A stretch of 64,000 nucleotides of DNA from an uncultured Verrucomicrobiae bacterium. Its GTDB lineage: Bacteria > Verrucomicrobiota > Verrucomicrobiia > Limisphaerales > Palsa-1400. A program made the translations under genes and the position numbers. The notes beneath the pieces were generated by a model, which saw nothing but the letters and a program-made list of their open reading frames with translations, was not told where the DNA came from and did not search any database. Positions 1 through 64,000 of this stretch are shown here, piece after piece; position 1 is the first letter of the stretch, and the number at the start of each line of letters is the position of its first letter. The stretch is taken from positions 1,952,001-2,016,000 of the forward strand of contig OY969763.1 of NCBI GenBank assembly GCA_963702845.1. The letters are read 5' to 3'.

Positions 1-822
1 GTATTCGATCTCCTCTTGGGTGAAGAGGATCGTTAGAGTTCGACCATACTTACCTAAGCCAATCACGTCTTCGTTCATTTCGTGACGCGGAGCTTCAGGA
101 AACCATTCGCTCAAACACGATGTGCTTTCCACTTCTTCTGATCGGAGAACATTTTCGAAATCTCTATTAAATCTAGCCGTTGCACTGGATGTCGGCAGTT
201 CGTCGCCGCTTCGTAATGGCCTGATCATTGGAAGCTCTGCGAGAACGGGAGAAGCAAACGCATAATGGATTTGAGAACCTGAGCTGACGATAATGGCAAT
301 AGGGTCTTCTGCTAATTGCCCATACCGGATAGCCGTTGCATTGAGAGATGTCTTGCACAGATTCGCCAATGCTTTAACCGATTTCAATCCGACGCCTGCT
401 TTTCGGGCTGCTGGAATGAACAAATGTCGAGGCATTAACAAGTTTGCACTGAACACGTCAGCCTGCTTTTCGTTGGGGTCAGATGAAGTAAATGCACTCG
501 CCGAATAATGAGTAGTAGCTCCATCTTGAAATAGAAACTCAACATGCCCAGGTAAAAAGTAGTGCCCGAGCTCATGACCAACGGTGAAGTTCACGAACCC
601 TTCATTATTCAGATGATTGGCGTATCCAATGGAAAAATTATTGCCGATCATCATAAGACAGCCGGCAATCCCAGGGGCTGTTGATGGAAACGGTTGAACG
701 TTGATGTCTTTCCGACCCGCAATTTCAATCGGACGGATTGGAAATGAAATAATATTTAACTCTTCGAGAACATCTTTTGCGCATTTCTCGGCTTCCTGCT
801 GCAATAGCTTAGGGCTACGCAT
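1..822 (-). CDS. ImmA/IrrE-family Zn metallopeptidase (CapP-like), runs off the window edge
   Basis: My translation (not in the ORF track): MRSPKLLQQEAEKCAKDVLEEL...NFTVGHELGHYFLPGH...EKQADVFSANLLMP. HExxH motif plus the IrrE ExxAxxFAxxLLMP motif. Starts 3 nt after the XRE stop codon. Confidence 0.9.
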   Translation of the reverse strand, partial: MRSPKLLQQEAEKCAKDVLEELNIISFPIRPIEIAGRKDINVQPFPSTAPGIAGCLMMIGNNFSIGYANHLNNEGFVNFTVGHELGHYFLPGHVEFLFQDGATTHYSASAFTSSDPNEKQADVFSANLLMPRHLFIPAARKAGVGLKSVKALANLCKTSLNATAIRYGQLAEDPIAIIVSSGSQIHYAFASPVLAELPMIRPLRSGDELPTSSATARFNRDFENVLRSEEVESTSCLSEWFPEAPRHEMNEDVIGLGKYGRTLTILFTQEEIEY

Positions 823-825
823 AGA

Positions 826-1149
826 TTACGTGTTCCGTTTAGCTAACTGATCTGCCATCTGTTCGAGAAATTCCAAATCTTTGGCAGTCAGTTGTTCGGC
901 CTTGCGGAAGAGCTTGCCTACCGTTGCATTCGACAACGCTGGCGAATCTGAACGTCCGATGAGATAATCAGTAGTAACTTGTAATGCGTCGGCCAGTTTT
1001 CGAAGGTTGTCGAACGATGGGGAACGCGTTCCGGTCTCAAAATGGGAAATTGCCGACACTTGGAGTTTAGTTGCTTCGGCTAGGTCAGCTTGGTTCCAAC
1101 CCCGAAGATCACGAGCGGACTTTAAACGTTCGGGAAAAACTTTTTGCAT
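826..1149 (-). CDS. XRE-family HTH repressor (CapH-like)
   Basis: RLKSARDLRGWNQADLAEATKLQVSAISHFETGTRSPSFDNLRKLADAL is a classic Cro/C1 HTH; paired with the IrrE-type peptidase. Confidence 0.92.
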   Translation of the reverse strand: MQKVFPERLKSARDLRGWNQADLAEATKLQVSAISHFETGTRSPSFDNLRKLADALQVTTDYLIGRSDSPALSNATVGKLFRKAEQLTAKDLEFLEQMADQLAKRNT

Positions 1150-1157
1150 AATTCAGT

Positions 1158-1200
1158 TTGACGTCATGTTGACGATACCGTATACTATTAGTTGACGATA
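1158..1200 (+). promoter_or_regulatory. Sigma70-type promoter of the Ubl operon with overlapping direct-repeat operators
   Basis: TTGACG(1158-1163)-N17-TATACT(1181-1186). GTTGACGATA occurs at 1168-1177 and 1191-1200. Confidence 0.7.
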
Positions 1201-1275
1201 GGGCCGGAACAAATCCGGTCTTATTTTTAACTTCGTGTTTACGGTTTCGTCAAACTTTACACGACGAAAAAGAAA

Positions 1276-1551
1276 GTGAAAGAAAAAACAATGCAAACTG
1301 CAAATAAACCAACCGATGCACCGCCGCGAATCGTCTTCTTCATCGACAAGGAGAAATTCACGGTTGATGTGAAAGAACTCAGCGTCAAGAGCCTTATCGT
1401 GGATTATGCGAAAGAGGACCCGACAAAAACAACGCTGGGCTTGAAAGAAGGCAACCAGACGCCAAAGTTCACTAACTTGGATGAGGTGATTCCTCTGAAG
1501 GAAGGCATGCATTTCGTGCTATTCCACAATGAACCCACTCCTGTGTCATGA
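1276..1551 (+). CDS. Ubiquitin-like (multi-ubiquitin/beta-grasp) protein; start may be ATG 1291
   Basis: IVFFIDKEKFTV...LSVKSLI...DEVIPLKEGMHF pattern. First gene of an E2/JAB/E1 operon, with an ATGA overlap to the next gene. Confidence 0.7.
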   Translation: MKEKTMQTANKPTDAPPRIVFFIDKEKFTVDVKELSVKSLIVDYAKEDPTKTTLGLKEGNQTPKFTNLDEVIPLKEGMHFVLFHNEPTPVS

Positions 1552-1934
1552 GTGACTACGGACCTGAACGGCTGTTGGCCGAACTGATAAAGCTCGGGTA
1601 CCATGTCGAGAAGGTTACTGGCAGCGATGGGGGCATCTTTGTGGTGCTCCCGTCGTTTGAAGTGCCGGCCGGCAAATTTGCTGGTCAAATCATTGGCTTA
1701 GGCCTCTATGGGACTCCCGATTATCCGAATAGCGTTCATTCTTCAATCCACGTGAAGGCTAGTCCGCAGCTGTATGAACCCACGCAGAACGTCCCTAATG
1801 TGCGGAACGTCCAAGCGAGTGCTCTCGGTTCTGAATGGCGATACTGGAGCAAGAATTTTAACTGGCCCAATGAAACAGAAAAAACGGCACGACGGCTCAT
1901 GGCGCGGATAACAACAATCTTTGAACATGCCTAA
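1548..1934 (+). CDS. Prokaryotic E2/UBC-like protein, cysteine-free
   Basis: FEVPAGKFAG..IGL...PDYP...IHV...WRYWS pattern. No Cys in 128 aa. Lies between the Ubl and the E1. Confidence 0.7.
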   Translation: MSDYGPERLLAELIKLGYHVEKVTGSDGGIFVVLPSFEVPAGKFAGQIIGLGLYGTPDYPNSVHSSIHVKASPQLYEPTQNVPNVRNVQASALGSEWRYWSKNFNWPNETEKTARRLMARITTIFEHA

Positions 1935-3373
1935 CAACGAATTCAGCGTCGCGATGACGAATGTCGCCGACGAATTACTGCGAAAGCACTTATTGCGTCC
2001 TGACGGACAAGAAGATCTGTCATTATGCCTATGGACGCCGTCCCAGGGAGATCGGCGCTTAACCGCACTGCTGCATACTCCTGTGCTTCCAGAGGCGAAT
2101 GACAGACAAGTCCATGGAAATGTCAGCTTCAATTCGCAGTATGTAGAACGCGCCGCAAAATTGGCGATGGAGCAGAAATGCGGTTTGGCATTGCTCCACA
2201 GCCATCCATTTCCAGGTTGGCAAGGTATGAGCTACGACGATATTGCCGCAGAGAGTAAATGGGCTGGCGCAATTGAAGCATTGACGGATTTGCCTTTCGT
2301 GGGACTGACAGTCGGTTCAGATGGAGTTTGGAGTGCCCGTTTTTGGCAGCACGTTGCCGGTCGGGACTTTAGTGAGCATTGGTGTCGCGATGTCCGCAGT
2401 GCCGGGGAACGGCTTCGCGTTCATTTCGCAGATCGAGTCGCGCCGCCCCCTGTGTTCCACGAAATGTTCAAGCGCACGGCTGTGGTGTGGGGCGAGGAAA
2501 ACCACGCAACGCTGGCTCGTCTGCGGATCGGTATTGTTGGATTGGGAAGTGTGGGGAGCCTGGTAGCTGAAATGCTTGCACGAATGGCAATGGAGCATGT
2601 CACGCTCATTGATTTTGACGAAGTGCAGGAACACAATCTAGACCGGTTGGTGACGGCGACAAAAAAGGACATCGGTCGATTGAAAGTCGATGTGACAGAG
2701 GAGAGAATGTTGGCGAGTTCGACAGCCGCAAACATTGAAATAAGGAAAGTCCCGTACAGTGTTGTTGAAGAACCAGGATATCGCGCCGCTCTGGATTGCG
2801 ACGTCATATTTAGCTGCGTGGACAGGCCTCGGGCGCGGAAAATCTTGAATCATCTTGCGTATGCACATCTCATTCCGGTTGTTGACGGTGGAATTGCGGT
2901 ACGATTCAAGAATAACGAATTCAACGGCGTTGATTGGCAGCTGCAAACCGTTGGCCCCTCCCGCCCCTGTCTTGAATGTATCGGCCAGTTCAATTCTGAT
3001 GATGCCTGGACCGAAGAGGCCGGGTTCTTCGAAGATCCATCGGTACTTACAGAATTTACCAAGAGATCACGCATTCAAGCGAAATGAAAACGTGTTCCTT
3101 TTCAGCGCAAATCTCGCGTCGCTCGAGGTGTTCCAGATGGTTGAGTTGTGCACTGGCATCGGCGGAATTTATGACTACGGAATTCAACGATTTAGGTCGA
3201 ACATTGGAACGCTCGAATATGACGTTGAAAGGGAATGTAAAGCCGGATGCGGGATGGAAAACCTGACTGCACAGGGTGACCGACATTTCCATCTCTACGG
3301 ATTGGATAAAGCTGCAGAGGCCGCGCGACGACGACAAACAAAAACAATCAAGACCAAAAAACAGCGACGCTGA
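1927..3373 (+). CDS. JAB/MPN peptidase-like + ThiF/E1 fusion, split by a +1 frameshift at ~3043
   Basis: LLHSHP..S..D (JAB), GLGSVGS, DFDEVQEHNLDR, CVD, PCLEC. Removing one G at 3042-3043 joins ...EDPS to YLQNLP...CKAGC (ORF 2855-3373), restoring the second Zn-binding Cys pair. Confidence 0.85.
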
Positions 3374-3397
3374 TTTTTGTAATTTTTATTAAATATT

Positions 3398-3733
3398 ATG
3401 GCAGCATACTTTCTAACCAGTAATCCTAACAACCTGTTGGCAGCTTTCAAAAAAGCCATTGATGATGGTCATGTCGTCACATGGAGTTATGACAGCGATG
3501 GAGATTTTACCCACGCTGCGACTCAATGGAAGAACCTCGCGTGGTTTCGCCCTACGGCGAAGGCTGGTCGTTTAGTATTGAACATCCTAAAATCTCAAAA
3601 TTCGAGTGTGAGCAAGGAAGTCTACGCAATTTACCACGGCCGCATTATTGAGTCGCTGCTTGCTCATTGTGACAACATGTTCAGCGAAGCAACCGCGACG
3701 GCTCTGGCGAGCACAGGCGACATGATAAAATAA
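3398..3733 (+). CDS. Conserved-looking hypothetical protein (111 aa)
   Basis: Clean ATG ORF, co-oriented between the E1 and the CD-NTase; motifs TWxYDxDGDFTH and YHGR. Confidence 0.75.
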   Translation: MAAYFLTSNPNNLLAAFKKAIDDGHVVTWSYDSDGDFTHAATQWKNLAWFRPTAKAGRLVLNILKSQNSSVSKEVYAIYHGRIIESLLAHCDNMFSEATATALASTGDMIK

Positions 3734-3989
3734 ACCCATATAAAAAAACATTTACGAAAAGCCCCTGCTAACATTTTGGCCAAGCTGAAAACTATTAAGG
3801 GCAACGAAGTTGTTGCCGGCTGCGCGGTCAAGTTTAAAACCGACATGTGAAGGAATTCCACCGGGAAAAACACGTGGTTGTCCTTAAACCTCGATCTCAT
3901 AACAAGCACCACAAGCCGTTCGTGCTAACCCAAAACTTTATCATCCAAGGAGTAGTTACTGCGGTGCTGCCTTCTAATCTTTAAACAAT

Positions 3990-5294
3990 ATGTCCATTGC
4001 CGATACATTTAGCGATTTTCTCGCTAATCTCACAATTCAGAATACTGAAACCATCAGCCTTCGTTATGGTGAGCTTACCGCAGCTCTTAACAAAAAGTTC
4101 AGAGACACAGAATCCAAGACCTCTAACGTTCTTCAGGTCGGATCGTTCGGAAGAAGTACCGGTATCAACGGCATCTCTGACTTGGACATGTTATATATCA
4201 TGCCAAAGGCAGAATGGGATACCTACCAGGATGGGAAACAGTTAAAACTCTTGCAGGACGTGAAGTCTGCTGTGCTTGCTAGGTACCCGGCGACCGATGT
4301 TCGGGTTGACCGTCTTGTGGTAACCGTCACTTACACAGACTTCCACGTCGAGATTCAGCCGGTGTTCGAACAGGACGATGGGAGTTACATGTACCCGGAC
4401 ACACTGGATGAAGGGGCCTGGAAAATCACAAAACCGCGTGAAGAAATGGAAGCCATGTCCGATATGGATGAGGCAAAGAACTGCAACCTCAAACGACTGT
4501 GCCGAATGGGCCGTGCATGGAAAAACAAGCATGGTTTGGAAATGGGTGGTCTGCTGCTTGATACCTTGGCCTATAACTTTCTCGAAGGAACGGAGGAATA
4601 TGATGACCGCAGCTTCCTGTATTACGATTGGTTGAGCAGAGATTTTTTTCAGTATTTATCAGAATTACCGGAACAGGATTATTACGCCGCGCCAGGCAGC
4701 GGGCAACGGGTAAAAGTTAAAAAGAAGTTCCAAAGAAAAGCTAAGAAGGCGTATCGGTTGTGCTTGGCTGCGATTGAAGCGGAGGATGAAAAAGGGGTTA
4801 ATGACAAATGGAAAAAAGTGTACGGTCGTCCGTTCCCAGCAGCTTCTGAGGAGGTTGTTGAAACTAAAGTCGCAACCGCCTCTCAGGTGACGTGGAGGAA
4901 CACAGAACAATTTGCCGAAGATAGGTATCCTGTTGATATTCGTTATACTTTAAAGATTGATTGTGAAGTAAAACAAAACGGCTTTCGTGAGCATTTCCTT
5001 CGGGATATGATCGCCCGCGCTTTCCCTTTGTTAACAAACAAACAATTAAGATTCACTATCGTTCGCAACACTGTGCCGCCGCCTTATAAAATCGAATGGA
5101 AGGTTCTGAATCGCGGTGAAGTTGCCCAAGAAAGGGATTGTATTCGAGGAGAAATTGTCCCAGATGATGGTAACGACCAAAAAATCGAAACAACCAACTT
5201 TATGGGCGATCATGTCGTGGAATGTTACGCGATTAAGAACGGAATCGTGGTGGCTAAAGACCGGGTACATGTGCCTATTAATACAAAAATATGA
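3990..5294 (+). CDS. CD-NTase (SMODS nucleotidyltransferase) with C-terminal AGS-C sensor domain
   Basis: GSFGRSTGINGISDLDM and HVEIQPVF nucleotidyltransferase motifs. C-terminal WKVLNRG..A...CIRGEI...ETT.F.GDHVVECY is typical of AGS-C. Confidence 0.9.
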   Translation: MSIADTFSDFLANLTIQNTETISLRYGELTAALNKKFRDTESKTSNVLQVGSFGRSTGINGISDLDMLYIMPKAEWDTYQDGKQLKLLQDVKSAVLARYPATDVRVDRLVVTVTYTDFHVEIQPVFEQDDGSYMYPDTLDEGAWKITKPREEMEAMSDMDEAKNCNLKRLCRMGRAWKNKHGLEMGGLLLDTLAYNFLEGTEEYDDRSFLYYDWLSRDFFQYLSELPEQDYYAAPGSGQRVKVKKKFQRKAKKAYRLCLAAIEAEDEKGVNDKWKKVYGRPFPAASEEVVETKVATASQVTWRNTEQFAEDRYPVDIRYTLKIDCEVKQNGFREHFLRDMIARAFPLLTNKQLRFTIVRNTVPPPYKIEWKVLNRGEVAQERDCIRGEIVPDDGNDQKIETTNFMGDHVVECYAIKNGIVVAKDRVHVPINTKI

Positions 5295-5872
5295 GAAGGG
5301 ATGATTTGCTAAAACATATTGCCGATACTGGTTACAATGTCGGATTTGGGGCAAAGAAGCACTTCGCTACCTATGACATCACCGACAAAGTACCGGCGAT
5401 GATTGGCTTTGTTTCGATTGCAATCGGCATTCTCGCTTTATTCATCGACTGGCTTGCGGCAAAGCACTTTGCGGCGGCATTTATCATACTTGGTGTTCTG
5501 GGTATCAGCATTTCGTTATATGATCACAAAAAAGAGAGTTACGCAGATGCGGGCCGTAAGCTAACGAAACTCTTTAACCGGCTTAAGCAGCTTTATTTCA
5601 ACGTAAAAGCTGCGAGCGATTCCGAACTGCCAGAATTTGAACGCCAGTTGAAGCTGATCGAAGACGAGTATAGCCAAATCGGCATGACGGATCAGATCCT
5701 TTTTAGCGGGTGGTTTGCGCACTACAAGTTCTTTTGGGAGCATCAGATCGATTGGATCGATGAGCAAAAGCACTTTAAATTTTTTCGCGATAAACTTCCG
5801 CTTAGCTTCATGCTGGCTGTGGGGCTGATAGTGGTTGGTGTAATTATCGCGATTGTAGCTTGTCACATCTAA
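5291..5872 (+). CDS. SLATT-domain membrane effector of CBASS
   Basis: LLKHIADTGYNVGFGAKKHFATYDI followed by two TM helices and a C-terminal TM helix. ATGA overlap with the CD-NTase. Confidence 0.85.
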   Translation: MRRDDLLKHIADTGYNVGFGAKKHFATYDITDKVPAMIGFVSIAIGILALFIDWLAAKHFAAAFIILGVLGISISLYDHKKESYADAGRKLTKLFNRLKQLYFNVKAASDSELPEFERQLKLIEDEYSQIGMTDQILFSGWFAHYKFFWEHQIDWIDEQKHFKFFRDKLPLSFMLAVGLIVVGVIIAIVACHI

Positions 5873-6147
5873 TCGCAACTCTTAATCGACAGTCGTGCTC
5901 AATATTTATACCGCAGCAAGTTTGTTGATTCTCGTGACAGTTTGCCTGAAAACGACAAACCATCAACGGTGCGCAATGAAACCCAAAAATTAAATTACGG
6001 TTTCGACTCAATGGTGAACTGTGTGTTTCCCGAATGAAATTGTTCCTGAAAAGTTGGATAACCCGAAGGGAAATGGCGGGTCAAACTTGCCGTTGGGATG
6101 CGGTAAGACATCGCTCGACATTCGACTTCACCGGATTAGGCTGCGCC

Positions 6148-7779
6148 ATGAGCACCAACCGCCCCCACGTAAGTGTGGACTCCTGTGATTCCTTGCGTCA
6201 TGTGATTCACATAGTCCTCGTTTTACTCGCAATCTGGAATTTTTTTGTTCTCGCGCCTGGAGTTTTCGCGCAAGAAAGTGGCGATAACCCGGTAACCTGG
6301 GACGTCGTTCGCTGGCAACAATGGCGTGACATTCAAATAACAAACATGCTTACCCCAACATTCATTACGAACGGCCAAACATTGATTTCTCGGCAGGCAG
6401 TCATCACGAACGCAGCCGCCGCTTACGTAGTGCTGGAGTCTGTTGCACAAAAAGACCCCTCCTTCCTGTCCAACTCGGAAAAAATGTCAGTGCTTAGTAA
6501 CTTCTTGGCCTTTACTAAGGCGCAGCATTGGATGGCAGTTACTGACGACAGCACAAATTTGACCCATAGCCTCGGGTTAAATATTTCGGACACAGACTAC
6601 TGGGGGTACGTTTCAAACCAAGTCGAGTTTCCACCCCTGCTAGAAAGCCAACAGTTTTTGCAGACAATGTTTCAGCGCAAATACAAAGCCGCTTACGACA
6701 TGATTGAACATGTGAACCTTAGTTTGCCGGACACAAATAAATGGATTGTTCTGCCATTTCGTGCCGGCTTTATCCAATCCGTCGACAAAACGACGTACGG
6801 TAGAATGTTAATTCTGATTCCGAATGACAGGGGACGCGATGGGGCAATTCGAGATAAATGGATTTTATTTGCTATTGCGACACCCGAACTGGCTCCAGCA
6901 ATCGAGATTAAGAGTGTTTCTATGTTCACGGTTCGAAAAGACCCTGCTAACTCGGGTAAAACGAAAACGTATTACGGCGACTTCCTGCGAAACCGTGACA
7001 ACACCTCAGGAAACATTTCTATCAACTCGACTTTTCTTATTAAGCCGACTCCAAGTAAGAACTGCTACGATTGCCACAAACCTTCGGTTCTTCCGATATT
7101 TCCTGCTGCAGAATATGATTTTGACAGTGCCGGTAACCTGATTGAAAAGAGCGTCGGTGTTGGCCAAACGCTCGATTTGGTCAACAATCGTATCGAAGAT
7201 TACGGCCTACCCGATTTTGGAGTGCAAGATACCTCCGCTTACGGTCCATCCTTGGGTCCGGACGCGGCTCCTCCCTCAGCCGAGTTTATCAAGTATGCGA
7301 GTGAGGACAGCTCGTTGTCGGATCAATCAGTTCGAAATATTCAGCGAGCAATGAACTGCGCTGAATGTCATGATGACTTTGCCAAAATCAATTACCTTCA
7401 GGCGGTTCGTAGCGATAGGGATGTTAAGGCATTTGTTGGCAAGAGAGGGATGGTGCAGACCTTTATTGAGAATGGATGGATGCCGCCAGATCGAAATCTC
7501 ACTTCACAAGAGAGGACTGCGTTATGGAAGTGTCTGATGAATCAATACTTGAACTTAAAAACTATTGATGGATTGTTCGTGTCCTGGCTTAAAAATAACG
7601 TTCCGAGTCTGCTGCCACAGCCCGCAGCATTGCCCGGGACTCATAATCCGCGCCTTGCAGCCTATTTAGCCCGACATTCCCGGAGTCAAATGCTGCCAGA
7701 AGCGGCTGTTATTCGTGACCTTCAGGAAGAGCGAGTGAGGGCTCGGACCCAAGATGCGATTCCCGTCCACGGCTTTTGA
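6148..7779 (+). CDS. Exported protein with two CxxCH heme-c motifs (start uncertain)
   Basis: Signal-like segment ending VFA-QE; motifs CYDCH and CAECH. Confidence 0.65.
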   Translation: MSTNRPHVSVDSCDSLRHVIHIVLVLLAIWNFFVLAPGVFAQESGDNPVTWDVVRWQQWRDIQITNMLTPTFITNGQTLISRQAVITNAAAAYVVLESVAQKDPSFLSNSEKMSVLSNFLAFTKAQHWMAVTDDSTNLTHSLGLNISDTDYWGYVSNQVEFPPLLESQQFLQTMFQRKYKAAYDMIEHVNLSLPDTNKWIVLPFRAGFIQSVDKTTYGRMLILIPNDRGRDGAIRDKWILFAIATPELAPAIEIKSVSMFTVRKDPANSGKTKTYYGDFLRNRDNTSGNISINSTFLIKPTPSKNCYDCHKPSVLPIFPAAEYDFDSAGNLIEKSVGVGQTLDLVNNRIEDYGLPDFGVQDTSAYGPSLGPDAAPPSAEFIKYASEDSSLSDQSVRNIQRAMNCAECHDDFAKINYLQAVRSDRDVKAFVGKRGMVQTFIENGWMPPDRNLTSQERTALWKCLMNQYLNLKTIDGLFVSWLKNNVPSLLPQPAALPGTHNPRLAAYLARHSRSQMLPEAAVIRDLQEERVRARTQDAIPVHGF

Positions 7780-8129
7780 TCGAGCTTGGCAATTGGATTG
7801 ACAAGTGCGGTCCAGTTAAATAGTGAAAACGACTTCACAGTTGACGGCGACCGGTCGCATTTCCAAGTCGTGCGTCGGATGAAATCCGTGCGATTTCGGT
7901 GGATATACCTAGAAGACGTGTCTGTGGATCGGAAATGGGTTTGTCATCCCTCGGATGAATCAGGTGCAACCAGTCGAAGGAAGTAAGATGCATCGGTTGC
8001 CGCCGTCGTCGTTCCGTTCGGCATTACGGTCAGAAACGCCGAACGGATTTACCAAAGCGGTTTTTGAAGCCAATAGCAGTTCTTGTATTTCTGCTCCAGA
8101 CGGTTTTAGGCAATTTGTGAAAGCATTTC

Positions 8130-8292
8130 TTAAATGAATCGACCTTTAAGTCTGCGACGGAACGGAACTATTGGAGCAGCTTTAACAAATGGATATCGCA
8201 TGAAAACAGGAGAGTGAGGATCGATCTTTTTCCAGATTTTGTCTAATGCTGATTTTAGTATTCCAGTTCTATCTTCGTCCACGTCCGGCACC
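8130..8292 (-). repeat. Orphan recombinase-like C-terminal tail, family B copy 1 (putative att scar)
   Basis: VPDVDEDRTGILKSALDKIWKKIDPHSPVFMRYPF. DNA 8191-8292 aligns ungapped with 34303-34404. Confidence 0.7.
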
Positions 8293-8327
8293 CTGTGGGG
8301 TATAGATAGAACCAAAATTTTATGGTC

Positions 8328-8357
8328 AAAAAAGCCCAGCAAATGCTGGGCTTTTTT
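8328..8357. terminator. Bidirectional intrinsic terminator
   Basis: AAAAAAGCCCAGCA-AA-TGCTGGGCTTTTTT is a perfect inverted repeat. Confidence 0.85.
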
Positions 8358-8525
8358 GTTTTCCGAGTTTTGTCAAAATCAGAAAACCGACACCCATTTA
8401 CCAGGATCGAACCGGCGTCAATTTTACGGCTTAAAATCGTGAGCACGATTGGAGACTTCGTAGGCGCTGATTTGTATCGAGACCACCGGTTTTTGCTGCA
8501 TTTGACAATGGTTAAACACTGAAGA

Positions 8526-8738
8526 ATGTTTCGTTGTATGAAAATCACCCAATCAATTGACAGTTGCCTTGGCGGCAAATGCCCAGCTCTTCATCTCACT
8601 GACGATGGACGGGTTGTTGTCCAAGGTTATCGTCTTAATCGCGACGAACAGTCGGCCGTTACCACGCCTGATGGTGAATCTTCTGTGGTAATGGACCTTG
8701 AAGTGTTTCGTCGTTTGGCTAGCGACCTTAAAGTCTAG
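8526..8738 (+). CDS. Small protein of the CPxL...GxxVVQG type that usually precedes DUF6879 genes
   Basis: CLGGKCPALHLTDDGRVVVQGY; gene context. Confidence 0.65.
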   Translation: MFRCMKITQSIDSCLGGKCPALHLTDDGRVVVQGYRLNRDEQSAVTTPDGESSVVMDLEVFRRLASDLKV

Positions 8739-8794
8739 CCGTGCTACAATAAAGGCCGTTCGGTATTCCACATTTTGTGGGGCCACGCCTATTT

Positions 8795-9329
8795 ATGCTT
8801 ACGCTAGAAGAACTATTCCAATCCTTCAAATCAGAGGCGTTTCGTTTTGAGGCGCTGCCCGCCTACCACATTACCGAAACCGAAGAATTATCGATCTTCG
8901 AAAGCTATTTGAAAGGCTAATGTCGTCCCGCGCCCTGGAGACGCGGAATGGCTTTGTTCTGTTCGCGACCGGAAAAAGCAGGGGAAGCAAATCGAGAGAG
9001 TCAGAATGGTTCCCGAAAGCTTCAGCTCATACGTAAATTTCGAATTAGAGTGGGGATATCGTTTTAATGTTGAAGCTGGGGAATCCATACGCGTGATATC
9101 CGAGAGTGATGTCAAGCAGCTAAACGGAACGATACCGCCAGATTTTTGGGTGTTTGATTCGCAGCGAGTAGCAATATTCGAGTATTCGCCTTCAGGTGAG
9201 TGGTTGGGTGCAAAAATCCTCGACACCGGAACTGAACCGTACGTCAAACTTGCGACGATGCTGAAGGAGAAATCTGTCGATTTGAACTCATATTTCGGTA
9301 CCAAACGAAGAACGGGCCGGTTTCCATGA
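8795..9329 (+). CDS. DUF6879-like protein, split by a +1 frameshift at ~8918
   Basis: MLTLEELFQSFKSEAFRFEALPAY...LKG* continues in the next frame as NVVPRPGDAEW...IERVRMV...DFWVFD. Confidence 0.7.
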
Positions 9330-9853
9330 AGGACATGCTGACATGGTTGAGCACCGTAAACAGTTCGACGATGATCGCGGTGCTTGCTTTGGTGGTGTCT
9401 TTGATCGTGATGTTTTTTAATTCTCGGCAGCTATCTCTTTTGGTCAGGCAACTTCGTCTGGATAGTCTCATCAAGATCAGCGACTGCAATCGGCAGCTTG
9501 TTTCATTGGGTTTTGCAAAACCGGAGTTGTGGAAAGCGCTAAACGAATCCACGGACTTGCTTGACGGAAAGACCGCGGAAGATCGTAGACGATACTTGCA
9601 GCTTTGGTTTAACCACATGCATGTCATATGGAAAGCTCACAGGCTCGGCCTTCTCGATCGAGATGAATGGAACGCCTGTCGTGTAGATTTGATAGATTCT
9701 TTACGAATACGATATTTGCGGACGCATTGGTCAGAAGTTAAAGAGTATTATCCGAAAGCGTTCCAATGCTTCGTGGACGACAGGATCAAAGAAGGGGATG
9801 AGACGCCTCAACGAGGAGGCGGAGTCCGCGCGGGCTTAATAACTCCCGCATAG
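9326..9853 (+). CDS. Membrane-anchored hypothetical protein
   Basis: N-terminal TM segment IAVLALVVSLIVMFF; ATGA overlap with the upstream gene. Confidence 0.7.
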   Translation: MKDMLTWLSTVNSSTMIAVLALVVSLIVMFFNSRQLSLLVRQLRLDSLIKISDCNRQLVSLGFAKPELWKALNESTDLLDGKTAEDRRRYLQLWFNHMHVIWKAHRLGLLDRDEWNACRVDLIDSLRIRYLRTHWSEVKEYYPKAFQCFVDDRIKEGDETPQRGGGVRAGLITPA

Positions 9854-10597
9854 TGGATCAGCTTCTACTCGGGGGTATGGTTGCGGATCTATGGTGAAAT
9901 CCGCATTTCCAAATGAGATCGTTCCAGAAAGTTTCGATATAATTTCTCGGATTTTCAAAAGATCTCCTGCCTCTACCGCTGCCGATTCTACCGATTTACC
10001 CACCGTGACCAGTCGTCCAGCGATGGTTCGTTTGATAAGTTCTTCTCTAAAACCTGAACGGAGGCAGTCCCGAGTATGGCAACGGTAATATTTATGTCCT
10101 TTGTGCTTTTCTGCGATGATATACCTTCGACACTTCGCGCACCGGAACGTGACAGAAAATAAGTGTCGGTGCTGTGGATTTCTTTTGTCGCGTCTGGTCA
10201 CAAGCGTCCGGCTGACCTTTTCGAATAGTTCTACCGAAATAAGCGGTTCATGGATGCCTGGGTAAATCTTGGAAGAGCAGGGGAGTTTGCCGATGTAAAA
10301 CGGATTGTGGAACATTTTGGAAAGCATGTCGGTATCCACTGGCCCGCCCTTGGAATTTCTAAGCCCTTTGGAATTCACTACGGATGCCAAACTCGCCAAT
10401 GAGTAGGCTCCAGTCGCATAAAGTGTGAACGCTTCTCTGACAAGAGATCCTTTTCTTACATCAATCGTCTTTGTTTTTCCTGGACCATTGTCGACATATC
10501 CAATCGGTGCGTGATAGGGCCATAGTCCTTGTTCGAAACGTGCAATTATTCCTTTCAACGTTTCTTCTCTCAAATTGCGGATGTAGTCATCCGCCCG
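9836..10597 (-). pseudogene. Large serine recombinase lacking the catalytic N-domain and the long coiled coil
   Basis: ADDYIRNLREETLKG...APIGY...HNPFYIG...GIHEPLIS..LF...CAKC...YYRCHTRDC is collinear with the 39742-41313 recombinase. A stop codon lies just upstream. Confidence 0.85.
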
Positions 10598-10917
10598 CGC
10601 AAACTAGCGGTTGCACAGAGTGGTGAACCCCTTGTTGTTGCCCCTGCGGTTGAAACACTAAAATGAGACTTCCTAAAGTTTTTTAATGGTTTGTTCTTGC
10701 GGGAAAGTACTAGGGGCGTATAAGGGTTTCGACGGAACCAAAGTTTGCCACTAAAACCATGGTAACTGGCGGTTTTTAAAAAAACTAGGACAGGCACAAA
10801 CAACATAGGATCCGATTCCTGAATTCAATCTGACGCCCAAACAACATTCTGCGGTATACCTCCCGGCTTCTGAGCAAATCCACTTCGGAAACGCGCTCGG
10901 CAACTTTTATACTTTAC

Positions 10918-13576
10918 ATGAAAACCATAGCTAGTGCCGTGATCGCTCTCATGGTGTTCAACCTCGAGTTGCGATGCGAAATCGGCAACACTGTTGTTAC
11001 TACTGCTCCCGTCATTTCGGTCCAACCAACAGATCAGACTGCCGACTATGGCACTGACGTTGTATTTAGTGTCGCTGCTACCGGAGATGGGCTTACCTAC
11101 AAATGGCAAAAAGACGGCACGCGACTCGAAGACTACAAGAATGTCGCTGGCGCCAGCACTCCAACGTTATACCTCGCAGGCGTGGCCCAGAGCGATGCGT
11201 CCAAATACCGTGTAATTGTCAGCGGTTCGAGTGGTTCGGTAACGAGCGCGGTGGTGGTTCTAAAAATAAATCCAGCTACTGTCTTTAATGAAACCTTTGA
11301 GAGTGGGAACTTGAGCCAAAATTGGAGGCCGGTGCTAGAGGCGACGAATTGGATTCCGCTCGATCGAGTCCAAAACCATACTCCCAATGGTTCTGCCTCG
11401 CTGGGAGGAGAAGGTCTGAGTGGCCGTTTATATCATAAGCTCAATAAGAAGCTCGAGGGCCGGATACATTTTACGTTCTGGATGTACGATGACGGCAAAA
11501 GCTTGGCCGCTTACGGGGAAATCCGTGGCTATCATGGGCACGATGGGTATGCCAAATACCTACATCCGTATGCGATCGCCCAGTCGCTTGCGATCGGCTA
11601 TCGCAACACCAGCTCCGGCGATACAAATTCGGCAGTTCTAGCTGGCGAATCCATAGATCCCAGCAAGTATCAAGGCCGAGTTTTACGGGGAACTGCCAAA
11701 GAAAACGCTCTGGGTTGGTTCAATCTCAACGAGCCGGGCGTTCCGGCGCGGTCACCCGGATGGCATAAGTTCGAGATTCATCGGTTGAGAGATCAAACAG
11801 CGATTGATTTTTACGTCGACGGTGTGCTTGGGCGGCGCATCCGTGGCGGTAAGCATGCGGACATTGACACGGTCTTAATTGGTCTTGGTGGCGGCGATGA
11901 AACCAATCAACTGGCGACTACAACATCAACAGCCTGGTTCGACGATATTCAATTGGATGCTTACCCAAATTCATTCGATTACGAAACCGATCCTAATGCA
12001 CCGATTATCCCGAAGCTCATGCAGCTTCGCGAAACCGGAACTAACGCTGAGATTGCAAACGTAACTGCTGTAACGGTGAGTGACCGCCCGGGTGCTGCCC
12101 GACAGAATGTCAAAGGAACATGGATGATCGATCAAGCTGGCGCTGTCTATTCACAAGACATGCGCGGCTATCTTGAATTCGCAGTTTCGGTGCCTGGGGA
12201 TGATGCATATCGTCTGGAACTCGAAGGCCGCGAGCAGAACGGCAAATTCCCGCAGGCTGATCTTCCAGTGACCATCTACCTGGACAATGAATACCTCGGT
12301 CACTTTAATCTTCCATACAGTGGTCGAACGAACGGATTAGTTCATTGTTTCACCCCGTTTATCAAGGCTGGCAATCACACGGTTGGCGTCATGTGGGACA
12401 ATACGCGGACGGGCGTGTCGCTTCACTTGGAGGCAGTGCGCGTTCAATCGTTGTCAGGATCAGCAAACCAACGCGGGTTAAAAAATTGGGTTGCCAACCA
12501 TTTAGCCGCCGAAAATGGTATCGAAACTGGGCCGCCCCAAAGTCGTGTCTCGCCGGCCTTTATAGAAGGACGTGGCAAATACCTTCGCATGATGAATATT
12601 CGGGCAGGCACGGCAGAGGAGTTCGCGGCCGTAGAGGTTCATCCCGGGATTGCTGATCGTTGGTATGCAAATGTGCCGCTCTCGCCGAAGGGACCGGTGC
12701 AGGTTGAGGTGCACTATCAAAACGACGGTTTCAGTGAAACGAATGACATCGTCTGGCAAATCACAAACTTGCTTGAGGCAAACAACACAACGATTCGTAA
12801 AGGAGATTCACTTTTGCTTACTGCCGCCCCGCTGAATGCTGAGAGCAATGTAGTTACTGTTTTGATCAACTCTAATGTCGTGGCAACGACGGATTCACTT
12901 TCTGCGGTACCCTACACCTTCAATGAAGTTGGCCTGTTTCATGTCATGGGCGTTTATGGCAACAGCGCGGCGGGAAGCATGTGGGTCCGCGTGGTGGATG
13001 TAGTGCTGGAGCCCGTTGTGCCAGTGTTCACCACTCGTAATCACTGGGATTGCCCCAAACTTCCTGCCGGTGTGACGCTTAGTTACGATCATCGCCTCAA
13101 CGTTGAGCGATCTGTACGTCAAACCCAAAGCTGCAGCTCAAATGATTCCGCCGGTCGCACCGAATTCGATTCCGTATAAGATTTCGGAACCTTCCAACTG
13201 GGAGCCTCGCTATATCCTTGCTCGACTCGGCAACAACCACGGACCTGTCATCGCAAGCACCCGTGTGCAAGGTATCCAATTTGCAGTTCCTCCGGACACT
13301 TCCCTGAAACGCGTGGGATCGTACGCTGACGGTTCACAAGCTATCGAGGGAACATATGTCCTGAGTCCCGCGCTGCCGGGACTTGATGTCACATTTAGCT
13401 TGGTGCGATCTGGAGTGGCGTTTTCAGATGGGACGATTAACAAGACTCTTAATGCGAATCAATTCGATGAACTAGGTATTGCAAAGCAAAACTTCATTCG
13501 AGCCGCCGGCGTTGACGGTAGCGTTTGCACTGAAATCCGGGCGTTCTATAACGGCGTGCTTGTCGTTTACAAATGA
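10918..13576 (+). CDS. Secreted Ig-domain / beta-sandwich protein (RHS module 1, gene 1), frameshift at ~13099
   Basis: Signal peptide and Ig motif LTYKWQKDG...DASKYRV. ORFs 10918-13179 plus 13103-13576 together match the single 884-aa paralog at 43080. Confidence 0.85.
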
Positions 13577-14508
13577 AAAAGTTTCTTTTTTCCGTTAAAG
13601 CATTTGGTCTGGCCTTGGCGGCGGGGGCTTTCGTCGCCATTTCAGTTGCTCAGCCATCGCAAGTCCTGGACATTCCTATCTCTGCCAGACTGGGAGTTGT
13701 TACGGATTCTACGCCGACCATGCCGGGATTAAATCTTGAAGGGCCAAGCGAAGGCGCTCTTCGAGAAATTTGTGATTCATCGCAATCAATCAAACAACGG
13801 ATTGCGGCGCTGCATTCCATCACAACCATCGATTCCTTAACGATGACAACATTGTGCCGGTTCGTAACAGCGCTACCAGCTGAAGGCGAACCAAACATCG
13901 GATCGATGAGATACCTAAAGAACGAAGTGCTTAACGTTTTAGGGCACGATGACAGCGCTCGCGTTCAGCTTGCCCGAGTTTTGATCTCCGTGGCGCGAAA
14001 CGATTCCCAAGATGTTGTGTTGCGCGATTACGCTGTTCAACATCTCGTTGCGTGCGCGCGAGCAGCCCAAAACAACAAGGCAATTTTACACACAACAATT
14101 GCACCTGTTCTTCGAGGTTTTGTGACAGCGCGAACTTCGTTAGCTGGAACGGCGATTTTGGGTCTCCATAGAATGGATGAAGCGGAGTCGGAAATGGAGC
14201 GACAGGACATTGATCGGTTAGCACTTGAGCTTGCGGCAGACGATGGGGTTGCACCGGACATTCGGATGACCGCAATTCAGGTTTGCGCCAATCGCCACCT
14301 GGAAAGTGTCATCCCAATCGCAGAGGCCGCATTACAAAACAGTACATCAACCGGCTTGCGCATGTCTTCCATTGCTGCACTGGGAATGTTGGGAACGGAG
14401 CGACACATCGCAATGTTGACCGCACTTCAAACGAGTGACAGCGCATTGAAACCGGCTATCTCAGAAGCGCTCCGGCGCCTGCAAATACGCATTGCGAAGT
14501 CCTACTAA
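13573..14508 (+). CDS. Exported HEAT-repeat-like protein (module 1, gene 2)
   Basis: Signal peptide; helical repeats VLRDYAVQHL, IRMTAIQV, LRMSSIAALG; paralog at 45731. Confidence 0.8.
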   Translation: MKKFLFSVKAFGLALAAGAFVAISVAQPSQVLDIPISARLGVVTDSTPTMPGLNLEGPSEGALREICDSSQSIKQRIAALHSITTIDSLTMTTLCRFVTALPAEGEPNIGSMRYLKNEVLNVLGHDDSARVQLARVLISVARNDSQDVVLRDYAVQHLVACARAAQNNKAILHTTIAPVLRGFVTARTSLAGTAILGLHRMDEAESEMERQDIDRLALELAADDGVAPDIRMTAIQVCANRHLESVIPIAEAALQNSTSTGLRMSSIAALGMLGTERHIAMLTALQTSDSALKPAISEALRRLQIRIAKSY

Positions 14509-14515
14509 CACCGCC

Positions 14516-16354
14516 ATGAAAGCAATTATTGTTTCGTTGTTTGTCCTGGTTCTAGCCGCTCGGGCAGACCTATTGAACCCGTCTGTCTCTGACACTGCAA
14601 CGAATTGTGTGGTTGAACCAAGCTTTAGTTTGGCTCTTTCTGCACCGACGGGTTCCAACCCATGGCCTATTTATAATTATGGTGACACCGTATTTGCCAA
14701 AGCTTTGATCGTTACCAATTGGGGAGACATTAGAATCACCACTACGAACGAAGATTCCTCGGTCGTTTCCGTTGACGTTCTAACGAACTCTCACTTCATC
14801 TCAAGCTCTTGGACAGCAGTTGGCCCTGACCCGAGCTATACAAATACCGGTTCGGGGTTGACCGCAACATTTTCAGCAATGCACGGCGTCGGCGTCGGCG
14901 ATATAACATTTTTTATCACGTACAGTAACAGTTTCCCGTGCACTAACGTTCAGACCGTGCCGCTGCTCGTTCACTACGAGGTGACGACCAACGACATTAT
15001 CGAAAGCGACTGCTCAACCGGTGCTCCACCATTGCTCGGCTTTTGGAATTTTAATCCGCCGCTGTCGCTGTGGTCTGGTGAAAGCAATGCGAACGATACC
15101 GTTGGAACAAACAACGGAGTCGTTCACGGCGCGGTGATGTATACGAATGGCGTGGCCGGCAAAGCATTCTATTTTAACGGCAGCAGTTACGTGTCATGCG
15201 GCACAAATGTAGGCAACTTCGGGACGAACGATTTCACAATTGATTTTTGGGTCAAGACGACACAAACCGGTTCATCATACATTGCGAGCAAGCGCCCCAT
15301 ATGCAACCTCGCAAATTTGTGGAATGTGCGCATGGTTGACGGTCATCTTTATCTTGAAACGATCGAAGACACTTCCGGTTATGCGTATGCGACGCTCATT
15401 TCTGATTCCACTGTCAACGATGGAGTGTTTCATCATGTGACCATCACGCGAGAAGGCTCATGGCAGTCTATATACATCGACGATGAATTTGACGGCGGCA
15501 TCGAGTCGGATGCCATCGCCAATCTCAACAACAATGTAGAACTTTGGGTCGGACATAATGTTTGCGGCGGCAACTTCATTGGTACTGTCGATGAACTGAG
15601 CATTCTAACGGGCAACGGTAGTCCATGGATGGGCAATCGAGGGCAAATGCCTCTTACTCTGACTAACGTCCAGCAAAGACCAAGCCCCTGGGGAAATGCG
15701 CTTCAAGTTGATAGTTCAACGAACGCCAACATAACGTGTCGGTATTTCGACGAAGATGGGTTGGCGAATATCCATTGCAAATCAGGTGCTGTTCGCTTTT
15801 GGATAAAACCAAATTGGAATGGCGGAACGGGGCCGGGCAACGCGGGCAGGCTGATTGAAATCGGGGATACAAATTCTACAAGCGGTTGGTGGTCCCTTTG
15901 GGTGAACAGTGCTGGCAGTCAAATGTCATTCCAGACGAAGTCCAATGGGAATCTCACAACATACTTCACTCAATCGATCAGCGACTGGGATTCCAATTCT
16001 TGGTATCACGTGGTCCTCGACTATGCGGCTGATCAAACCACGCTTTACACAAACGGCATCTTGGCGCAGACGGGGATCGGACTCACGAATTACCCGACCT
16101 TAGCCACTCGTGAGGCGTATGGCTTCAGTATAGGCAGCGACCATCTCGGCGCGAATCGTTCTGCCTCGAGATTCGATGAGTTCGCCACCTTCTGCGCCCC
16201 TCTGAGCGCAGAGGACATCCTGGATGACTATGTCAACGGTCTGATGAGTTCAACCGTGGGGGTTGGAACCGGTATTCCCGATTGGGATACCTACAACCAA
16301 CTGCACGCCACAACCAATAACGGAGCACTCGAAGTGTTTACTCCGTTGAAGTAA
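14516..16354 (+). CDS. Secreted LamG/ConA-like double-domain protein (module 1, gene 3)
   Basis: GKAFYFNG, FTIDFWVK, DGVFHHVT, AVRFWIKPNW, WYHVV, FDE motifs; ends ALEVFTPLK. Confidence 0.88.
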   Translation: MKAIIVSLFVLVLAARADLLNPSVSDTATNCVVEPSFSLALSAPTGSNPWPIYNYGDTVFAKALIVTNWGDIRITTTNEDSSVVSVDVLTNSHFISSSWTAVGPDPSYTNTGSGLTATFSAMHGVGVGDITFFITYSNSFPCTNVQTVPLLVHYEVTTNDIIESDCSTGAPPLLGFWNFNPPLSLWSGESNANDTVGTNNGVVHGAVMYTNGVAGKAFYFNGSSYVSCGTNVGNFGTNDFTIDFWVKTTQTGSSYIASKRPICNLANLWNVRMVDGHLYLETIEDTSGYAYATLISDSTVNDGVFHHVTITREGSWQSIYIDDEFDGGIESDAIANLNNNVELWVGHNVCGGNFIGTVDELSILTGNGSPWMGNRGQMPLTLTNVQQRPSPWGNALQVDSSTNANITCRYFDEDGLANIHCKSGAVRFWIKPNWNGGTGPGNAGRLIEIGDTNSTSGWWSLWVNSAGSQMSFQTKSNGNLTTYFTQSISDWDSNSWYHVVLDYAADQTTLYTNGILAQTGIGLTNYPTLATREAYGFSIGSDHLGANRSASRFDEFATFCAPLSAEDILDDYVNGLMSSTVGVGTGIPDWDTYNQLHATTNNGALEVFTPLK

Positions 16355-16370
16355 CAACCAAAACAGAGCA

Positions 16371-19300
16371 ATGCGGAAAACTGGACGCACGAACACATAC
16401 GATGATCTTTACATGAAGGCGCTATCCCTCCTCAACATATCTTTGATTCTCAAGAAGCAGAAGTTACCGACTAGCTTGTGTTATTTGCTAACGTTCCTCA
16501 CTTTTCTTGTTTTATTACCAAAAGCCGACGCACAAAGCTGCTCCAGTACCGGTTTAACCCTGGGAGCGTATGTGCAATACCAGACAGTGTACCTCGATCG
16601 TTCCAAGTGCGGATTCGCAGAGTATACGAACATGGATCTGCCGAGAATCCATATTTATCACCAGCAACGAATCATTGGCGATTATTCGTTTCATTATACA
16701 AACGATTATACCCAAAGCGAAACGGATAGCGGTTCGTCTGACAGCTCTGAGCAGTGGGAGATCTGGCCGGGAACCTATTCGAAACACCAGACAGCGACGA
16801 AGAATTTTGACTTTACCGAAACGATCAACTTGCACATCACTTCAGGTGAAACGGATTTCTGCTTTCCTACCAACACGTGCGAGGGCAGCGGTTCTTTTAA
16901 TTGTACGATAGACGATGGGCGTTCAAACGTCTGGCAGAATTCTATTGCGACCTCGACCACCTCATGGGATTCGTACCACTATACCAGTAGCGAATCGTCG
17001 TCGGTTAGTACCAATGATTGGAGCCTTGGTCATTGCGATGTTGGGTGGGCATTTATCGGGCCATTCACCGAGATTAATCATTACCTCCTGTATCATACAC
17101 GCACCTACGGGACCGATGGATATGATAATGACTCGACGAACGTAGATACAGGTACCGATTGTGTGATTGCTCACCGGTCATTGACGCAGATTATCGATCC
17201 GACAAATGCAGTCTCCGATTTGAGCGTCACAAACACAAGTTTACCTCCGCTGTGCGATAGTTGCTCGAGCGATACGTTCGTCGATGCTACGCATGACGTA
17301 AACACTTACGTTTTGTCGCTAGAGTACACCGACGTTGAACTGAGCAACAACATTGTCGGATATATGCCGGATTTCTCGGGAAGTTGGGTTACTCCGAACG
17401 GAGAGGGAAACGACTTCTATATAACAACAGCCTATTCAATGATCGACGGTGACCACATCCACGGACGATGGCAGCCCACCCAAGAAAATGGGGTCGACGC
17501 CGAGATGCAGAAGATGAAGTATCGGATTGTCATTCCGAACACCAAAGCTACGAAGCGTTACGAGGTGTCGTGGGATCTGATAACATACGACTTTACCACC
17601 GGAGTAGTCGAAACTGTCCCACGCAAGGTTTCTATTGATGGGACTGGAGGATCCGATCCCATCTACGCTGGTGAGGAGATTGTGAGCCCGCCCCATTGGG
17701 ACGACAGTCGCGAATTTTTCGGAGGCGTTGTTGCAACGTGGGTGGACAACCTTGCTATTTCAGAAATGTCGGAAGGCCTTGCTGGCGCAGGACCGGGATC
17801 GCTGTCTTGGAGTGGAGGCGCTCCTGGATGCGCGACCTGTGGCCGTGTTAGCGCCGCCTTTCAACGGTCCCCCTACGGCGCTTTGACTGCGTCGTTCAGC
17901 TTGGGGAGGGCGCTTGGTTACGGTTCGGCCGGAAATGTGGAGATATTGGCACGCGTTCCGAATCCCACGTTAGCGACGCCAAGCAGTCTCCTGTATCCTG
18001 ACGGGATACCTTCGACTGAGACAGTCCGGGATTCTGGCGTCTTGCGTCAGATCAACGCTCCGCAAGCCTTGGTGGACATCGTCACTCTCGATGCCTTCTC
18101 ATATCAGTTGCGATACTATCTGCCGTCGCAGGTTGGGGGTCCGAGCGGTAGTCTTCATTCGGTGAGCGGCAGCCCCTTTGTCACGTGGACGATCGAAAAT
18201 CCAGATGCATCTACGAACACGTACAATCGGCTTCAGATTACCGAAACGCGCGGATCGGATACCCACGAATATCTGTACACCTATAATCCGACGAATTCGG
18301 TCTGGACTTTGACTCGGCCCGATAATTCACAGGAAGAGATCAGCACCGGGTTCACCAACAACGTGGATTGGATCACTTTCAACGTGACGAACACGGTGCG
18401 TAGCGCATCAGGACAGATCGATTTCCAAGAGGTACGGGTGTATCAACGTCCGATGGCTTTCTTAGCTGGAATAACGACTAATCTAGGACTAATCGCCAAT
18501 AATCCGCAAATAGGATTCTTGCTCACGACGAACATCACTAATCCTGGTTCAAATGCTAGAATAACAACTTACAGCTACTACAGTACTAATTACGGCGCAA
18601 CCATATCGGAAACCGCTCCCGGCCCTTGGTATCATTCGACAATCCCTCCGGTGCGGTACATAAAGAGATCAGACGGCAAATGGGACTACTTCGCCTATAA
18701 CGCTCAAAACGTGACGGATCACGTCACGCCGTTCGGGGACGCTGCGCCACCAACATCAGGTGCCCCGTCTTACTCCACGTCGCGACATACCGTCTATTCG
18801 GAATTTGACGGAGGCGATTTTTTGACTTACGCGCAGGATACAGTGCAGGAGGATAAAGCGCATTGGACCACGCATATTTCGTTCACGACGAACTTGTCTC
18901 CTGGCGTCCATTTTTACGGTGAAACTGATGGAACGCAAAATTATCACACCATTACGGGATACTTCACGAACGGATTTAATGCGGGCAGGCTGCAAAGCGT
19001 GCAGAAACCGGACGGCACGTTGACGCTTTACGCCTACGACATTGCTGCCGACGCCACGCAGACGAATACCGTTTGGTCCGGGGCACCCAACAGTGACAAG
19101 ACAGCAGTGGTCGATGGCACTAAAACTGTCACAATTATGGGACCGGTCGGACAGATAATCTCCTACACGCAAAACGATATACGTTCAGGAATAACATTGG
19201 CGAACGACGTATATGGAAACTACGACTCACTTAGCCGGCCGCAGTTGGTCACACACATGGATGGAACAACAGAGCAGAAGTATTATAGCTGCTGTGGAAT

Positions 19301-22300
19301 TGATTATACGGTCGACCGTGACGGTGTTACGACTCAGTATTACTATGATGATGCCAAGCGACAGGTGGCGACTGTCCGTAACGGCATAACGACGAGCAAC
19401 CTGTTTGACTCCGTCGGTCGTATCTTGAAAACAGTGCGAATCGGAACCGACAACTCGCAGATCGTGTTGGGGCAATGGCAATACGACCTATCGGGCACCC
19501 TGATTCGCCAGACCAATGCGTTGGGGGGCGTGACAAGCTATAGTGAAAGCGGACTCGTACGGACGACTACAAATCCAGACGGCGGAACGATCATCGAAAC
19601 TTATTATGGTGACGGACAACTGAAGAGCCGCACCGGGACGGCGGTCCACGGCGTCGCATACTCTTACGACGTGGACTCGCCTGGGCACCGGATCACGACG
19701 GAAACCAAACTGACGGCTGCTGGCGTCGCTACCTCCCAAGCCGTGAGTTCATACATAGACTGGCTCGGAAAGCCTACGAAGACTGTTTACAGCGATACTT
19801 CGGGGTCGAGTATTCAGTATTCCTATAATACAGCGGGCCGATTGGCTCAAGAAATTGATTTTCAGGAAGTCACCAATTTATTTGGGTACAACTTGAAAGG
19901 CGAAATGACGACCAATGGCATCGACATGGACGGTGATGGGACTATCTATGCGGGCGGTACTGACCGCCTCACTTTTACCACCAATGATGTCGTTTCTGAC
20001 GGCGTAGACGTCCTGCGCTCACGAACGTATGTGTGGATGACAGACAATGATGACACGCTGACGCTGGTTTCAATGTCTGAAACTGCCACGGACGGCCTGC
20101 AATCGTGGCAGACGCGCTACAGCGGCTCGGGCAGTCCTGTAACGACGCATTCCCAAACGGTTTATAGTGGCACCAACCGCACTGTCACCGTTACCGCGCC
20201 TGACAATTCCCATACCGTCACTCGATATGCAAACGGGCGTCTCGTCTCCGTCACGCAATACGATTCAACGCCCGACCAGGTTGGAAGCATGAGTTACGGC
20301 TATGATGCCCATGGCCGGCAAAACAAAATTACTGATGCCCGCAATGGGACAGCAGTTTACACCTACAACGATGCCGATCTTGTCACGGCCGTCACGACGC
20401 CGAGTCCCGGCACACTGGGCGGTTCTTCGCAAACAACTATGACGCAATACAGTAAATCGTTACAGGTGACTAATGTGATTCAGCCTGACAACAGCGCTGT
20501 AACGAATATTTATTTGCCCACAGGCGAAATAGCGCTCAGCTATGGTTCCCGCACATATCCGGTGGGCTATAGTTATGATTATGCCGGCCGCGTCAAAACG
20601 ATGACCAATTGGTCCGATTTCAGCAGTACAAGCGGAACGCGAGTGACGACGTGGAACTACGATTCGAATCGCGGTTTTCTTACGAGCAAAATCTACGCGG
20701 ACGGCAAGGGAACATCTTACCAATATACCGACGCGGGACGGCTATATGTTCGCACTTGGGCACGTGGCACGAACACGACTTACGCCTACACACCTGCCGG
20801 CGATTTATACTCGGTGACCTACGATGATGGTTCCACGCCTTCGGTGACGTACAGTCATGACCGAACTGGCCGAATGAACTCGGTGGTGCGGGATGGCATG
20901 ACGACAACCTTTGCCTACGACCTGGCGAATGATGTCTTGAGCGAATCGTATTCAGGAGGCGTTCTGAACGGCTTGTCGGTTACCAATGGTTACGATGCTC
21001 TGCTGCGCCGCACTGGTTTGGGAGCGCTTGCTGGTTCTTCTGTCCTCACCAGTGCCGGATACAGCTACGATAATGCCTCAAGATTGGCGACGGTTACATC
21101 AGGTTCTGACAGTGCGACCTATGGTTACGTTGCCAATTCGCCATTAGTCGGCCAGATTGCCTTCAAGCATGGAGGCGTCACGAAGATGACCACAACAAAG
21201 CAATACGACCATTTGAATCGGCTGACTTCGATTTCATCTATTCCCACCCTCGCGACTTTCGAATACTCGTACAACAATGCGAATCAACGCACGCGCGCTA
21301 CCTTGCCGGACAGTTATTGGAGTTACCAATATGATTCACTAGGCCAGGTCACTTCGGGTAAGAAATATTGGAATGACGGAACTCCAGTGGCAGGACAGCA
21401 GTTTGAATACAATTTCGACGACATCGGAAATCGAAACACAACCAAAGCTGGCGGTGACCAAGCTGGCAGCAATCTACGTTTGGCTCACTACACCAACAAT
21501 ATTCTTAACCAGATCACGAGCCGCGATGTCCCGGGTTACAAAGACATTACCGGTCTGAGTCTTGTTACCAACGCGGTGACCGTGAATGGCCAAAGCACGT
21601 ATCGAAAAGGCGAGTATTTCCGCAATGAACTCGTTATTACCAACACGACATTACCTGTGTGGACAAACGTTTCAGTTGCGGCGGGAAGCCAAGGCGTTTC
21701 GGGAAATCTTCTTGCAGCAAAAACACCGGAAACCTTCAGCTATGATTATGATGGAAATCTCACGAATGACGGCCTATGGACATACACGTGGGACGCCGAG
21801 AATCGGCTCGTTTCGATGGAATCAATTTTGACAGTTCCCACAGCGGCGAAGAGGAAATTGGATTTCCTTTATGATCACCAGGGACGGCGGATACAGAAGC
21901 TGGTCTCGACCAACAACGGCGCGAGCTACGTCGGCCAATATACAAACCGGTTTGTTTACGACGCGTGGAACTTAATCGCCGAAATCACATCGAATAATTC
22001 ACCCATGCGTACATATTTGTGGGGCGCGGATTTAAGTGGCGCGATGCGAGGAGCAGGTGGAGTCGGCGGGTTGCTCGAAGTTTCGTATTTTGGTTCAGCG
22101 GTCACAAACTGTTTTGTAGCTTTTGATGGCAATGGGAATATTAGAGGCGTCGTTGATGCAATCTCGGCCTCCTCAATAGCTTCATATGAATATGGCCCCT
22201 TCGGAGAAGTCATCCGCGCTACCGGCCCGATGGCCAAGGCTAATCTCCTACGGTTCTCGACCAAATATACCGATGATGAAACAGATCTGGTTTACTACGG

Positions 22301-22994
22301 CTATCGCTTCTACGCCCCGAGCACTGGAAAGTGGATCAGCCGAGACCAGCTTGGAGAACGAGGCAGTGCAAACCTGTTTGGATTTGTAAGAAATCAGCCG
22401 ACCGGTCGAATCGATGGCCGTGGGCATGTCGATCTAGGTTTTCAAAATAATCGGTATCCAGTAGGAGGTTGCAATGGTAATATGACAGTTGGTTGGAATG
22501 TTGGTTGGATTGTGCCTTCGGACAGCCCTGCAGGATTTGTAATTCAGAAGATAGACTGGAGCTTCGAAGTTTATACTTGTCCCCATGGTATAGATGGGGA
22601 GCACCAACTAACCGACGAGGAAATCTGGGGGGAAACCGGTAATGAGGGCGATCCTGTGTATCATTTCTGGGAGTCCTGGCAGTACAATGGAGACAACACT
22701 TGGAATTCGAGACCAACGGATGAATGGAAATTTGTCGGTCTTCACAATAGATACAGGGGAATTATTACAATTACTGGTTCCGCTGCATTTTATGAAGGAA
22801 CCGATTTAAGTAGTTTTGGTGGGGACTGGGGGGATACCAAGAGTCCTTTGAGTAACGGACTTTTCGCAACTATAGTTCCGCCCAATCTACCAGAGACCGA
22901 TTCGAGTATCCAGCGTAAGTTGGTCATTGCGTGGAATGCCTGCCAATGTGATGAGTGCAACCAGACCGAACTCTGGTGGTTTGCAATGTTTTGA
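16371..22994 (+). CDS. RHS/YD-repeat polymorphic toxin 1 with N-terminal signal peptide
   Basis: YD repeats; core end YEYGPFGE...RFSTKYTD.ETDLVYYGYRFY....GKWISRD; IDGRG cleavage-site variant; ~185-aa variable tip. Confidence 0.93.
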   Translation: MRKTGRTNTYDDLYMKALSLLNISLILKKQKLPTSLCYLLTFLTFLVLLPKADAQSCSSTGLTLGAYVQYQTVYLDRSKCGFAEYTNMDLPRIHIYHQQRIIGDYSFHYTNDYTQSETDSGSSDSSEQWEIWPGTYSKHQTATKNFDFTETINLHITSGETDFCFPTNTCEGSGSFNCTIDDGRSNVWQNSIATSTTSWDSYHYTSSESSSVSTNDWSLGHCDVGWAFIGPFTEINHYLLYHTRTYGTDGYDNDSTNVDTGTDCVIAHRSLTQIIDPTNAVSDLSVTNTSLPPLCDSCSSDTFVDATHDVNTYVLSLEYTDVELSNNIVGYMPDFSGSWVTPNGEGNDFYITTAYSMIDGDHIHGRWQPTQENGVDAEMQKMKYRIVIPNTKATKRYEVSWDLITYDFTTGVVETVPRKVSIDGTGGSDPIYAGEEIVSPPHWDDSREFFGGVVATWVDNLAISEMSEGLAGAGPGSLSWSGGAPGCATCGRVSAAFQRSPYGALTASFSLGRALGYGSAGNVEILARVPNPTLATPSSLLYPDGIPSTETVRDSGVLRQINAPQALVDIVTLDAFSYQLRYYLPSQVGGPSGSLHSVSGSPFVTWTIENPDASTNTYNRLQITETRGSDTHEYLYTYNPTNSVWTLTRPDNSQEEISTGFTNNVDWITFNVTNTVRSASGQIDFQEVRVYQRPMAFLAGITTNLGLIANNPQIGFLLTTNITNPGSNARITTYSYYSTNYGATISETAPGPWYHSTIPPVRYIKRSDGKWDYFAYNAQNVTDHVTPFGDAAPPTSGAPSYSTSRHTVYSEFDGGDFLTYAQDTVQEDKAHWTTHISFTTNLSPGVHFYGETDGTQNYHTITGYFTNGFNAGRLQSVQKPDGTLTLYAYDIAADATQTNTVWSGAPNSDKTAVVDGTKTVTIMGPVGQIISYTQNDIRSGITLANDVYGNYDSLSRPQLVTHMDGTTEQKYYSCCGIDYTVDRDGVTTQYYYDDAKRQVATVRNGITTSNLFDSVGRILKTVRIGTDNSQIVLGQWQYDLSGTLIRQTNALGGVTSYSESGLVRTTTNPDGGTIIETYYGDGQLKSRTGTAVHGVAYSYDVDSPGHRITTETKLTAAGVATSQAVSSYIDWLGKPTKTVYSDTSGSSIQYSYNTAGRLAQEIDFQEVTNLFGYNLKGEMTTNGIDMDGDGTIYAGGTDRLTFTTNDVVSDGVDVLRSRTYVWMTDNDDTLTLVSMSETATDGLQSWQTRYSGSGSPVTTHSQTVYSGTNRTVTVTAPDNSHTVTRYANGRLVSVTQYDSTPDQVGSMSYGYDAHGRQNKITDARNGTAVYTYNDADLVTAVTTPSPGTLGGSSQTTMTQYSKSLQVTNVIQPDNSAVTNIYLPTGEIALSYGSRTYPVGYSYDYAGRVKTMTNWSDFSSTSGTRVTTWNYDSNRGFLTSKIYADGKGTSYQYTDAGRLYVRTWARGTNTTYAYTPAGDLYSVTYDDGSTPSVTYSHDRTGRMNSVVRDGMTTTFAYDLANDVLSESYSGGVLNGLSVTNGYDALLRRTGLGALAGSSVLTSAGYSYDNASRLATVTSGSDSATYGYVANSPLVGQIAFKHGGVTKMTTTKQYDHLNRLTSISSIPTLATFEYSYNNANQRTRATLPDSYWSYQYDSLGQVTSGKKYWNDGTPVAGQQFEYNFDDIGNRNTTKAGGDQAGSNLRLAHYTNNILNQITSRDVPGYKDITGLSLVTNAVTVNGQSTYRKGEYFRNELVITNTTLPVWTNVSVAAGSQGVSGNLLAAKTPETFSYDYDGNLTNDGLWTYTWDAENRLVSMESILTVPTAAKRKLDFLYDHQGRRIQKLVSTNNGASYVGQYTNRFVYDAWNLIAEITSNNSPMRTYLWGADLSGAMRGAGGVGGLLEVSYFGSAVTNCFVAFDGNGNIRGVVDAISASSIASYEYGPFGEVIRATGPMAKANLLRFSTKYTDDETDLVYYGYRFYAPSTGKWISRDQLGERGSANLFGFVRNQPTGRIDGRGHVDLGFQNNRYPVGGCNGNMTVGWNVGWIVPSDSPAGFVIQKIDWSFEVYTCPHGIDGEHQLTDEEIWGETGNEGDPVYHFWESWQYNGDNTWNSRPTDEWKFVGLHNRYRGIITITGSAAFYEGTDLSSFGGDWGDTKSPLSNGLFATIVPPNLPETDSSIQRKLVIAWNACQCDECNQTELWWFAMF

Positions 22995-22998
22995 GTGT

Positions 22999-23610
22999 AT
23001 GAGATTTTTTCTCAGCTTTTTCTGTTGTGGAGTTCTCTGTTTACTCGGTTGTGCCGGTACGTCCCACCTGCAGGAACGGCAATCTCGCCGCGCCCTAGCG
23101 AAGATCGCAGACGTCCATGCGAGTACGAACGACTTGCTTTCGGCTTTGAGATCGCTTCGGGACTCTGGTTTGACAAACGAGCCGCCGCAGTTTTGGAGCG
23201 CCATCGCGAACAATCCTCAATACAGCGTGGATCACCGTAGTCGCGCAGTTCTACAGCTATTTGCTCGTCACTTCCACAGTGGAATGACGCTGGGCAACAT
23301 TGCTGAGCTTCTGAACCATCCAAGGTGGTTACACGAAAAGGACGTCCTCGTGCCAAGGGCATGGATGGGGCCATCCCCATTCGAGAGAATAGTTAACGAC
23401 GAGTATCCTTTCGTGTGGATACGTGTGATAAACTCGCCAGCCCAACGAGATAACATAGCACCGATCATCTACCTCTCGATTCGCGGAGACACACAGCGTA
23501 AGGAAGTGTTTGAATGTCTAAAAGGGAATACCAACACGTCGGTGCAAAATATTGTGGTGGATGAAATCGCCTCGCAGGAACACGTCGGCGGAAAAATTCC
23601 CCCATCATAA
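22999..23610 (+). CDS. Putative immunity lipoprotein for RHS1
   Basis: Starts 4 nt after the RHS1 stop; lipobox LLGC; unrelated to the gene after RHS2. Confidence 0.7.
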   Translation: MRFFLSFFCCGVLCLLGCAGTSHLQERQSRRALAKIADVHASTNDLLSALRSLRDSGLTNEPPQFWSAIANNPQYSVDHRSRAVLQLFARHFHSGMTLGNIAELLNHPRWLHEKDVLVPRAWMGPSPFERIVNDEYPFVWIRVINSPAQRDNIAPIIYLSIRGDTQRKEVFECLKGNTNTSVQNIVVDEIASQEHVGGKIPPS

Positions 23611-23940
23611 ACCAGTTTGGCATGACTACCAATCCGGTGCCCATACGCTACCCATAAGAGGTTGCCGCATTAGGGCGCAGCGGTCCAAAAGGCAGAACGT
23701 TTCTATCTTCAATCGTAAGCGAAAAGGGGTCGAAAAGGGGTCAGCTCCGAATGGCGCTTAGATAGTAAGGTAAGCGTCACCTGCAGCCTTTCAATTACCC
23801 ATATCTCGCGTGCATCTGTGCAGAAAATTTCCAAATGTTTGTATGTACATTGTAAAACATTTATGGTGCAAGACTGGGGATGCGAACCAAAACACCTCTG
23901 CCCTTGTGCTAACAAATCAATTCTTTAGGTTGGAAGGAAA

Positions 23941-24078
23941 GTCTGGATAGACCACGAATTGGATGGCGCGTACTTTCAAGATGTGCGTCTTGGAAAACGG
24001 CTGCGTACTTTGCTGGGCTTGATGTCCAATGGGCTCGGGCAAACTATTCCTTTGGCATGCGAGAGCCATCAGGCCACA
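23941..24078 (+). mobile_element. IS4-family (IS50/Tn5-like) transposase N-terminal remnant
   Basis: WIDHELDGAYFQDVRLGKRLRTLL...GQTIPLAC, then truncated. Confidence 0.7.
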
Positions 24079-24110
24079 CGTCGGCGCGCGGTTTTTCACT
24101 TTTGGCCACT

Positions 24111-24809
24111 TCAAGCGTCTCCGCATGCAACAAAACAGCCCCCACCATACTCGCTGCCAAGCCCGCCCCTACAATCGCTAGCTTCGCCGGCGGCTTGCTT
24201 CTGCGCATCTTCAAGTCGCTTCAGTTCGTCGTCTCTGTCTTTCTTTTGTTTCTCTGCTAATGCTTCTTTGAGTTTCTCATACTGGTCGTGACACTTGTCT
24301 ATTGAGTTGTACATTTCCATGCAAATAGCGACCGCAGCGGCAGCCTGGTTGACTGTAAGCTTTCCGGCGGTCTTATCTGCATTTATTTTGTTTTGGGTGG
24401 TATCAACTGCAGCCTTAAAGCTCGCAAGGTTCCTTTCCGCCAAATCGTATCTTATGTCTCGACCGGAAAGCGTTAGAATGCCGACAAACCCCGTTGGCGT
24501 ATCTCCTTCCAAACGCCAAAAGTTGCGGTCATCAAAACGCTGCATAATTTTGCTGAAGGGTTCCAAGTTTATTTTCTTAGCATCTGCTTCCGTCCACGGG
24601 ACTTTATAAAAAGCTCGGGTGTCATCTGGAACATCTTCCATCTTTTCAATGAAGTTATGAGCATCTGTCAGGTTGCAAGCTTTTAGCAAACCATCAAATG
24701 ATTGAAACATCTGAGGGTCAATCAAGAGGGTCCGTGTGATGGTTACGTCCAAAACTATAACTGGAGCCCCAGCGATCGTCCTTACTTCTGCCTTCCATTG
24801 GTCAGCCAT
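24111..24809 (-). CDS. Hypothetical protein with C-terminal coiled coil
   Basis: 232-aa ATG ORF preceded by AAAGGAA RBS. Confidence 0.7.
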   Translation of the reverse strand: MADQWKAEVRTIAGAPVIVLDVTITRTLLIDPQMFQSFDGLLKACNLTDAHNFIEKMEDVPDDTRAFYKVPWTEADAKKINLEPFSKIMQRFDDRNFWRLEGDTPTGFVGILTLSGRDIRYDLAERNLASFKAAVDTTQNKINADKTAGKLTVNQAAAAVAICMEMYNSIDKCHDQYEKLKEALAEKQKKDRDDELKRLEDAQKQAAGEASDCRGGLGSEYGGGCFVACGDA

Positions 24810-25031
24810 ATTATTTCCTTTCGGGTTGAGATTTTAAGCCTAGATAATTGACATTTTGGGCTTTGGCGCGGCAAGACTGGCCCTCGCCGGACCATCTGTC
24901 AACTTGGGACTACTCAAGAAGGAGGCCTATCGCTAAATTTTCCCAATTCTCGAAGTTTGTTACAACAACGTTCGATGTTAAAGTAATACCTCCCGCAATT
25001 AGATCGATCGCTGTTATCTTTGTTTTGCGAA

Positions 25032-25598
25032 TTATTTTCCGGGAAGATTAGGCAGGATTATACCCCGCTCACTTGCAGTTATAGGAGAGATGACGAGAAC
25101 AGCCATTGTCAATTCTGTGAGGTCCTTAACATGATCCTTGCCTACCCATACCGTCGTTTTGCCGTAATGTCCAGAAACAGCATCAGGCGGTGGCGGACCG
25201 CAATGAATCCAAGCATTCGTTGCGGCCTTCGAGTATACCTTGGTCAAAAGATTAAATAGGTTGCCGCTATCAGTTTCAGGCACGACCGTCCAAGACTCTT
25301 GCCAATTCCGAGTTCCAGACAATGTTGCTGTTCCGCTTGATGGGCTAGCCCAAGTGCCTGCCAGCGTTGGATTGGCGGTATCACTTATCTGGACGATGCC
25401 TTGGGTTAATTTTAAGTGCCAAGGAAGCGCGCCAGGTCGTTCTCGCTGCAGCGCCACATTGTCAAGGACCATTCTGTACTCTAGGTCTGTAAACGTTGAT
25501 CCTACGGCCAATGTGCTTTTCTTCAGTTGCATCGACGTGCAGCCGCACACCGCTAGAGATAACACCACATATAACCACCACACCTGATTCATTTTCAT
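25032..25598 (-). CDS. Hypothetical lipoprotein
   Basis: Hydrophobic N-terminus ending LAVCGC. Confidence 0.7.
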   Translation of the reverse strand: MKMNQVWWLYVVLSLAVCGCTSMQLKKSTLAVGSTFTDLEYRMVLDNVALQRERPGALPWHLKLTQGIVQISDTANPTLAGTWASPSSGTATLSGTRNWQESWTVVPETDSGNLFNLLTKVYSKAATNAWIHCGPPPPDAVSGHYGKTTVWVGKDHVKDLTELTMAVLVISPITASERGIILPNLPGK

Positions 25599-25651
25599 TG
25601 ATACCTTTTCGTCATTTGCGTGTAGAATAGCCGCCTAAGTTTCTGTCTTTG

Positions 25652-26401
25652 TTAACTGGTCACCAATCCAAGATCATTCTTCAAAGTTGCCAAGTCCAAG
25701 CCTTGTGGTGCGGTTCCGAGCGTCTTACTAATCCAGTCTTCGCTTAAAACCGCATATGCTTCGTCTGCATAAGCATGGTAAAACGGCCAACTCATCACTT
25801 TTAGTGCACCCCAAGTTACGACATACAAATTCCTTTGATCGTAGCCGACGGCGGGAATGCAGTGTCCCTTTTGAGGATTTGGTGCGGCGTCTCCAACCGC
25901 ACCTTGCGGGGGGAGTTCCCACGGGACTGCTAGTGGATCAGGAACATCATCGCCGCAGGCAAAATCAGGGAGTGACACGCCGATGTAACAGCTGCCAAAC
26001 AGATAAATTGAATCTTGAACGAGAATACTATTTCGAAGTTCAAGTTGAGCGAATGCCATGATTGTATCATTGTCGATTCCGACCGCGCGCCAATATATCA
26101 AGAAGTCCAACATGCTGACACCATTGTCAGTTTTGTTGCCAACGAAGTGCTTGTAAGCAGCTATGATATCGTCAGTAGATGGTGTGACTGCGTCTCCCAC
26201 ATTTGCTGTCCATTCTTGAATCATGTGACCGGCAGCCGCGCAGGTACAGTCACCATACTTGTCATTGCCCATAATCGGCCAAGCTTGGACTGCTTTCGAA
26301 TAATCGATAGATGTGGGAGGTGGTGGCAACGACGGAGTGATATATGAGCTGAGTCGCAATGTTCTTTTGTCAAATCTCGGCGGTAGTTTTCCAAGTTTCA
26401 T
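25652..26401 (-). CDS. Papain-fold (C1-like) cysteine peptidase
   Basis: GNDKYGDCTCAAAGH...GHCIPAVGYD...VTWG Cys/His pattern. Confidence 0.8.
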   Translation of the reverse strand: MKLGKLPPRFDKRTLRLSSYITPSLPPPPTSIDYSKAVQAWPIMGNDKYGDCTCAAAGHMIQEWTANVGDAVTPSTDDIIAAYKHFVGNKTDNGVSMLDFLIYWRAVGIDNDTIMAFAQLELRNSILVQDSIYLFGSCYIGVSLPDFACGDDVPDPLAVPWELPPQGAVGDAAPNPQKGHCIPAVGYDQRNLYVVTWGALKVMSWPFYHAYADEAYAVLSEDWISKTLGTAPQGLDLATLKNDLGLVTS

Positions 26402-26711
26402 TCGATCAATCTATAATGCAACCAGCACGCGATATGTTTGACACAGCTATCCAATAACATGCAACTAAAAATCTATTAGTTAAATTGCGCGTTGCTGCGG
26501 AAAAAACCTAGCCACGCTAACCAATCTTTCTTCTGAATGCCGTTGCTGTCCCCCTGAGATAGCAATCATCAAACGCAGCTCATGCGCCTTCAATGAATCT
26601 CGGAATTCCATGAAAGTAATACGGGAAACCTCGTTGTAATCTTTCAGGCAATTCTCTAGTCCAAACTATTTGACTGTCTATTCCACTGCTGCGACTATCC
26701 CGTTTTGCTGT

Positions 26712-26987
26712 ATGAAGACCCTTGCTGATTACACTCCAGAACAACTCGAGCAGGCAATAGCTCTCAAGAAACAGATTGCAGCTCTGGAAGCACGACTTGC
26801 CACTCTTTCAGGAACTGATCGGATAAATCACAGACGCGCACCTACACAGGTCACTACGTCTACTCGAAGCATTTCTCCGAAAAAGGCGAAGCGTAAAATG
26901 AGCCCTGAAGGACGGGCCAAGATTGCAGCTGCTATGAAAGCGAGATGGGCGAAGGCGAAGGCAAAGGGGAAGAAATCTTTGACGTAG
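26712..26987 (+). CDS. Small basic nucleoid-associated-like protein
   Basis: Coiled coil followed by KRKMSPEGRAKIAAAMKARWAK. Confidence 0.75.
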   Translation: MKTLADYTPEQLEQAIALKKQIAALEARLATLSGTDRINHRRAPTQVTTSTRSISPKKAKRKMSPEGRAKIAAAMKARWAKAKAKGKKSLT

Positions 26988-27050
26988 GCTATAGTTCGAG
27001 AAACGCACTACACAGATTTGGAAGGCCCACATCGCCTCAGTTCGATGTAG

Positions 27051-27404
27051 TCATTCGCTTGCACCCATTTTCCTCAGCAATTCGACGACAGCATCTTGTT
27101 GGTAGTCGATTGCCCTCTTAAGTGGTGTGTGTCCATTCTTGTCGCGAGCGTTGATATTCGCACCCTTTGCCACCAGCGTTCGAACACCCTCTACACATCC
27201 TTCTTGAGCAGCAACATGCAATGATGTTTCGCCGGTCTTTCCTTTCAGTTCAATCTTCGCACCACTTTTAAGGAGGAATTCGATTAAATTGGTGCAACAA
27301 CGGGCAGATGCCACATGCAAAGGAGTTCGACCTCCGTCCTCTGTAATGTTTATTGCAGCCGGATTCGTCGAAATTACACGAGTGTATACAAAATATGGCT
27401 TCAT
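27051..27404 (-). CDS. Ankyrin-repeat protein (possibly N-truncated)
   Basis: GRTPLHVA, GETSLHVAA and GHTPLKRA repeats. Confidence 0.88.
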   Translation of the reverse strand: MKPYFVYTRVISTNPAAINITEDGGRTPLHVASARCCTNLIEFLLKSGAKIELKGKTGETSLHVAAQEGCVEGVRTLVAKGANINARDKNGHTPLKRAIDYQQDAVVELLRKMGASE

Positions 27405-27508
27405 TGTGGTGTGTTGATTAACTGGTAATCCAACACCTATTGTGAGCCATCAAAGCGGAGAAAAATGGGAACGCTTCTACGCATGTGATGCTTCTGTTAC
27501 GATGATTC

Positions 27509-27693
27509 CTACGGATCACTAGGAATCGGAACAAACCTCCCATCACGATTACGTTTGCGTTTCGGAACAACCGGCCGCGTTCGGATCGAAGGGAAAGCGT
27601 TTGAAGATAGATAATGATGGATCGATTCTCTTCCAGATGGTTCTAAGCGCTATTTTCAACGTTTTAGTTCGATCTTCGTCCAAGTCCCGCTCC
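27509..27693 (-). repeat. Orphan recombinase-like tail, family B copy 2 (one extra base at ~27571)
   Basis: RDLDEDRTKTLKIALRTIWKRIDPSLSIFKRFPF. After indel correction it continues VVPKRKRNRDGRF, matching the copy at 34200. Confidence 0.68.
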
Positions 27694-27695
27694 GA

Positions 27696-27882
27696 TGACC
27701 ATGGAAATATCGTTTTGACCTGGCAATCGACTCCGGGGCGCATTTATCAACTCTCCGCCACAACGAATCTAGACGGCGTCGGTAAGCCGATTCTTGCAAC
27801 GAATGCTTTTAGCACTGTGATTACGTCGATTACAAAGTCAGTAAAATTCTTTCGCTGGCTAGGCAGTAAGAACGTCGAATAG
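27696..27882 (+). pseudogene. 3' fragment of a secreted-protein gene (LTW...Y.L..TNL...FFR C-terminal domain)
   Basis: GNIVLTWQSTPGRIYQLSATTNL...KFFR begins right at the tail boundary; no 5' part is present. Confidence 0.5.
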
Positions 27883-28204
27883 TTCGTCGCTGCCTGATCC
27901 TCCTAAGGCGTTGTCGCAACTGCTAATTGCAGCTGACTTGTACTGCCACTAATCTCGGAGCCTCCGCCGACAGCAGCTGCTTTGGGGTAAGCGTCATCGG
28001 AGAATCGAACATATCCAAGAATGTGTGCAAATTTGTTGAAAGAATCATCTGAATTGTTCGTAATCATGTTAAGACGGTCGAAACGATGTGCAGATTGCTG
28101 GACGAGACTGAGACTCGGATGCGAAGATCCAAAACGCTGTGAACAGCTATCCGAGTTGTTGGGGCGGCCTGTCACTAACCACACAAACCACAAGAATTGA
28201 TAAT

Positions 28205-29488
28205 ATGAGCAAGAAAACACGTCCTGATAACGAAAATATGGTACTAACGCCCGGCGGACGCCGCCCGAAAGAAAACGTACAGAGCGTCGCTCCTCATGAG
28301 ATTGTCGATCTTAGCCAATTGAAGGGTGTCGGCGTTCAACGTCGGCAACTCTCGCTCGAATCAATAAAAGCAGCATCAACAACTCGAGTTCTCACTCCCG
28401 GAGGTTTTCGCCACCCGTCGCTGGTTCATCCCGTCGAATCCGGGCACAGAATCCAGTTAGCGGATGCGAAGATAAATGTACTGGACCAGCATGCTAAGAA
28501 AGTGGCTGAAATCGATAAAGGCGCAGTTGCAAACCAAGAGATTCCTGGACTAGGGACTGGCTGGATTGCGTATTGTTATTGGGTGAACACCACGGGCAAT
28601 CCTGTTACTTCGTTTCGCACAACCTGGATCGTGCCGCCCGCACCTTCACAACAAGAAAGCCAAACTATTTTTTTGTTCAACGGCATTGATCCGCAAAATC
28701 CGTCGCAAGGGATATTGCAGCCGGTACTCCAATGGGGGACTTCGGCTGCGGGCGGAGGCAGCTATTGGTCGGCAGCAAGTTGGTATGTGACAGGCGACGG
28801 TCATGCCTTTCACACACCGCTCGTGCCCGTCAATGAAGGTGATGTGCTCGTGGGCGCCATGCGATTGGTCGGCGGAGCTAACGGACTTTTCACATACGCT
28901 TGCGAGTTTGAAGGCCTCGCGAACTCGACACTCACGATAGATAACCTTCCAGAATTGGTTTGGCTCAACCAGACGCTCGAAGCCTACGAGATCAATCAAT
29001 GTGGAGATTATCCAAACACGATATTTACGGCATTTCGCAACATCGAAATTGAAACAGGAAAAGGCGCTCCGATTGTTAGTTGGACGCCTGTCAATCAGGT
29101 GACGGATTGCGGTCAGCACGCCACTGTCATAAATAATTCGTCAACAGGCGGTGAAGTGAACATCTATTATACAAACCGAACCGTAAAAATTCCGGTAGAA
29201 CAGATCGCGGCTGGAATGAAGATTCTTATCGGGGTTACGAATGACGGAAGTGGCATTGCCATACTTTCAAACGGACAAATAATTCATATTCAATCCGGTG
29301 GGCCCGGCGATCCTGTTCTCAGTCAAATTATGACCGCCGTTGGCGAGATTGCAGCCGGGATTGCCACGCAACAACTGTCAAATACGATTGCGGAATCGAA
29401 ACTGCGGGAAACGGTAAAATCAGCGGGTAGAGAAGTTATTGTCGGCGCGCTAGAACGGACGCTAAAAACGTTAAAAAATGTCATTTGA
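28205..29488 (+). CDS. Hypothetical protein, possible G1/glutamic-peptidase-like beta-sandwich
   Basis: FRTTWIVPPAP, IFLFNGI, ILQPVLQWG, TLEAY motifs; duplicated VLTPGG segment in a pro-like region. Confidence 0.55.
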   Translation: MSKKTRPDNENMVLTPGGRRPKENVQSVAPHEIVDLSQLKGVGVQRRQLSLESIKAASTTRVLTPGGFRHPSLVHPVESGHRIQLADAKINVLDQHAKKVAEIDKGAVANQEIPGLGTGWIAYCYWVNTTGNPVTSFRTTWIVPPAPSQQESQTIFLFNGIDPQNPSQGILQPVLQWGTSAAGGGSYWSAASWYVTGDGHAFHTPLVPVNEGDVLVGAMRLVGGANGLFTYACEFEGLANSTLTIDNLPELVWLNQTLEAYEINQCGDYPNTIFTAFRNIEIETGKGAPIVSWTPVNQVTDCGQHATVINNSSTGGEVNIYYTNRTVKIPVEQIAAGMKILIGVTNDGSGIAILSNGQIIHIQSGGPGDPVLSQIMTAVGEIAAGIATQQLSNTIAESKLRETVKSAGREVIVGALERTLKTLKNVI

Positions 29489-29867
29489 TAAAGCGCTAAG
29501 CATTGCGCAATAGCGCAACGACGACCTTCAGCCACAACTGCAGGCTCGCCTTGATCAGCTCTCCACAGGGTTGATCGGCCAGAAGGCAAACCCCTTTGAG
29601 CGTCGGCTATAAACACTGTGGCTCAAAGAGCGGCTTTGGTCCTGGCCAGCGGCGACCCTGACGCAACGATCGGTTTAACAGACGCAGACTCATGGTTGTT
29701 TGCTCGGTAACAATGAATATGACGCAACGAATTATCGACCGCTTAGTCAAACTCCGAACCCTTTATCCCTTTTTCTTGAGGCAACTCGCCTCAGCAAATT
29801 TGTCAAAATTCAGTTGTGACGGAGATGTCGATTTTTAAGAATTCTCAACCGGCCGTATACTTCTTGC

Positions 29868-30905
29868 ATGGCCGGCGATGAAAAACAGCTAACCAAAAAT
29901 CAGCACTACGTTCCGCAGTTTTACTTGCGGAAGTTTTTGAACGGCAGCAATCAAGTTGAGATACTAGACTGCCGTCGCAAAAAAATTATCACCCCGCGGG
30001 GCACAAAAGGGATCTGTTGTGAGGACTTTTTTTACGGACTGGAAACTGGTGCACAGGATGAGATAAGCCAGCACGTAGAAGATGGTTTCCAGCAAATCGA
30101 ACATCGGATTTCCACCGGGATTGACCCAATCATTGCAAAGCTACTCAACGGTTCGGCGATTTCGGATGCTGAAAAATGGACGGTCGGGCTCCTCATGAGC
30201 ATGCTATGGATGCGCGGTCCAGAAATGCGAACGCAGATCAATGAAATGTCAGAGAAGGTGATGAAGGACATCAATGCACTTCAGTTCGGTTCCCAATTCG
30301 CGGATCAAATATTTGATAAATTCGACAAAGACACGGGCCGCGTTACGACTTCCGAAATGAGAGAGAAGATAAAAAGAACGATGGTTGATAAAAATTATTC
30401 GCTTCAGTTCAGCAACCAGCAGCATTTAATGATGCTTAACAGTATTGAAAATTTTGCGAATTTGTTCTTTGGACAGCACTGGACGGTATTTATTTCTAAG
30501 CTCGAGAAGAAGTTTGTCACCTCAGATAACCCAGTCGTTGTAACATTTCCGGCACGCAAGGGATTCTTCGGGCCAACATTCCTTGAACGCATTCATTATT
30601 TCGCGCTGACTCCCGACATTTTGATCAAGGCGGTATACCCGCATAATCTGAAAGGTAAAAAATTGAAAAGAAAGACCCTCTTTCAAGGAGATGATCTGAT
30701 GGTGCTCGACCTCAATATTCGAGTCGCGGGACGCGCCCGTGATTACGCGTATGCTCGAGATAGACAGGGTCTGGAAGACATTCTAACCGAAGTTAAACGG
30801 CAAGATGAACTGTTTGCAACACCACAAGGACAGATTCTCAAGAAGATGCTTGAAGAGAAAAAAGATTTGAGCGAAATGCCTCCATCAAAGGCCAGACATA
30901 AGTAA
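29868..30905 (+). CDS. DUF4238-family protein
   Basis: QHYVPQFYLRKF at the N-terminus and FVTSDNPV. Confidence 0.85.
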   Translation: MAGDEKQLTKNQHYVPQFYLRKFLNGSNQVEILDCRRKKIITPRGTKGICCEDFFYGLETGAQDEISQHVEDGFQQIEHRISTGIDPIIAKLLNGSAISDAEKWTVGLLMSMLWMRGPEMRTQINEMSEKVMKDINALQFGSQFADQIFDKFDKDTGRVTTSEMREKIKRTMVDKNYSLQFSNQQHLMMLNSIENFANLFFGQHWTVFISKLEKKFVTSDNPVVVTFPARKGFFGPTFLERIHYFALTPDILIKAVYPHNLKGKKLKRKTLFQGDDLMVLDLNIRVAGRARDYAYARDRQGLEDILTEVKRQDELFATPQGQILKKMLEEKKDLSEMPPSKARHK

Positions 30906-31104
30906 TGAACGTTCAGTTTCGGGCGTTTCGTGGAATCCTGGCGAATCTTCCTTTGTGTCCGCGTTCACGTTCAGGAACGATTGGTGCATATTTTTTGAAT
31001 GGATAACGCTGAAAAACAGGGGAGTGTGGATCCATTTCTTTCCATATCTTTGCCAAGGCTATTGCCAACCTCTTGGTGCAATCCGGCGTCATTTAATCAG
31101 TTAT

Positions 31105-33696
31105 TCAGGCAGCCACCGTTTCAGCGGTTTTCAGGTCTTTGATCTCCTTTTTAAGCTTATTGAATTCTTCGATCTCGTTTTTAAGTAATTCCAAGCCCGG
31201 TTTTTTCCCGCCGAAATCGTCGCTATGCAAATGACCTTCCATGAATCTTGAAAGCGATCCGATCTTATCCCTTACTCGAATGAACACACACTTATCGAGA
31301 ACGACCCTCTCCAGAATATTCGGCCGTGTCCTTTCCTGGAATCGCTCGACCACTCCACCAAACAAATCGTAGATTATGAGGGCTTCGTAGGAGGTCCTCA
31401 ACGCCGCGAAACCTGCTTTAAGCGAGTGTTCTTGCGATTGTGGGTCTGCAGTTTTGGCGTCTTCCAAATGCATCTTTGCAAACTTATCACTTTTGTAATC
31501 CTTTTCGGATGCCGGCGAATTATTGAGGTAAATCTGTCCGGGCCGACTGGATTCGTCCTGTTTGTATATCCAGTGAACCATTGTATCCAGACCGAGTGAA
31601 TCGGCAAACTCCCGAAGCAGAAAAACGAAATGAAGGTCGTGGGTGAAAATGATCGTTTGGCGAGTTTCGGCCTCTGAAACAAGGCGCTTTGCCACATCTT
31701 CTTTCCATTCAATATCCAGTGAGGTGACGGGGTCATCCAGAACGATTCCGCAAGAGGACTCGTCCAGCGCTACCTCTGTTAAGAAATCTGCCAGGGAAGC
31801 AATTCGCTTTTCGCCCTCACTCAGAATGCGCGTCGCCGCGTATTCGCCTTTATACACAACCAGCTGCTTCAAAGGGGTCCCTTTAGTGTTCGACGTTTTT
31901 ATTTCGACCGGCAACGGTCGACCCAATTCGCGCAAGTTGTCCTTGAATAAACCGACATACTTCTTGGCGACCAGATCACCGAACAAGGCCTTTTGAAAAA
32001 CCGAGATGTGGTTCGTGGTCGGTTTGACCTTCAGCGCCTTTTCAGCCATTTGACGATTTAAGACAAACTGTCTTATTTGCTTCAGGTGCTTACCAACAAT
32101 TTGTCTGTGCTCAAAATTTCTGAGCTCAGCTTCGCGGGTTTCGATCTCTTTCTGAGGATCAGCTTTGTTGAGTCCGTCCAACTGGGCTGTTAGCGCTTCG
32201 ATAATCGGCTGTAGCTGCGGTGTTGGAACGGAACGCATGGGCACCGTTGTGACAGGCGACTTATCGGTAATCGACTTCAGTATTTGTGTTTGAAAGCCCT
32301 TCGCGTTTGCAACGAACGAGGCGACAAGCTTCTGCTCGCTTTCGTGTTCTGCTTCCAAGAGCTGATAAACCGAGGAGTTTTCATCAAAGAAGCCGATGTC
32401 GAGTTGCCCAATTTTCCGGTGAACGCCTTTCAACTGCTGCTCGCAGGACTGCATGTTCTGTTTAGAGTCGTCGTTGAGGAAATTCCAATACCTCTCGAAC
32501 AACTTGATGGCGTTCTCTTGCAATTCTTGATGGCAAAGCAAGCAATGATCGCCTTGCTTAGGATAAATAGTCCGGTCTTCTTCGTGAGTCAGCGCGTGGG
32601 CTTGGTGGATAAACTCTTGCCAGGAACCAGAGCCAATCTGTGGGAACAGTTCGTTTTTGAATGATGTCGCGCCCACGAGTTCCGATCGTGTTTTGGCAGC
32701 GTTGAAGTCGTCGATCAGTTTCTGGATCTCTTTTCTGGATTGAGTCCCGAGCGTCTGAGCAAGCGCATTTATTTTGGTAACTGAGTTCTGTAGGTCGCGA
32801 ATCGCTAAGGTTTTCTTTCGTACTTCGGCAGGGATGTTCAAGGAGCGGAATCTGGCGATCTCCTTTTTTAATCTGTCAATTTTTTGTTCGTCTGCCTCGG
32901 TTAACTTTCCCAGCTTCTCCAACCCATCAAGGTCTGTTTTTGAACTCAGAGCAGCGATCTTGGCCCTAACGTCGGAATTTCCTGCGAACTTATCCGAAAA
33001 GTCGTTTTCTTGGTTCCAGTTATCGATGCTGCTTTGCACATAGGAACCAACCTGGTCGCATACTTCGGCTAAAGACGTAAGATATTCGAGCCCGAGCGGG
33101 GAAAACTTGAACTCGTTTTCTTGGGTTAGGTGCGCACTAATGCTTTTCGTGTCATGCACATAAAATTGCTGTAACATCGGATGGTCATCATCGACATTGA
33201 AAGGAAGCTTTACGGGTCCAGCTTTCGTTTTTAGATGAAAGACGGCTTGTTTGGCGGTTTTCGATGCCTTGGGATCGGTGATATTGTGAAGAATTTCTTT
33301 GTCGCCACGAGTGAAACACGCATTTCCAAATAACCTTCCGTATCCAGATTTTCCGGTGCCGTTCGCTCCATAAATGATAGTGAGATGATCGCTAAAATCT
33401 AATTGTTGGCCATCAATCAAAGCATTGATGTTTTGAGTGCCCGTTATGGATGCGAGAAAAATCTTCTCTGAAGTCTTTTTTCCTTCCAGGGTTACAGCTT
33501 TTTGCAGTCCTTCTAGCTTTATGCGCTCATTTTTATTCTTTGTCACACCCGCATCTTCAAGCAGGCATTCGCCCATATATTCTATATCCGTGGGCTCTAT
33601 TTGCTCCCCACGGATAATAAGGTCTAGGGCGTATTGTTCCCAATATGGAAGTTTTTTAGCTTTGACCCAATCCAGTAGTTCTTTTGTGACATTCAT
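31105..33696 (-). CDS. Rad50/RloC-like ABC ATPase with zinc hook, probable defence protein
   Basis: Walker A GANGTGKS, CLLC hook inside a coiled coil, LSEGE signature, Walker B IVLDD, FTHD, C-terminal RFMEGHLH (possible HEPN-like motif). Confidence 0.85.
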   Translation of the reverse strand: MNVTKELLDWVKAKKLPYWEQYALDLIIRGEQIEPTDIEYMGECLLEDAGVTKNKNERIKLEGLQKAVTLEGKKTSEKIFLASITGTQNINALIDGQQLDFSDHLTIIYGANGTGKSGYGRLFGNACFTRGDKEILHNITDPKASKTAKQAVFHLKTKAGPVKLPFNVDDDHPMLQQFYVHDTKSISAHLTQENEFKFSPLGLEYLTSLAEVCDQVGSYVQSSIDNWNQENDFSDKFAGNSDVRAKIAALSSKTDLDGLEKLGKLTEADEQKIDRLKKEIARFRSLNIPAEVRKKTLAIRDLQNSVTKINALAQTLGTQSRKEIQKLIDDFNAAKTRSELVGATSFKNELFPQIGSGSWQEFIHQAHALTHEEDRTIYPKQGDHCLLCHQELQENAIKLFERYWNFLNDDSKQNMQSCEQQLKGVHRKIGQLDIGFFDENSSVYQLLEAEHESEQKLVASFVANAKGFQTQILKSITDKSPVTTVPMRSVPTPQLQPIIEALTAQLDGLNKADPQKEIETREAELRNFEHRQIVGKHLKQIRQFVLNRQMAEKALKVKPTTNHISVFQKALFGDLVAKKYVGLFKDNLRELGRPLPVEIKTSNTKGTPLKQLVVYKGEYAATRILSEGEKRIASLADFLTEVALDESSCGIVLDDPVTSLDIEWKEDVAKRLVSEAETRQTIIFTHDLHFVFLLREFADSLGLDTMVHWIYKQDESSRPGQIYLNNSPASEKDYKSDKFAKMHLEDAKTADPQSQEHSLKAGFAALRTSYEALIIYDLFGGVVERFQERTRPNILERVVLDKCVFIRVRDKIGSLSRFMEGHLHSDDFGGKKPGLELLKNEIEEFNKLKKEIKDLKTAETVAA

Positions 33697-33795
33697 AATT
33701 ACAAAACGGACGGACCCGCCATCAATGAGAGGCTGCCAGTTTTAGTTTATTTTACAGTAAATAAGACTGAGTGCATATGGAGTGCGAACTCAATA

Positions 33796-33830
33796 TTGTA
33801 CAGCGTCTGTGCTTCTGGTAATGTTGCTGC
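33796..33830 (+). promoter_or_regulatory. Leaderless promoter of the HTH gene
   Basis: TTGTAC-N17-(TG)TAATGT-N6-ATG; same geometry at 37389 and 39359. Confidence 0.65.
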
Positions 33831-34157
33831 ATGATCAATAGGGAGGCTCTAGACGAACTTAAGACGATCTGCGAGCGCATGGGGCACCTATGCGGGGATG
33901 AAGAAGCTCAAAGGATAGGTGAGCGAATTCTGAAGTTCATCATCAACTCAGAATATCTTCGGCCTCCGGAGTTGCTCTCGCTTGAGCAATCCGCTTTCGA
34001 TTTGATAAAAAATTCGAGCACCTCGCCTTCCATCCGAGCAATTACTGCCGCTATCGGACTGTCGTCTTCACGATCTGGATCTCGTGTTGTGCAAAGTCTG
34101 ATGCGGAAGCGACTCATTTGTCGCAATGCTGAGGGAAAGCTCACAGTCGCTCGATAG
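33831..34157 (+). CDS. Small helical domain + LexA-like winged HTH (cassette-associated)
   Basis: SPSIRAITAAIGLSSSRSGSRVVQSLMRKRLI; convergent on a family B tail. Confidence 0.8.
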   Translation: MINREALDELKTICERMGHLCGDEEAQRIGERILKFIINSEYLRPPELLSLEQSAFDLIKNSSTSPSIRAITAAIGLSSSRSGSRVVQSLMRKRLICRNAEGKLTVAR

Positions 34158-34199
34158 TTGCCGTAGTCGGCAAAGGGATGTGTCTTGTTACGAGACCCG

Positions 34200-34404
34200 T
34201 CAATTTGATAATGTGTTGTCACGCCCTTCACGCGAGATTCGACCAAATCTACCACCACGTTCACGTTTGCGTTTTGGAACGACGGAAGCGTTTCGATTGA
34301 ACGGATATCGGTTGAAAATATGAGAGTGTGGGTCGATCTTTTTCCATACCTTGTCTAATGCTGATTTTAGTGTTCTGGTTCTACCTTCGTCCACGTCCGG
34401 CACC
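34200..34404 (-). repeat. Orphan recombinase-like tail, family B copy 3
   Basis: VPDVDEGRTRTLKSALDKVWKKIDPHSHIFNRYPF...RKRERGGRF, open frame with no convincing start. Confidence 0.72.
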
Positions 34405-34708
34405 AAGTTCACCATTCGCGAAATAAGCTCAGATACAGGCGCTAATCCCCGGAGGTTTGGCGGGCAGCAAAGCGCCGAATTTTGGTAACTTAATCCGTGC
34501 GGGGGGCGAAGCTCGCCATGAAAACAGTTCTGCGTAACTTCAAGTAAAACTTGACACAGCCATATCGTTCGCCGAGAGTCGCACTACTTTCCCAATCAGC
34601 ACGAATTGAATAATCCGGGGATTCACCGAAGCGAATTGTTCAAGTGGAATCGACGCACCCTAACAAACTGAATATTCTTTCACCGATCCAATAACGAGAG
34701 GCAGGTTT

Positions 34709-36018
34709 ATGGCACATCCTAAAAAATCGAACAAGGATCAAGAGGCGACAGGGAAAAACCCGGAAAAACGAAAAGCAGCAATTGAGATTAAGGAACAAAA
34801 ATCGCCGGCGGTACGTTCCCACATATTTAAAACGTTTAAAACAATACCAAAAATTTATCTGGATGCTATTAAGACCCTTTCAGTCGACACAAAAAAGTCC
34901 CGACGACTGTTTGCCCAACTCAATAAGCACAAGGCTTCTGGAATTGTAAGAAACGTAAAACCATTGGCTGACTCGGTGCTTATTCCTAGCGGAAAGGACA
35001 CAGATGTAGTTGTCAGCAAACTGGGTCCGCCGAAAAATATTAAAATTCACGACGGTGGCGGGGGGCGAATGCCAAATGCTCAAGTGTATCTGGTATTCTG
35101 GGGCGATAAGTGGGCCAACAATCCCCCTTCCAATCCCTCGCTACAGGATATTTACGCTGATATCTCTGCCATACTCGGGAGTTCGTATCTTTATTCCGCC
35201 TTTCAATATAAACTGGGATGGAATGCCGGCGGGGCATCGCTGTCCAATGCCTGGATAGATAAACGAGGGGTGCCCAGTTACGATTTCACCATGGTTGACG
35301 TTAACTATGAAGCATGGCTGATGATGACAAGTGGGCCAATCAGCCCTGATAGCGACACAATAGTTTGCGTAATTATGGAACCTGGGGCCTCGCCGTCGGA
35401 AGATTTGCGTGGAGAGCACCAATGGAGCATTCAGCCAGATTGTCAGCAAATTCCAACAATGTGGGTGAAATATGATACACGCGAACGTATGTCCTCCACC
35501 TTTTCGCATGAACTGGTGGAAACGGTGACGGATCCATTGGGGACGGGATACAGGCGGAGCCGACCGGCTATTTTGATTGGAATGAGATTGGCGATGTATG
35601 CGAAGGTTTTGACGGCACAGTGAATGGCGTCACTGTGCAGGCTTATTGGTCTGCGAAAGATAATTCCTGTGTGATTCCACGACCGGTACCTGTAAAAGCA
35701 TGGCAGATTACTTGCATTCAGAAACGTGGGAGTCATAGCAATCCGAACGAAAACATTAAAGTGGTAGCTGGAATTCACATTCCTTCCGGTCAGAAGTTTT
35801 GGATGAAACAGGAAGAAGTTATGGCAAGAATAGACAAAGGGGATCAATTCTTCGTTGCCGGGGCCGATGGAAGCCAAGCGCAAGTTAAAGTCTTTGTCCA
35901 CTTCCCGCCTTGGCAGCCGCAAGGCAGTCGTTACATTGCAACCGTAGCCGACGACAGTACGGACGATAATCTGCTTTCGCTGCCAGACTGCCTGCAGGCC
36001 GATTTGCGTAATGGATAA
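34709..36018 (+). CDS. Phi-1/EXORDIUM-like (HELVE..TDP) domain + DUF3892-like C-terminus, split by a 1-nt deletion at ~35546
   Basis: VYLVFWG, SHELVETVTDP; the shifted frame gives WNEIGDVC..VQAYWS; C-terminus YIATVAD...DNLLSLPDC. Confidence 0.7.
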
Positions 36019-36076
36019 GTGATAAACACATCGAAATTAGACGGTCGCGGGGGACGCGCTTGCCGTTTAAAACATA

Positions 36077-36363
36077 TCGACGCCTCTTTGATTAATTCCT
36101 AACGGTGTCAGTATCTGAAGTCTCACCACAACTCATGGCCGTCGCTAAGTCGGGGAGTTTTCCCTGCATATTTAATGCTATAATAAGGCCAAGAATTTTC
36201 CTCCACGTTCGAGGTCTGTCACGTTGTGGGGGACACGATATGCCGAATTCGGCAAATGGAAGTGTCGGAATGCCCTCTACTGAGAGCTGATTTTAACAAT
36301 AAAAAGTCACGAGTAAACACCGTTTGTCAAAACCACCGGTAAACACCTGTTAGCAGGTAAACA
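36077..36363. repeat. Cassette junction repeat 3 (family A recombinase tail 36092-36235 plus spacer)
   Basis: Direct repeat of 37756-38040. The tail encodes CPPQRDRPRTWRKILGLIIALNMQGKLPDLATAMSCGETSDTDTVRN* on the minus strand. Confidence 0.92.
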
Positions 36364-36413
36364 GTCCTGCGTTATGTTTTGTTACAGCGACCGAATGTGG
36401 TACAACAATCCAT

Positions 36414-37373
36414 ATGACTAAGGTCACATTGGATACCAATTTATTGATTGAGCTTTTCGATCTCGGTATTGAGGGGAAAACAGTTCCGGCACTCGGAAAG
36501 ATTTTTAATCACTGTTTTGATTTTCAAAATATCGATCTCAAGATTACGACAAAAGTATCCGACGACTTGTTGGGGGATCGCATCAAGGAACGGGCCCAGG
36601 CATTAAAGCTGCGTATCGATAATTTGTTTTCCGTGCTCGGGGCAGGATACGTGTCCATCGATGATTTACCGAGCGATCCGATCGAAAAGCTCAACTTCAT
36701 TGAGCTTCAGCGAGTGCTTTTTCCAAATCTCATCACTACCGACAAGCGATATAAGAACAAGATCAACGATGTTCACCATCTCCATCGTCATATTCGCGCC
36801 GGCCGAGACGTCTTCATTACAAATGATTCCGACATGTTGAAAAAGAAGGACGCTTTAAAAACAGCGTTTAAAGTCGTGGTGATGAGTCCAGAGGAATGTG
36901 CAAAGTATCTCGATGTAATAACCGCGAAAGAAAGTTATCCTTTCGAGAAACACGTAGGTCGAGCCGACTATCATTCCCCGGCACTAAAAGGTACGGTGAC
37001 CTTTGATTTCACCAATAACGATCATAAGTATACGATTGGGACTGATGATTGGATTTTTGAAACTCGTTGGTCAGAGTGTAGCGACGACGAAATGTATGCC
37101 TACAACGACGCTCCATCGATCCTAGCATTGGCCGTTGCGGAGAATGTTTCGAAATTTAAGGACGTACATGATTTTGAAAGGTATGACTCAACATCTCGTG
37201 TTCGCCAACCTCGGAAGAATGTAGATATTCTCGTTCTGAAGAATTCGAAGGGATATTTTGCTGCGGTAAAGATCTGCAATATTGAGCTCAAACGCCGTGG
37301 GGGAAATAAGAATGAACTGACGTTTGAATACGTTATACAACCGAATGGGACATCATCATTCAAAGGTCTTTAA
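36414..37373 (+). CDS. PIN-domain nuclease fused to a C-terminal beta domain
   Basis: VTLDTNLLI...DVHHL..H...DVFITND (PIN acidic residues); C-domain FDFTNND..Y.IG...FETRWS. Confidence 0.75.
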   Translation: MTKVTLDTNLLIELFDLGIEGKTVPALGKIFNHCFDFQNIDLKITTKVSDDLLGDRIKERAQALKLRIDNLFSVLGAGYVSIDDLPSDPIEKLNFIELQRVLFPNLITTDKRYKNKINDVHHLHRHIRAGRDVFITNDSDMLKKKDALKTAFKVVVMSPEECAKYLDVITAKESYPFEKHVGRADYHSPALKGTVTFDFTNNDHKYTIGTDDWIFETRWSECSDDEMYAYNDAPSILALAVAENVSKFKDVHDFERYDSTSRVRQPRKNVDILVLKNSKGYFAAVKICNIELKRRGGNKNELTFEYVIQPNGTSSFKGL

Positions 37374-37423
37374 TTGATAGTGCCAGGCTTGTACAAAATC
37401 CATTCATCTGGCAATGTGTGCCG

Positions 37424-37771
37424 ATGGCGGATGAACTCAGTGAAGAACACAAGAAGGAGCTCGACCATGTCCTGGAAGCCGTTCAGCAATTCCTTTCTAC
37501 CGAAGAAGGCAGAGTAGTTTTTGATCGGCTTGAATCAATTTCAAACGGTATTCAGGCGCGGCAGGGGATAGTTGAACTCTCGTCGCACGAACGTCAGGCA
37601 CTACGATTCATTCAAACGGAACAAAGAAAGGGTTGTAATCCCTCTGTGCGGCAGATTTCGAAATCACTTGGATTTAGATCTTCTCGAACTGGCCACAAAA
37701 TTCTGAAATCATTGCGGACGAAAGGAGTTATTCCTGAACCTGCCGCCGACGTCAAATCGACGCCTCTTTGA
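37424..37771 (+). CDS. Cassette HTH protein (LexA-like wHTH), leaderless
   Basis: LSSHERQALRFI...PSVRQISKSLGFRSSRTGHKILKSL; promoter TTGTAC(37389)-N17-CAATGT-N6-ATG. Confidence 0.85.
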   Translation: MADELSEEHKKELDHVLEAVQQFLSTEEGRVVFDRLESISNGIQARQGIVELSSHERQALRFIQTEQRKGCNPSVRQISKSLGFRSSRTGHKILKSLRTKGVIPEPAADVKSTPL

Positions 37772-38040
37772 TTAATTCCAAACAGTGTCAGAATCTTCTG
37801 TGTCACCGTTCATAGCACGCTCAAGGTTGGGCAACTTGCCTTGGCGGTTTAATGCTATAATCAGGCCAAGAATCTCCTCACAGGTTCGAGGTGTGTCACG
37901 TTGTGGGGGACACGATATGCCGAATTCGGCAAATGGAAGTGTCGGAAAGCCCCCTACTGAGAGCTGATTTTGACAATAAAAAGTCACGAGTAAACACCGT
38001 TTGTCAAAACCACCGGTAAACACCTGGAGATAGGTAAACA
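37756..38040. repeat. Cassette junction repeat 2 (tail 37772-37912 plus spacer)
   Basis: Tail CPPQRDTPRTCEEILGLIIALNRQGKLPNLERAMNGDTEDSDTVWN*. Spacer is near-identical to 36236-36363. Confidence 0.92.
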
Positions 38041-38098
38041 CTTCACCAGAATAATCGGCTTACATTGAAAACTACGGTTGATGTGAGATAATCCGTCC

Positions 38099-39346
38099 AT
38101 GTTAGGTCAACCGTCAATTTCTGATTATTATCGCCAACTCGAACAAGAAGTTCGCAGTGATGTTATGCGCGAAACAGAAGAACAAATCTTAGGAACGGAT
38201 CCGGAGGAGTTAGCCCAGTATATTTTTGAGAAATATGCACTGTCACCTATAGAGCTAGATGCTGACCGTGAACCATCGTGGGATCCGCAAAATTACTTAA
38301 AGACGATTTCCGCTCAACAACGCGGTAATTTTTATGGGAGCAGTGGAGATCTCCGAGATTTTCCATGTCAGAAAGTTGCGGTTGAAGTCCCAATATTGCC
38401 AAATCCAAAGCTGCATCTCATTTCTCAAATGCATGGAGCGTCGTATTCATTGAGTTACTCGCTCAGTGACTTTCATTGGGGACAGGATTCCGTTTCGATG
38501 TCATTTCCAACGAAAGACTATCAATACCAAATGGATGATGCCGCAATAGCACATACAGTTGAGAATCAATTGCGGACAATCCACGAAACGATTAGTTCCC
38601 GTAACCAGGCTATTGAGCAGGGCAACAAACAATTGCTGACACAAACGAAATTTTATGTTCAGCAGCGTCGAGGAGAAATTGAGCAAAATAAACAGAAGCT
38701 CGAGGCTCTTACCAAGACCATCGGCGTTTCTTTAAAGAAGAAGGTTCCTGCGGGTGCACATCCTGTTCGTATTTCCCATACTCCACTTGTTCAAAGAGTA
38801 AAACCAAAACCAACGTTACCCGAGCAATATGTCCTAGATGAGAACAAAATCGATGATGTCATAAATTTGCTCGATAATCAGGCCCGTAGCTTCGAACAGA
38901 CTCCCGGCGCGTTCAAAGCATTAGGTGAAGAAGATCTCCGAGATATATTACTGTCGAATTTGAATTCCGTATTTGAAGGCGCCGCGACAGGGGAAACCTT
39001 TTCAAAAAAAGGGAAGACGGATATTTATCTGAAAATTGCGAAGGGTCAGATACTCATATGTGAATGCAAATTGTGGGCAGGTCGTTCTCTTTACGAAAAA
39101 ACTATTGATCAATTGCGAGGTTATCTGACGTGGCGGCATAACTACGGAATTATGATTACCTTTGTTCGTAATAAGGATTTTTCAAAGGTGTTACAAGAAA
39201 CCGAAAACGCGATTCAAGAACACCCATCATATCTGAATGGATTAAGGAAGATTGGAGAGACACATTTTGTATCTAATCACAAAGTTGATGACGATACGAA
39301 GGAAGTGAAGATTCACCATCTTTTTTATCACCTATATTCGAGTTAG
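38099..39346 (+). CDS. Protein with C-terminal PD-(D/E)xK restriction-like nuclease
   Basis: EEDLRD...GETFSKKGKTDI...ICECKLW...QLRGY; N-terminal globular domain plus coiled coil. Confidence 0.78.
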   Translation: MLGQPSISDYYRQLEQEVRSDVMRETEEQILGTDPEELAQYIFEKYALSPIELDADREPSWDPQNYLKTISAQQRGNFYGSSGDLRDFPCQKVAVEVPILPNPKLHLISQMHGASYSLSYSLSDFHWGQDSVSMSFPTKDYQYQMDDAAIAHTVENQLRTIHETISSRNQAIEQGNKQLLTQTKFYVQQRRGEIEQNKQKLEALTKTIGVSLKKKVPAGAHPVRISHTPLVQRVKPKPTLPEQYVLDENKIDDVINLLDNQARSFEQTPGAFKALGEEDLRDILLSNLNSVFEGAATGETFSKKGKTDIYLKIAKGQILICECKLWAGRSLYEKTIDQLRGYLTWRHNYGIMITFVRNKDFSKVLQETENAIQEHPSYLNGLRKIGETHFVSNHKVDDDTKEVKIHHLFYHLYSS

Positions 39347-39393
39347 ACATCAGTAGATTTGTACAAAATGCCTTAATCTGGCAATGTGTGCGG

Positions 39394-39798
39394 ATGACAC
39401 AAGAACTCAGCGACGAGCAAAAGAGGGAGCTTGATCACATTCTTGAAACTGTTCAGCAATTTCTTGCTACTGAAGAGGGAAAGGAAGCCTTCGATCGCCT
39501 TGAATCAATTTCAAACAGTATTCAGGCGCGACAGGGGATAGTTGAGCTCTCGTCGCACGAACGTCAGGCACTACGATTCATTCAAACGGAACAAGGAAAG
39601 GGCCGTAATCCTTCTGTGCGGCAGATTTCGAAATCACTTGGATTCAGATCTTCTCGAACTGGGCACAAAATCTTGAAATCATTACGGACGAAAGGAGTTA
39701 TTCCTAAACTTGCCACTGAAGGCAAATCGACGCCTCTTTTATTAATTCCAAACGGTGTCAGAATCAGAATTCTCACCACAACCCATGGCCGTCGCTAA
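39394..39798 (+). CDS. Cassette HTH protein, close paralog of 37424 (stop lost, overlaps recombinase end)
   Basis: Near-identical C-terminal two-thirds. CTTTGA to CTTTTA removes the stop. Same leaderless promoter at 39359. Confidence 0.85.
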   Translation: MTQELSDEQKRELDHILETVQQFLATEEGKEAFDRLESISNSIQARQGIVELSSHERQALRFIQTEQGKGRNPSVRQISKSLGFRSSRTGHKILKSLRTKGVIPKLATEGKSTPLLLIPNGVRIRILTTTHGRR

Positions 39799-41313
39799 GT
39801 CGGGGAGTTTGCCCTGTTTATTTAATGCTATAATCAGGCCAAGAATCTCCCCACAGGTTCGAGGTCTGTCACGTTGTGGGGGACAACCACTTATTTTATT
39901 CCGATTTGCGATCTCATGAAACGGAGATTGGAGCTTTAATTCTAGGTTTTTTGCCGTTGCCTGCCAGTTCGAGGTAAGAGTTTTGAGCATTTCACGTTTT
40001 TCTTCTGGGATTGCCATTTGGTAGCTCAACCAAGCGTTTCCTGCCAGTTCGAGGAATTTTTCTACGCGACTCATATTTCGCCCGTTCGAGCGTTCACAGC
40101 GCGCTAGTTGTTCTTCAAATGTTTTCTGTTCAAGGAGCAGAGCCTTTTTCTTTTGCTCAAAGAGTTCTTTGTCTAACACCTGGTCTAAATAGGCGTCGGT
40201 CAGGCGACTGAGACGTTCTTTTGCTTGGCCTAGCTGCATTTTCAATGCCCCTAACTGGGCTTCACGTTCGCTCTCCCAGTTTCCCTTCAGGCGCTTAACT
40301 TCCGTTTTGAAAAATTCCTTTTCTTGATCGTTGAAAGTCATCAGTCGAATCAATTCTTCAATTGCCACGCTGATGTCTTCTTCTCGAAAGCTGGTTGCGG
40401 GACACGCTCGGGTGTGACAGCGATAGTAGGCATGGCCCTTTTGTCGCTCGCCGATGAGCGAGTATTCACATGTGGCGCAGCGAACCATCCTACGGAATAG
40501 GAACACATGACGCTGTGTTTTTGCGCCACATTTGCCCGAAAGAACCGCTTGGACGCGATCAAAGAGCGCTCTCGTGACTAGGGGCGCGTGAATGCCGGAG
40601 AATGTTTCGTCCGTTTTGCGTATGCGGATTAAGCCCATGTAAAACGGGTTGTTAAGTATAACTGACAGGGAATTCCTGTTGACGCTTCCGCCCTTGCGTT
40701 GCCGCAGTCCACGTTTTTCTAACTCGATGCGCAGGGCCTCCAACGAAAAGCGCCCGCTTCCGTAAAGTTCAAAGACTTGGCGGACAAGCGGCCCCATAAC
40801 CGGATCAATGGTTTTTGGCTGTGCTTTTCCGCGGTCAACATAACCAATCGGCGCTTGAAGCGGATATAAGCCTTGTTTCAGGCGGCCATAGAAACCTTTG
40901 CGGGTCTCTTCGCGTAGGTTGCGAATGTAGTCAGCGGCAACTACTGCCTGGATGTCGGCGGAGAGCCGCCCGCCTCGTGTTTGTAGGTCAATGCTTTCAT
41001 TAACAAAGTGGACTTCAACTCCTTGATCTGAAAGTTCACCGATTGCTGCCCAATCGCGCAGGTTACGCGCGCCACGATCGAGCTTGTGAAGAATGATTCC
41101 TTGAGCTTTACCGGTGCGCAGAAGTTTCAGTGCCTGGTTGAACACCGGACGGCCTTGTTTTGCTGCGGTTTCCATTTCCTCGAGCCATGTCGTGATTGTG
41201 AACTGGTGCTGGTTTGCGTAGCGAGAAATAGCGTCTCGCTGTTCCTGAAGCGACACGCCTTGCGTCCCTTGTTTTACGGTGGAAACCCGTATGTAGCCGA
41301 TATATCCCTGCAT
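39742..41313 (-). CDS. Large serine recombinase (resolvase + recombinase + Zn ribbon + coiled coil)
   Basis: YIRVST catalytic Ser, LDRGARN, APIGY, LNNPFY.G, CATC/YYRCHTRAC; intact 523 aa. Confidence 0.95.
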   Translation of the reverse strand: MQGYIGYIRVSTVKQGTQGVSLQEQRDAISRYANQHQFTITTWLEEMETAAKQGRPVFNQALKLLRTGKAQGIILHKLDRGARNLRDWAAIGELSDQGVEVHFVNESIDLQTRGGRLSADIQAVVAADYIRNLREETRKGFYGRLKQGLYPLQAPIGYVDRGKAQPKTIDPVMGPLVRQVFELYGSGRFSLEALRIELEKRGLRQRKGGSVNRNSLSVILNNPFYMGLIRIRKTDETFSGIHAPLVTRALFDRVQAVLSGKCGAKTQRHVFLFRRMVRCATCEYSLIGERQKGHAYYRCHTRACPATSFREEDISVAIEELIRLMTFNDQEKEFFKTEVKRLKGNWESEREAQLGALKMQLGQAKERLSRLTDAYLDQVLDKELFEQKKKALLLEQKTFEEQLARCERSNGRNMSRVEKFLELAGNAWLSYQMAIPEEKREMLKTLTSNWQATAKNLELKLQSPFHEIANRNKISGCPPQRDRPRTCGEILGLIIALNKQGKLPDLATAMGCGENSDSDTVWN

Positions 41314-41324
41314 GAAATTTGCTG

Positions 41325-41531
41325 TTACCCGGAAGGCGGGGTACAGGGTAACGTACCGGTACCAGCGGTCAACTGGCCCTTCTGTGGATTGGATTCGATG
41401 CGTTCAAAAACGCGCAACACGAGAGCCAGATACCGATGCAAGCTGTCCTCAGCTTGGCGCAATTCGTCTTCGCTTAAATCGGGATACAATTCACGAATTT
41501 GTGGAGTGGTTTTGTCCACGTTTAATGGCAA
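41325..41531 (-). CDS. Small accessory protein upstream of the recombinase
   Basis: IRELYPDLSEDELRQAEDSLHRYLALVLRVFERI; co-oriented with the recombinase. Confidence 0.65.
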   Translation of the reverse strand: MPLNVDKTTPQIRELYPDLSEDELRQAEDSLHRYLALVLRVFERIESNPQKGQLTAGTGTLPCTPPSG

Positions 41532-41537
41532 AGCACT

Positions 41538-41711
41538 TTAGTTGTCGTTCCCGCCCTCCTTTTTCGCGTTAAAGACGACTCCGAAGAACCGTAGCAAACG
41601 CACGGCCATTTTCTGCACCTGTTTGTCCGTAAGCAAAATCCCGAATACTTCTTTATAAGCGGCCTTGAACTCCTCGATAGCCTCGCGACCCAGTTGTTGT
41701 TGTGTTTTCAT
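41538..41711 (-). CDS. Small accessory protein (57 aa, below ORF-track cutoff)
   Basis: MKTQQQLGREAIEEFKAAYKEVFGILLTDKQVQKMAVRLLRFFGVVFNAKKEGGNDN*; resembles the N-terminus of 33831. Confidence 0.65.
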   Translation of the reverse strand: MKTQQQLGREAIEEFKAAYKEVFGILLTDKQVQKMAVRLLRFFGVVFNAKKEGGNDN

Positions 41712-41792
41712 GTGTCCACATTAACGCGTGGAAAATACCCCGCCCAGACACGGCGGTATGCCGAATTCGACAACTTGTTCATTATCGTATGC

Positions 41793-41821
41793 TTGACAGA
41801 ATTATGAATATGTGTTATAAA
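41793..41821 (+). promoter_or_regulatory. Near-consensus sigma70 promoter
   Basis: TTGACA-N17-(TG)TATAAA. Confidence 0.7.
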
Positions 41822-41951
41822 CCCACACTGACTGCGCCGGAATGCGCGGGTTTTTGTTTATAGGACTTGCCGAAAACGGCAAATGGCAGTGTCTGGGCGG
41901 ATAGGCCCAAGCTGCGTAATCTTCATCCTGAACTCTCAGGGAGTTTTCACT

Positions 41952-42311
41952 ATGGCTTCTCGTCGTCTTTCAAATTACCTGGTCTCAGAAAGGAAGCGCC
42001 TTGCTCTTTCACAAGAGGAGGTGGCTTTCATGCTGGGTAAAAAGACAGGAGAGCAGGTATCGCGTCATGAGTGCTTCTCGCTGGTGCCGACGCTCGAGAC
42101 CGCGCTCCAATACGAAGCGATATACAAAAAACCGGTCAGCGAACTGTTCGCCGGGCTGTTTGATAACGCGCAAGCGGATGTTGCTGATCGCGCGGAACTA
42201 TTGTCAAATCGCGAGCGAAGGACAAAGGGAAAGGAGCGGAATGCCATAAAGAAGCAGCTGTTTGAGGGTCTCGCCTTCGGGGAAATTCTGAAAAATCATG
42301 GGCAAAAATAA
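41952..42311 (+). CDS. XRE-family HTH protein
   Basis: NYLVSERKRLALSQEEVAFMLG....VSRHE....PTLETAL. Confidence 0.85.
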   Translation: MASRRLSNYLVSERKRLALSQEEVAFMLGKKTGEQVSRHECFSLVPTLETALQYEAIYKKPVSELFAGLFDNAQADVADRAELLSNRERRTKGKERNAIKKQLFEGLAFGEILKNHGQK

Positions 42312-42827
42312 ACACCAACTTCAACGTGTTCTCGGGCTCGCCGTTTCGAGTCGCGGCTTTGGCTATGCGCTCTTTGAAGGAGAGAAATTGGTCAATTGGG
42401 GCTTTGCCTCAACTAAACAAAAGCAGAATGTCAACGCGTGGTGTGCAAAGCGGATCGAGAGAATGGTTAAACAGTATGAGCCGGATGTGATTGTAATCGA
42501 AAGCGTATTTGCAAACGGTGCTGTCCGTTCGCCGCGTGTTCGCCGGCTTGCGAAACAGATTGAAGTGATAGCAGGTAGACGACAGTCGCGCGTTAAATCA
42601 TTTTCGAAACTTCACGTGATCAAATCCGTCTGCGGAACCGTATCAGCGACGAGGCACGACATGGCTGACAAAGTTTCCAAACTATATCCAAACGAACTCT
42701 CATTTCGTTTACCCAAGCGGCGCGGAACCTCGTATCCGAAGACCGTCGTATTCGCATGTTTGAGGCTGTGGCTTTAGCACTTCTCGTAGTAAAAGGACGA
42801 AGCTGCACGCCTGTGGATGATTTTTAG
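42298..42827 (+). CDS. RuvC/RNase H-fold protein, 1-nt frameshift at ~42730
   Basis: VLGLAVSSRGFGYALFE, PDVIVIE; the shifted frame gives SEDRRIRMFEAVALAL. Confidence 0.65.
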
Positions 42828-43079
42828 TCGGTTGCTGAACTGGGGGCGAAGTGAAAATAGCGCACAATTTTTATGTTTTTCGTTTTTGTGCTTGCTGGAA
42901 AAACCTACCAGCGTATAAGGGTTCCCACTAAATTAAAGTTCGCAACCAAAACGAAAGTAAAGCCAACAAAAACAACAACCAAAGAATCCGTTTCTGAATT
43001 CGGTCTGACGCCCCAAACAACGCTGCGGTTTCCACTTACGGGCTTCTTGAGCTGATCCATTAACGGTGGTTCTATTTCT

Positions 43080-45734
43080 ATGAAATTTGGAGCGTTTCTT
43101 ACCACACTGATCCTTTCTGTCTTCGGTTTCCACGCCGCTAATGCTGATGTCGTTGTTGGCGGAGCTGCAGTCGTACCTGCGATTTGGTCGCAACCTTTAA
43201 GCCAGACGACCGGATTCGGGACTGACGTGACTTTCACAGCCGGTGTCACTGCGGACAGTCCGACATACCAATGGTTCAAGAACGGAGCGCCTCTCGCCGA
43301 CTACAACAACATCGCGGGATCGAGCTCGGCCATGCTTCATGTCGTTGGCGCGGCGCTTGATGACGCGGGAAGTTACAGCCTAATCGTGACGAGCGCGGCG
43401 GGGCTTTCCAGCACCAGCACTGTTGCGACGCTATCAATTAACCAAAAACTCGTCTTCGCAGACGATTTCGAAAGTGGGCTGGCCAACTGGAAGGCGGGCT
43501 ACGATTCAGTAATGTTGAATTGGGATACGAATGTTAACCATACGCCTGGCGGCACCAGCTCGGCATTGGCGTCGGGAAAACCGAGCAGAATGCATCATAG
43601 CCTGGCAAAGAAACTGCACGGTCGACTGCAACTCTCGTTCTGGATGTATGACGACGGAGTGAGCAAGATGGCTGTAGGAGAGGTCTGTGGCTATTCGGGC
43701 GAGAATGGCTATGGTCGCTACGCCATTCACGACGGATTCGGCCTGATCCAGTCACTGGGCATTGGTTACCGTTCCTTCACCGGAACGAACGTTGAGGCGC
43801 GCGCCGAACAATTGGATGCGACGAAGTATCAGGCACATGTTTTGCGAGGACCGGGACATGGCTGGTTCAACCTGAGTGCGCCTGGAGCGCCGACCCGGTC
43901 CCGCGGCTGGCATAAGTTTGAGATACGGCGGTCGAAGGACGAGCACATTATCGACTTCTACGTCGACGGTGTTCTTGGTCGGCGAATCCGCGAGGCGCGG
44001 TCTGCGGACCTCGACACCATTATCGTGGGATCGTGGGGAGCACTGGGGCAAGGGGACGGGTCGGGAGCAACTGGAGTCTGCAGCTTTGATGACATTGCGC
44101 TTGAGGCGTATCCCGCTACGTTCGACTACGAATCATCGGCACAGAGTGGTCCCGTGCCCACGATCATGCAGCTTCGGGAAACCGGCACGAACGGGGCAGT
44201 TTCCGGCGTCACTGCGGTTACGGCTGTGGAACTGGCTGGCTCGGCCGCACAAGCCATAGCCGGCAAATGGGAAGCGATAAGCACGGGCATGCTCGCGACA
44301 GACGTTCGCGGACAACTTGCGTATTCGATCACCGTTCCGTCAGACGACGTATACCGCATTGAAATCGAAGGTCGTGAAGAGTCCGGACGCATGCCCGAAG
44401 TAGATTTACCGCTCAACGTGTCGATGGACGGAGAATATTTGGGCCATTTCAATTTGGAGTATCACAGGCAGACGAGCGGCCGCGTTCATTGTTTCACGCC
44501 GTTCATCCGAGCGGGAGTGCACAACGTGGTGATCGAATGGGACAACGCCCGTCCTCGCCGAGCGCTTTACCTAACTGCTGTACGCCTGCAATCGCTGCCG
44601 AGTTCTGTCGTCGCCAACAACGGTATTAAGCAGTGGGTCGTTAATAGATTGTCGGCTGAATGCGGACTGGAAGTGATTCCCCGAGCAAGCAAGGTTTCTC
44701 CAGTCTGCATCGAAGGCCGGGCGCGCTATCATAAAAATATGACCGTGCTGGCGGGCGAGCAGTATCCGCTCGCGCCAGTGACAGCCCATCACGGTACGGG
44801 ATATCGCTGGTATGCGAACGTTCCGTTGTCCGCTACGAACGTGACCGCAGTGGAAGTCTCGTATCAAAGCGGAGTTGTATCCGAAACCAACACCATTGTG
44901 TGGGAGCCGACGGACGTTCTCACGGAAGCCGATATGCAGATTCGAAAAGGAGATTCACTAATCTTCAACGCGGTTCCCGCAGGTGTTTCAAACGGCACGT
45001 TCAGGATCAGCATCAATTCGCAAAGCATCAATGCTGACGCGTTGAGCGTGGTTCCGTACCGGTTTTCTCAGCCGGGCACCTACACTGTCACCGGAACGTA
45101 TCTGAATTCTGGCGCATCGCGCTCGATAAACGTGCATGTGATTGACGCTTCGCTGCCCCGCATTGTGGCGGTGGTGGGATGGCGAGCGCATTGGTATTGC
45201 ACGAATCTGCCGCCTGAAGTCGTCATAGACAGCGATCCTCGAATATTACTCGGCACTCCGCAGGGCATACGTCCAAAGCGAGTTATTCAGAAGACCGCTG
45301 CGCCTGCTGCGCCGCAGGGTGAAAACGCACGTGATTTCAACATTCGCAACGCCTCGACTGAAGAACCTCGGTATGTCGTGGCGCGATTGGGAACGAATGG
45401 TCCGATCATGGCCAGCGCGACTATACAGGGTATCAAGTTTGCCATTCCACCTGAGACGCAGCTGCGAGTGATGGACCGTAAAGAGGATGGCACGCAACTC
45501 ATCGAAGGTACGTATCTCGTCAATCCGATGCTGCCGACGCTGACTGTCGGTTTCCGAATCGCGACTGCCGGAGTGACTTTCGATGACGGCACGGTCCAGA
45601 AGCTTTTGACGCCGACAGACTTCGACGGCCTGGGTCTTTGCAGGCTTCGTTTCGTGCGAAGCACGGGCGTTCAGGGAAGCGTCTGTCACGACATGCAGGT
45701 GTACGAGAATGGCGTTCTGATCAATCACAAATGA
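43080..45734 (+). CDS. Secreted Ig-domain / beta-sandwich protein (RHS module 2, gene 1)
   Basis: Signal peptide ANA-D; TYQWFKNG...DAGSYSL; full-length paralog of 10918. Confidence 0.9.
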   Translation: MKFGAFLTTLILSVFGFHAANADVVVGGAAVVPAIWSQPLSQTTGFGTDVTFTAGVTADSPTYQWFKNGAPLADYNNIAGSSSAMLHVVGAALDDAGSYSLIVTSAAGLSSTSTVATLSINQKLVFADDFESGLANWKAGYDSVMLNWDTNVNHTPGGTSSALASGKPSRMHHSLAKKLHGRLQLSFWMYDDGVSKMAVGEVCGYSGENGYGRYAIHDGFGLIQSLGIGYRSFTGTNVEARAEQLDATKYQAHVLRGPGHGWFNLSAPGAPTRSRGWHKFEIRRSKDEHIIDFYVDGVLGRRIREARSADLDTIIVGSWGALGQGDGSGATGVCSFDDIALEAYPATFDYESSAQSGPVPTIMQLRETGTNGAVSGVTAVTAVELAGSAAQAIAGKWEAISTGMLATDVRGQLAYSITVPSDDVYRIEIEGREESGRMPEVDLPLNVSMDGEYLGHFNLEYHRQTSGRVHCFTPFIRAGVHNVVIEWDNARPRRALYLTAVRLQSLPSSVVANNGIKQWVVNRLSAECGLEVIPRASKVSPVCIEGRARYHKNMTVLAGEQYPLAPVTAHHGTGYRWYANVPLSATNVTAVEVSYQSGVVSETNTIVWEPTDVLTEADMQIRKGDSLIFNAVPAGVSNGTFRISINSQSINADALSVVPYRFSQPGTYTVTGTYLNSGASRSINVHVIDASLPRIVAVVGWRAHWYCTNLPPEVVIDSDPRILLGTPQGIRPKRVIQKTAAPAAPQGENARDFNIRNASTEEPRYVVARLGTNGPIMASATIQGIKFAIPPETQLRVMDRKEDGTQLIEGTYLVNPMLPTLTVGFRIATAGVTFDDGTVQKLLTPTDFDGLGLCRLRFVRSTGVQGSVCHDMQVYENGVLINHK

Positions 45735-46630
45735 GCCGGTCTCTCGTCATCCGTTGTTTGCTAAGCCTGCATGTCTGCGCTGCGGGAGTGCTTCCTTGTC
45801 GGGCGCTTGAGCAGTTGTCGACCAACTTTAACGGCCAGGCTCTTTCGGTGCGCGTCTTAGCGAAAAAACTGGCCTCAACCGACAATCGCAAGGTGTGGCT
45901 TATTTGTGACAGCGACGCTGAGATAGGCGTTCGGCTTGATGCTGCGCGCACACTGGGTAATGAACTGAAAACGGCAGATGTCCGGGCCTTGTATGATTTC
46001 CTAAAAGCTCACCCCGACCGTTCGGAGCGGAATCTCGCCGGCTTGCGGTTTCTTAAAAATGAGGTTTTCGGAACGTTAATAGAGCAGACCGTCCCGCCCG
46101 CGGGGCTGGCCGAAGCCATGGCTGTGGTGTGGGCGGATCATGAGCAGGACATCGTCGCGCGAGACTATGCAATTCAACACATGGCTGTTTGGTACGATGA
46201 CAATCCCGAACGAAAGGATTCCGATCGGGCGCTGATTCGCGACGTGCTCCTGCGGGCTGCGCACGAGCAAAGCAGCCTGGCCGGAACGGCTCTTATCGGA
46301 CTGCATCATGTCTCGGCATTTGATTCCGACATTAAGAGCCGAACTGTAGATGACCTCGCGTTCCAAATGGCAGCTTCAATTTCTATGCCGGATACCGCCA
46401 GGATTACCGCAGTGCAAATCTGCGCACAACGCCGAATTGTCGCGGCGACTCCGGTAATCGAGCAGATCTTGAAGGACTCACAGAACCCTACGTTGCGTCT
46501 TTCCGCCATGTCCGCATTGAACACGCTTCGCGGGGCAACGGGCGGTTACAGCGACATCGAGCATGGCGCGCTCAGCGATTTTTCCGCTCGATCTCGGAAC
46601 CAACAACGTCAGGACTCAACACCGTTCTAA
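45731..46630 (+). CDS. Exported HEAT-repeat-like protein (module 2, gene 2)
   Basis: ARDYAIQHM, ARITAVQI; ATGA overlap with the upstream gene. Confidence 0.8.
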   Translation: MSRSLVIRCLLSLHVCAAGVLPCRALEQLSTNFNGQALSVRVLAKKLASTDNRKVWLICDSDAEIGVRLDAARTLGNELKTADVRALYDFLKAHPDRSERNLAGLRFLKNEVFGTLIEQTVPPAGLAEAMAVVWADHEQDIVARDYAIQHMAVWYDDNPERKDSDRALIRDVLLRAAHEQSSLAGTALIGLHHVSAFDSDIKSRTVDDLAFQMAASISMPDTARITAVQICAQRRIVAATPVIEQILKDSQNPTLRLSAMSALNTLRGATGGYSDIEHGALSDFSARSRNQQRQDSTPF

Positions 46631-46643
46631 TCGAGTACCACGC

Positions 46644-48491
46644 ATGAATAAAATAGCATTAGCAGCAATCGTCACATTGCTGGCCGTTCTTCGGTCTGAG
46701 GCGCGGCTTCCAAATGGTTGCGCGTATGATAGGAGCACCAACTGCACCGTTGAGCCAAGCTTCGCGCTGTCACTTGCCGCGCCAGCTGGCGGCAATACCT
46801 GGCCTATCTACAACTACGGCGACACGGTTAATGCCAAAGCGTTAATCGTGACCAATTGGGGCGAACTTACGATCTTCACGACAAACGAAGACTGCTCTTG
46901 GTTTCCGACGCTGGTTCTCACCAACTCGCACGTGGTATCGTCTTCCTGGATCGCGGTCGGACCCGATTCGAGCTATACGAACACTGGCTCCGGACTGACG
47001 GCGAGCTTCACTGCTACGCACGGCGTCGGCGTCGGCGATATTACTTTTTATCTGACGTTCAGCAATAGTTTGCCATGTACGAACCTTCAGGCGACTTCTC
47101 TCCACGTTCATTACCAAGCGCAGACCAACGACGTGATCGAAGGCAATTGCGCGAGCGATACCCCGGTGCTTCTCAGCGCCTGGGGGTTTGACCCGCCGTT
47201 ATCGCTGTGGTCGGGCGAGAGTAACGCTAATGACAGCGTAGGGACATATAACGGGACGTGGATCGGCTCGGCTAGTTATACGAACGGGATTGTGGGGGCA
47301 GCATTCTATTTTAACGGCAGCAGTTACGTGTCATGTGGCACAAATGTAGGCAACTTTGGGACCAACGATTTTACAATTGATTTTTGGGTCAAGACGACAC
47401 AAACCGGCTCATCATACATTGTCGGCAAGCGTCCCATATGCAACCTCGCCAATTTGTGGAATGTCCGCATGGTTGACGGTCACCTTTATCTTGAATCGAT
47501 TGAAAATACCTCTGGCTATGCGTTTACGACGCTCATTTCTGATTCCACCGTCAACGATGGGGTGTTTCATCATGTGACCATCACGCGAGATGGCGCGTTG
47601 CAGGCTATATACATCGACGATGCATTTGACAATGCAATCGAATCGGATGCCATCGCCAATCTGAACAATAATGTGGAACTATGGGTCGGACATAATGTCT
47701 GCGGCGGCAGCTTCGTTGGCGTTGTCGACGAACTCAGCATTCTTACTGGCAGTGCCAGTCCTTGGGTTGGCAGTCGTGGGCAAGGCCCTCTTGTTATTAC
47801 GAACATCCAGCAGAGGCCGAGTCCGTGGGGCAACAGTCTTCAAGTGGACAGTTCGACGAACGCCAGCTTGAGCTATCGGTATTTCGATGAAGACGGAATC
47901 GCGAACATCAACTGCAAGTCCGGTGCTGTACGATTTTGGATAAAGCCGAACTGGAACGGCGGAACAGGCCCTGGTAGTCCCGGCAGACTGATCGAAATGG
48001 GCGACACCAACTCGACCAGCGGCTGGTGGTCTCTTTCGGTGAACTCTTCCGGAAATCAGATTTCGTTCCAAACCAAGTCCAACGGAAATCTCACCACCTA
48101 TTTTACACAGTCGATCAGCGACTGGAATTCCGGCTATTGGTACCACATCGTCCTCAACTACGCGGCTGATCAAACCGCGCTTTACACAAACGGCATCTTG
48201 GCGCAGACGGGGATCGGACTCACGAATTACCCGACCTTAGCCACTCGTGAGGCGTATGGCTTCAGTATAGGCAGCGACCACTCTGGAGCCAATCGTTCTG
48301 CTTCGAGATTTGATGAGTTCGCCACCTTCTGCGCCCCTCTGAGTGCAGAGGACATCCTGGATGACTATGTCAACGGTCTGATGAGTTCAACCGTGGGGGT
48401 TGGAACCGGTATTCCCGATTGGGATACCTACAACCAACTGCACGCCACAACCAATAACGGAGCACTCGAAGTGTTTACTCCGTTGAAGTAA
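46644..48491 (+). CDS. Secreted LamG double-domain protein (module 2, gene 3)
   Basis: Close paralog of 14516; identical C-terminus ALEVFTPLK. Confidence 0.88.
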   Translation: MNKIALAAIVTLLAVLRSEARLPNGCAYDRSTNCTVEPSFALSLAAPAGGNTWPIYNYGDTVNAKALIVTNWGELTIFTTNEDCSWFPTLVLTNSHVVSSSWIAVGPDSSYTNTGSGLTASFTATHGVGVGDITFYLTFSNSLPCTNLQATSLHVHYQAQTNDVIEGNCASDTPVLLSAWGFDPPLSLWSGESNANDSVGTYNGTWIGSASYTNGIVGAAFYFNGSSYVSCGTNVGNFGTNDFTIDFWVKTTQTGSSYIVGKRPICNLANLWNVRMVDGHLYLESIENTSGYAFTTLISDSTVNDGVFHHVTITRDGALQAIYIDDAFDNAIESDAIANLNNNVELWVGHNVCGGSFVGVVDELSILTGSASPWVGSRGQGPLVITNIQQRPSPWGNSLQVDSSTNASLSYRYFDEDGIANINCKSGAVRFWIKPNWNGGTGPGSPGRLIEMGDTNSTSGWWSLSVNSSGNQISFQTKSNGNLTTYFTQSISDWNSGYWYHIVLNYAADQTALYTNGILAQTGIGLTNYPTLATREAYGFSIGSDHSGANRSASRFDEFATFCAPLSAEDILDDYVNGLMSSTVGVGTGIPDWDTYNQLHATTNNGALEVFTPLK

Positions 48492-48502
48492 CGATCCGCA
48501 AC

Positions 48503-51500
48503 ATGCAATCGAATCACACGCAATCAGAGTATCCCAGATCGCATCAACGACAAAAGTTTTTCAATCCGTGTCCAATGCAAGTTATCCCGTTCGAAAAATT
48601 AACCAGGCCCGTTTCACAGCGTTTTGTCACCTTGCTTTTGCTCGTCGGCATTTCGTGGTTCGTCGATTGTTGCGATGTTCGCGCGCAGTCGTGTTCGGCA
48701 AACGGGCAAACGTTAGGCGCTTATGTCCAGTACCAGACGGTTTACGCCGATCTGTCGAAATGCTGTTTTCCCGAATATACGAATTTGGATCTGCCGAGGA
48801 TCCATATGTATCACACCCAGCGGATCGTCGGAGACTACGGCTATCATTACACAAATGATTTTACAGAGGCCACCAATTGGTCCGGTGGGTCTGACGGCAG
48901 ACAATGGGAGTACCATGCCGGAGTTTACTCAGAGCACGATAATACGACTCGGAATTTTGATTTCACTGAAAATAGGTACGTGCGCGCGGAGATAACGAAC
49001 TATTGTTTTTATACGAACAGTTGTTCGGGCGACCTTTCGACCGACAATGAAATGACTGATAGTCGATATTACCATTCGTGGAGCTCTGTTGATGGCGAGG
49101 AATCCGATTCAGCGTCCTCGTCCTCCGTTGTATCGGGGACGGTTACCACTAATGACTGCTGCATTTCTCCATTCCCATGCAATCCTAACGGTCATGATGT
49201 AGCCTATGGTTTCGTTGGTTCATGGAGTGATATCACACACGTGTACAATTACTATTCTTCTGGCTCTGGCGGCCCCACTTCGGACCCCGATAAAACAACC
49301 TCCAGCACGAACACGGGTAACATATCCTGTTTAACTGTGCATAGAGCTTTGACTCAAATTGATACTCCAATTAAGGCTGAGTCGGATTTCAGTGTCACAA
49401 ACACAAGTTTACCTCCACTGTGCCCTAGTTGCTCAAGTGATGCGTTCGTCGATTCTACGCATGATGTTTTTAACTATACACTTTCTTACGAGTATACGGA
49501 CGAGGAACTGAGTAATCACATTGTCGGGTTAATGGGGGATTTCTCCGGAAGTTGGTATACACCGGACGGCTCTGGCAACGAATTCTATAAGACAACAGCC
49601 TATTCAATGATTGATGGCGATCATGTCCATGGACAGTGGCAACCTACCCAAGAGGGAGGGAGTTACCCGGTCGACGCCGAGATGCAGAAGATGAAGTATC
49701 GGATCGTGATTCCAAACACGGAAGCTTGGAAGCGTTACCAAGTGTCTTGGGATCTGATAACATACGACTTTACCACCGGAGTAATCGAAACTGTCCCTCA
49801 CATTGTTTATATCGATGGGACTGGAGAATCTGATCAAATTTACGCTGGCGAGGAGATTGTGAACCCTCCCCATTGGGACGACAGTCGCGACTTTTTCGGA
49901 GGCGTTGTTGCAACGTGGGTGGACAACCTTGCTATTTCAGAGACATCGGAGAACCTTGCTGGCGCTGGACCGGGATCTTTGAGTTGGAGCGGGAATGCCT
50001 CGGGTTGTGCGACATGTGGCAGCGCTCGATCGGCCTTGCAGCATTCGCCATACGGTGCTTTGGCCGCGTCTTTCGCTTTAGGCAATGCGTTGGGGTATGG
50101 TTCAGCCGGAAACTTGGAGATATTGGCGCGCGTGCCGGACGTCAATTTGGCGACGCCCAAAAGCATCATTTACCCTGACGGGATTCCTTCGATCGAGGCG
50201 ATCCGGTTATCGGGAGTCTTGCGTCAGGTTAACGCTCCGCAAGCATTGGTGGACATCGTCACTCTCGATTCATTCTCATATGAGTTACGGTACTACCTGC
50301 CGTCCCAGGTTGGGAGCCTTAGCGGCGGTGTATACTCGGTGACGGGAAGCCCCTTTGTCACTTGGACGATCCAAAATCCAGATGCCTCCACCAATACGTA
50401 TAATCGGCTTCAGATTACTGAAACCCGCGGATCGGATAGCCGCGGATTTCTGTACACCTATAATCCGACGAATTCGGTCTGGACTTTGACTCGGCCTGAT
50501 AATTCACAGGAAGAGATCGCCACCGGGTTCACTAACAACGTGGATTGGATTACCCTGAATGTAACGAACACTGTCCGCAGTCCGTTGGGGGTGACGAATT
50601 TTCAGGAAATTCGCGTTTATCAGCGCCCAATTGGAATTCAGCCAGTGAGCGTCAGCGGATCGACGACCAATCGCGCAGAGTTGAGGTCGAATCCGCAGAT
50701 GAAATTTTATTTAACGACGAACATTGTAAATCCCGGCTCGAATGCGAAAGTAACCACGTACAGTTATTACGACAATTATACCAGCCCGTACGCGTGGGGA
50801 GCATGGTTCCATTCAACGATTCCTCCCGTTAAGTACATTAAGAGATCGGACGGCACATGGGAATATTTCGCCTATAACGCTCAAAACGTGACGGATCACG
50901 TCACGCCGTTCGGGGACGCTGCGGCACCAACATCAGGTGCCCCGTCTTACTCCACGTCGCGACATACCGTCTATTCGGAATTTGACGGAGGCGATTTTTT
51001 GACTTACGCGCAGGATACAGTGCAGGAGGATAAAGCGCATTGGACCACGCATATTTCGTTCACGACGAACTTGTCTCCTGGCGTCCATTTTTACGGTGAA
51101 ACTGATGGAACGCAAAATTATCACACCATTACGGGATACTTCACGAACGGATTTAATGCGGGCAGGCTGCAAAGCGTGCAGAAACCGGACGGCACGTTGA
51201 CGCTTTACGCCTACGACATTGCTGCCGACGCCACGCAGACGAATACCGTTTGGTCCGGGGCACCCAACAGTGACAAGACAGCAGTGGTCGATGGCACTAA
51301 AACTGTCACAATTATGGGGCCGGTTGGACAGATAATCTCCTACACGCAAACCGATATACGTTCAGGAATAACATTGGCGAACGACGTGTATGGAAACTAC
51401 GACTCACTTAGCCGGCCGCAGTTGGTCACACACATGGATGGAACAACAGAGCAGAAGTATTATAGCTGCTGTGGAATTGATTATACGGTCGACCGTGACG

Positions 51501-54500
51501 GTGTTACGACTCAGTATTACTATGATGATGCCAAGCGACAGGTGGCGACTTTCCGCAACGGTATAACGACGAGCAACCTGCTGGACTCCGTCGGTCGTAT
51601 CTTGAAAACAGTGCGAATCGGAACCGACAACTCGCAGATCGTGTTGGGGCAATGGCAATACGACCTATCGGGCACTCTGATTCGACAGACCAATGCGTTG
51701 GGGGGCGTGACAAGCTATACTGAAGGGACAGGTGGGCTTGTAAGGACGACTACAAATCCAGACGGCGGAACGATCATCGAAACTTATTATGGTGACGGAC
51801 AACTGAAGAGCCGCACCGGGACGGCGGTCCACGGCGTCGCATACTCTTACGACGTGGACTCGCCTGGGCACCGGATCACGACGGAAACCAAACTGACGGC
51901 TGCTGGCGTCGCTACCTCCGAAGCCGTGAGCTCGTACGTAGACTGGCTCGGAAAGCCTACGAAGACTGTTTACAGCGATACTGCGGGGTCGAGTATTCAG
52001 TATTCCTACAACACCGTCGGCCAATTGGCTCAAGAAATCGATCCCGACGGCGTCACCACGCTCTATGGATACAATCTCAAAGGAGAATTAACTACAAACG
52101 CGATTGATATGGAAGGTTATGGCACAATTGATCCGAGCGGCACTAATCGCATCACTTTTACCACCAATGATGTCGTTTCTGATCACGGAGTGAACGTCCT
52201 GCGCTCCCGTACGTATGTTTGGATGACAGACAACGACGATTCGCCGTCGCTGGTTTCGATGTCCGAAATGTCCACGGACGGCTTGCAATCGTGGCAAACG
52301 CGTTACCGCGACTCAAGCACGCCCGTCACAACACACTCTCAGACGGTCTATAGTGGCACGAACCGCACAGTTACCGTGACCACCCCTGACAATTCGTGCA
52401 CCGTTACACGGTATTTGAACGGGCGATTAAGCTCCACCACGCAATACGATTCAACGCCCACCCAGATTGGCAGCACAACTTACGGCTACGATGCCCATGG
52501 CAGGCAGAACACCGTCACCGATGTCCGCAATGGAACTATGGTTTACACATTCAACGATGCTGACTTGGTGGTTACGGTGACGACGCCTGACCCTGGAGTC
52601 ACGGGCGGTTCGCCGCAGACGCTGACTACCCTTTATAGCAAGTCACTGGAGGCGACGAATACCATCATGCCAGACAGCACGTCAGTAACAAATTTCTATT
52701 TACCGACGGGAGAAGTCTCACTCACCTGCGGCTCGCGAACGTATCCGGTCGGCTATAGCTATGACTATGCTGGCCGCGTGAAATCGATGACTAACTGGTC
52801 GGACTTCTCGAGCCGGAGCGGAGCGCGAGTGACCACCTGGGATTACGATCCATATCGCGGTTTTCTCATCGGCAAAGTCTACGCAGACACCAACGGACCA
52901 TCATATCAATACACTGCTGCAGGACGGCTTCGTATTCGCACTTGGGCGCGAGGCACCAATACCACCTACGGTTACACACCCGCGGGCGACCTTTACACGG
53001 TGACCTACGACGATGGTTCCACCCCTTCAGCAACGTGCAGCTACGATCGCATCGGCCGGATGAATTCACTGGTGCGGGACGGGATGACAACCACGTTGGC
53101 TTATGACTTTGCCAACGATCTCTTAAACGAATCGTATTTGGGAGGCGTTTTAGATGGGTTGTCAGTGACGAACGGGTATGACGCGAAGCTTCGCCAAACT
53201 GGGTTAGGAGCATTGTCTGGTTCTTCTGTCCTGACCAGCGCCGGATATACTTACGACAATGCTTCAAGACTGGCAACAGTGACGTCTGGTACAGAAAGCG
53301 CCACATACAGTTACGTGGTTAATTCGCGGTTAGTGGGGCAGATTGCGTTCAAGCACGGCGGTTCCACGAAGATGACGAGAACCAAGCAATACGACCGTCT
53401 TAATCGCCTGACTTCAATCTCATCTATACCCACGCTGGCGACTTTTGAGTACGGGTACAACAACGCGAATCAACGTGTCCGTGCAACGCTTCCGGATAGC
53501 TTTTGGTCATACGGCTACGACGACCACCTGGGGCAGGTCACGTCAGGAAAGAAATATTGGAATGATGGAACGCCGGTTGCCGGGGAGCAGTTTGAATACA
53601 ATTTTGACGACATTGGGAATCGGAACACGACGAAAGGTGGCGGCTATGAAACCGGAGATTATCTGCGTCTGGCCCACTACACCAACAATCTTGTGAACCA
53701 GATTACGAGCCGCGATGTGCCCGGTTTTAAAGACATCACCGGCCTGAGTCTTGTTACCAACGCCGTAACCGTGAACACCGAGAGCACCTATCGAAAGGGC
53801 GAGTATTTCAGAAAGGAGCTGGTCATTACCAATACGACATCACCGGTGTGGACGAACGTCTCAGTTGTGGCGGGCATTCAAGGTGTTTCGGGTAATTGTC
53901 TTGTACCAAAAACGCCAGAAATATTTAGCTACGACGATGATGGAAACCTAACTTGTGACGGGTTATGGATATACAAGTGGGATGCCGAGAATCGCCTCGT
54001 TTCCATGGAATCAGTTTCGACAATTCCAATAGTAGCGAAGAAGAAAATCAATTTCGCGTACGATTTTCATGGGCGTCGCATCCAGAAGCTGGTCTCAACC
54101 AACAACGGCACGAGCTACGTTGCCCAGTATACAAATCGCTTTGTTTACGAGGGCTGGAATCTGATCGCGGAAGTTGCGCCGAATAATTCGGCGGTTCGCA
54201 CGTATTTGTGGGGGACAGATTTGAGCGGAGGAATGCTAGGGGCGGGTGGAATCGGCGGCTTGCTCGAGATATCGTATTTTGGAGCTTCCACAACCAATTG
54301 TTTTGTGGCCTTCAATGGAAATGGGGATGTCAGCGCGTTAATCAACACTTCGAATGGCGGCGTTTTGGCTAGCTATGAATATGGCCCTTTCGGTGAAACC
54401 ATCCGCGCTACTGGAACGATGGCAAAAGTTAATCCGTTCCGGTTCTCGACCAAATACAACGATGATGAGAGCGATTTGATTTATTATGGATATCGTTACC

Positions 54501-55297
54501 TGAACACTGGAACGGGCAGATGGCTGAGCCGAGACCCCGAGGGTGAGACCGGCGGGGCTAACCTCTACATTTTCGCTGGAAATCAACCAATAACATTCGT
54601 TGACCCAACTGGTTTACAATGGACCATCAAACGAAATCGGCAGGAGCGGGCAGTGGCGACAGCTGAATGCGGTGATACTATTGTTGATTTGGCCCAGCGT
54701 ATTGGTCTCGATGAGACCGAATACCGGAATTGGCTTCAGCCAGTGGATGGTCAAGGCCTGCCAACGTCTCCTTCCGAAGCACTCAGTGGGAACCGAACTT
54801 TCACAATTCCAAACAAGGTTTTATTTGTGATGGGTGGATTCCTAAATTGGCTTGATTATGGTCTTTTGGAAACGCGTGCCGTTGGACTCATGGAAGCCGC
54901 CGAAGAAGATGGTTATTTTGTGAAATACATGGATTATCAGATACAACCGTATGACAAAAATGACATTTTAGCTCAAAGAAAGAATCTCCACGGTTTCATG
55001 CTTTTTGGCCACGGAAGTGTCGATATTCCAGTGATTTCTTCGGCCAAGCCTGGGAACTTTGTTTACGATTTAGGGGCTGGAGATAACCAGGAAATTGGGG
55101 CAGCAGAAATGATCGCAAATTATCATTATGGCATTGTAGTAGCAAAATTTTGCAGTTCAGGTATTGGAGATTGGAGCAGCGATGCGTCTAAGAATGGTTC
55201 AGCATTCGCTACGCGTGGTATTGTTACGTTGCCATTTATCGCGTTTTTCCGAATTTGGTATATGGAACATGTGCTTCTTAGACAGTCAGGTTTATGA
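48503..55297 (+). CDS. RHS/YD-repeat polymorphic toxin 2 with signal peptide
   Basis: YD repeats, RHS core, VDPTG cleavage motif, ~230-aa tip unrelated to the RHS1 tip. Confidence 0.93.
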   Translation: MQSNHTQSEYPRSHQRQKFFNPCPMQVIPFEKLTRPVSQRFVTLLLLVGISWFVDCCDVRAQSCSANGQTLGAYVQYQTVYADLSKCCFPEYTNLDLPRIHMYHTQRIVGDYGYHYTNDFTEATNWSGGSDGRQWEYHAGVYSEHDNTTRNFDFTENRYVRAEITNYCFYTNSCSGDLSTDNEMTDSRYYHSWSSVDGEESDSASSSSVVSGTVTTNDCCISPFPCNPNGHDVAYGFVGSWSDITHVYNYYSSGSGGPTSDPDKTTSSTNTGNISCLTVHRALTQIDTPIKAESDFSVTNTSLPPLCPSCSSDAFVDSTHDVFNYTLSYEYTDEELSNHIVGLMGDFSGSWYTPDGSGNEFYKTTAYSMIDGDHVHGQWQPTQEGGSYPVDAEMQKMKYRIVIPNTEAWKRYQVSWDLITYDFTTGVIETVPHIVYIDGTGESDQIYAGEEIVNPPHWDDSRDFFGGVVATWVDNLAISETSENLAGAGPGSLSWSGNASGCATCGSARSALQHSPYGALAASFALGNALGYGSAGNLEILARVPDVNLATPKSIIYPDGIPSIEAIRLSGVLRQVNAPQALVDIVTLDSFSYELRYYLPSQVGSLSGGVYSVTGSPFVTWTIQNPDASTNTYNRLQITETRGSDSRGFLYTYNPTNSVWTLTRPDNSQEEIATGFTNNVDWITLNVTNTVRSPLGVTNFQEIRVYQRPIGIQPVSVSGSTTNRAELRSNPQMKFYLTTNIVNPGSNAKVTTYSYYDNYTSPYAWGAWFHSTIPPVKYIKRSDGTWEYFAYNAQNVTDHVTPFGDAAAPTSGAPSYSTSRHTVYSEFDGGDFLTYAQDTVQEDKAHWTTHISFTTNLSPGVHFYGETDGTQNYHTITGYFTNGFNAGRLQSVQKPDGTLTLYAYDIAADATQTNTVWSGAPNSDKTAVVDGTKTVTIMGPVGQIISYTQTDIRSGITLANDVYGNYDSLSRPQLVTHMDGTTEQKYYSCCGIDYTVDRDGVTTQYYYDDAKRQVATFRNGITTSNLLDSVGRILKTVRIGTDNSQIVLGQWQYDLSGTLIRQTNALGGVTSYTEGTGGLVRTTTNPDGGTIIETYYGDGQLKSRTGTAVHGVAYSYDVDSPGHRITTETKLTAAGVATSEAVSSYVDWLGKPTKTVYSDTAGSSIQYSYNTVGQLAQEIDPDGVTTLYGYNLKGELTTNAIDMEGYGTIDPSGTNRITFTTNDVVSDHGVNVLRSRTYVWMTDNDDSPSLVSMSEMSTDGLQSWQTRYRDSSTPVTTHSQTVYSGTNRTVTVTTPDNSCTVTRYLNGRLSSTTQYDSTPTQIGSTTYGYDAHGRQNTVTDVRNGTMVYTFNDADLVVTVTTPDPGVTGGSPQTLTTLYSKSLEATNTIMPDSTSVTNFYLPTGEVSLTCGSRTYPVGYSYDYAGRVKSMTNWSDFSSRSGARVTTWDYDPYRGFLIGKVYADTNGPSYQYTAAGRLRIRTWARGTNTTYGYTPAGDLYTVTYDDGSTPSATCSYDRIGRMNSLVRDGMTTTLAYDFANDLLNESYLGGVLDGLSVTNGYDAKLRQTGLGALSGSSVLTSAGYTYDNASRLATVTSGTESATYSYVVNSRLVGQIAFKHGGSTKMTRTKQYDRLNRLTSISSIPTLATFEYGYNNANQRVRATLPDSFWSYGYDDHLGQVTSGKKYWNDGTPVAGEQFEYNFDDIGNRNTTKGGGYETGDYLRLAHYTNNLVNQITSRDVPGFKDITGLSLVTNAVTVNTESTYRKGEYFRKELVITNTTSPVWTNVSVVAGIQGVSGNCLVPKTPEIFSYDDDGNLTCDGLWIYKWDAENRLVSMESVSTIPIVAKKKINFAYDFHGRRIQKLVSTNNGTSYVAQYTNRFVYEGWNLIAEVAPNNSAVRTYLWGTDLSGGMLGAGGIGGLLEISYFGASTTNCFVAFNGNGDVSALINTSNGGVLASYEYGPFGETIRATGTMAKVNPFRFSTKYNDDESDLIYYGYRYLNTGTGRWLSRDPEGETGGANLYIFAGNQPITFVDPTGLQWTIKRNRQERAVATAECGDTIVDLAQRIGLDETEYRNWLQPVDGQGLPTSPSEALSGNRTFTIPNKVLFVMGGFLNWLDYGLLETRAVGLMEAAEEDGYFVKYMDYQIQPYDKNDILAQRKNLHGFMLFGHGSVDIPVISSAKPGNFVYDLGAGDNQEIGAAEMIANYHYGIVVAKFCSSGIGDWSSDASKNGSAFATRGIVTLPFIAFFRIWYMEHVLLRQSGL

Positions 55298-55686
55298 ATA
55301 GTCAGCGACCATGGGCAGCCAGAGCATTCTTAGCATTCGTGTTGTTGGTGCTCGGATACGTTTTACTCATCCCAGAGTACACATACTATTACCGATCAAC
55401 AAAGGATTCAGCAACGAAGCTAGACCCTTGGCAGGATTATGTGCGAGTTAGTGGGAAAGCTAAATTTGTTTTAGTTCGCCCACAGCAATTTGTTGTAAAA
55501 AGTGACACCATCTATTTACTCGCACGGAGAACCACATCTCTTCCTTTGTTCATGGCTGTGCTGGGCCACTACGACAAAGTCTGGAGTATTGGTGAGCTAA
55601 ACATGCTTTCATCAAACCATGTAGAGCTGAAGTCTCTGTGGCCCGATCCAAGTGCTGAGAACTTGGGTGTTCAATGGATCAAATAA
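55294..55686 (+). CDS. Putative immunity protein for RHS2 (N-terminal TM)
   Basis: ATGA overlap with the RHS2 stop; hydrophobic N-terminus. Confidence 0.7.
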   Translation: MNSQRPWAARAFLAFVLLVLGYVLLIPEYTYYYRSTKDSATKLDPWQDYVRVSGKAKFVLVRPQQFVVKSDTIYLLARRTTSLPLFMAVLGHYDKVWSIGELNMLSSNHVELKSLWPDPSAENLGVQWIK

Positions 55687-55878
55687 AATTGTAGGCAGTC
55701 AACCATGGTAGTCCGCGGTAAATGTCACATCTGCTGCGTTCAGGCAGCGCTAACATAGACGTCACGCGTATATCTATGTGAACCGGCAAAGTTGTAAGCA
55801 TCACGCCAAGTGACTATCTCCAGCAGCATCATAGCTGGTCAAAAGAGTCATAGTTGTCATAGGGCTTTGCTACGACAA

Positions 55879-56150
55879 CTATGATGTGGTTTGTGGTCGA
55901 AGGGATTCTTTCGTTTTATTCCATTCCACTGGCGTCAGTTGGTTCACCTGGCGGTTGGTCAAGTGTGGCAGACGAACGAGCACATCGCGCAAGTAGGCCA
56001 GCGGGTCGATCCCGCGTTTGCGACAGCTTTCGATCAGCGTGTAAATGATCGCGGCACGTTGGCCGGCTCCTGCTTCGCCGACAAAGAGCCAGTTCTTTTT
56101 GCCAATCGCAGTCGGGCGAATGGCGTTCTCGACTAAATTTGTTATCAATC
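55879..56150 (-). mobile_element. IS66 transposase C-terminal remnant
   Basis: NLVENAIRPTAIGKKNWLFVG...GQRAAIIYTLIESC...GIDPLAYLRDVL. Confidence 0.9.
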
Positions 56151-56594
56151 TCCAAAGGTCGCGTGCGAACATCAACGAACAGCGGCGTGCCTAGTGTGGG
56201 AAAGTGATCAGCTGAAGGTTCTGACCTTCGAGGATCATACAACCCTAAGTACGTAACCAGCCGCCCAAACGTGCGGGTCAGGTGTGCCTGTCGGACGCAA
56301 GGTTGAACAGACTTCATCGAAGATGCCGTGTCTATCCTCTGGCTTTACGATCGATGATAGCGCTGAAGTCCAAATAAGAGGCAGCAAACAGGTGCCGATG
56401 GCTACGGCTTGAACAAAGGCGCATTTTGGTGATTAGAAGATAAACTACTTAGTGATACAACTCGGCTCAAAGCAATTGAAAGAGTGGCGGATCGGGTCTT
56501 TTCCAAAGCCAATCCCTCTTTTTAGAGAAACCTATCAACGTGCAGGACGGCAAAGTTGCCAAAAACCCAACATTCTATTCCGCCGTTGGGCTGC

Positions 56595-56870
56595 TTAAGC
56601 CGCCACCATTTCCAAGATTTCGACCAGCTTGTTCCACTCCGCGCCGTCTGGCTGTTGTCGGTCACGTTCCCAACGTTGGAGGAGCGCCCGCCCAATGCCT
56701 ATCAATTGCGCCAATTGCCGCTGAGTAAGGCCTTTCTCAACCCGCTTGGCCTTGATGTGGTCTCCGAGCGTTTTAACCGTTGTCGGGAAGGCTTTACGTG
56801 GGCTACGTTCAACTGGAATATATGCGCGAGATGCCTTAATTTGGCGGTGACAAAAACCCAACAGTGCTAA
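56595..56870 (-). CDS. XRE HTH protein (start uncertain)
   Basis: TLGDHIKAKRVEKGLTQRQLAQLIGIGRALLQRWERDRQQP. Confidence 0.65.
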   Translation of the reverse strand, partial: LALLGFCHRQIKASRAYIPVERSPRKAFPTTVKTLGDHIKAKRVEKGLTQRQLAQLIGIGRALLQRWERDRQQPDGAEWNKLVEILEMVAA

Positions 56871-57085
56871 CGAATAGTTTTGATGGAAAACGCAGCGGTG
56901 GGTTACGTCAAACATATGTAGCGGTGGTTTGAAATCCGACATTGCTGCGGGCGAGGACGACCGCACTCCGAAAAAGGCTCAGGCCCGGTTTTCGCGACGG
57001 TTCTCCACGTAATGTCTAATGGCAGAAGTTCCATCGGCGTGAACGTTCTCTGGCAGAGCGCATGGACCTCATTACGCCGTCACAC

Positions 57086-58354
57086 TTATGACACAGGCTC
57101 CGGTTGGCTGTCGGAATCCCAACCTGCATCATGAGCGCGCGTTCCACCACATCTCCATGCGCCGTTAACCTTGACCATGGTTACAATTTTGGTCTGCTGC
57201 GGAGTCGAACTCTGCTGCGAGTCCGTGAAGCCGAACTGGTATTTCAACTCCACTCTGTCACTGGACAGGTCTTTGCGCGCTAAAATCTGAAATCCCTGGA
57301 ATGAAGTGGCAAACTCCTCTCGTGATCTGGCGCGGAACGTAGCCTTGTCACCCATCCAGCTTTTTGCACCGCTCACCGCTTGTGGATCCGTCGCGGCGAT
57401 GACTGCATCATAATCGCCCTGGGCCCGCTCCCAATATCGCGATTCCCAGGCATCCTCCGGCGTGGTATTGCCGGCGTCAATCAATTGGCCACGGCCAAAA
57501 AACCGTCCCTTGATGCTACCTGTGGCTGTGGTGGTGCGTGGGATTGGGTGTGCGTCCGTATAATTCCGAATTTCTTTGATAACGATGGCGGTCGTGCCTG
57601 TAGCCAACAATAAGACGATGCCAGTTGCGATAGCTGTTTTTATTTTAGTCCAAGCCATAATTTTTAATGTTCCTTTGATCAGATTTAAAGCTGAGGCGGA
57701 AGCCGCCGGGGCTTTGGCCAACGCGAGTGCCGTCGCGGTTTTGGCCAGGCCAACCGGGGCGCTTTGAACGGCATGTGCGCAAATGGTTCCGGAAAGGATT
57801 TCCGAGGTGGAAACAACGCCGCGTTTATAAAAAAAGTGCCGCAGTTTTTCCGTCGCCCGATGCAAGCGAAGCCGGGCCGCGCCTTCATTTGCCCCCAAAA
57901 CCGCCCCGACCTCTTTCATGCTTTTGCCGTAAAGAAACCGCAGGACGACCGCATGCCGGTCGGTTTCATTCAAACTGGCAATAGCGGCGTCGAGCAGCGG
58001 GGCAATTTGCGACCAGACCTCAGATTCATTCTCGTTGGCGATGGATTGCATATAGGCCTCCTGTTCCCGGTGAGCGCGCCGAATTTCGCTTCTGACCGAG
58101 GCCAGCGCCGTCAGCCGGGCGGTCTGATAAAGCCAGCCTTCAAGGATGACGTGTTTTCCGAGACTGTGGGATTTGCGCGCCAGAATGACGAAGACAACCT
58201 GGGTAATTTCTTCGGCTTGCTGCGGGTTGCCCGTGTGCCGAAGCGCGACCGAATATACCTTGTTGACGTGCCGCGCGACAAGCGTGGCGAAGGCGTCCTC
58301 CGAGCCGCGCTCGGCGTATGCTCGCAACAAAGCGATATCATCCAATTCCTCCAT
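57086..58354 (-). CDS. ECF sigma-70 factor with TM and C-terminal extension
   Basis: DDIALLRAYAERGSEDAFATLVARH...AEEITQVVF...VVLRFLYGKSMKEVG; followed by MAWTKIK + TM helix. Confidence 0.92.
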   Translation of the reverse strand: MEELDDIALLRAYAERGSEDAFATLVARHVNKVYSVALRHTGNPQQAEEITQVVFVILARKSHSLGKHVILEGWLYQTARLTALASVRSEIRRAHREQEAYMQSIANENESEVWSQIAPLLDAAIASLNETDRHAVVLRFLYGKSMKEVGAVLGANEGAARLRLHRATEKLRHFFYKRGVVSTSEILSGTICAHAVQSAPVGLAKTATALALAKAPAASASALNLIKGTLKIMAWTKIKTAIATGIVLLLATGTTAIVIKEIRNYTDAHPIPRTTTATGSIKGRFFGRGQLIDAGNTTPEDAWESRYWERAQGDYDAVIAATDPQAVSGAKSWMGDKATFRARSREEFATSFQGFQILARKDLSSDRVELKYQFGFTDSQQSSTPQQTKIVTMVKVNGAWRCGGTRAHDAGWDSDSQPEPVS

Positions 58355-58541
58355 CTGGATATGAATTGTCGCCGACGGAGGAAACGTTACAAACAATTTT
58401 GAAGCCGGAAATCTCCTGAAGGCACCTGGCGAGGAAATGTCGCGAGTGATTTTCTGTAGATTACATTTTGGCGTATACATGACTGGCGGGGGCAGCAAAA
58501 AACTGGGTTGCACTTCTTGGGTGGGTCGCCAAACTTGCGCT

Positions 58542-60068
58542 GTGTTATCCAGAGTTTTTTCGGCTGCTGTCAATGGAATTGAAGCCTTTCCCGTGGAAGT
58601 GGAAGTTAATGCGGGGTGGGGTGATACCATTATTGTGATCGTCGGGTTGCCAGATGCCGCGGTGAAGGAATCGCGCGATCGGGTTATGACCGCGCTTTCT
58701 AATTCGGGTTACACGTTCCCGATGGGGCGCGTGACTATCAATCTCGCGCCGGCCGATGTGCGTAAGGAAGGGCCGAGTTTTGATTTGCCGATTGCCATCG
58801 GGATGCTGGCGGCGAGTGAACAGATTGAAACGAATCAGCTCGATAATTTTGCGATGGTCGGCGAGCTGGCGCTGACTGGTGCGCTTCGGTCGGTTAAAGG
58901 TGTTTTACCGATTGCCTTGCAGGCGCGAGCGGAGAAAAAGGCGGGGTTGATTGTTCCGTTTGAAAATGCGGCTGAAGCTGCCGTGGTTGAAGGGTTGAAT
59001 GTTATTCCGGTGAGGAATCTTCGCGAAGCGGCCACGTTTCTTGAAGGGGATACGGAAATTTTACCGGCAAAAGTTGATCTCGAAAAAATCTTCGAACATC
59101 GATACGATGAAGAAGCGGATTTCGCGGATGTCAAAGGTCAGGAGTCGGTTAAACGCGCTTTGGAAATCGCGGCTGCGGGCGGGCACAATGTTCTTTTGAT
59201 CGGGCCGCCCGGCACCGGGAAATCGATGCTCGCGAAACGTTTTGCAAGCATTCTGCCGCCGCTCAGTTTGGAGGAGGCTCTCCAGACGACGAAGATTCAC
59301 AGCATCGTCGGCTTGCTCAAACCCGGTCAGGCTTTGGTGACGCAGCGGCCGTTTCGCGCGCCGCACCACACCGCGAGCGACGCGGGTCTGCTCGGTGGAA
59401 ATGCGAATCCGACGCCGGGCGAAATTTCGCTGGCGCACAATGGCGTTTTGTTCCTCGACGAATTGCCGGAATTCAAACGAAGCGTTTTGGAAACGATGCG
59501 GCAGCCGTTGGAGGAAGGATATGTCACGATTTCGCGTGCCGCGGGCACAATGACGTTTCCATCGGAGTTCATGCTCGTGGCGGCGATGAATCCGACTCCA
59601 GACGGAAAAATGCCGGGCGAGTCCCGCAGTTCTCCGCGAGAGATTCAAAATTATCTTGGGCGCATTTCGGGGCCATTGCTTGACCGTATCGATTTGCACG
59701 TGGAAGTGCCGCAGGTGAAGTTCCGCGAGATTTCCTCTGAACGCACGGGCGAGAGTTCGGCTGATATCCGCCAGCGCGTTATCGCCGCGCGAGAAATTCA
59801 GCAGGCACGTTTCGCGAGCAAGAAGTCGATCACGTGCAATGCCCGCATGGGCACACGCGAGTTGAAGGCGTATTGTGCGCTGGATGAGCACACGAAGGAG
59901 TTGCTGAAGTTTGCGATGGCTGATCTCAATTTGAGTGCTCGCGCTTACGATCGTGTGCTGAAAGTGGCGCGCACGATTGCGGATCTCTCCGGTAAACCGA
60001 ATGTCACCAGCGAACATGTTTCTGAAGCGATTCAATATCGATCGTTGGATCGGCAGTTGTGGATTTGA
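58542..60068 (+). CDS. comM: ComM/YifB Mg-chelatase-like AAA+ ATPase
   Basis: IVGLPDAAVKESRDRV, GPPGTGKS, RAPHHTAS, LFLDELPEF, SGPLLDRID. Confidence 0.95.
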   Translation: MLSRVFSAAVNGIEAFPVEVEVNAGWGDTIIVIVGLPDAAVKESRDRVMTALSNSGYTFPMGRVTINLAPADVRKEGPSFDLPIAIGMLAASEQIETNQLDNFAMVGELALTGALRSVKGVLPIALQARAEKKAGLIVPFENAAEAAVVEGLNVIPVRNLREAATFLEGDTEILPAKVDLEKIFEHRYDEEADFADVKGQESVKRALEIAAAGGHNVLLIGPPGTGKSMLAKRFASILPPLSLEEALQTTKIHSIVGLLKPGQALVTQRPFRAPHHTASDAGLLGGNANPTPGEISLAHNGVLFLDELPEFKRSVLETMRQPLEEGYVTISRAAGTMTFPSEFMLVAAMNPTPDGKMPGESRSSPREIQNYLGRISGPLLDRIDLHVEVPQVKFREISSERTGESSADIRQRVIAAREIQQARFASKKSITCNARMGTRELKAYCALDEHTKELLKFAMADLNLSARAYDRVLKVARTIADLSGKPNVTSEHVSEAIQYRSLDRQLWI

Positions 60069-61225
60069 CCACTTTTTGTGTGTTGGTCGCGTCATTTCTG
60101 GCGGCGGCCTGGACGGGAATGGCGGAGCAAGCCGCGAACAAGCCTACGACGATTCCAGCCCCGCAGGCAGTGAAGACGTCAATACTGGTGGGCGCCCAAA
60201 ACTGTCCGCTGTGGGAAACTAACTCCCCGGGAATGTGGGATCAGGTCGTGAAACATCCCGAACGCACGCCGACACTCGGCTTCTACGACCAGAGCAATCC
60301 GGAAGTGGCGGATTGGGAAACTAAATGGGCTGTTGAGCATGGTATCAACTTTTTTGTTTATTGCTGGTATCGCGCCAGCAAAGGCGATGCGGTGGAAACG
60401 AGATTTGGTTCCGCGATTGATGCGCTATTGAAATCCAAATTCGCGCCGCAGTTCAAATTCTCCATCATGTGGGAAAACCAGGGGCGCGATGTGAAAACGT
60501 GGGGCAGGTCCGGTGTATCCGGGGAGAAGGACTTGCTCAATAATCTGATGCCTTTTTGGATTACCAATTATTTTACTCAGGTCTGCTACCTCAAGATCGA
60601 TAACAAGCCGCTACTGTTCATCTATGATGCGCACAAGCTAGCGGCTGACCTTGGAGGCGCAACCAACGTGGCAAAGGCCTTCGAGCAAATGCGGGAACGC
60701 TGTCGGCGCGCCGGTTTTGCCGGGCTTTACATTTTGGGCGAATACCGCGGCCTCGACGTGAACGAACTGCGGTTCAGGAAGCAATTGGGGTTCGACTATA
60801 CATTTGCGTATATCTGGCCAATCACTGAGCCGCAACGGGCAATCGGGATGCAAATGGATTTCATCCGCAAACGGCGTGCGTTGGATATTTTGCCGACGGT
60901 TTTCACAGTGTCGCAGGGTTGGACGGGCTGGCAAAACGAAGGGCCGTTTTACCGGCTTCCGCCGAAAGACTTCGAAGGCCTGTTGCGGCAGGTCAAAGAA
61001 ATCATCGCGACCATGCCGAGCAAGGAATTGGGGAGCAAGCTGCTGCTGCTGGATAATTGGAACGAGTGGAGCGAGGGACACTACATCGCCCCTCATCGCG
61101 AATATGGATTTGGCTACCTGGACGCGGTGCGGCGGGTGTTCGCTGACGCCCCGGAGAAACACACGGATTTGATACCGTCCGACATGGGGCTCGGGCCATA
61201 TGATTCAGCGTACAGGAGGCACTGA
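60059..61225 (+). CDS. GH99-like / WbsX-family glycoside hydrolase domain protein
   Basis: PTLGFYD, AVEHGINFFVYCWY, YLKIDNKP, DNWNEWSEGHYIAP. Confidence 0.85.
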   Translation: MDLTTFCVLVASFLAAAWTGMAEQAANKPTTIPAPQAVKTSILVGAQNCPLWETNSPGMWDQVVKHPERTPTLGFYDQSNPEVADWETKWAVEHGINFFVYCWYRASKGDAVETRFGSAIDALLKSKFAPQFKFSIMWENQGRDVKTWGRSGVSGEKDLLNNLMPFWITNYFTQVCYLKIDNKPLLFIYDAHKLAADLGGATNVAKAFEQMRERCRRAGFAGLYILGEYRGLDVNELRFRKQLGFDYTFAYIWPITEPQRAIGMQMDFIRKRRALDILPTVFTVSQGWTGWQNEGPFYRLPPKDFEGLLRQVKEIIATMPSKELGSKLLLLDNWNEWSEGHYIAPHREYGFGYLDAVRRVFADAPEKHTDLIPSDMGLGPYDSAYRRH

Positions 61226-61266
61226 GGCCAGACTCAGGGAAAAACGCAACTATTAGTCGACAGCGG

Positions 61267-62268
61267 GTGATATTTAGTGGAAGGTCTGCGGTGCTGAGAG
61301 CCGGTAAAGATTTGATATTAGCAACCAAGCGTTACGCTGCGGAATCCTCGTGGCGAAGCTGGTGGTGCGTTGTTTCCACAGCCCTCCTTTTGCTTGCTGC
61401 ATTTGCGGGGACGCTTTGGAATTTTCATTGGGCGGGCAAATTACTTTGCAGTGTTTTCGCGGGCCTCCTCATTCTTCGGCTATTTGTCATCTACCACGAT
61501 CAACAGCACCATGCGATCCTGGCCCGTTCACGCCTGGCTGAAATCTTTATGCGGATGTTCGGGGTGCTGACTCTCAGCCCAAGCAGCATTTGGCGAAGCT
61601 CGCACAATTATCATCACAATCACAATTCGCGGCTGCGTGGTTCGCATATCGGTTCGTTCCCGATCATGACCAAGGCTCAATATATTAAGTGTTCGAAATC
61701 CGAACGGTTTGTCTACCTGTTCATGCGGCATCCGTTGACGATTCTATTTGGGTATCCTGTCATGTTTTTATACGGGATGTGTTTGGGTCCTTGCATAACG
61801 AATCCCCGGAAACACTACGACTGTGGGATTGCGTTTGTCGTTCACATCGCAATCTCCGTTGGGCTAGTCTATTTCGCCGGGTGGTCGTCTCTGGTGTTTA
61901 CGCAAGTCATTCCGCATTTCGTCGCCAGTGCGATTGGATGTTATCTGTTCTACGCGCAGCATAATTTTCCTGGCGTTTCTTTTAACGACAAGGCGGGGTG
62001 GACATACGAAAAAGCTGCATTGGAATCGTCGAGCTATATCAAAACCGGACCGATCTGGGCGTGGTTTACGGCGAATATCGGATATCATCATATCCACCAC
62101 TTAAACGATCACATCCCGTTTTATCGATTGCCCGAAGTCTTCGCGCAAATCCCGGAGCTTGGTTCTCCAAAAACAACTTCGCTTCATCCCTTCGATATCG
62201 TTCGCTGCCTGCGTTTGAAGGTTTGGGACGCTGATGCCCAGAAGATGGTCGGCGTAGCGAACCTGTAA
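61267..62268 (+). CDS. Membrane fatty acid desaturase
   Basis: His boxes HDQQH, HNYHH and HHIHH. Confidence 0.92.
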   Translation: MIFSGRSAVLRAGKDLILATKRYAAESSWRSWWCVVSTALLLLAAFAGTLWNFHWAGKLLCSVFAGLLILRLFVIYHDQQHHAILARSRLAEIFMRMFGVLTLSPSSIWRSSHNYHHNHNSRLRGSHIGSFPIMTKAQYIKCSKSERFVYLFMRHPLTILFGYPVMFLYGMCLGPCITNPRKHYDCGIAFVVHIAISVGLVYFAGWSSLVFTQVIPHFVASAIGCYLFYAQHNFPGVSFNDKAGWTYEKAALESSSYIKTGPIWAWFTANIGYHHIHHLNDHIPFYRLPEVFAQIPELGSPKTTSLHPFDIVRCLRLKVWDADAQKMVGVANL

Positions 62269-62352
62269 ATATAGGGCGTCGATCTCTTCCGTACTTTCCA
62301 ATTCAAATCTTTTCTTTGCTGGTGAGTGTCCGTTAGTCTGGCCGCCCATTTC

Positions 62353-64000
62353 ATGAGAAGAGTCCAGTTTGTTGTTTTGTCGGTAACGCTGCTGTTGCTT
62401 GGCGGTTGTATTCGTTCGGAAAGTAAAACGAAGTTCCAAACGGTCAACGCCACCGGGATTTCAGTCCCGGTGAACCAAACGCTCACGCCTGCCGGCCTTC
62501 AAATCGAACTCACCGGTGCGCGGCCGCAAGTGATCGCGGTTAGTCCTGATTGCCAGTTGCTCGTCACCTCGGCGCGCAATGAGTTGGTGATATTAAATCC
62601 GCAAACGGGCCAGATTCTTCAGCGGGTGGCTTTGCCGCGCGACGAAGTGCAGAACAACACGACGAACGTCGTTTCAACTGAGATCATTCATCCTGACGCC
62701 AACGCGCAAGCGAGCTACAACGGCTTGATTTTCTCGGCGGATGGTAAACGCATTTATCTTTCGAACGTCCGAGGGGACATCAAAGTTTTTGCCGTTGAGC
62801 CAAATCACAAAGTCCGAGCGCTGTATTCTATCAAGCTGCCGCATCCGCCGCATTCCGGACGTTCGGAAATCCCGGCGGGTCTGGCGCTGTCGCGCGATGG
62901 CCAGCGACTTTACGTGGCTGGGAACTTGTCCAATCGGCTCCTCGAAATTGATGTCACGACTGGCAAAACGCTTCGCACCATTGCTGTCGGTGCCCTGCCT
63001 TATGACGTCGCGTTGGTCGGTGAGAAATTATTCGTAAGCAATTGGGGTGGTCGTCAATTCGCGCACGAGGGTAAATCGGGGCCCGCAGGGCAGGGCACGA
63101 TCGTTCGCGTCGACCCTGTTCGTTACATTGCCGATGATGGGTCGGTTTCTGTTGTTGATCTCGCGACGGGTAAGGTTGAAAAGGAAATCGTCACCGGCGC
63201 TCGAGCGACTGGTTTGGCGGTGTCGCCTGACCAGAAATACGTCGCTGTTGCTGACGTCGGTGCTGACGCGGTCAGCGTTATCGATGTTCGCAGTCTAGCG
63301 GTCGTTGAAACGATCCCGCTACGCTGGCAGCCGAAAGATCTTTTCGGCGCGAGCCCTGATGCGCTTGTGTTCGATGATTCGGGCAAGCGCCTCTACGTCT
63401 GCAACGCAACGCAGAACGCGATTGCAGCGGTCGACTTCTCTCCGGGCAAATCACATCTGGTCGGACTGATCCCAACCGGTTGGTTTCCCGGTGCGATCGA
63501 CTTCGATCAAAAGCATAGCAAGCTGTGTGTCGCAAATGTGAAAGGGATTGGTTCCGGAATGGATGTCGTGCCGGGCAAAAAGGTGGAACTCAATTCGCAT
63601 CAATGGCGGGGCACGATTGAAATTATCGACGAGCCGAGTGAGCGCCGGTTGGTCAAATATACCCAGGCGGTTTTGCAAAACTACGGCCATGCTGCGATGG
63701 AAGCGGCGATGCTGCCGCCTCGTGAAGGGGTCGCGGCGAAACCCGTTCCGGAGCGCGCCGGTGAACCGTCCGTGTTCAAACACGTTCTCTACATCATCAA
63801 AGAAAACCGCACCTACGACCAGGTCCTGGGCGACATGAAGGAAGGTAATGGCGATTCGCACCTTTGCATCTTCGGCGAGAAAATAACCCCGAACCAACAC
63901 AAGCTCTCCCGCGAATTTGTATTGCTCGATAACACGCGTTGTTCCGGTGCTGTTAGCGCCGATGGTCATCAATGGACGGACAGCGCGTTTGCCACTGATT
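62353..64000 (+). CDS. YncE/YVTN beta-propeller + alkaline phosphatase-like lipoprotein (runs off the window)
   Basis: My translation: MRRVQFVVLSVTLLLLGGC...; propeller repeats; IPTGWFPG; FKHVLYIIKENRTYDQVLGD. Confidence 0.9.
   Translation, partial: MRRVQFVVLSVTLLLLGGCIRSESKTKFQTVNATGISVPVNQTLTPAGLQIELTGARPQVIAVSPDCQLLVTSARNELVILNPQTGQILQRVALPRDEVQNNTTNVVSTEIIHPDANAQASYNGLIFSADGKRIYLSNVRGDIKVFAVEPNHKVRALYSIKLPHPPHSGRSEIPAGLALSRDGQRLYVAGNLSNRLLEIDVTTGKTLRTIAVGALPYDVALVGEKLFVSNWGGRQFAHEGKSGPAGQGTIVRVDPVRYIADDGSVSVVDLATGKVEKEIVTGARATGLAVSPDQKYVAVADVGADAVSVIDVRSLAVVETIPLRWQPKDLFGASPDALVFDDSGKRLYVCNATQNAIAAVDFSPGKSHLVGLIPTGWFPGAIDFDQKHSKLCVANVKGIGSGMDVVPGKKVELNSHQWRGTIEIIDEPSERRLVKYTQAVLQNYGHAAMEAAMLPPREGVAAKPVPERAGEPSVFKHVLYIIKENRTYDQVLGDMKEGNGDSHLCIFGEKITPNQHKLSREFVLLDNTRCSGAVSADGHQWTDSAFATD

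Follow-up and report, generated by a model that had tools for sequence, protein, structure and literature searches.

Copies of the 3′ end of a large serine recombinase gene mark the junctions of a tandem cassette array in a Verrucomicrobiae genome

The window, the whole 64,000-nt stretch of DNA from an uncultured Verrucomicrobiae bacterium analysed here, contains an intact gene for a large serine recombinase (LSR; Table 1). Its N-terminus is a resolvase-type catalytic domain (PF00239, residues 5-148, E 3e-28), followed by Recombinase (PF07508, 5e-15) and Zn_ribbon_recom (PF13408, 2e-07) domains, and the motif YIRVSTVKQ contains an Arg-Val-Ser-Thr stretch that is invariant across a 15-sequence alignment. 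The NCBIfam models for XisF and CcrA/B/C all matched LSR below their cut-offs (for CcrB, CcrA and CcrC, 81, 67 and 63 bits against cut-offs of 900, 700 and 900). Upstream lie the small genes orf68 and orf57, neither of which belongs to a known family, a divergent control region whose inverted repeat contains the palindrome TGCCG-N4-CGGCA, also present in the spacers described below, and genes for an XRE-type regulator and a RuvC-like nuclease. Using orf68 as a tblastn query, 13 related loci were matched, with the gene just upstream of LSR in 12 of them, and a second copy was found inside a cassette of locus L018. RuvC-like matches were obtained in 10 related loci, and the XRE and RuvC-like genes are conserved partners of LSR. 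The recombinase is a member of a mobile element family (RuvC-like nuclease, XRE, small orf68, LSR) spread over many phyla.

Table 1. Features of the recombinase locus and of the array in the window (positions are those of the window).
Feature	Position	Strand	Basis or remark
Second LSR, truncated	9836..10573	-	47% identity to LSR residues 126-318
Type-2 tail	8142..8291	-	GT at 8291
Type-2 tail	27573..27693	-	GT degenerate; tail search
Type-2 tail, approximate boundary	30943..31077	-	Weaker match; tblastn 53% identity, E 2.5e-12
Older-cassette cargo, 863-aa AAA_13 ATPase, PADLOC candidate PDC-S06	31105..33696	-	Pfam AAA_13; PADLOC E 1e-131
HTH0, diverged winged-helix gene beside type-2 tail	33831..34157	+	ORF list, Pfam, tblastn
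Type-2 orphan tail	34245..34403	-	Open frame VPDVDEGRTRTL...; GT at 34403
Older cassette between type-2 tail and tail 3	34404..36091	+	ORFs, Pfam
Orphan tail 3, 47 codons, open frame	36092..36235	-	Protein search, dN/dS
Spacer S, cassette 2	36236..36363		Same family as 37913-38040
Cassette 2 cargo, 319 aa, no known family	36414..37373	+	Nothing in Pfam or PADLOC; no meaningful NCBIfam match
Cassette 2 LexA-type winged-helix gene	37418..37771	+	Pfam LexA_DNA_bind 9e-10
Orphan tail 2, 46 codons, open frame	37772..37912	-	Protein and DNA search, dN/dS
Spacer S, cassette 1 (left arm of orphan junction)	37913..38040		Begins with palindrome TGCCGAATTCGGCA
Cassette 1 cargo, 415 aa, candidate defence family PDC-S54	38099..39346	+	PADLOC E 3e-80, full length
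Cassette 1 LexA-type winged-helix gene	39388..39798	+	Pfam LexA_DNA_bind 8e-09
Tail 1, last 47 codons of LSR	39742..39885	-	Within intact ORF; three-way alignment
LSR, intact large serine recombinase (LSR_B), 523 aa	39742..41313	-	Pfam Resolvase, Recombinase, Zn_ribbon_recom
Proposed crossover dinucleotide GT	39883..39884	-	In Cys476 codon TGT, 39885-39883
orf68	41325..41531	-	Kept beside LSR in relatives
orf57	41538..41711	-	Small gene upstream of LSR
Divergent control region	41740..41900		34-nt inverted repeat
XRE-type regulator	41952..42311	+	Likeness read from ORF lists of L018 and L025
RuvC-like nuclease	42298..42777	+	Pfam RuvC 5e-05

The end of the LSR gene is present three times. When the bacterium's own 6.03-Mb single-contig genome was searched with the LSR protein, two orphan copies of its last 47 codons were matched (E 2e-18 and 4.6e-16; 81% and 77% identity to residues 476-523), and tail 2 with its spacer, used as a DNA query, was found in the whole genome at these three places only. 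In a three-way alignment the tails are near-identical as far as ...GTTGTGGGGGACA, where they diverge: tail 1 continues into the body of LSR, whereas both orphans run on into CGATATGCCGAATTCGGCAAATGG..., the start of a common 128-nt spacer. Homology ends within one base of a GT dinucleotide that lies 47 codons ahead of the LSR stop codon; at the other end of tail 3, homology with the tail-1 region reaches 36059. The tail-plus-spacer repeat (231 nt) is 86% identical between its copies, and the junctions delimit units of 1677 nt (37912-36235) and 1973 nt (39885-37912). All three tails are open over 46-47 codons, with pairwise dN/dS of 0.29-0.44, and tail 3 is 83% identical to tail 1 at the amino acid level, while tail 2 is 77% identical to tail 1 and 70% to tail 3. 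The triplication, the sharp stop with a shared spacer beyond both orphans, the unit lengths, the open frames despite divergence and the closer likeness of tail 3 to tail 1 had all been claimed in a preliminary description of this DNA, and are borne out here. An assembly artefact, which it had considered as an alternative, can be dismissed because 12-22% divergence separates the copies and unrelated cargo lies between them.

Both units of the window also have the make-up first proposed for them, namely spacer, unrelated cargo, a LexA-type winged-helix (HTH) gene and tail. Between cassettes 1 and 2 the HTH gene, tail and spacer are about 86% identical (83% for the winged-helix genes), and the cargo is unrelated: the protein of cassette 1, which matches a candidate defence family over its full length, has no Pfam family, and that of cassette 2 gave nothing in Pfam or PADLOC and no meaningful NCBIfam match. 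Each cassette has its own regulator gene together with about 180 nt of upstream DNA, and the 3′ end of the winged-helix gene of cassette 1 convergently overlaps the LSR tail. Neither unit contains a recombinase, and each carries a full-length, selected tail.

The three tails were correctly placed in the preliminary description, which drew the array too narrowly, as it continues leftward via a second, diverged type of tail (type 2). Counting this type, the whole array has at least nine tails over about 85 kb, including two further type-2 copies left of the window, and a database protein (P0001) has an LSR-like C-terminal end joined to a type-2 tail. The older cassette next to tail 3 contains a 304-aa ORF (34709..35623) and a DUF3892 ORF (35620..36018), and its HTH gene is reduced to the final ~33 nt. 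The HTH-plus-tail pair of the HTH0 type is found again 45 kb left of the window. Further left within it, the truncated LSR heads a paralogous Ig-like/LamG/RHS cluster between two type-2 tails, and belongs to a decayed whole element lying there. Scanning 140 kb around the window revealed no tRNA or tmRNA gene; the nearest tRNA gene, for tRNA-Glu, lies about 46 kb past the leftmost detected tail, with ClpB-like and other ORFs between, and the tmRNA gene of the genome, at 1.686 Mb, is distant from the array. Genomes of the same genus offered no syntenic empty site.

With a profile built solely from LSR-attached tails, orphan tails were identified in 12 of the 54 related loci that have at least 2 kb of downstream DNA, all of them on the LSR strand and downstream of the gene; the profile gave zero opposite-strand matches in the related loci. 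The layout recurs in unrelated bacteria, and the family was seen in metagenome-assembled genomes labelled Verrucomicrobiota, Acidobacteriaceae/Blastocatellia and Bacteroidetes, among others. In 11 of these 12 loci, homology between LSR and orphan begins at most a few bases from the conserved GT (in L047 it begins at +12), as it does for 14 of 15 orphans when the window is included, and the base immediately 5′ of GT differs in at least seven LSR/orphan pairs. In six of 87 loci the LSR body is fused to a whole tRNA gene (Glu, Ala, Arg, Ala, Leu and Gln) by way of the antisense 3′ end of the latter, the tRNA end and the end of the LSR-body alignment being 3-9 nt apart. One such junction, that of L035, was compared in detail: its tRNA arm is GT-N14-TTCGAAC, which falls short of the tail arm by 6 nt. 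The crossover point that had been placed inside the 3′ coding region of LSR recurs at the same point in 11 of 12 other loci and lies 3-9 nt from the tRNA junction in six. Loci L018 and L047 have U-LSR-tail-XRE in common, as well as left arm and orphan tail, and differ in cargo. Within most arrays, each tail is closest to the others of its own array, a kinship that could also come from local duplication or gene conversion.

The beginning of the tail appears to serve two masters. The first ~36 nt of tail 1 form a conserved right arm, GT-N20-TCGAAC, encoding ..PRT... Across 63 LSR genes, third codon positions hold 1.06 bits of information in tail codons 1-12 and 0.10 bits in codons 13-16, and the Arg in the arm is always encoded by CGA. 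Codons 1 to ~12 are constrained as DNA, judged from this pattern, and the remaining codons as protein, judged from dN/dS. Among tail pairs within arrays, dN/dS is 0.13-0.55 in 15 of 15 (pooled value without the first 12 codons, 0.30), and ORF lengths are equal within one codon in 12 of 15; the divergence behind these low values may date from the time when each tail was attached to an LSR. The breaks in homology at a conserved GT are consistent with a 2-bp crossover. On the other side of it, orphan left arms are unlike that of LSR, with in-register PWM scores not exceeding those of random sequence for 13 of 14, and the partner sites therefore have only the right arm in common. Classical serine integrases are not known to pair attP with any site but attB, and for them two sites with an identical right arm would be a non-standard pair of substrates.

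With modest confidence, and from comparison of sequences, we interpret the array as the product of site-specific tandem accretion of non-autonomous cassettes at an att site within the LSR gene. The right arm of this site would be the ~35 nt after GT, and its left arm the final part of the LSR body (..ATCGCAAATCG..A-rich..). Along the reading direction of LSR, a cassette would start with its tail, continue through regulator gene and cargo, and end in a non-coding left arm, so that its circle would contain one junction of left arm and tail. Recombination of this junction with that of LSR would insert the cassette, whose tail would become the new C-terminus of the enzyme while the former tail remained as an orphan, and two direct junctions recombining in reverse would excise it. 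Whole elements of the family, with RuvC-like nuclease, XRE, orf68 and LSR and in this genome also an RHS toxin cluster, would either join this array or insert at the 3′ ends of tRNA genes; the outcome here would be an island rich in defence genes with at least nine junctions. The anatomy of the junctions and its recurrence, the constraint on arm and tail, the constant frames around exchanged cargo and the tRNA fusions are direct observations on these loci. That LSR catalyses the events, that cassettes move at present and in which order they arrived is what we infer from them. Entry as circles, as envisaged in the preliminary description, fits the intragenic crossover, the unrelated cargo, the full-length selected tails and the lack of a recombinase in the units, the movement itself being the conjectural part. 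Neither profile nor pattern revealed a tail at the distal side of the LSR-bearing element (41.3-57 kb); the insertion of this element itself is therefore unexplained, which counts against accretion, as do the unlike left arms, the kinship of tails within arrays and the diverged orf68 in cassettes of relatives.

A static array of relics is an unlikely alternative, if one to be taken seriously. Here, whole elements would have integrated serially at one spot and lost their recombinase bodies by deletion, leaving immobile fossils with the intact LSR as the last survivor. The decayed element with its truncated LSR between two type-2 tails speaks for such a history, as do the loss of GT from one type-2 tail and the diverged orf68 retained in cassettes of L018, L088 and L112, at distances of 66 nt to ~1.3 kb ahead of the following tail. 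Since orf68 normally precedes LSR, these cassettes look like whole elements from which the recombinase was deleted. Deletion of complete integrative elements, which the preliminary description had named as a refuting case, would thus apply to the origin of at least some cassettes; the junctions are nevertheless site-specific. Random deletion would not stop within a few bases of GT in 14 of 15 orphans, nor does it sit well with orphan frames that are open, of near-constant length and low in dN/dS, or with an identical frame that holds differing cargo.

Two further explanations appear much less credible. It is highly improbable that what moves is the body of LSR together with the small genes upstream of it (about 39886-41753), the junctions of spacer and tail being empty pads that lend it a C-terminal tail. 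The start of the spacer, CGATATGCCGAATTCGGCAA, does occur again just past orf57 (41754-41773, direct orientation, 90% identity), TGTC is common to all these junctions, and in L018 the orf68 copy precedes the orphan where an LSR body would sit. Yet the left boundary of such a module would be inconsistent, upstream of orf57 in the window and after orf68 in L018; its circular form would be without the conserved tail; and the shared motif also occurs in inverted orientation on either side of a promoter-like site, fitting an operator. The order RuvC-XRE-orf68-LSR is moreover kept in many loci, and the neighbours of LSR are therefore not arbitrary pads. We give slightly less credence still to local duplication of the LSR 3′ region together with gene conversion or homologous recombination, without site-specific recombination and with cargo inserted afterwards. 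Such a process would account for tails that are mutual closest relatives within most arrays, and the greater similarity of tails 1 and 3 than of adjacent tails has been counted in its favour. It leaves unaccounted for the sharp break at the same GT across diverged lineages, the tRNA fusions only a few bases away from it, the DNA-level constraint on the arm, and cargo that is all unrelated yet always lies between the same parts of the frame.

Among known systems, integrons rely on a tyrosine recombinase and on attC sites that fold as single strands, and most of their cassettes have no promoter. The array resembles them in having one recombinase beside small cassettes that are lined up in one direction and carry unrelated cargo, often of defence type. 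Its junctions differ in being copies of the LSR coding tail, and cassettes 1 and 2, the presumed youngest of the window, carry their own regulator gene. An IntI-type tyrosine recombinase is absent, the serine recombinase being the only recombinase at the array. An integron-like platform is not supported: LSR is unlike a fixed integron integrase, and belongs to the mobile-element family found fused to tRNA genes in six of 87 loci. In the SCC composite islands of staphylococci, which use the large serine recombinases CcrAB/CcrC, successive cassettes, some of them recombinase-less, stack at the 3′ end of one gene, with junctions that repeat the target end. There the target is rlmH (orfX), whereas here it is the recombinase gene itself, and LSR scores far under the CcrA/B/C cut-offs. 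In mycobacteriophage integration-dependent immunity, attP reportedly lies in the 3′ end of a gene and integration alters the C-terminus of the protein; the crossover in a coding 3′ end that swaps the C-terminus is similar, but the gene affected is a repressor and there are no cassette arrays.

That no system with this layout had been described, as initially supposed, is too strong, since the Dehalococcoides ssrA islands (McMurdie et al. 2011, PMC3146451) are one partial published precedent. There, a ~540-aa serine integrase, DsiB, is encoded at the island edge, with the 3′ end of dsiB crossing attL/attP into the target gene or a neighbouring island. The islands stand in tandem with direct repeats between them, and some, which are without an integration module, were interpreted as cis-mobilizable and joined by accretion; the authors' idea was that DsiB is complete only on the circle or beside an island that provides a 3′ fragment (PMC3146451). 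The window LSR also overlaps its att repeat, with the crossover 47 codons inside the ORF. In Dehalococcoides the repeat consists of 20 bp of ssrA, and the C-terminus that overlaps it is described as divergent and probably non-functional (PMC3146451), in contrast to the window tail, whose 46-47 codons are conserved, form an open frame and show purifying selection. The Dehalococcoides islands target tmRNA, whereas no tRNA or tmRNA gene lies in the 140-kb region around the window, and relatives lie at tRNA genes; the accessory genes mentioned are DsiA, RecF, ParB and Mom, compared with orf68, orf57, XRE and the RuvC-like nuclease here. Accretion of the ICESt1/ICESt3 type and tycheposons, tRNA-seeded islands (bioRxiv 10.1101/2020.12.28.424599), share with the array repeated integration at one site that pushes older elements along, and degraded remnants and non-autonomous elements between att repeats. 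They differ in relying mostly on tyrosine recombinases and in having repeats that consist of part of a tRNA gene and lie outside the gene for the integrase.

A bolder and rather doubtful reading is that the array represents a serine-recombinase counterpart of the integron, in which an LSR in the chromosome takes up and releases defence cassettes with their own regulation at a site within its reading frame, each with a replacement C-terminal module, and which would be a widespread builder of defence islands. With a replacement C-terminus on every cassette, capture would never inactivate the recombinase, and the attached tail may tune LSR activity or direction. If the cassettes move, they would provide a concrete and testable mechanism for the formation of defence islands, with a multi-phylum family of serine recombinases stringing self-contained cassettes together. 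The same ~36 nt would double as a putative recombinase-binding arm and as codons, an economy of protein and DNA, and each cassette would bring a spare C-terminus for the enzyme. The many natural site pairs with a defined GT core may interest users of serine integrases as tools. Should the cassettes be fossils, the array would still be a clear case of tandem accretion, extending the Dehalococcoides example to other phyla and to tRNA targets.

As the preliminary description had noted, the last 47 codons of the intact large serine recombinase (LSR) recur twice in the window as recombinase-less copies, here termed orphan tails. When the LSR protein was searched against its own single-contig 6.03-Mb genome, the orphan tails were recovered with E-values of 2e-18 and 4.6e-16 and no further copies of this tail were found; a DNA search of the genome returned the same three tail places. 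The boundary is as sharp as had been described: the three-way alignment is near-identical as far as GTTGTGGGGGACA (plus strand) and splits there, the LSR copy entering the LSR body and both orphans entering a common 128-nt spacer beginning CGATATGCCGAATTCGGCAAATGG. Unit lengths of 1677 and 1973 nt were also correct, and both units (cassettes 1 and 2) have the proposed order of spacer, cargo, LexA-type winged-helix gene and tail, in which the cargo is unrelated and the remaining parts are held in common at ~86% identity. Divergence of 12-22% between copies excludes a collapsed-repeat artefact. A terminator-like hairpin with a T-run is located inside tails 3 and 1 (36151-36166 and 39801-39816, + strand), on the strand that carries the convergent winged-helix gene, for which the tail DNA may double as terminator.

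The array is real, but its extent had been set too small, as at least nine junctions span ~85 kb. These include a second repeat family, a diverged tail type with the open frame VPDVDEGRTRTL..., in which the break again falls at GT. In one database protein, this second tail type is attached to an LSR-like C-terminal end.

Coordinates of the recombinase, its tail copies and associated features (window positions unless stated otherwise)
Feature	Position	Strand	Remarks
LSR	39742..41313	minus	intact, 523 aa; resolvase, recombinase and zinc-ribbon domains
Orphan tail 2	37772-37912		
Orphan tail 3	36092-36235		
Second-type tail	34245-34403	minus	GT at 34403
Second-type tail	30943-31077	minus	
Second-type tail	27573-27693	minus	GT lost
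Second-type tail	8142-8291	minus	GT at 8291
Two second-type tails	31 and 45 kb left of window	minus	
Collinear clusters	10918-23000 and 43080-55300		each adjoins an LSR; Ig-like, HEAT-repeat, LamG and ~2200-aa RHS-repeat proteins
26-nt motif	36241-36266, 37918-37943, 34159-34184, 41868-41893, 41747-41772 (inverted)		contains palindrome TGCCG-N4-CGGCA
CBASS-type set	1921-5872		left of cassettes; E1/E2-like ThiF protein, SMODS cyclase with AGS-C sensor domain, SLATT_6 two-helix effector

Between two second-type tails lies a decayed whole element, composed of a truncated LSR (9836..10573) and then an Ig-like/LamG/RHS cluster that is collinear with the cluster beside the intact LSR. DNA identity between the two clusters reaches ~80% over 5 kb, and homology stops near the RHS C-termini (22424 and 54613), a pattern that polymorphic toxin tips would produce. 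The far side of the intact element (41.3-57 kb) yielded no tail, and 1.90-2.04 Mb, the 140 kb scanned around the window, no tRNA genes. The nearest suitably oriented candidate for an array anchor, a tRNA-Glu at 1,860,157-1,860,231, was rejected because a ClpB-like gene and other ORFs, named by eye, intervene. From ~56.5 kb the right flank is conserved in family genomes; no empty site was seen in the two same-genus contigs compared, neither of which is syntenic with the island flanks. At the right edge of the island is a 133-aa ORF (55916-56317), probably from a small insertion sequence; other genomes of the family have several DNA matches to it apiece. The array does not include a third serine recombinase, distant in sequence (23% identity; 1878223-1879716 of the same contig), whose gene lies 73 kb to the left of the window.

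Relatives of the LSR, together with flanks of up to 10 kb either side, were gathered from species genomes (26 loci), metagenomes (80) and the same family (one). Their MAG labels range over many phyla, including Verrucomicrobiota, Acidobacteriaceae, Blastocatellia, Bacteroidetes, a Patescibacteria group bacterium and Desulfarculus. A search of viral contigs gave only three relatives. Of the 103 loci examined, 87 had an LSR C-terminus that could be placed. A search profile made solely from LSR-attached tails detected extra tails in 12 of 54 loci having at least 2 kb downstream, with two in locus L112; all were on the LSR strand, 1.4 to 7.2 kb downstream of the LSR, and no opposite-strand tails were detected with this profile. 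In 11 of the 12 loci, the orphan and the LSR 3' end become homologous within a few bases of one NGT codon (Cys/Gly/Ser), the exception being L047, where homology starts at +12. At least seven pairs differ at the base preceding GT, which places the break at GT itself.

Two of these loci, L018 and L047, have the series RuvC-XRE-orf68-LSR-tail-XRE in common, followed by a left arm and an orphan tail, at ~70-74% DNA identity, and carry different cargo; likeness of the window's XRE gene to those of L018 and L025 was judged from reading ORF lists. The small gene orf68, normally upstream of the LSR, had no family in Pfam, NCBIfam or Atlas. Within the same taxonomic family, the nearest LSR (L009/L134, 59% identity) has the same orf57-orf68-XRE-RuvC core, and a partial second tail lacking the arm starts ~50 nt past its stop codon (G025:C92 22175-22312). 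The HTH gene of the window found no match in 400 other sampled genomes of the phylum.

Among 63 LSR genes, a set for which GT itself was a selection criterion, third codon positions carry a mean of 1.06 bits in tail codons 1-12 and 0.10 bits in codons 13-16; codon 9 is CGA throughout, and codon 8 never varies at its third base. This third-position information indicates DNA-level constraint over the first ~36 nt, the behaviour expected of a recombinase-binding arm. Beyond them the tail is, judging by substitution patterns, constrained as protein. All 15 within-array tail pairs gave dN/dS values of 0.13-0.55, from short sequences and non-independent pairs, and the pooled value was 0.30 with the first 12 codons left out, although part of the divergence may predate the arrays. 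ORF lengths agree within one codon in 12 of these pairs.

At six of the 87 loci a normal tail is missing from the LSR, which is fused instead to a complete tRNA gene (Glu, Ala, Arg, Ala, Leu and Gln) running antisense to it; the aligned LSR body ends 3-9 nt from the tRNA 3' end. At L035, the junction compared in detail, the tRNA arm reads GT-N14-TTCGAAC and the normal tail GT-N20-TCGAAC, so that the tail start resembles an antisense tRNA acceptor and T-arm plus six bases. In serine integrases, attP half-sites exceed attB half-sites by about six bases. A second TCGAAC stretch is present ~100 nt before the crossover in the LSR genes of L035, L092, L024 and L032, encoding a conserved ..TSN.. motif in the first three. 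An upstream tail at L107 was rejected as the distal element end because it belongs to a second, broken LSR (5217-5696, zinc ribbon to tail) located 5.8 kb upstream of the tRNA-fused LSR and adjoined by an IS3-like transposase fragment, named by eye. In L107, two LSR elements stand in tandem at a single tRNA. The 10 kb upstream of each of the other five tRNA-fused LSRs showed no distal tail. A real tRNA-Pro lies 8.8 kb downstream of the LSR in L031; the 'tRNA' called 2.4 kb downstream in L057 falls within an ORF and appears spurious.

Every junction has the form left arm, GT, tail, with either the end of the LSR body or the non-coding end of a cassette as left arm. Recombination between two direct junctions would release the intervening DNA as a circle with one junction, and, run backwards, the reaction would insert such a circle; if that happened at the junction of the LSR itself, the enzyme would receive the incoming tail. 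We lean towards this site-specific accretion of cassettes at the intragenic site of the LSR, and we infer catalysis by the LSR, present-day mobility of the cassettes and their order of arrival. One point against accretion is that partner sites have the right arm alone in common: classical serine integrases pair attP with attB, a scheme that sites sharing a right arm do not fit. Alternatively, the cassettes could be fossils of whole elements. Those of L018, L088 and L112 end in a diverged copy of orf68, which implies that some cassettes at least descend from whole elements minus the recombinase body; as an account of the cassettes in general we consider this rather unlikely. The recurrence of the first 20 nt of the spacer at 41754-41773 suggested a hopping recombinase module that lands in spacer/tail pads, an explanation that is nevertheless quite improbable, and duplication or gene conversion without site-specific recombination appears more improbable still.

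The left arms of the orphans were also considered as remnants of the LSR left arm, and this was rejected, since in-register PWM scores were no higher than random for 13 of 14. Stems of at least 5 bp occur in six of the 14 left arms compared with 20% of controls (binomial P 0.05), or in four of 12 when related copies are dropped (P 0.21; Mann-Whitney P 0.02), so a short palindrome is at best weakly enriched. In the window, a 26-nt palindromic motif begins both spacers and also sits after a diverged winged-helix gene (33831..34157). A promoter-like site, TTGACA-17-TATAAA, recognized by eye in the interval separating the LSR operon from the XRE gene, is flanked by a 34-nt inverted repeat of the motif; a promoter scan gave chance-level results. 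The motif is possibly an operator common to the cassettes and the LSR/XRE control region.

Defence-related genes are among the cargo. The cargo protein of one window cassette matches PDC-S54, a candidate defence family of PADLOC, over its full length (E 3e-80), and that of an older one matches PDC-S06 (E 1e-131); a CBASS-type set lies to their left.

The closest described system is the ssrA islands of Dehalococcoides, in which dsiB, a CcrB-like serine integrase gene, overlaps attL/attP, islands stand in tandem with 20-bp ssrA repeats between them, and some islands are without an integration module (PMC3146451). In its authors' view, dsiB is possibly complete solely on the circle or beside an island providing its 3' fragment (PMC3146451). 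The window array works alike without being a member of the system, because target, accessory genes and recombinase lineage all differ; unlike in Dehalococcoides, the overlapped part is a conserved, selected module of 46-47 codons in every cassette. SCC composite islands and cis-mobilizable elements are further analogies. An analogy can also be drawn to tRNA-seeded islands such as tycheposons (bioRxiv 10.1101/2020.12.28.424599). Apart from PMC3146451, searches of the literature outside subscription journals yielded no paper on arrays whose cassettes are delimited by copies of the coding tail of a serine recombinase itself.

The finding in the window is real and wider than first noted. Identity with integrons was rejected, as the array has a serine recombinase for its enzyme and, at its junctions, copies of the LSR tail, apparently not attC sites. 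The integron-like reading of the preliminary description is partly supported and remains doubtful; if shown, it would be of high interest.
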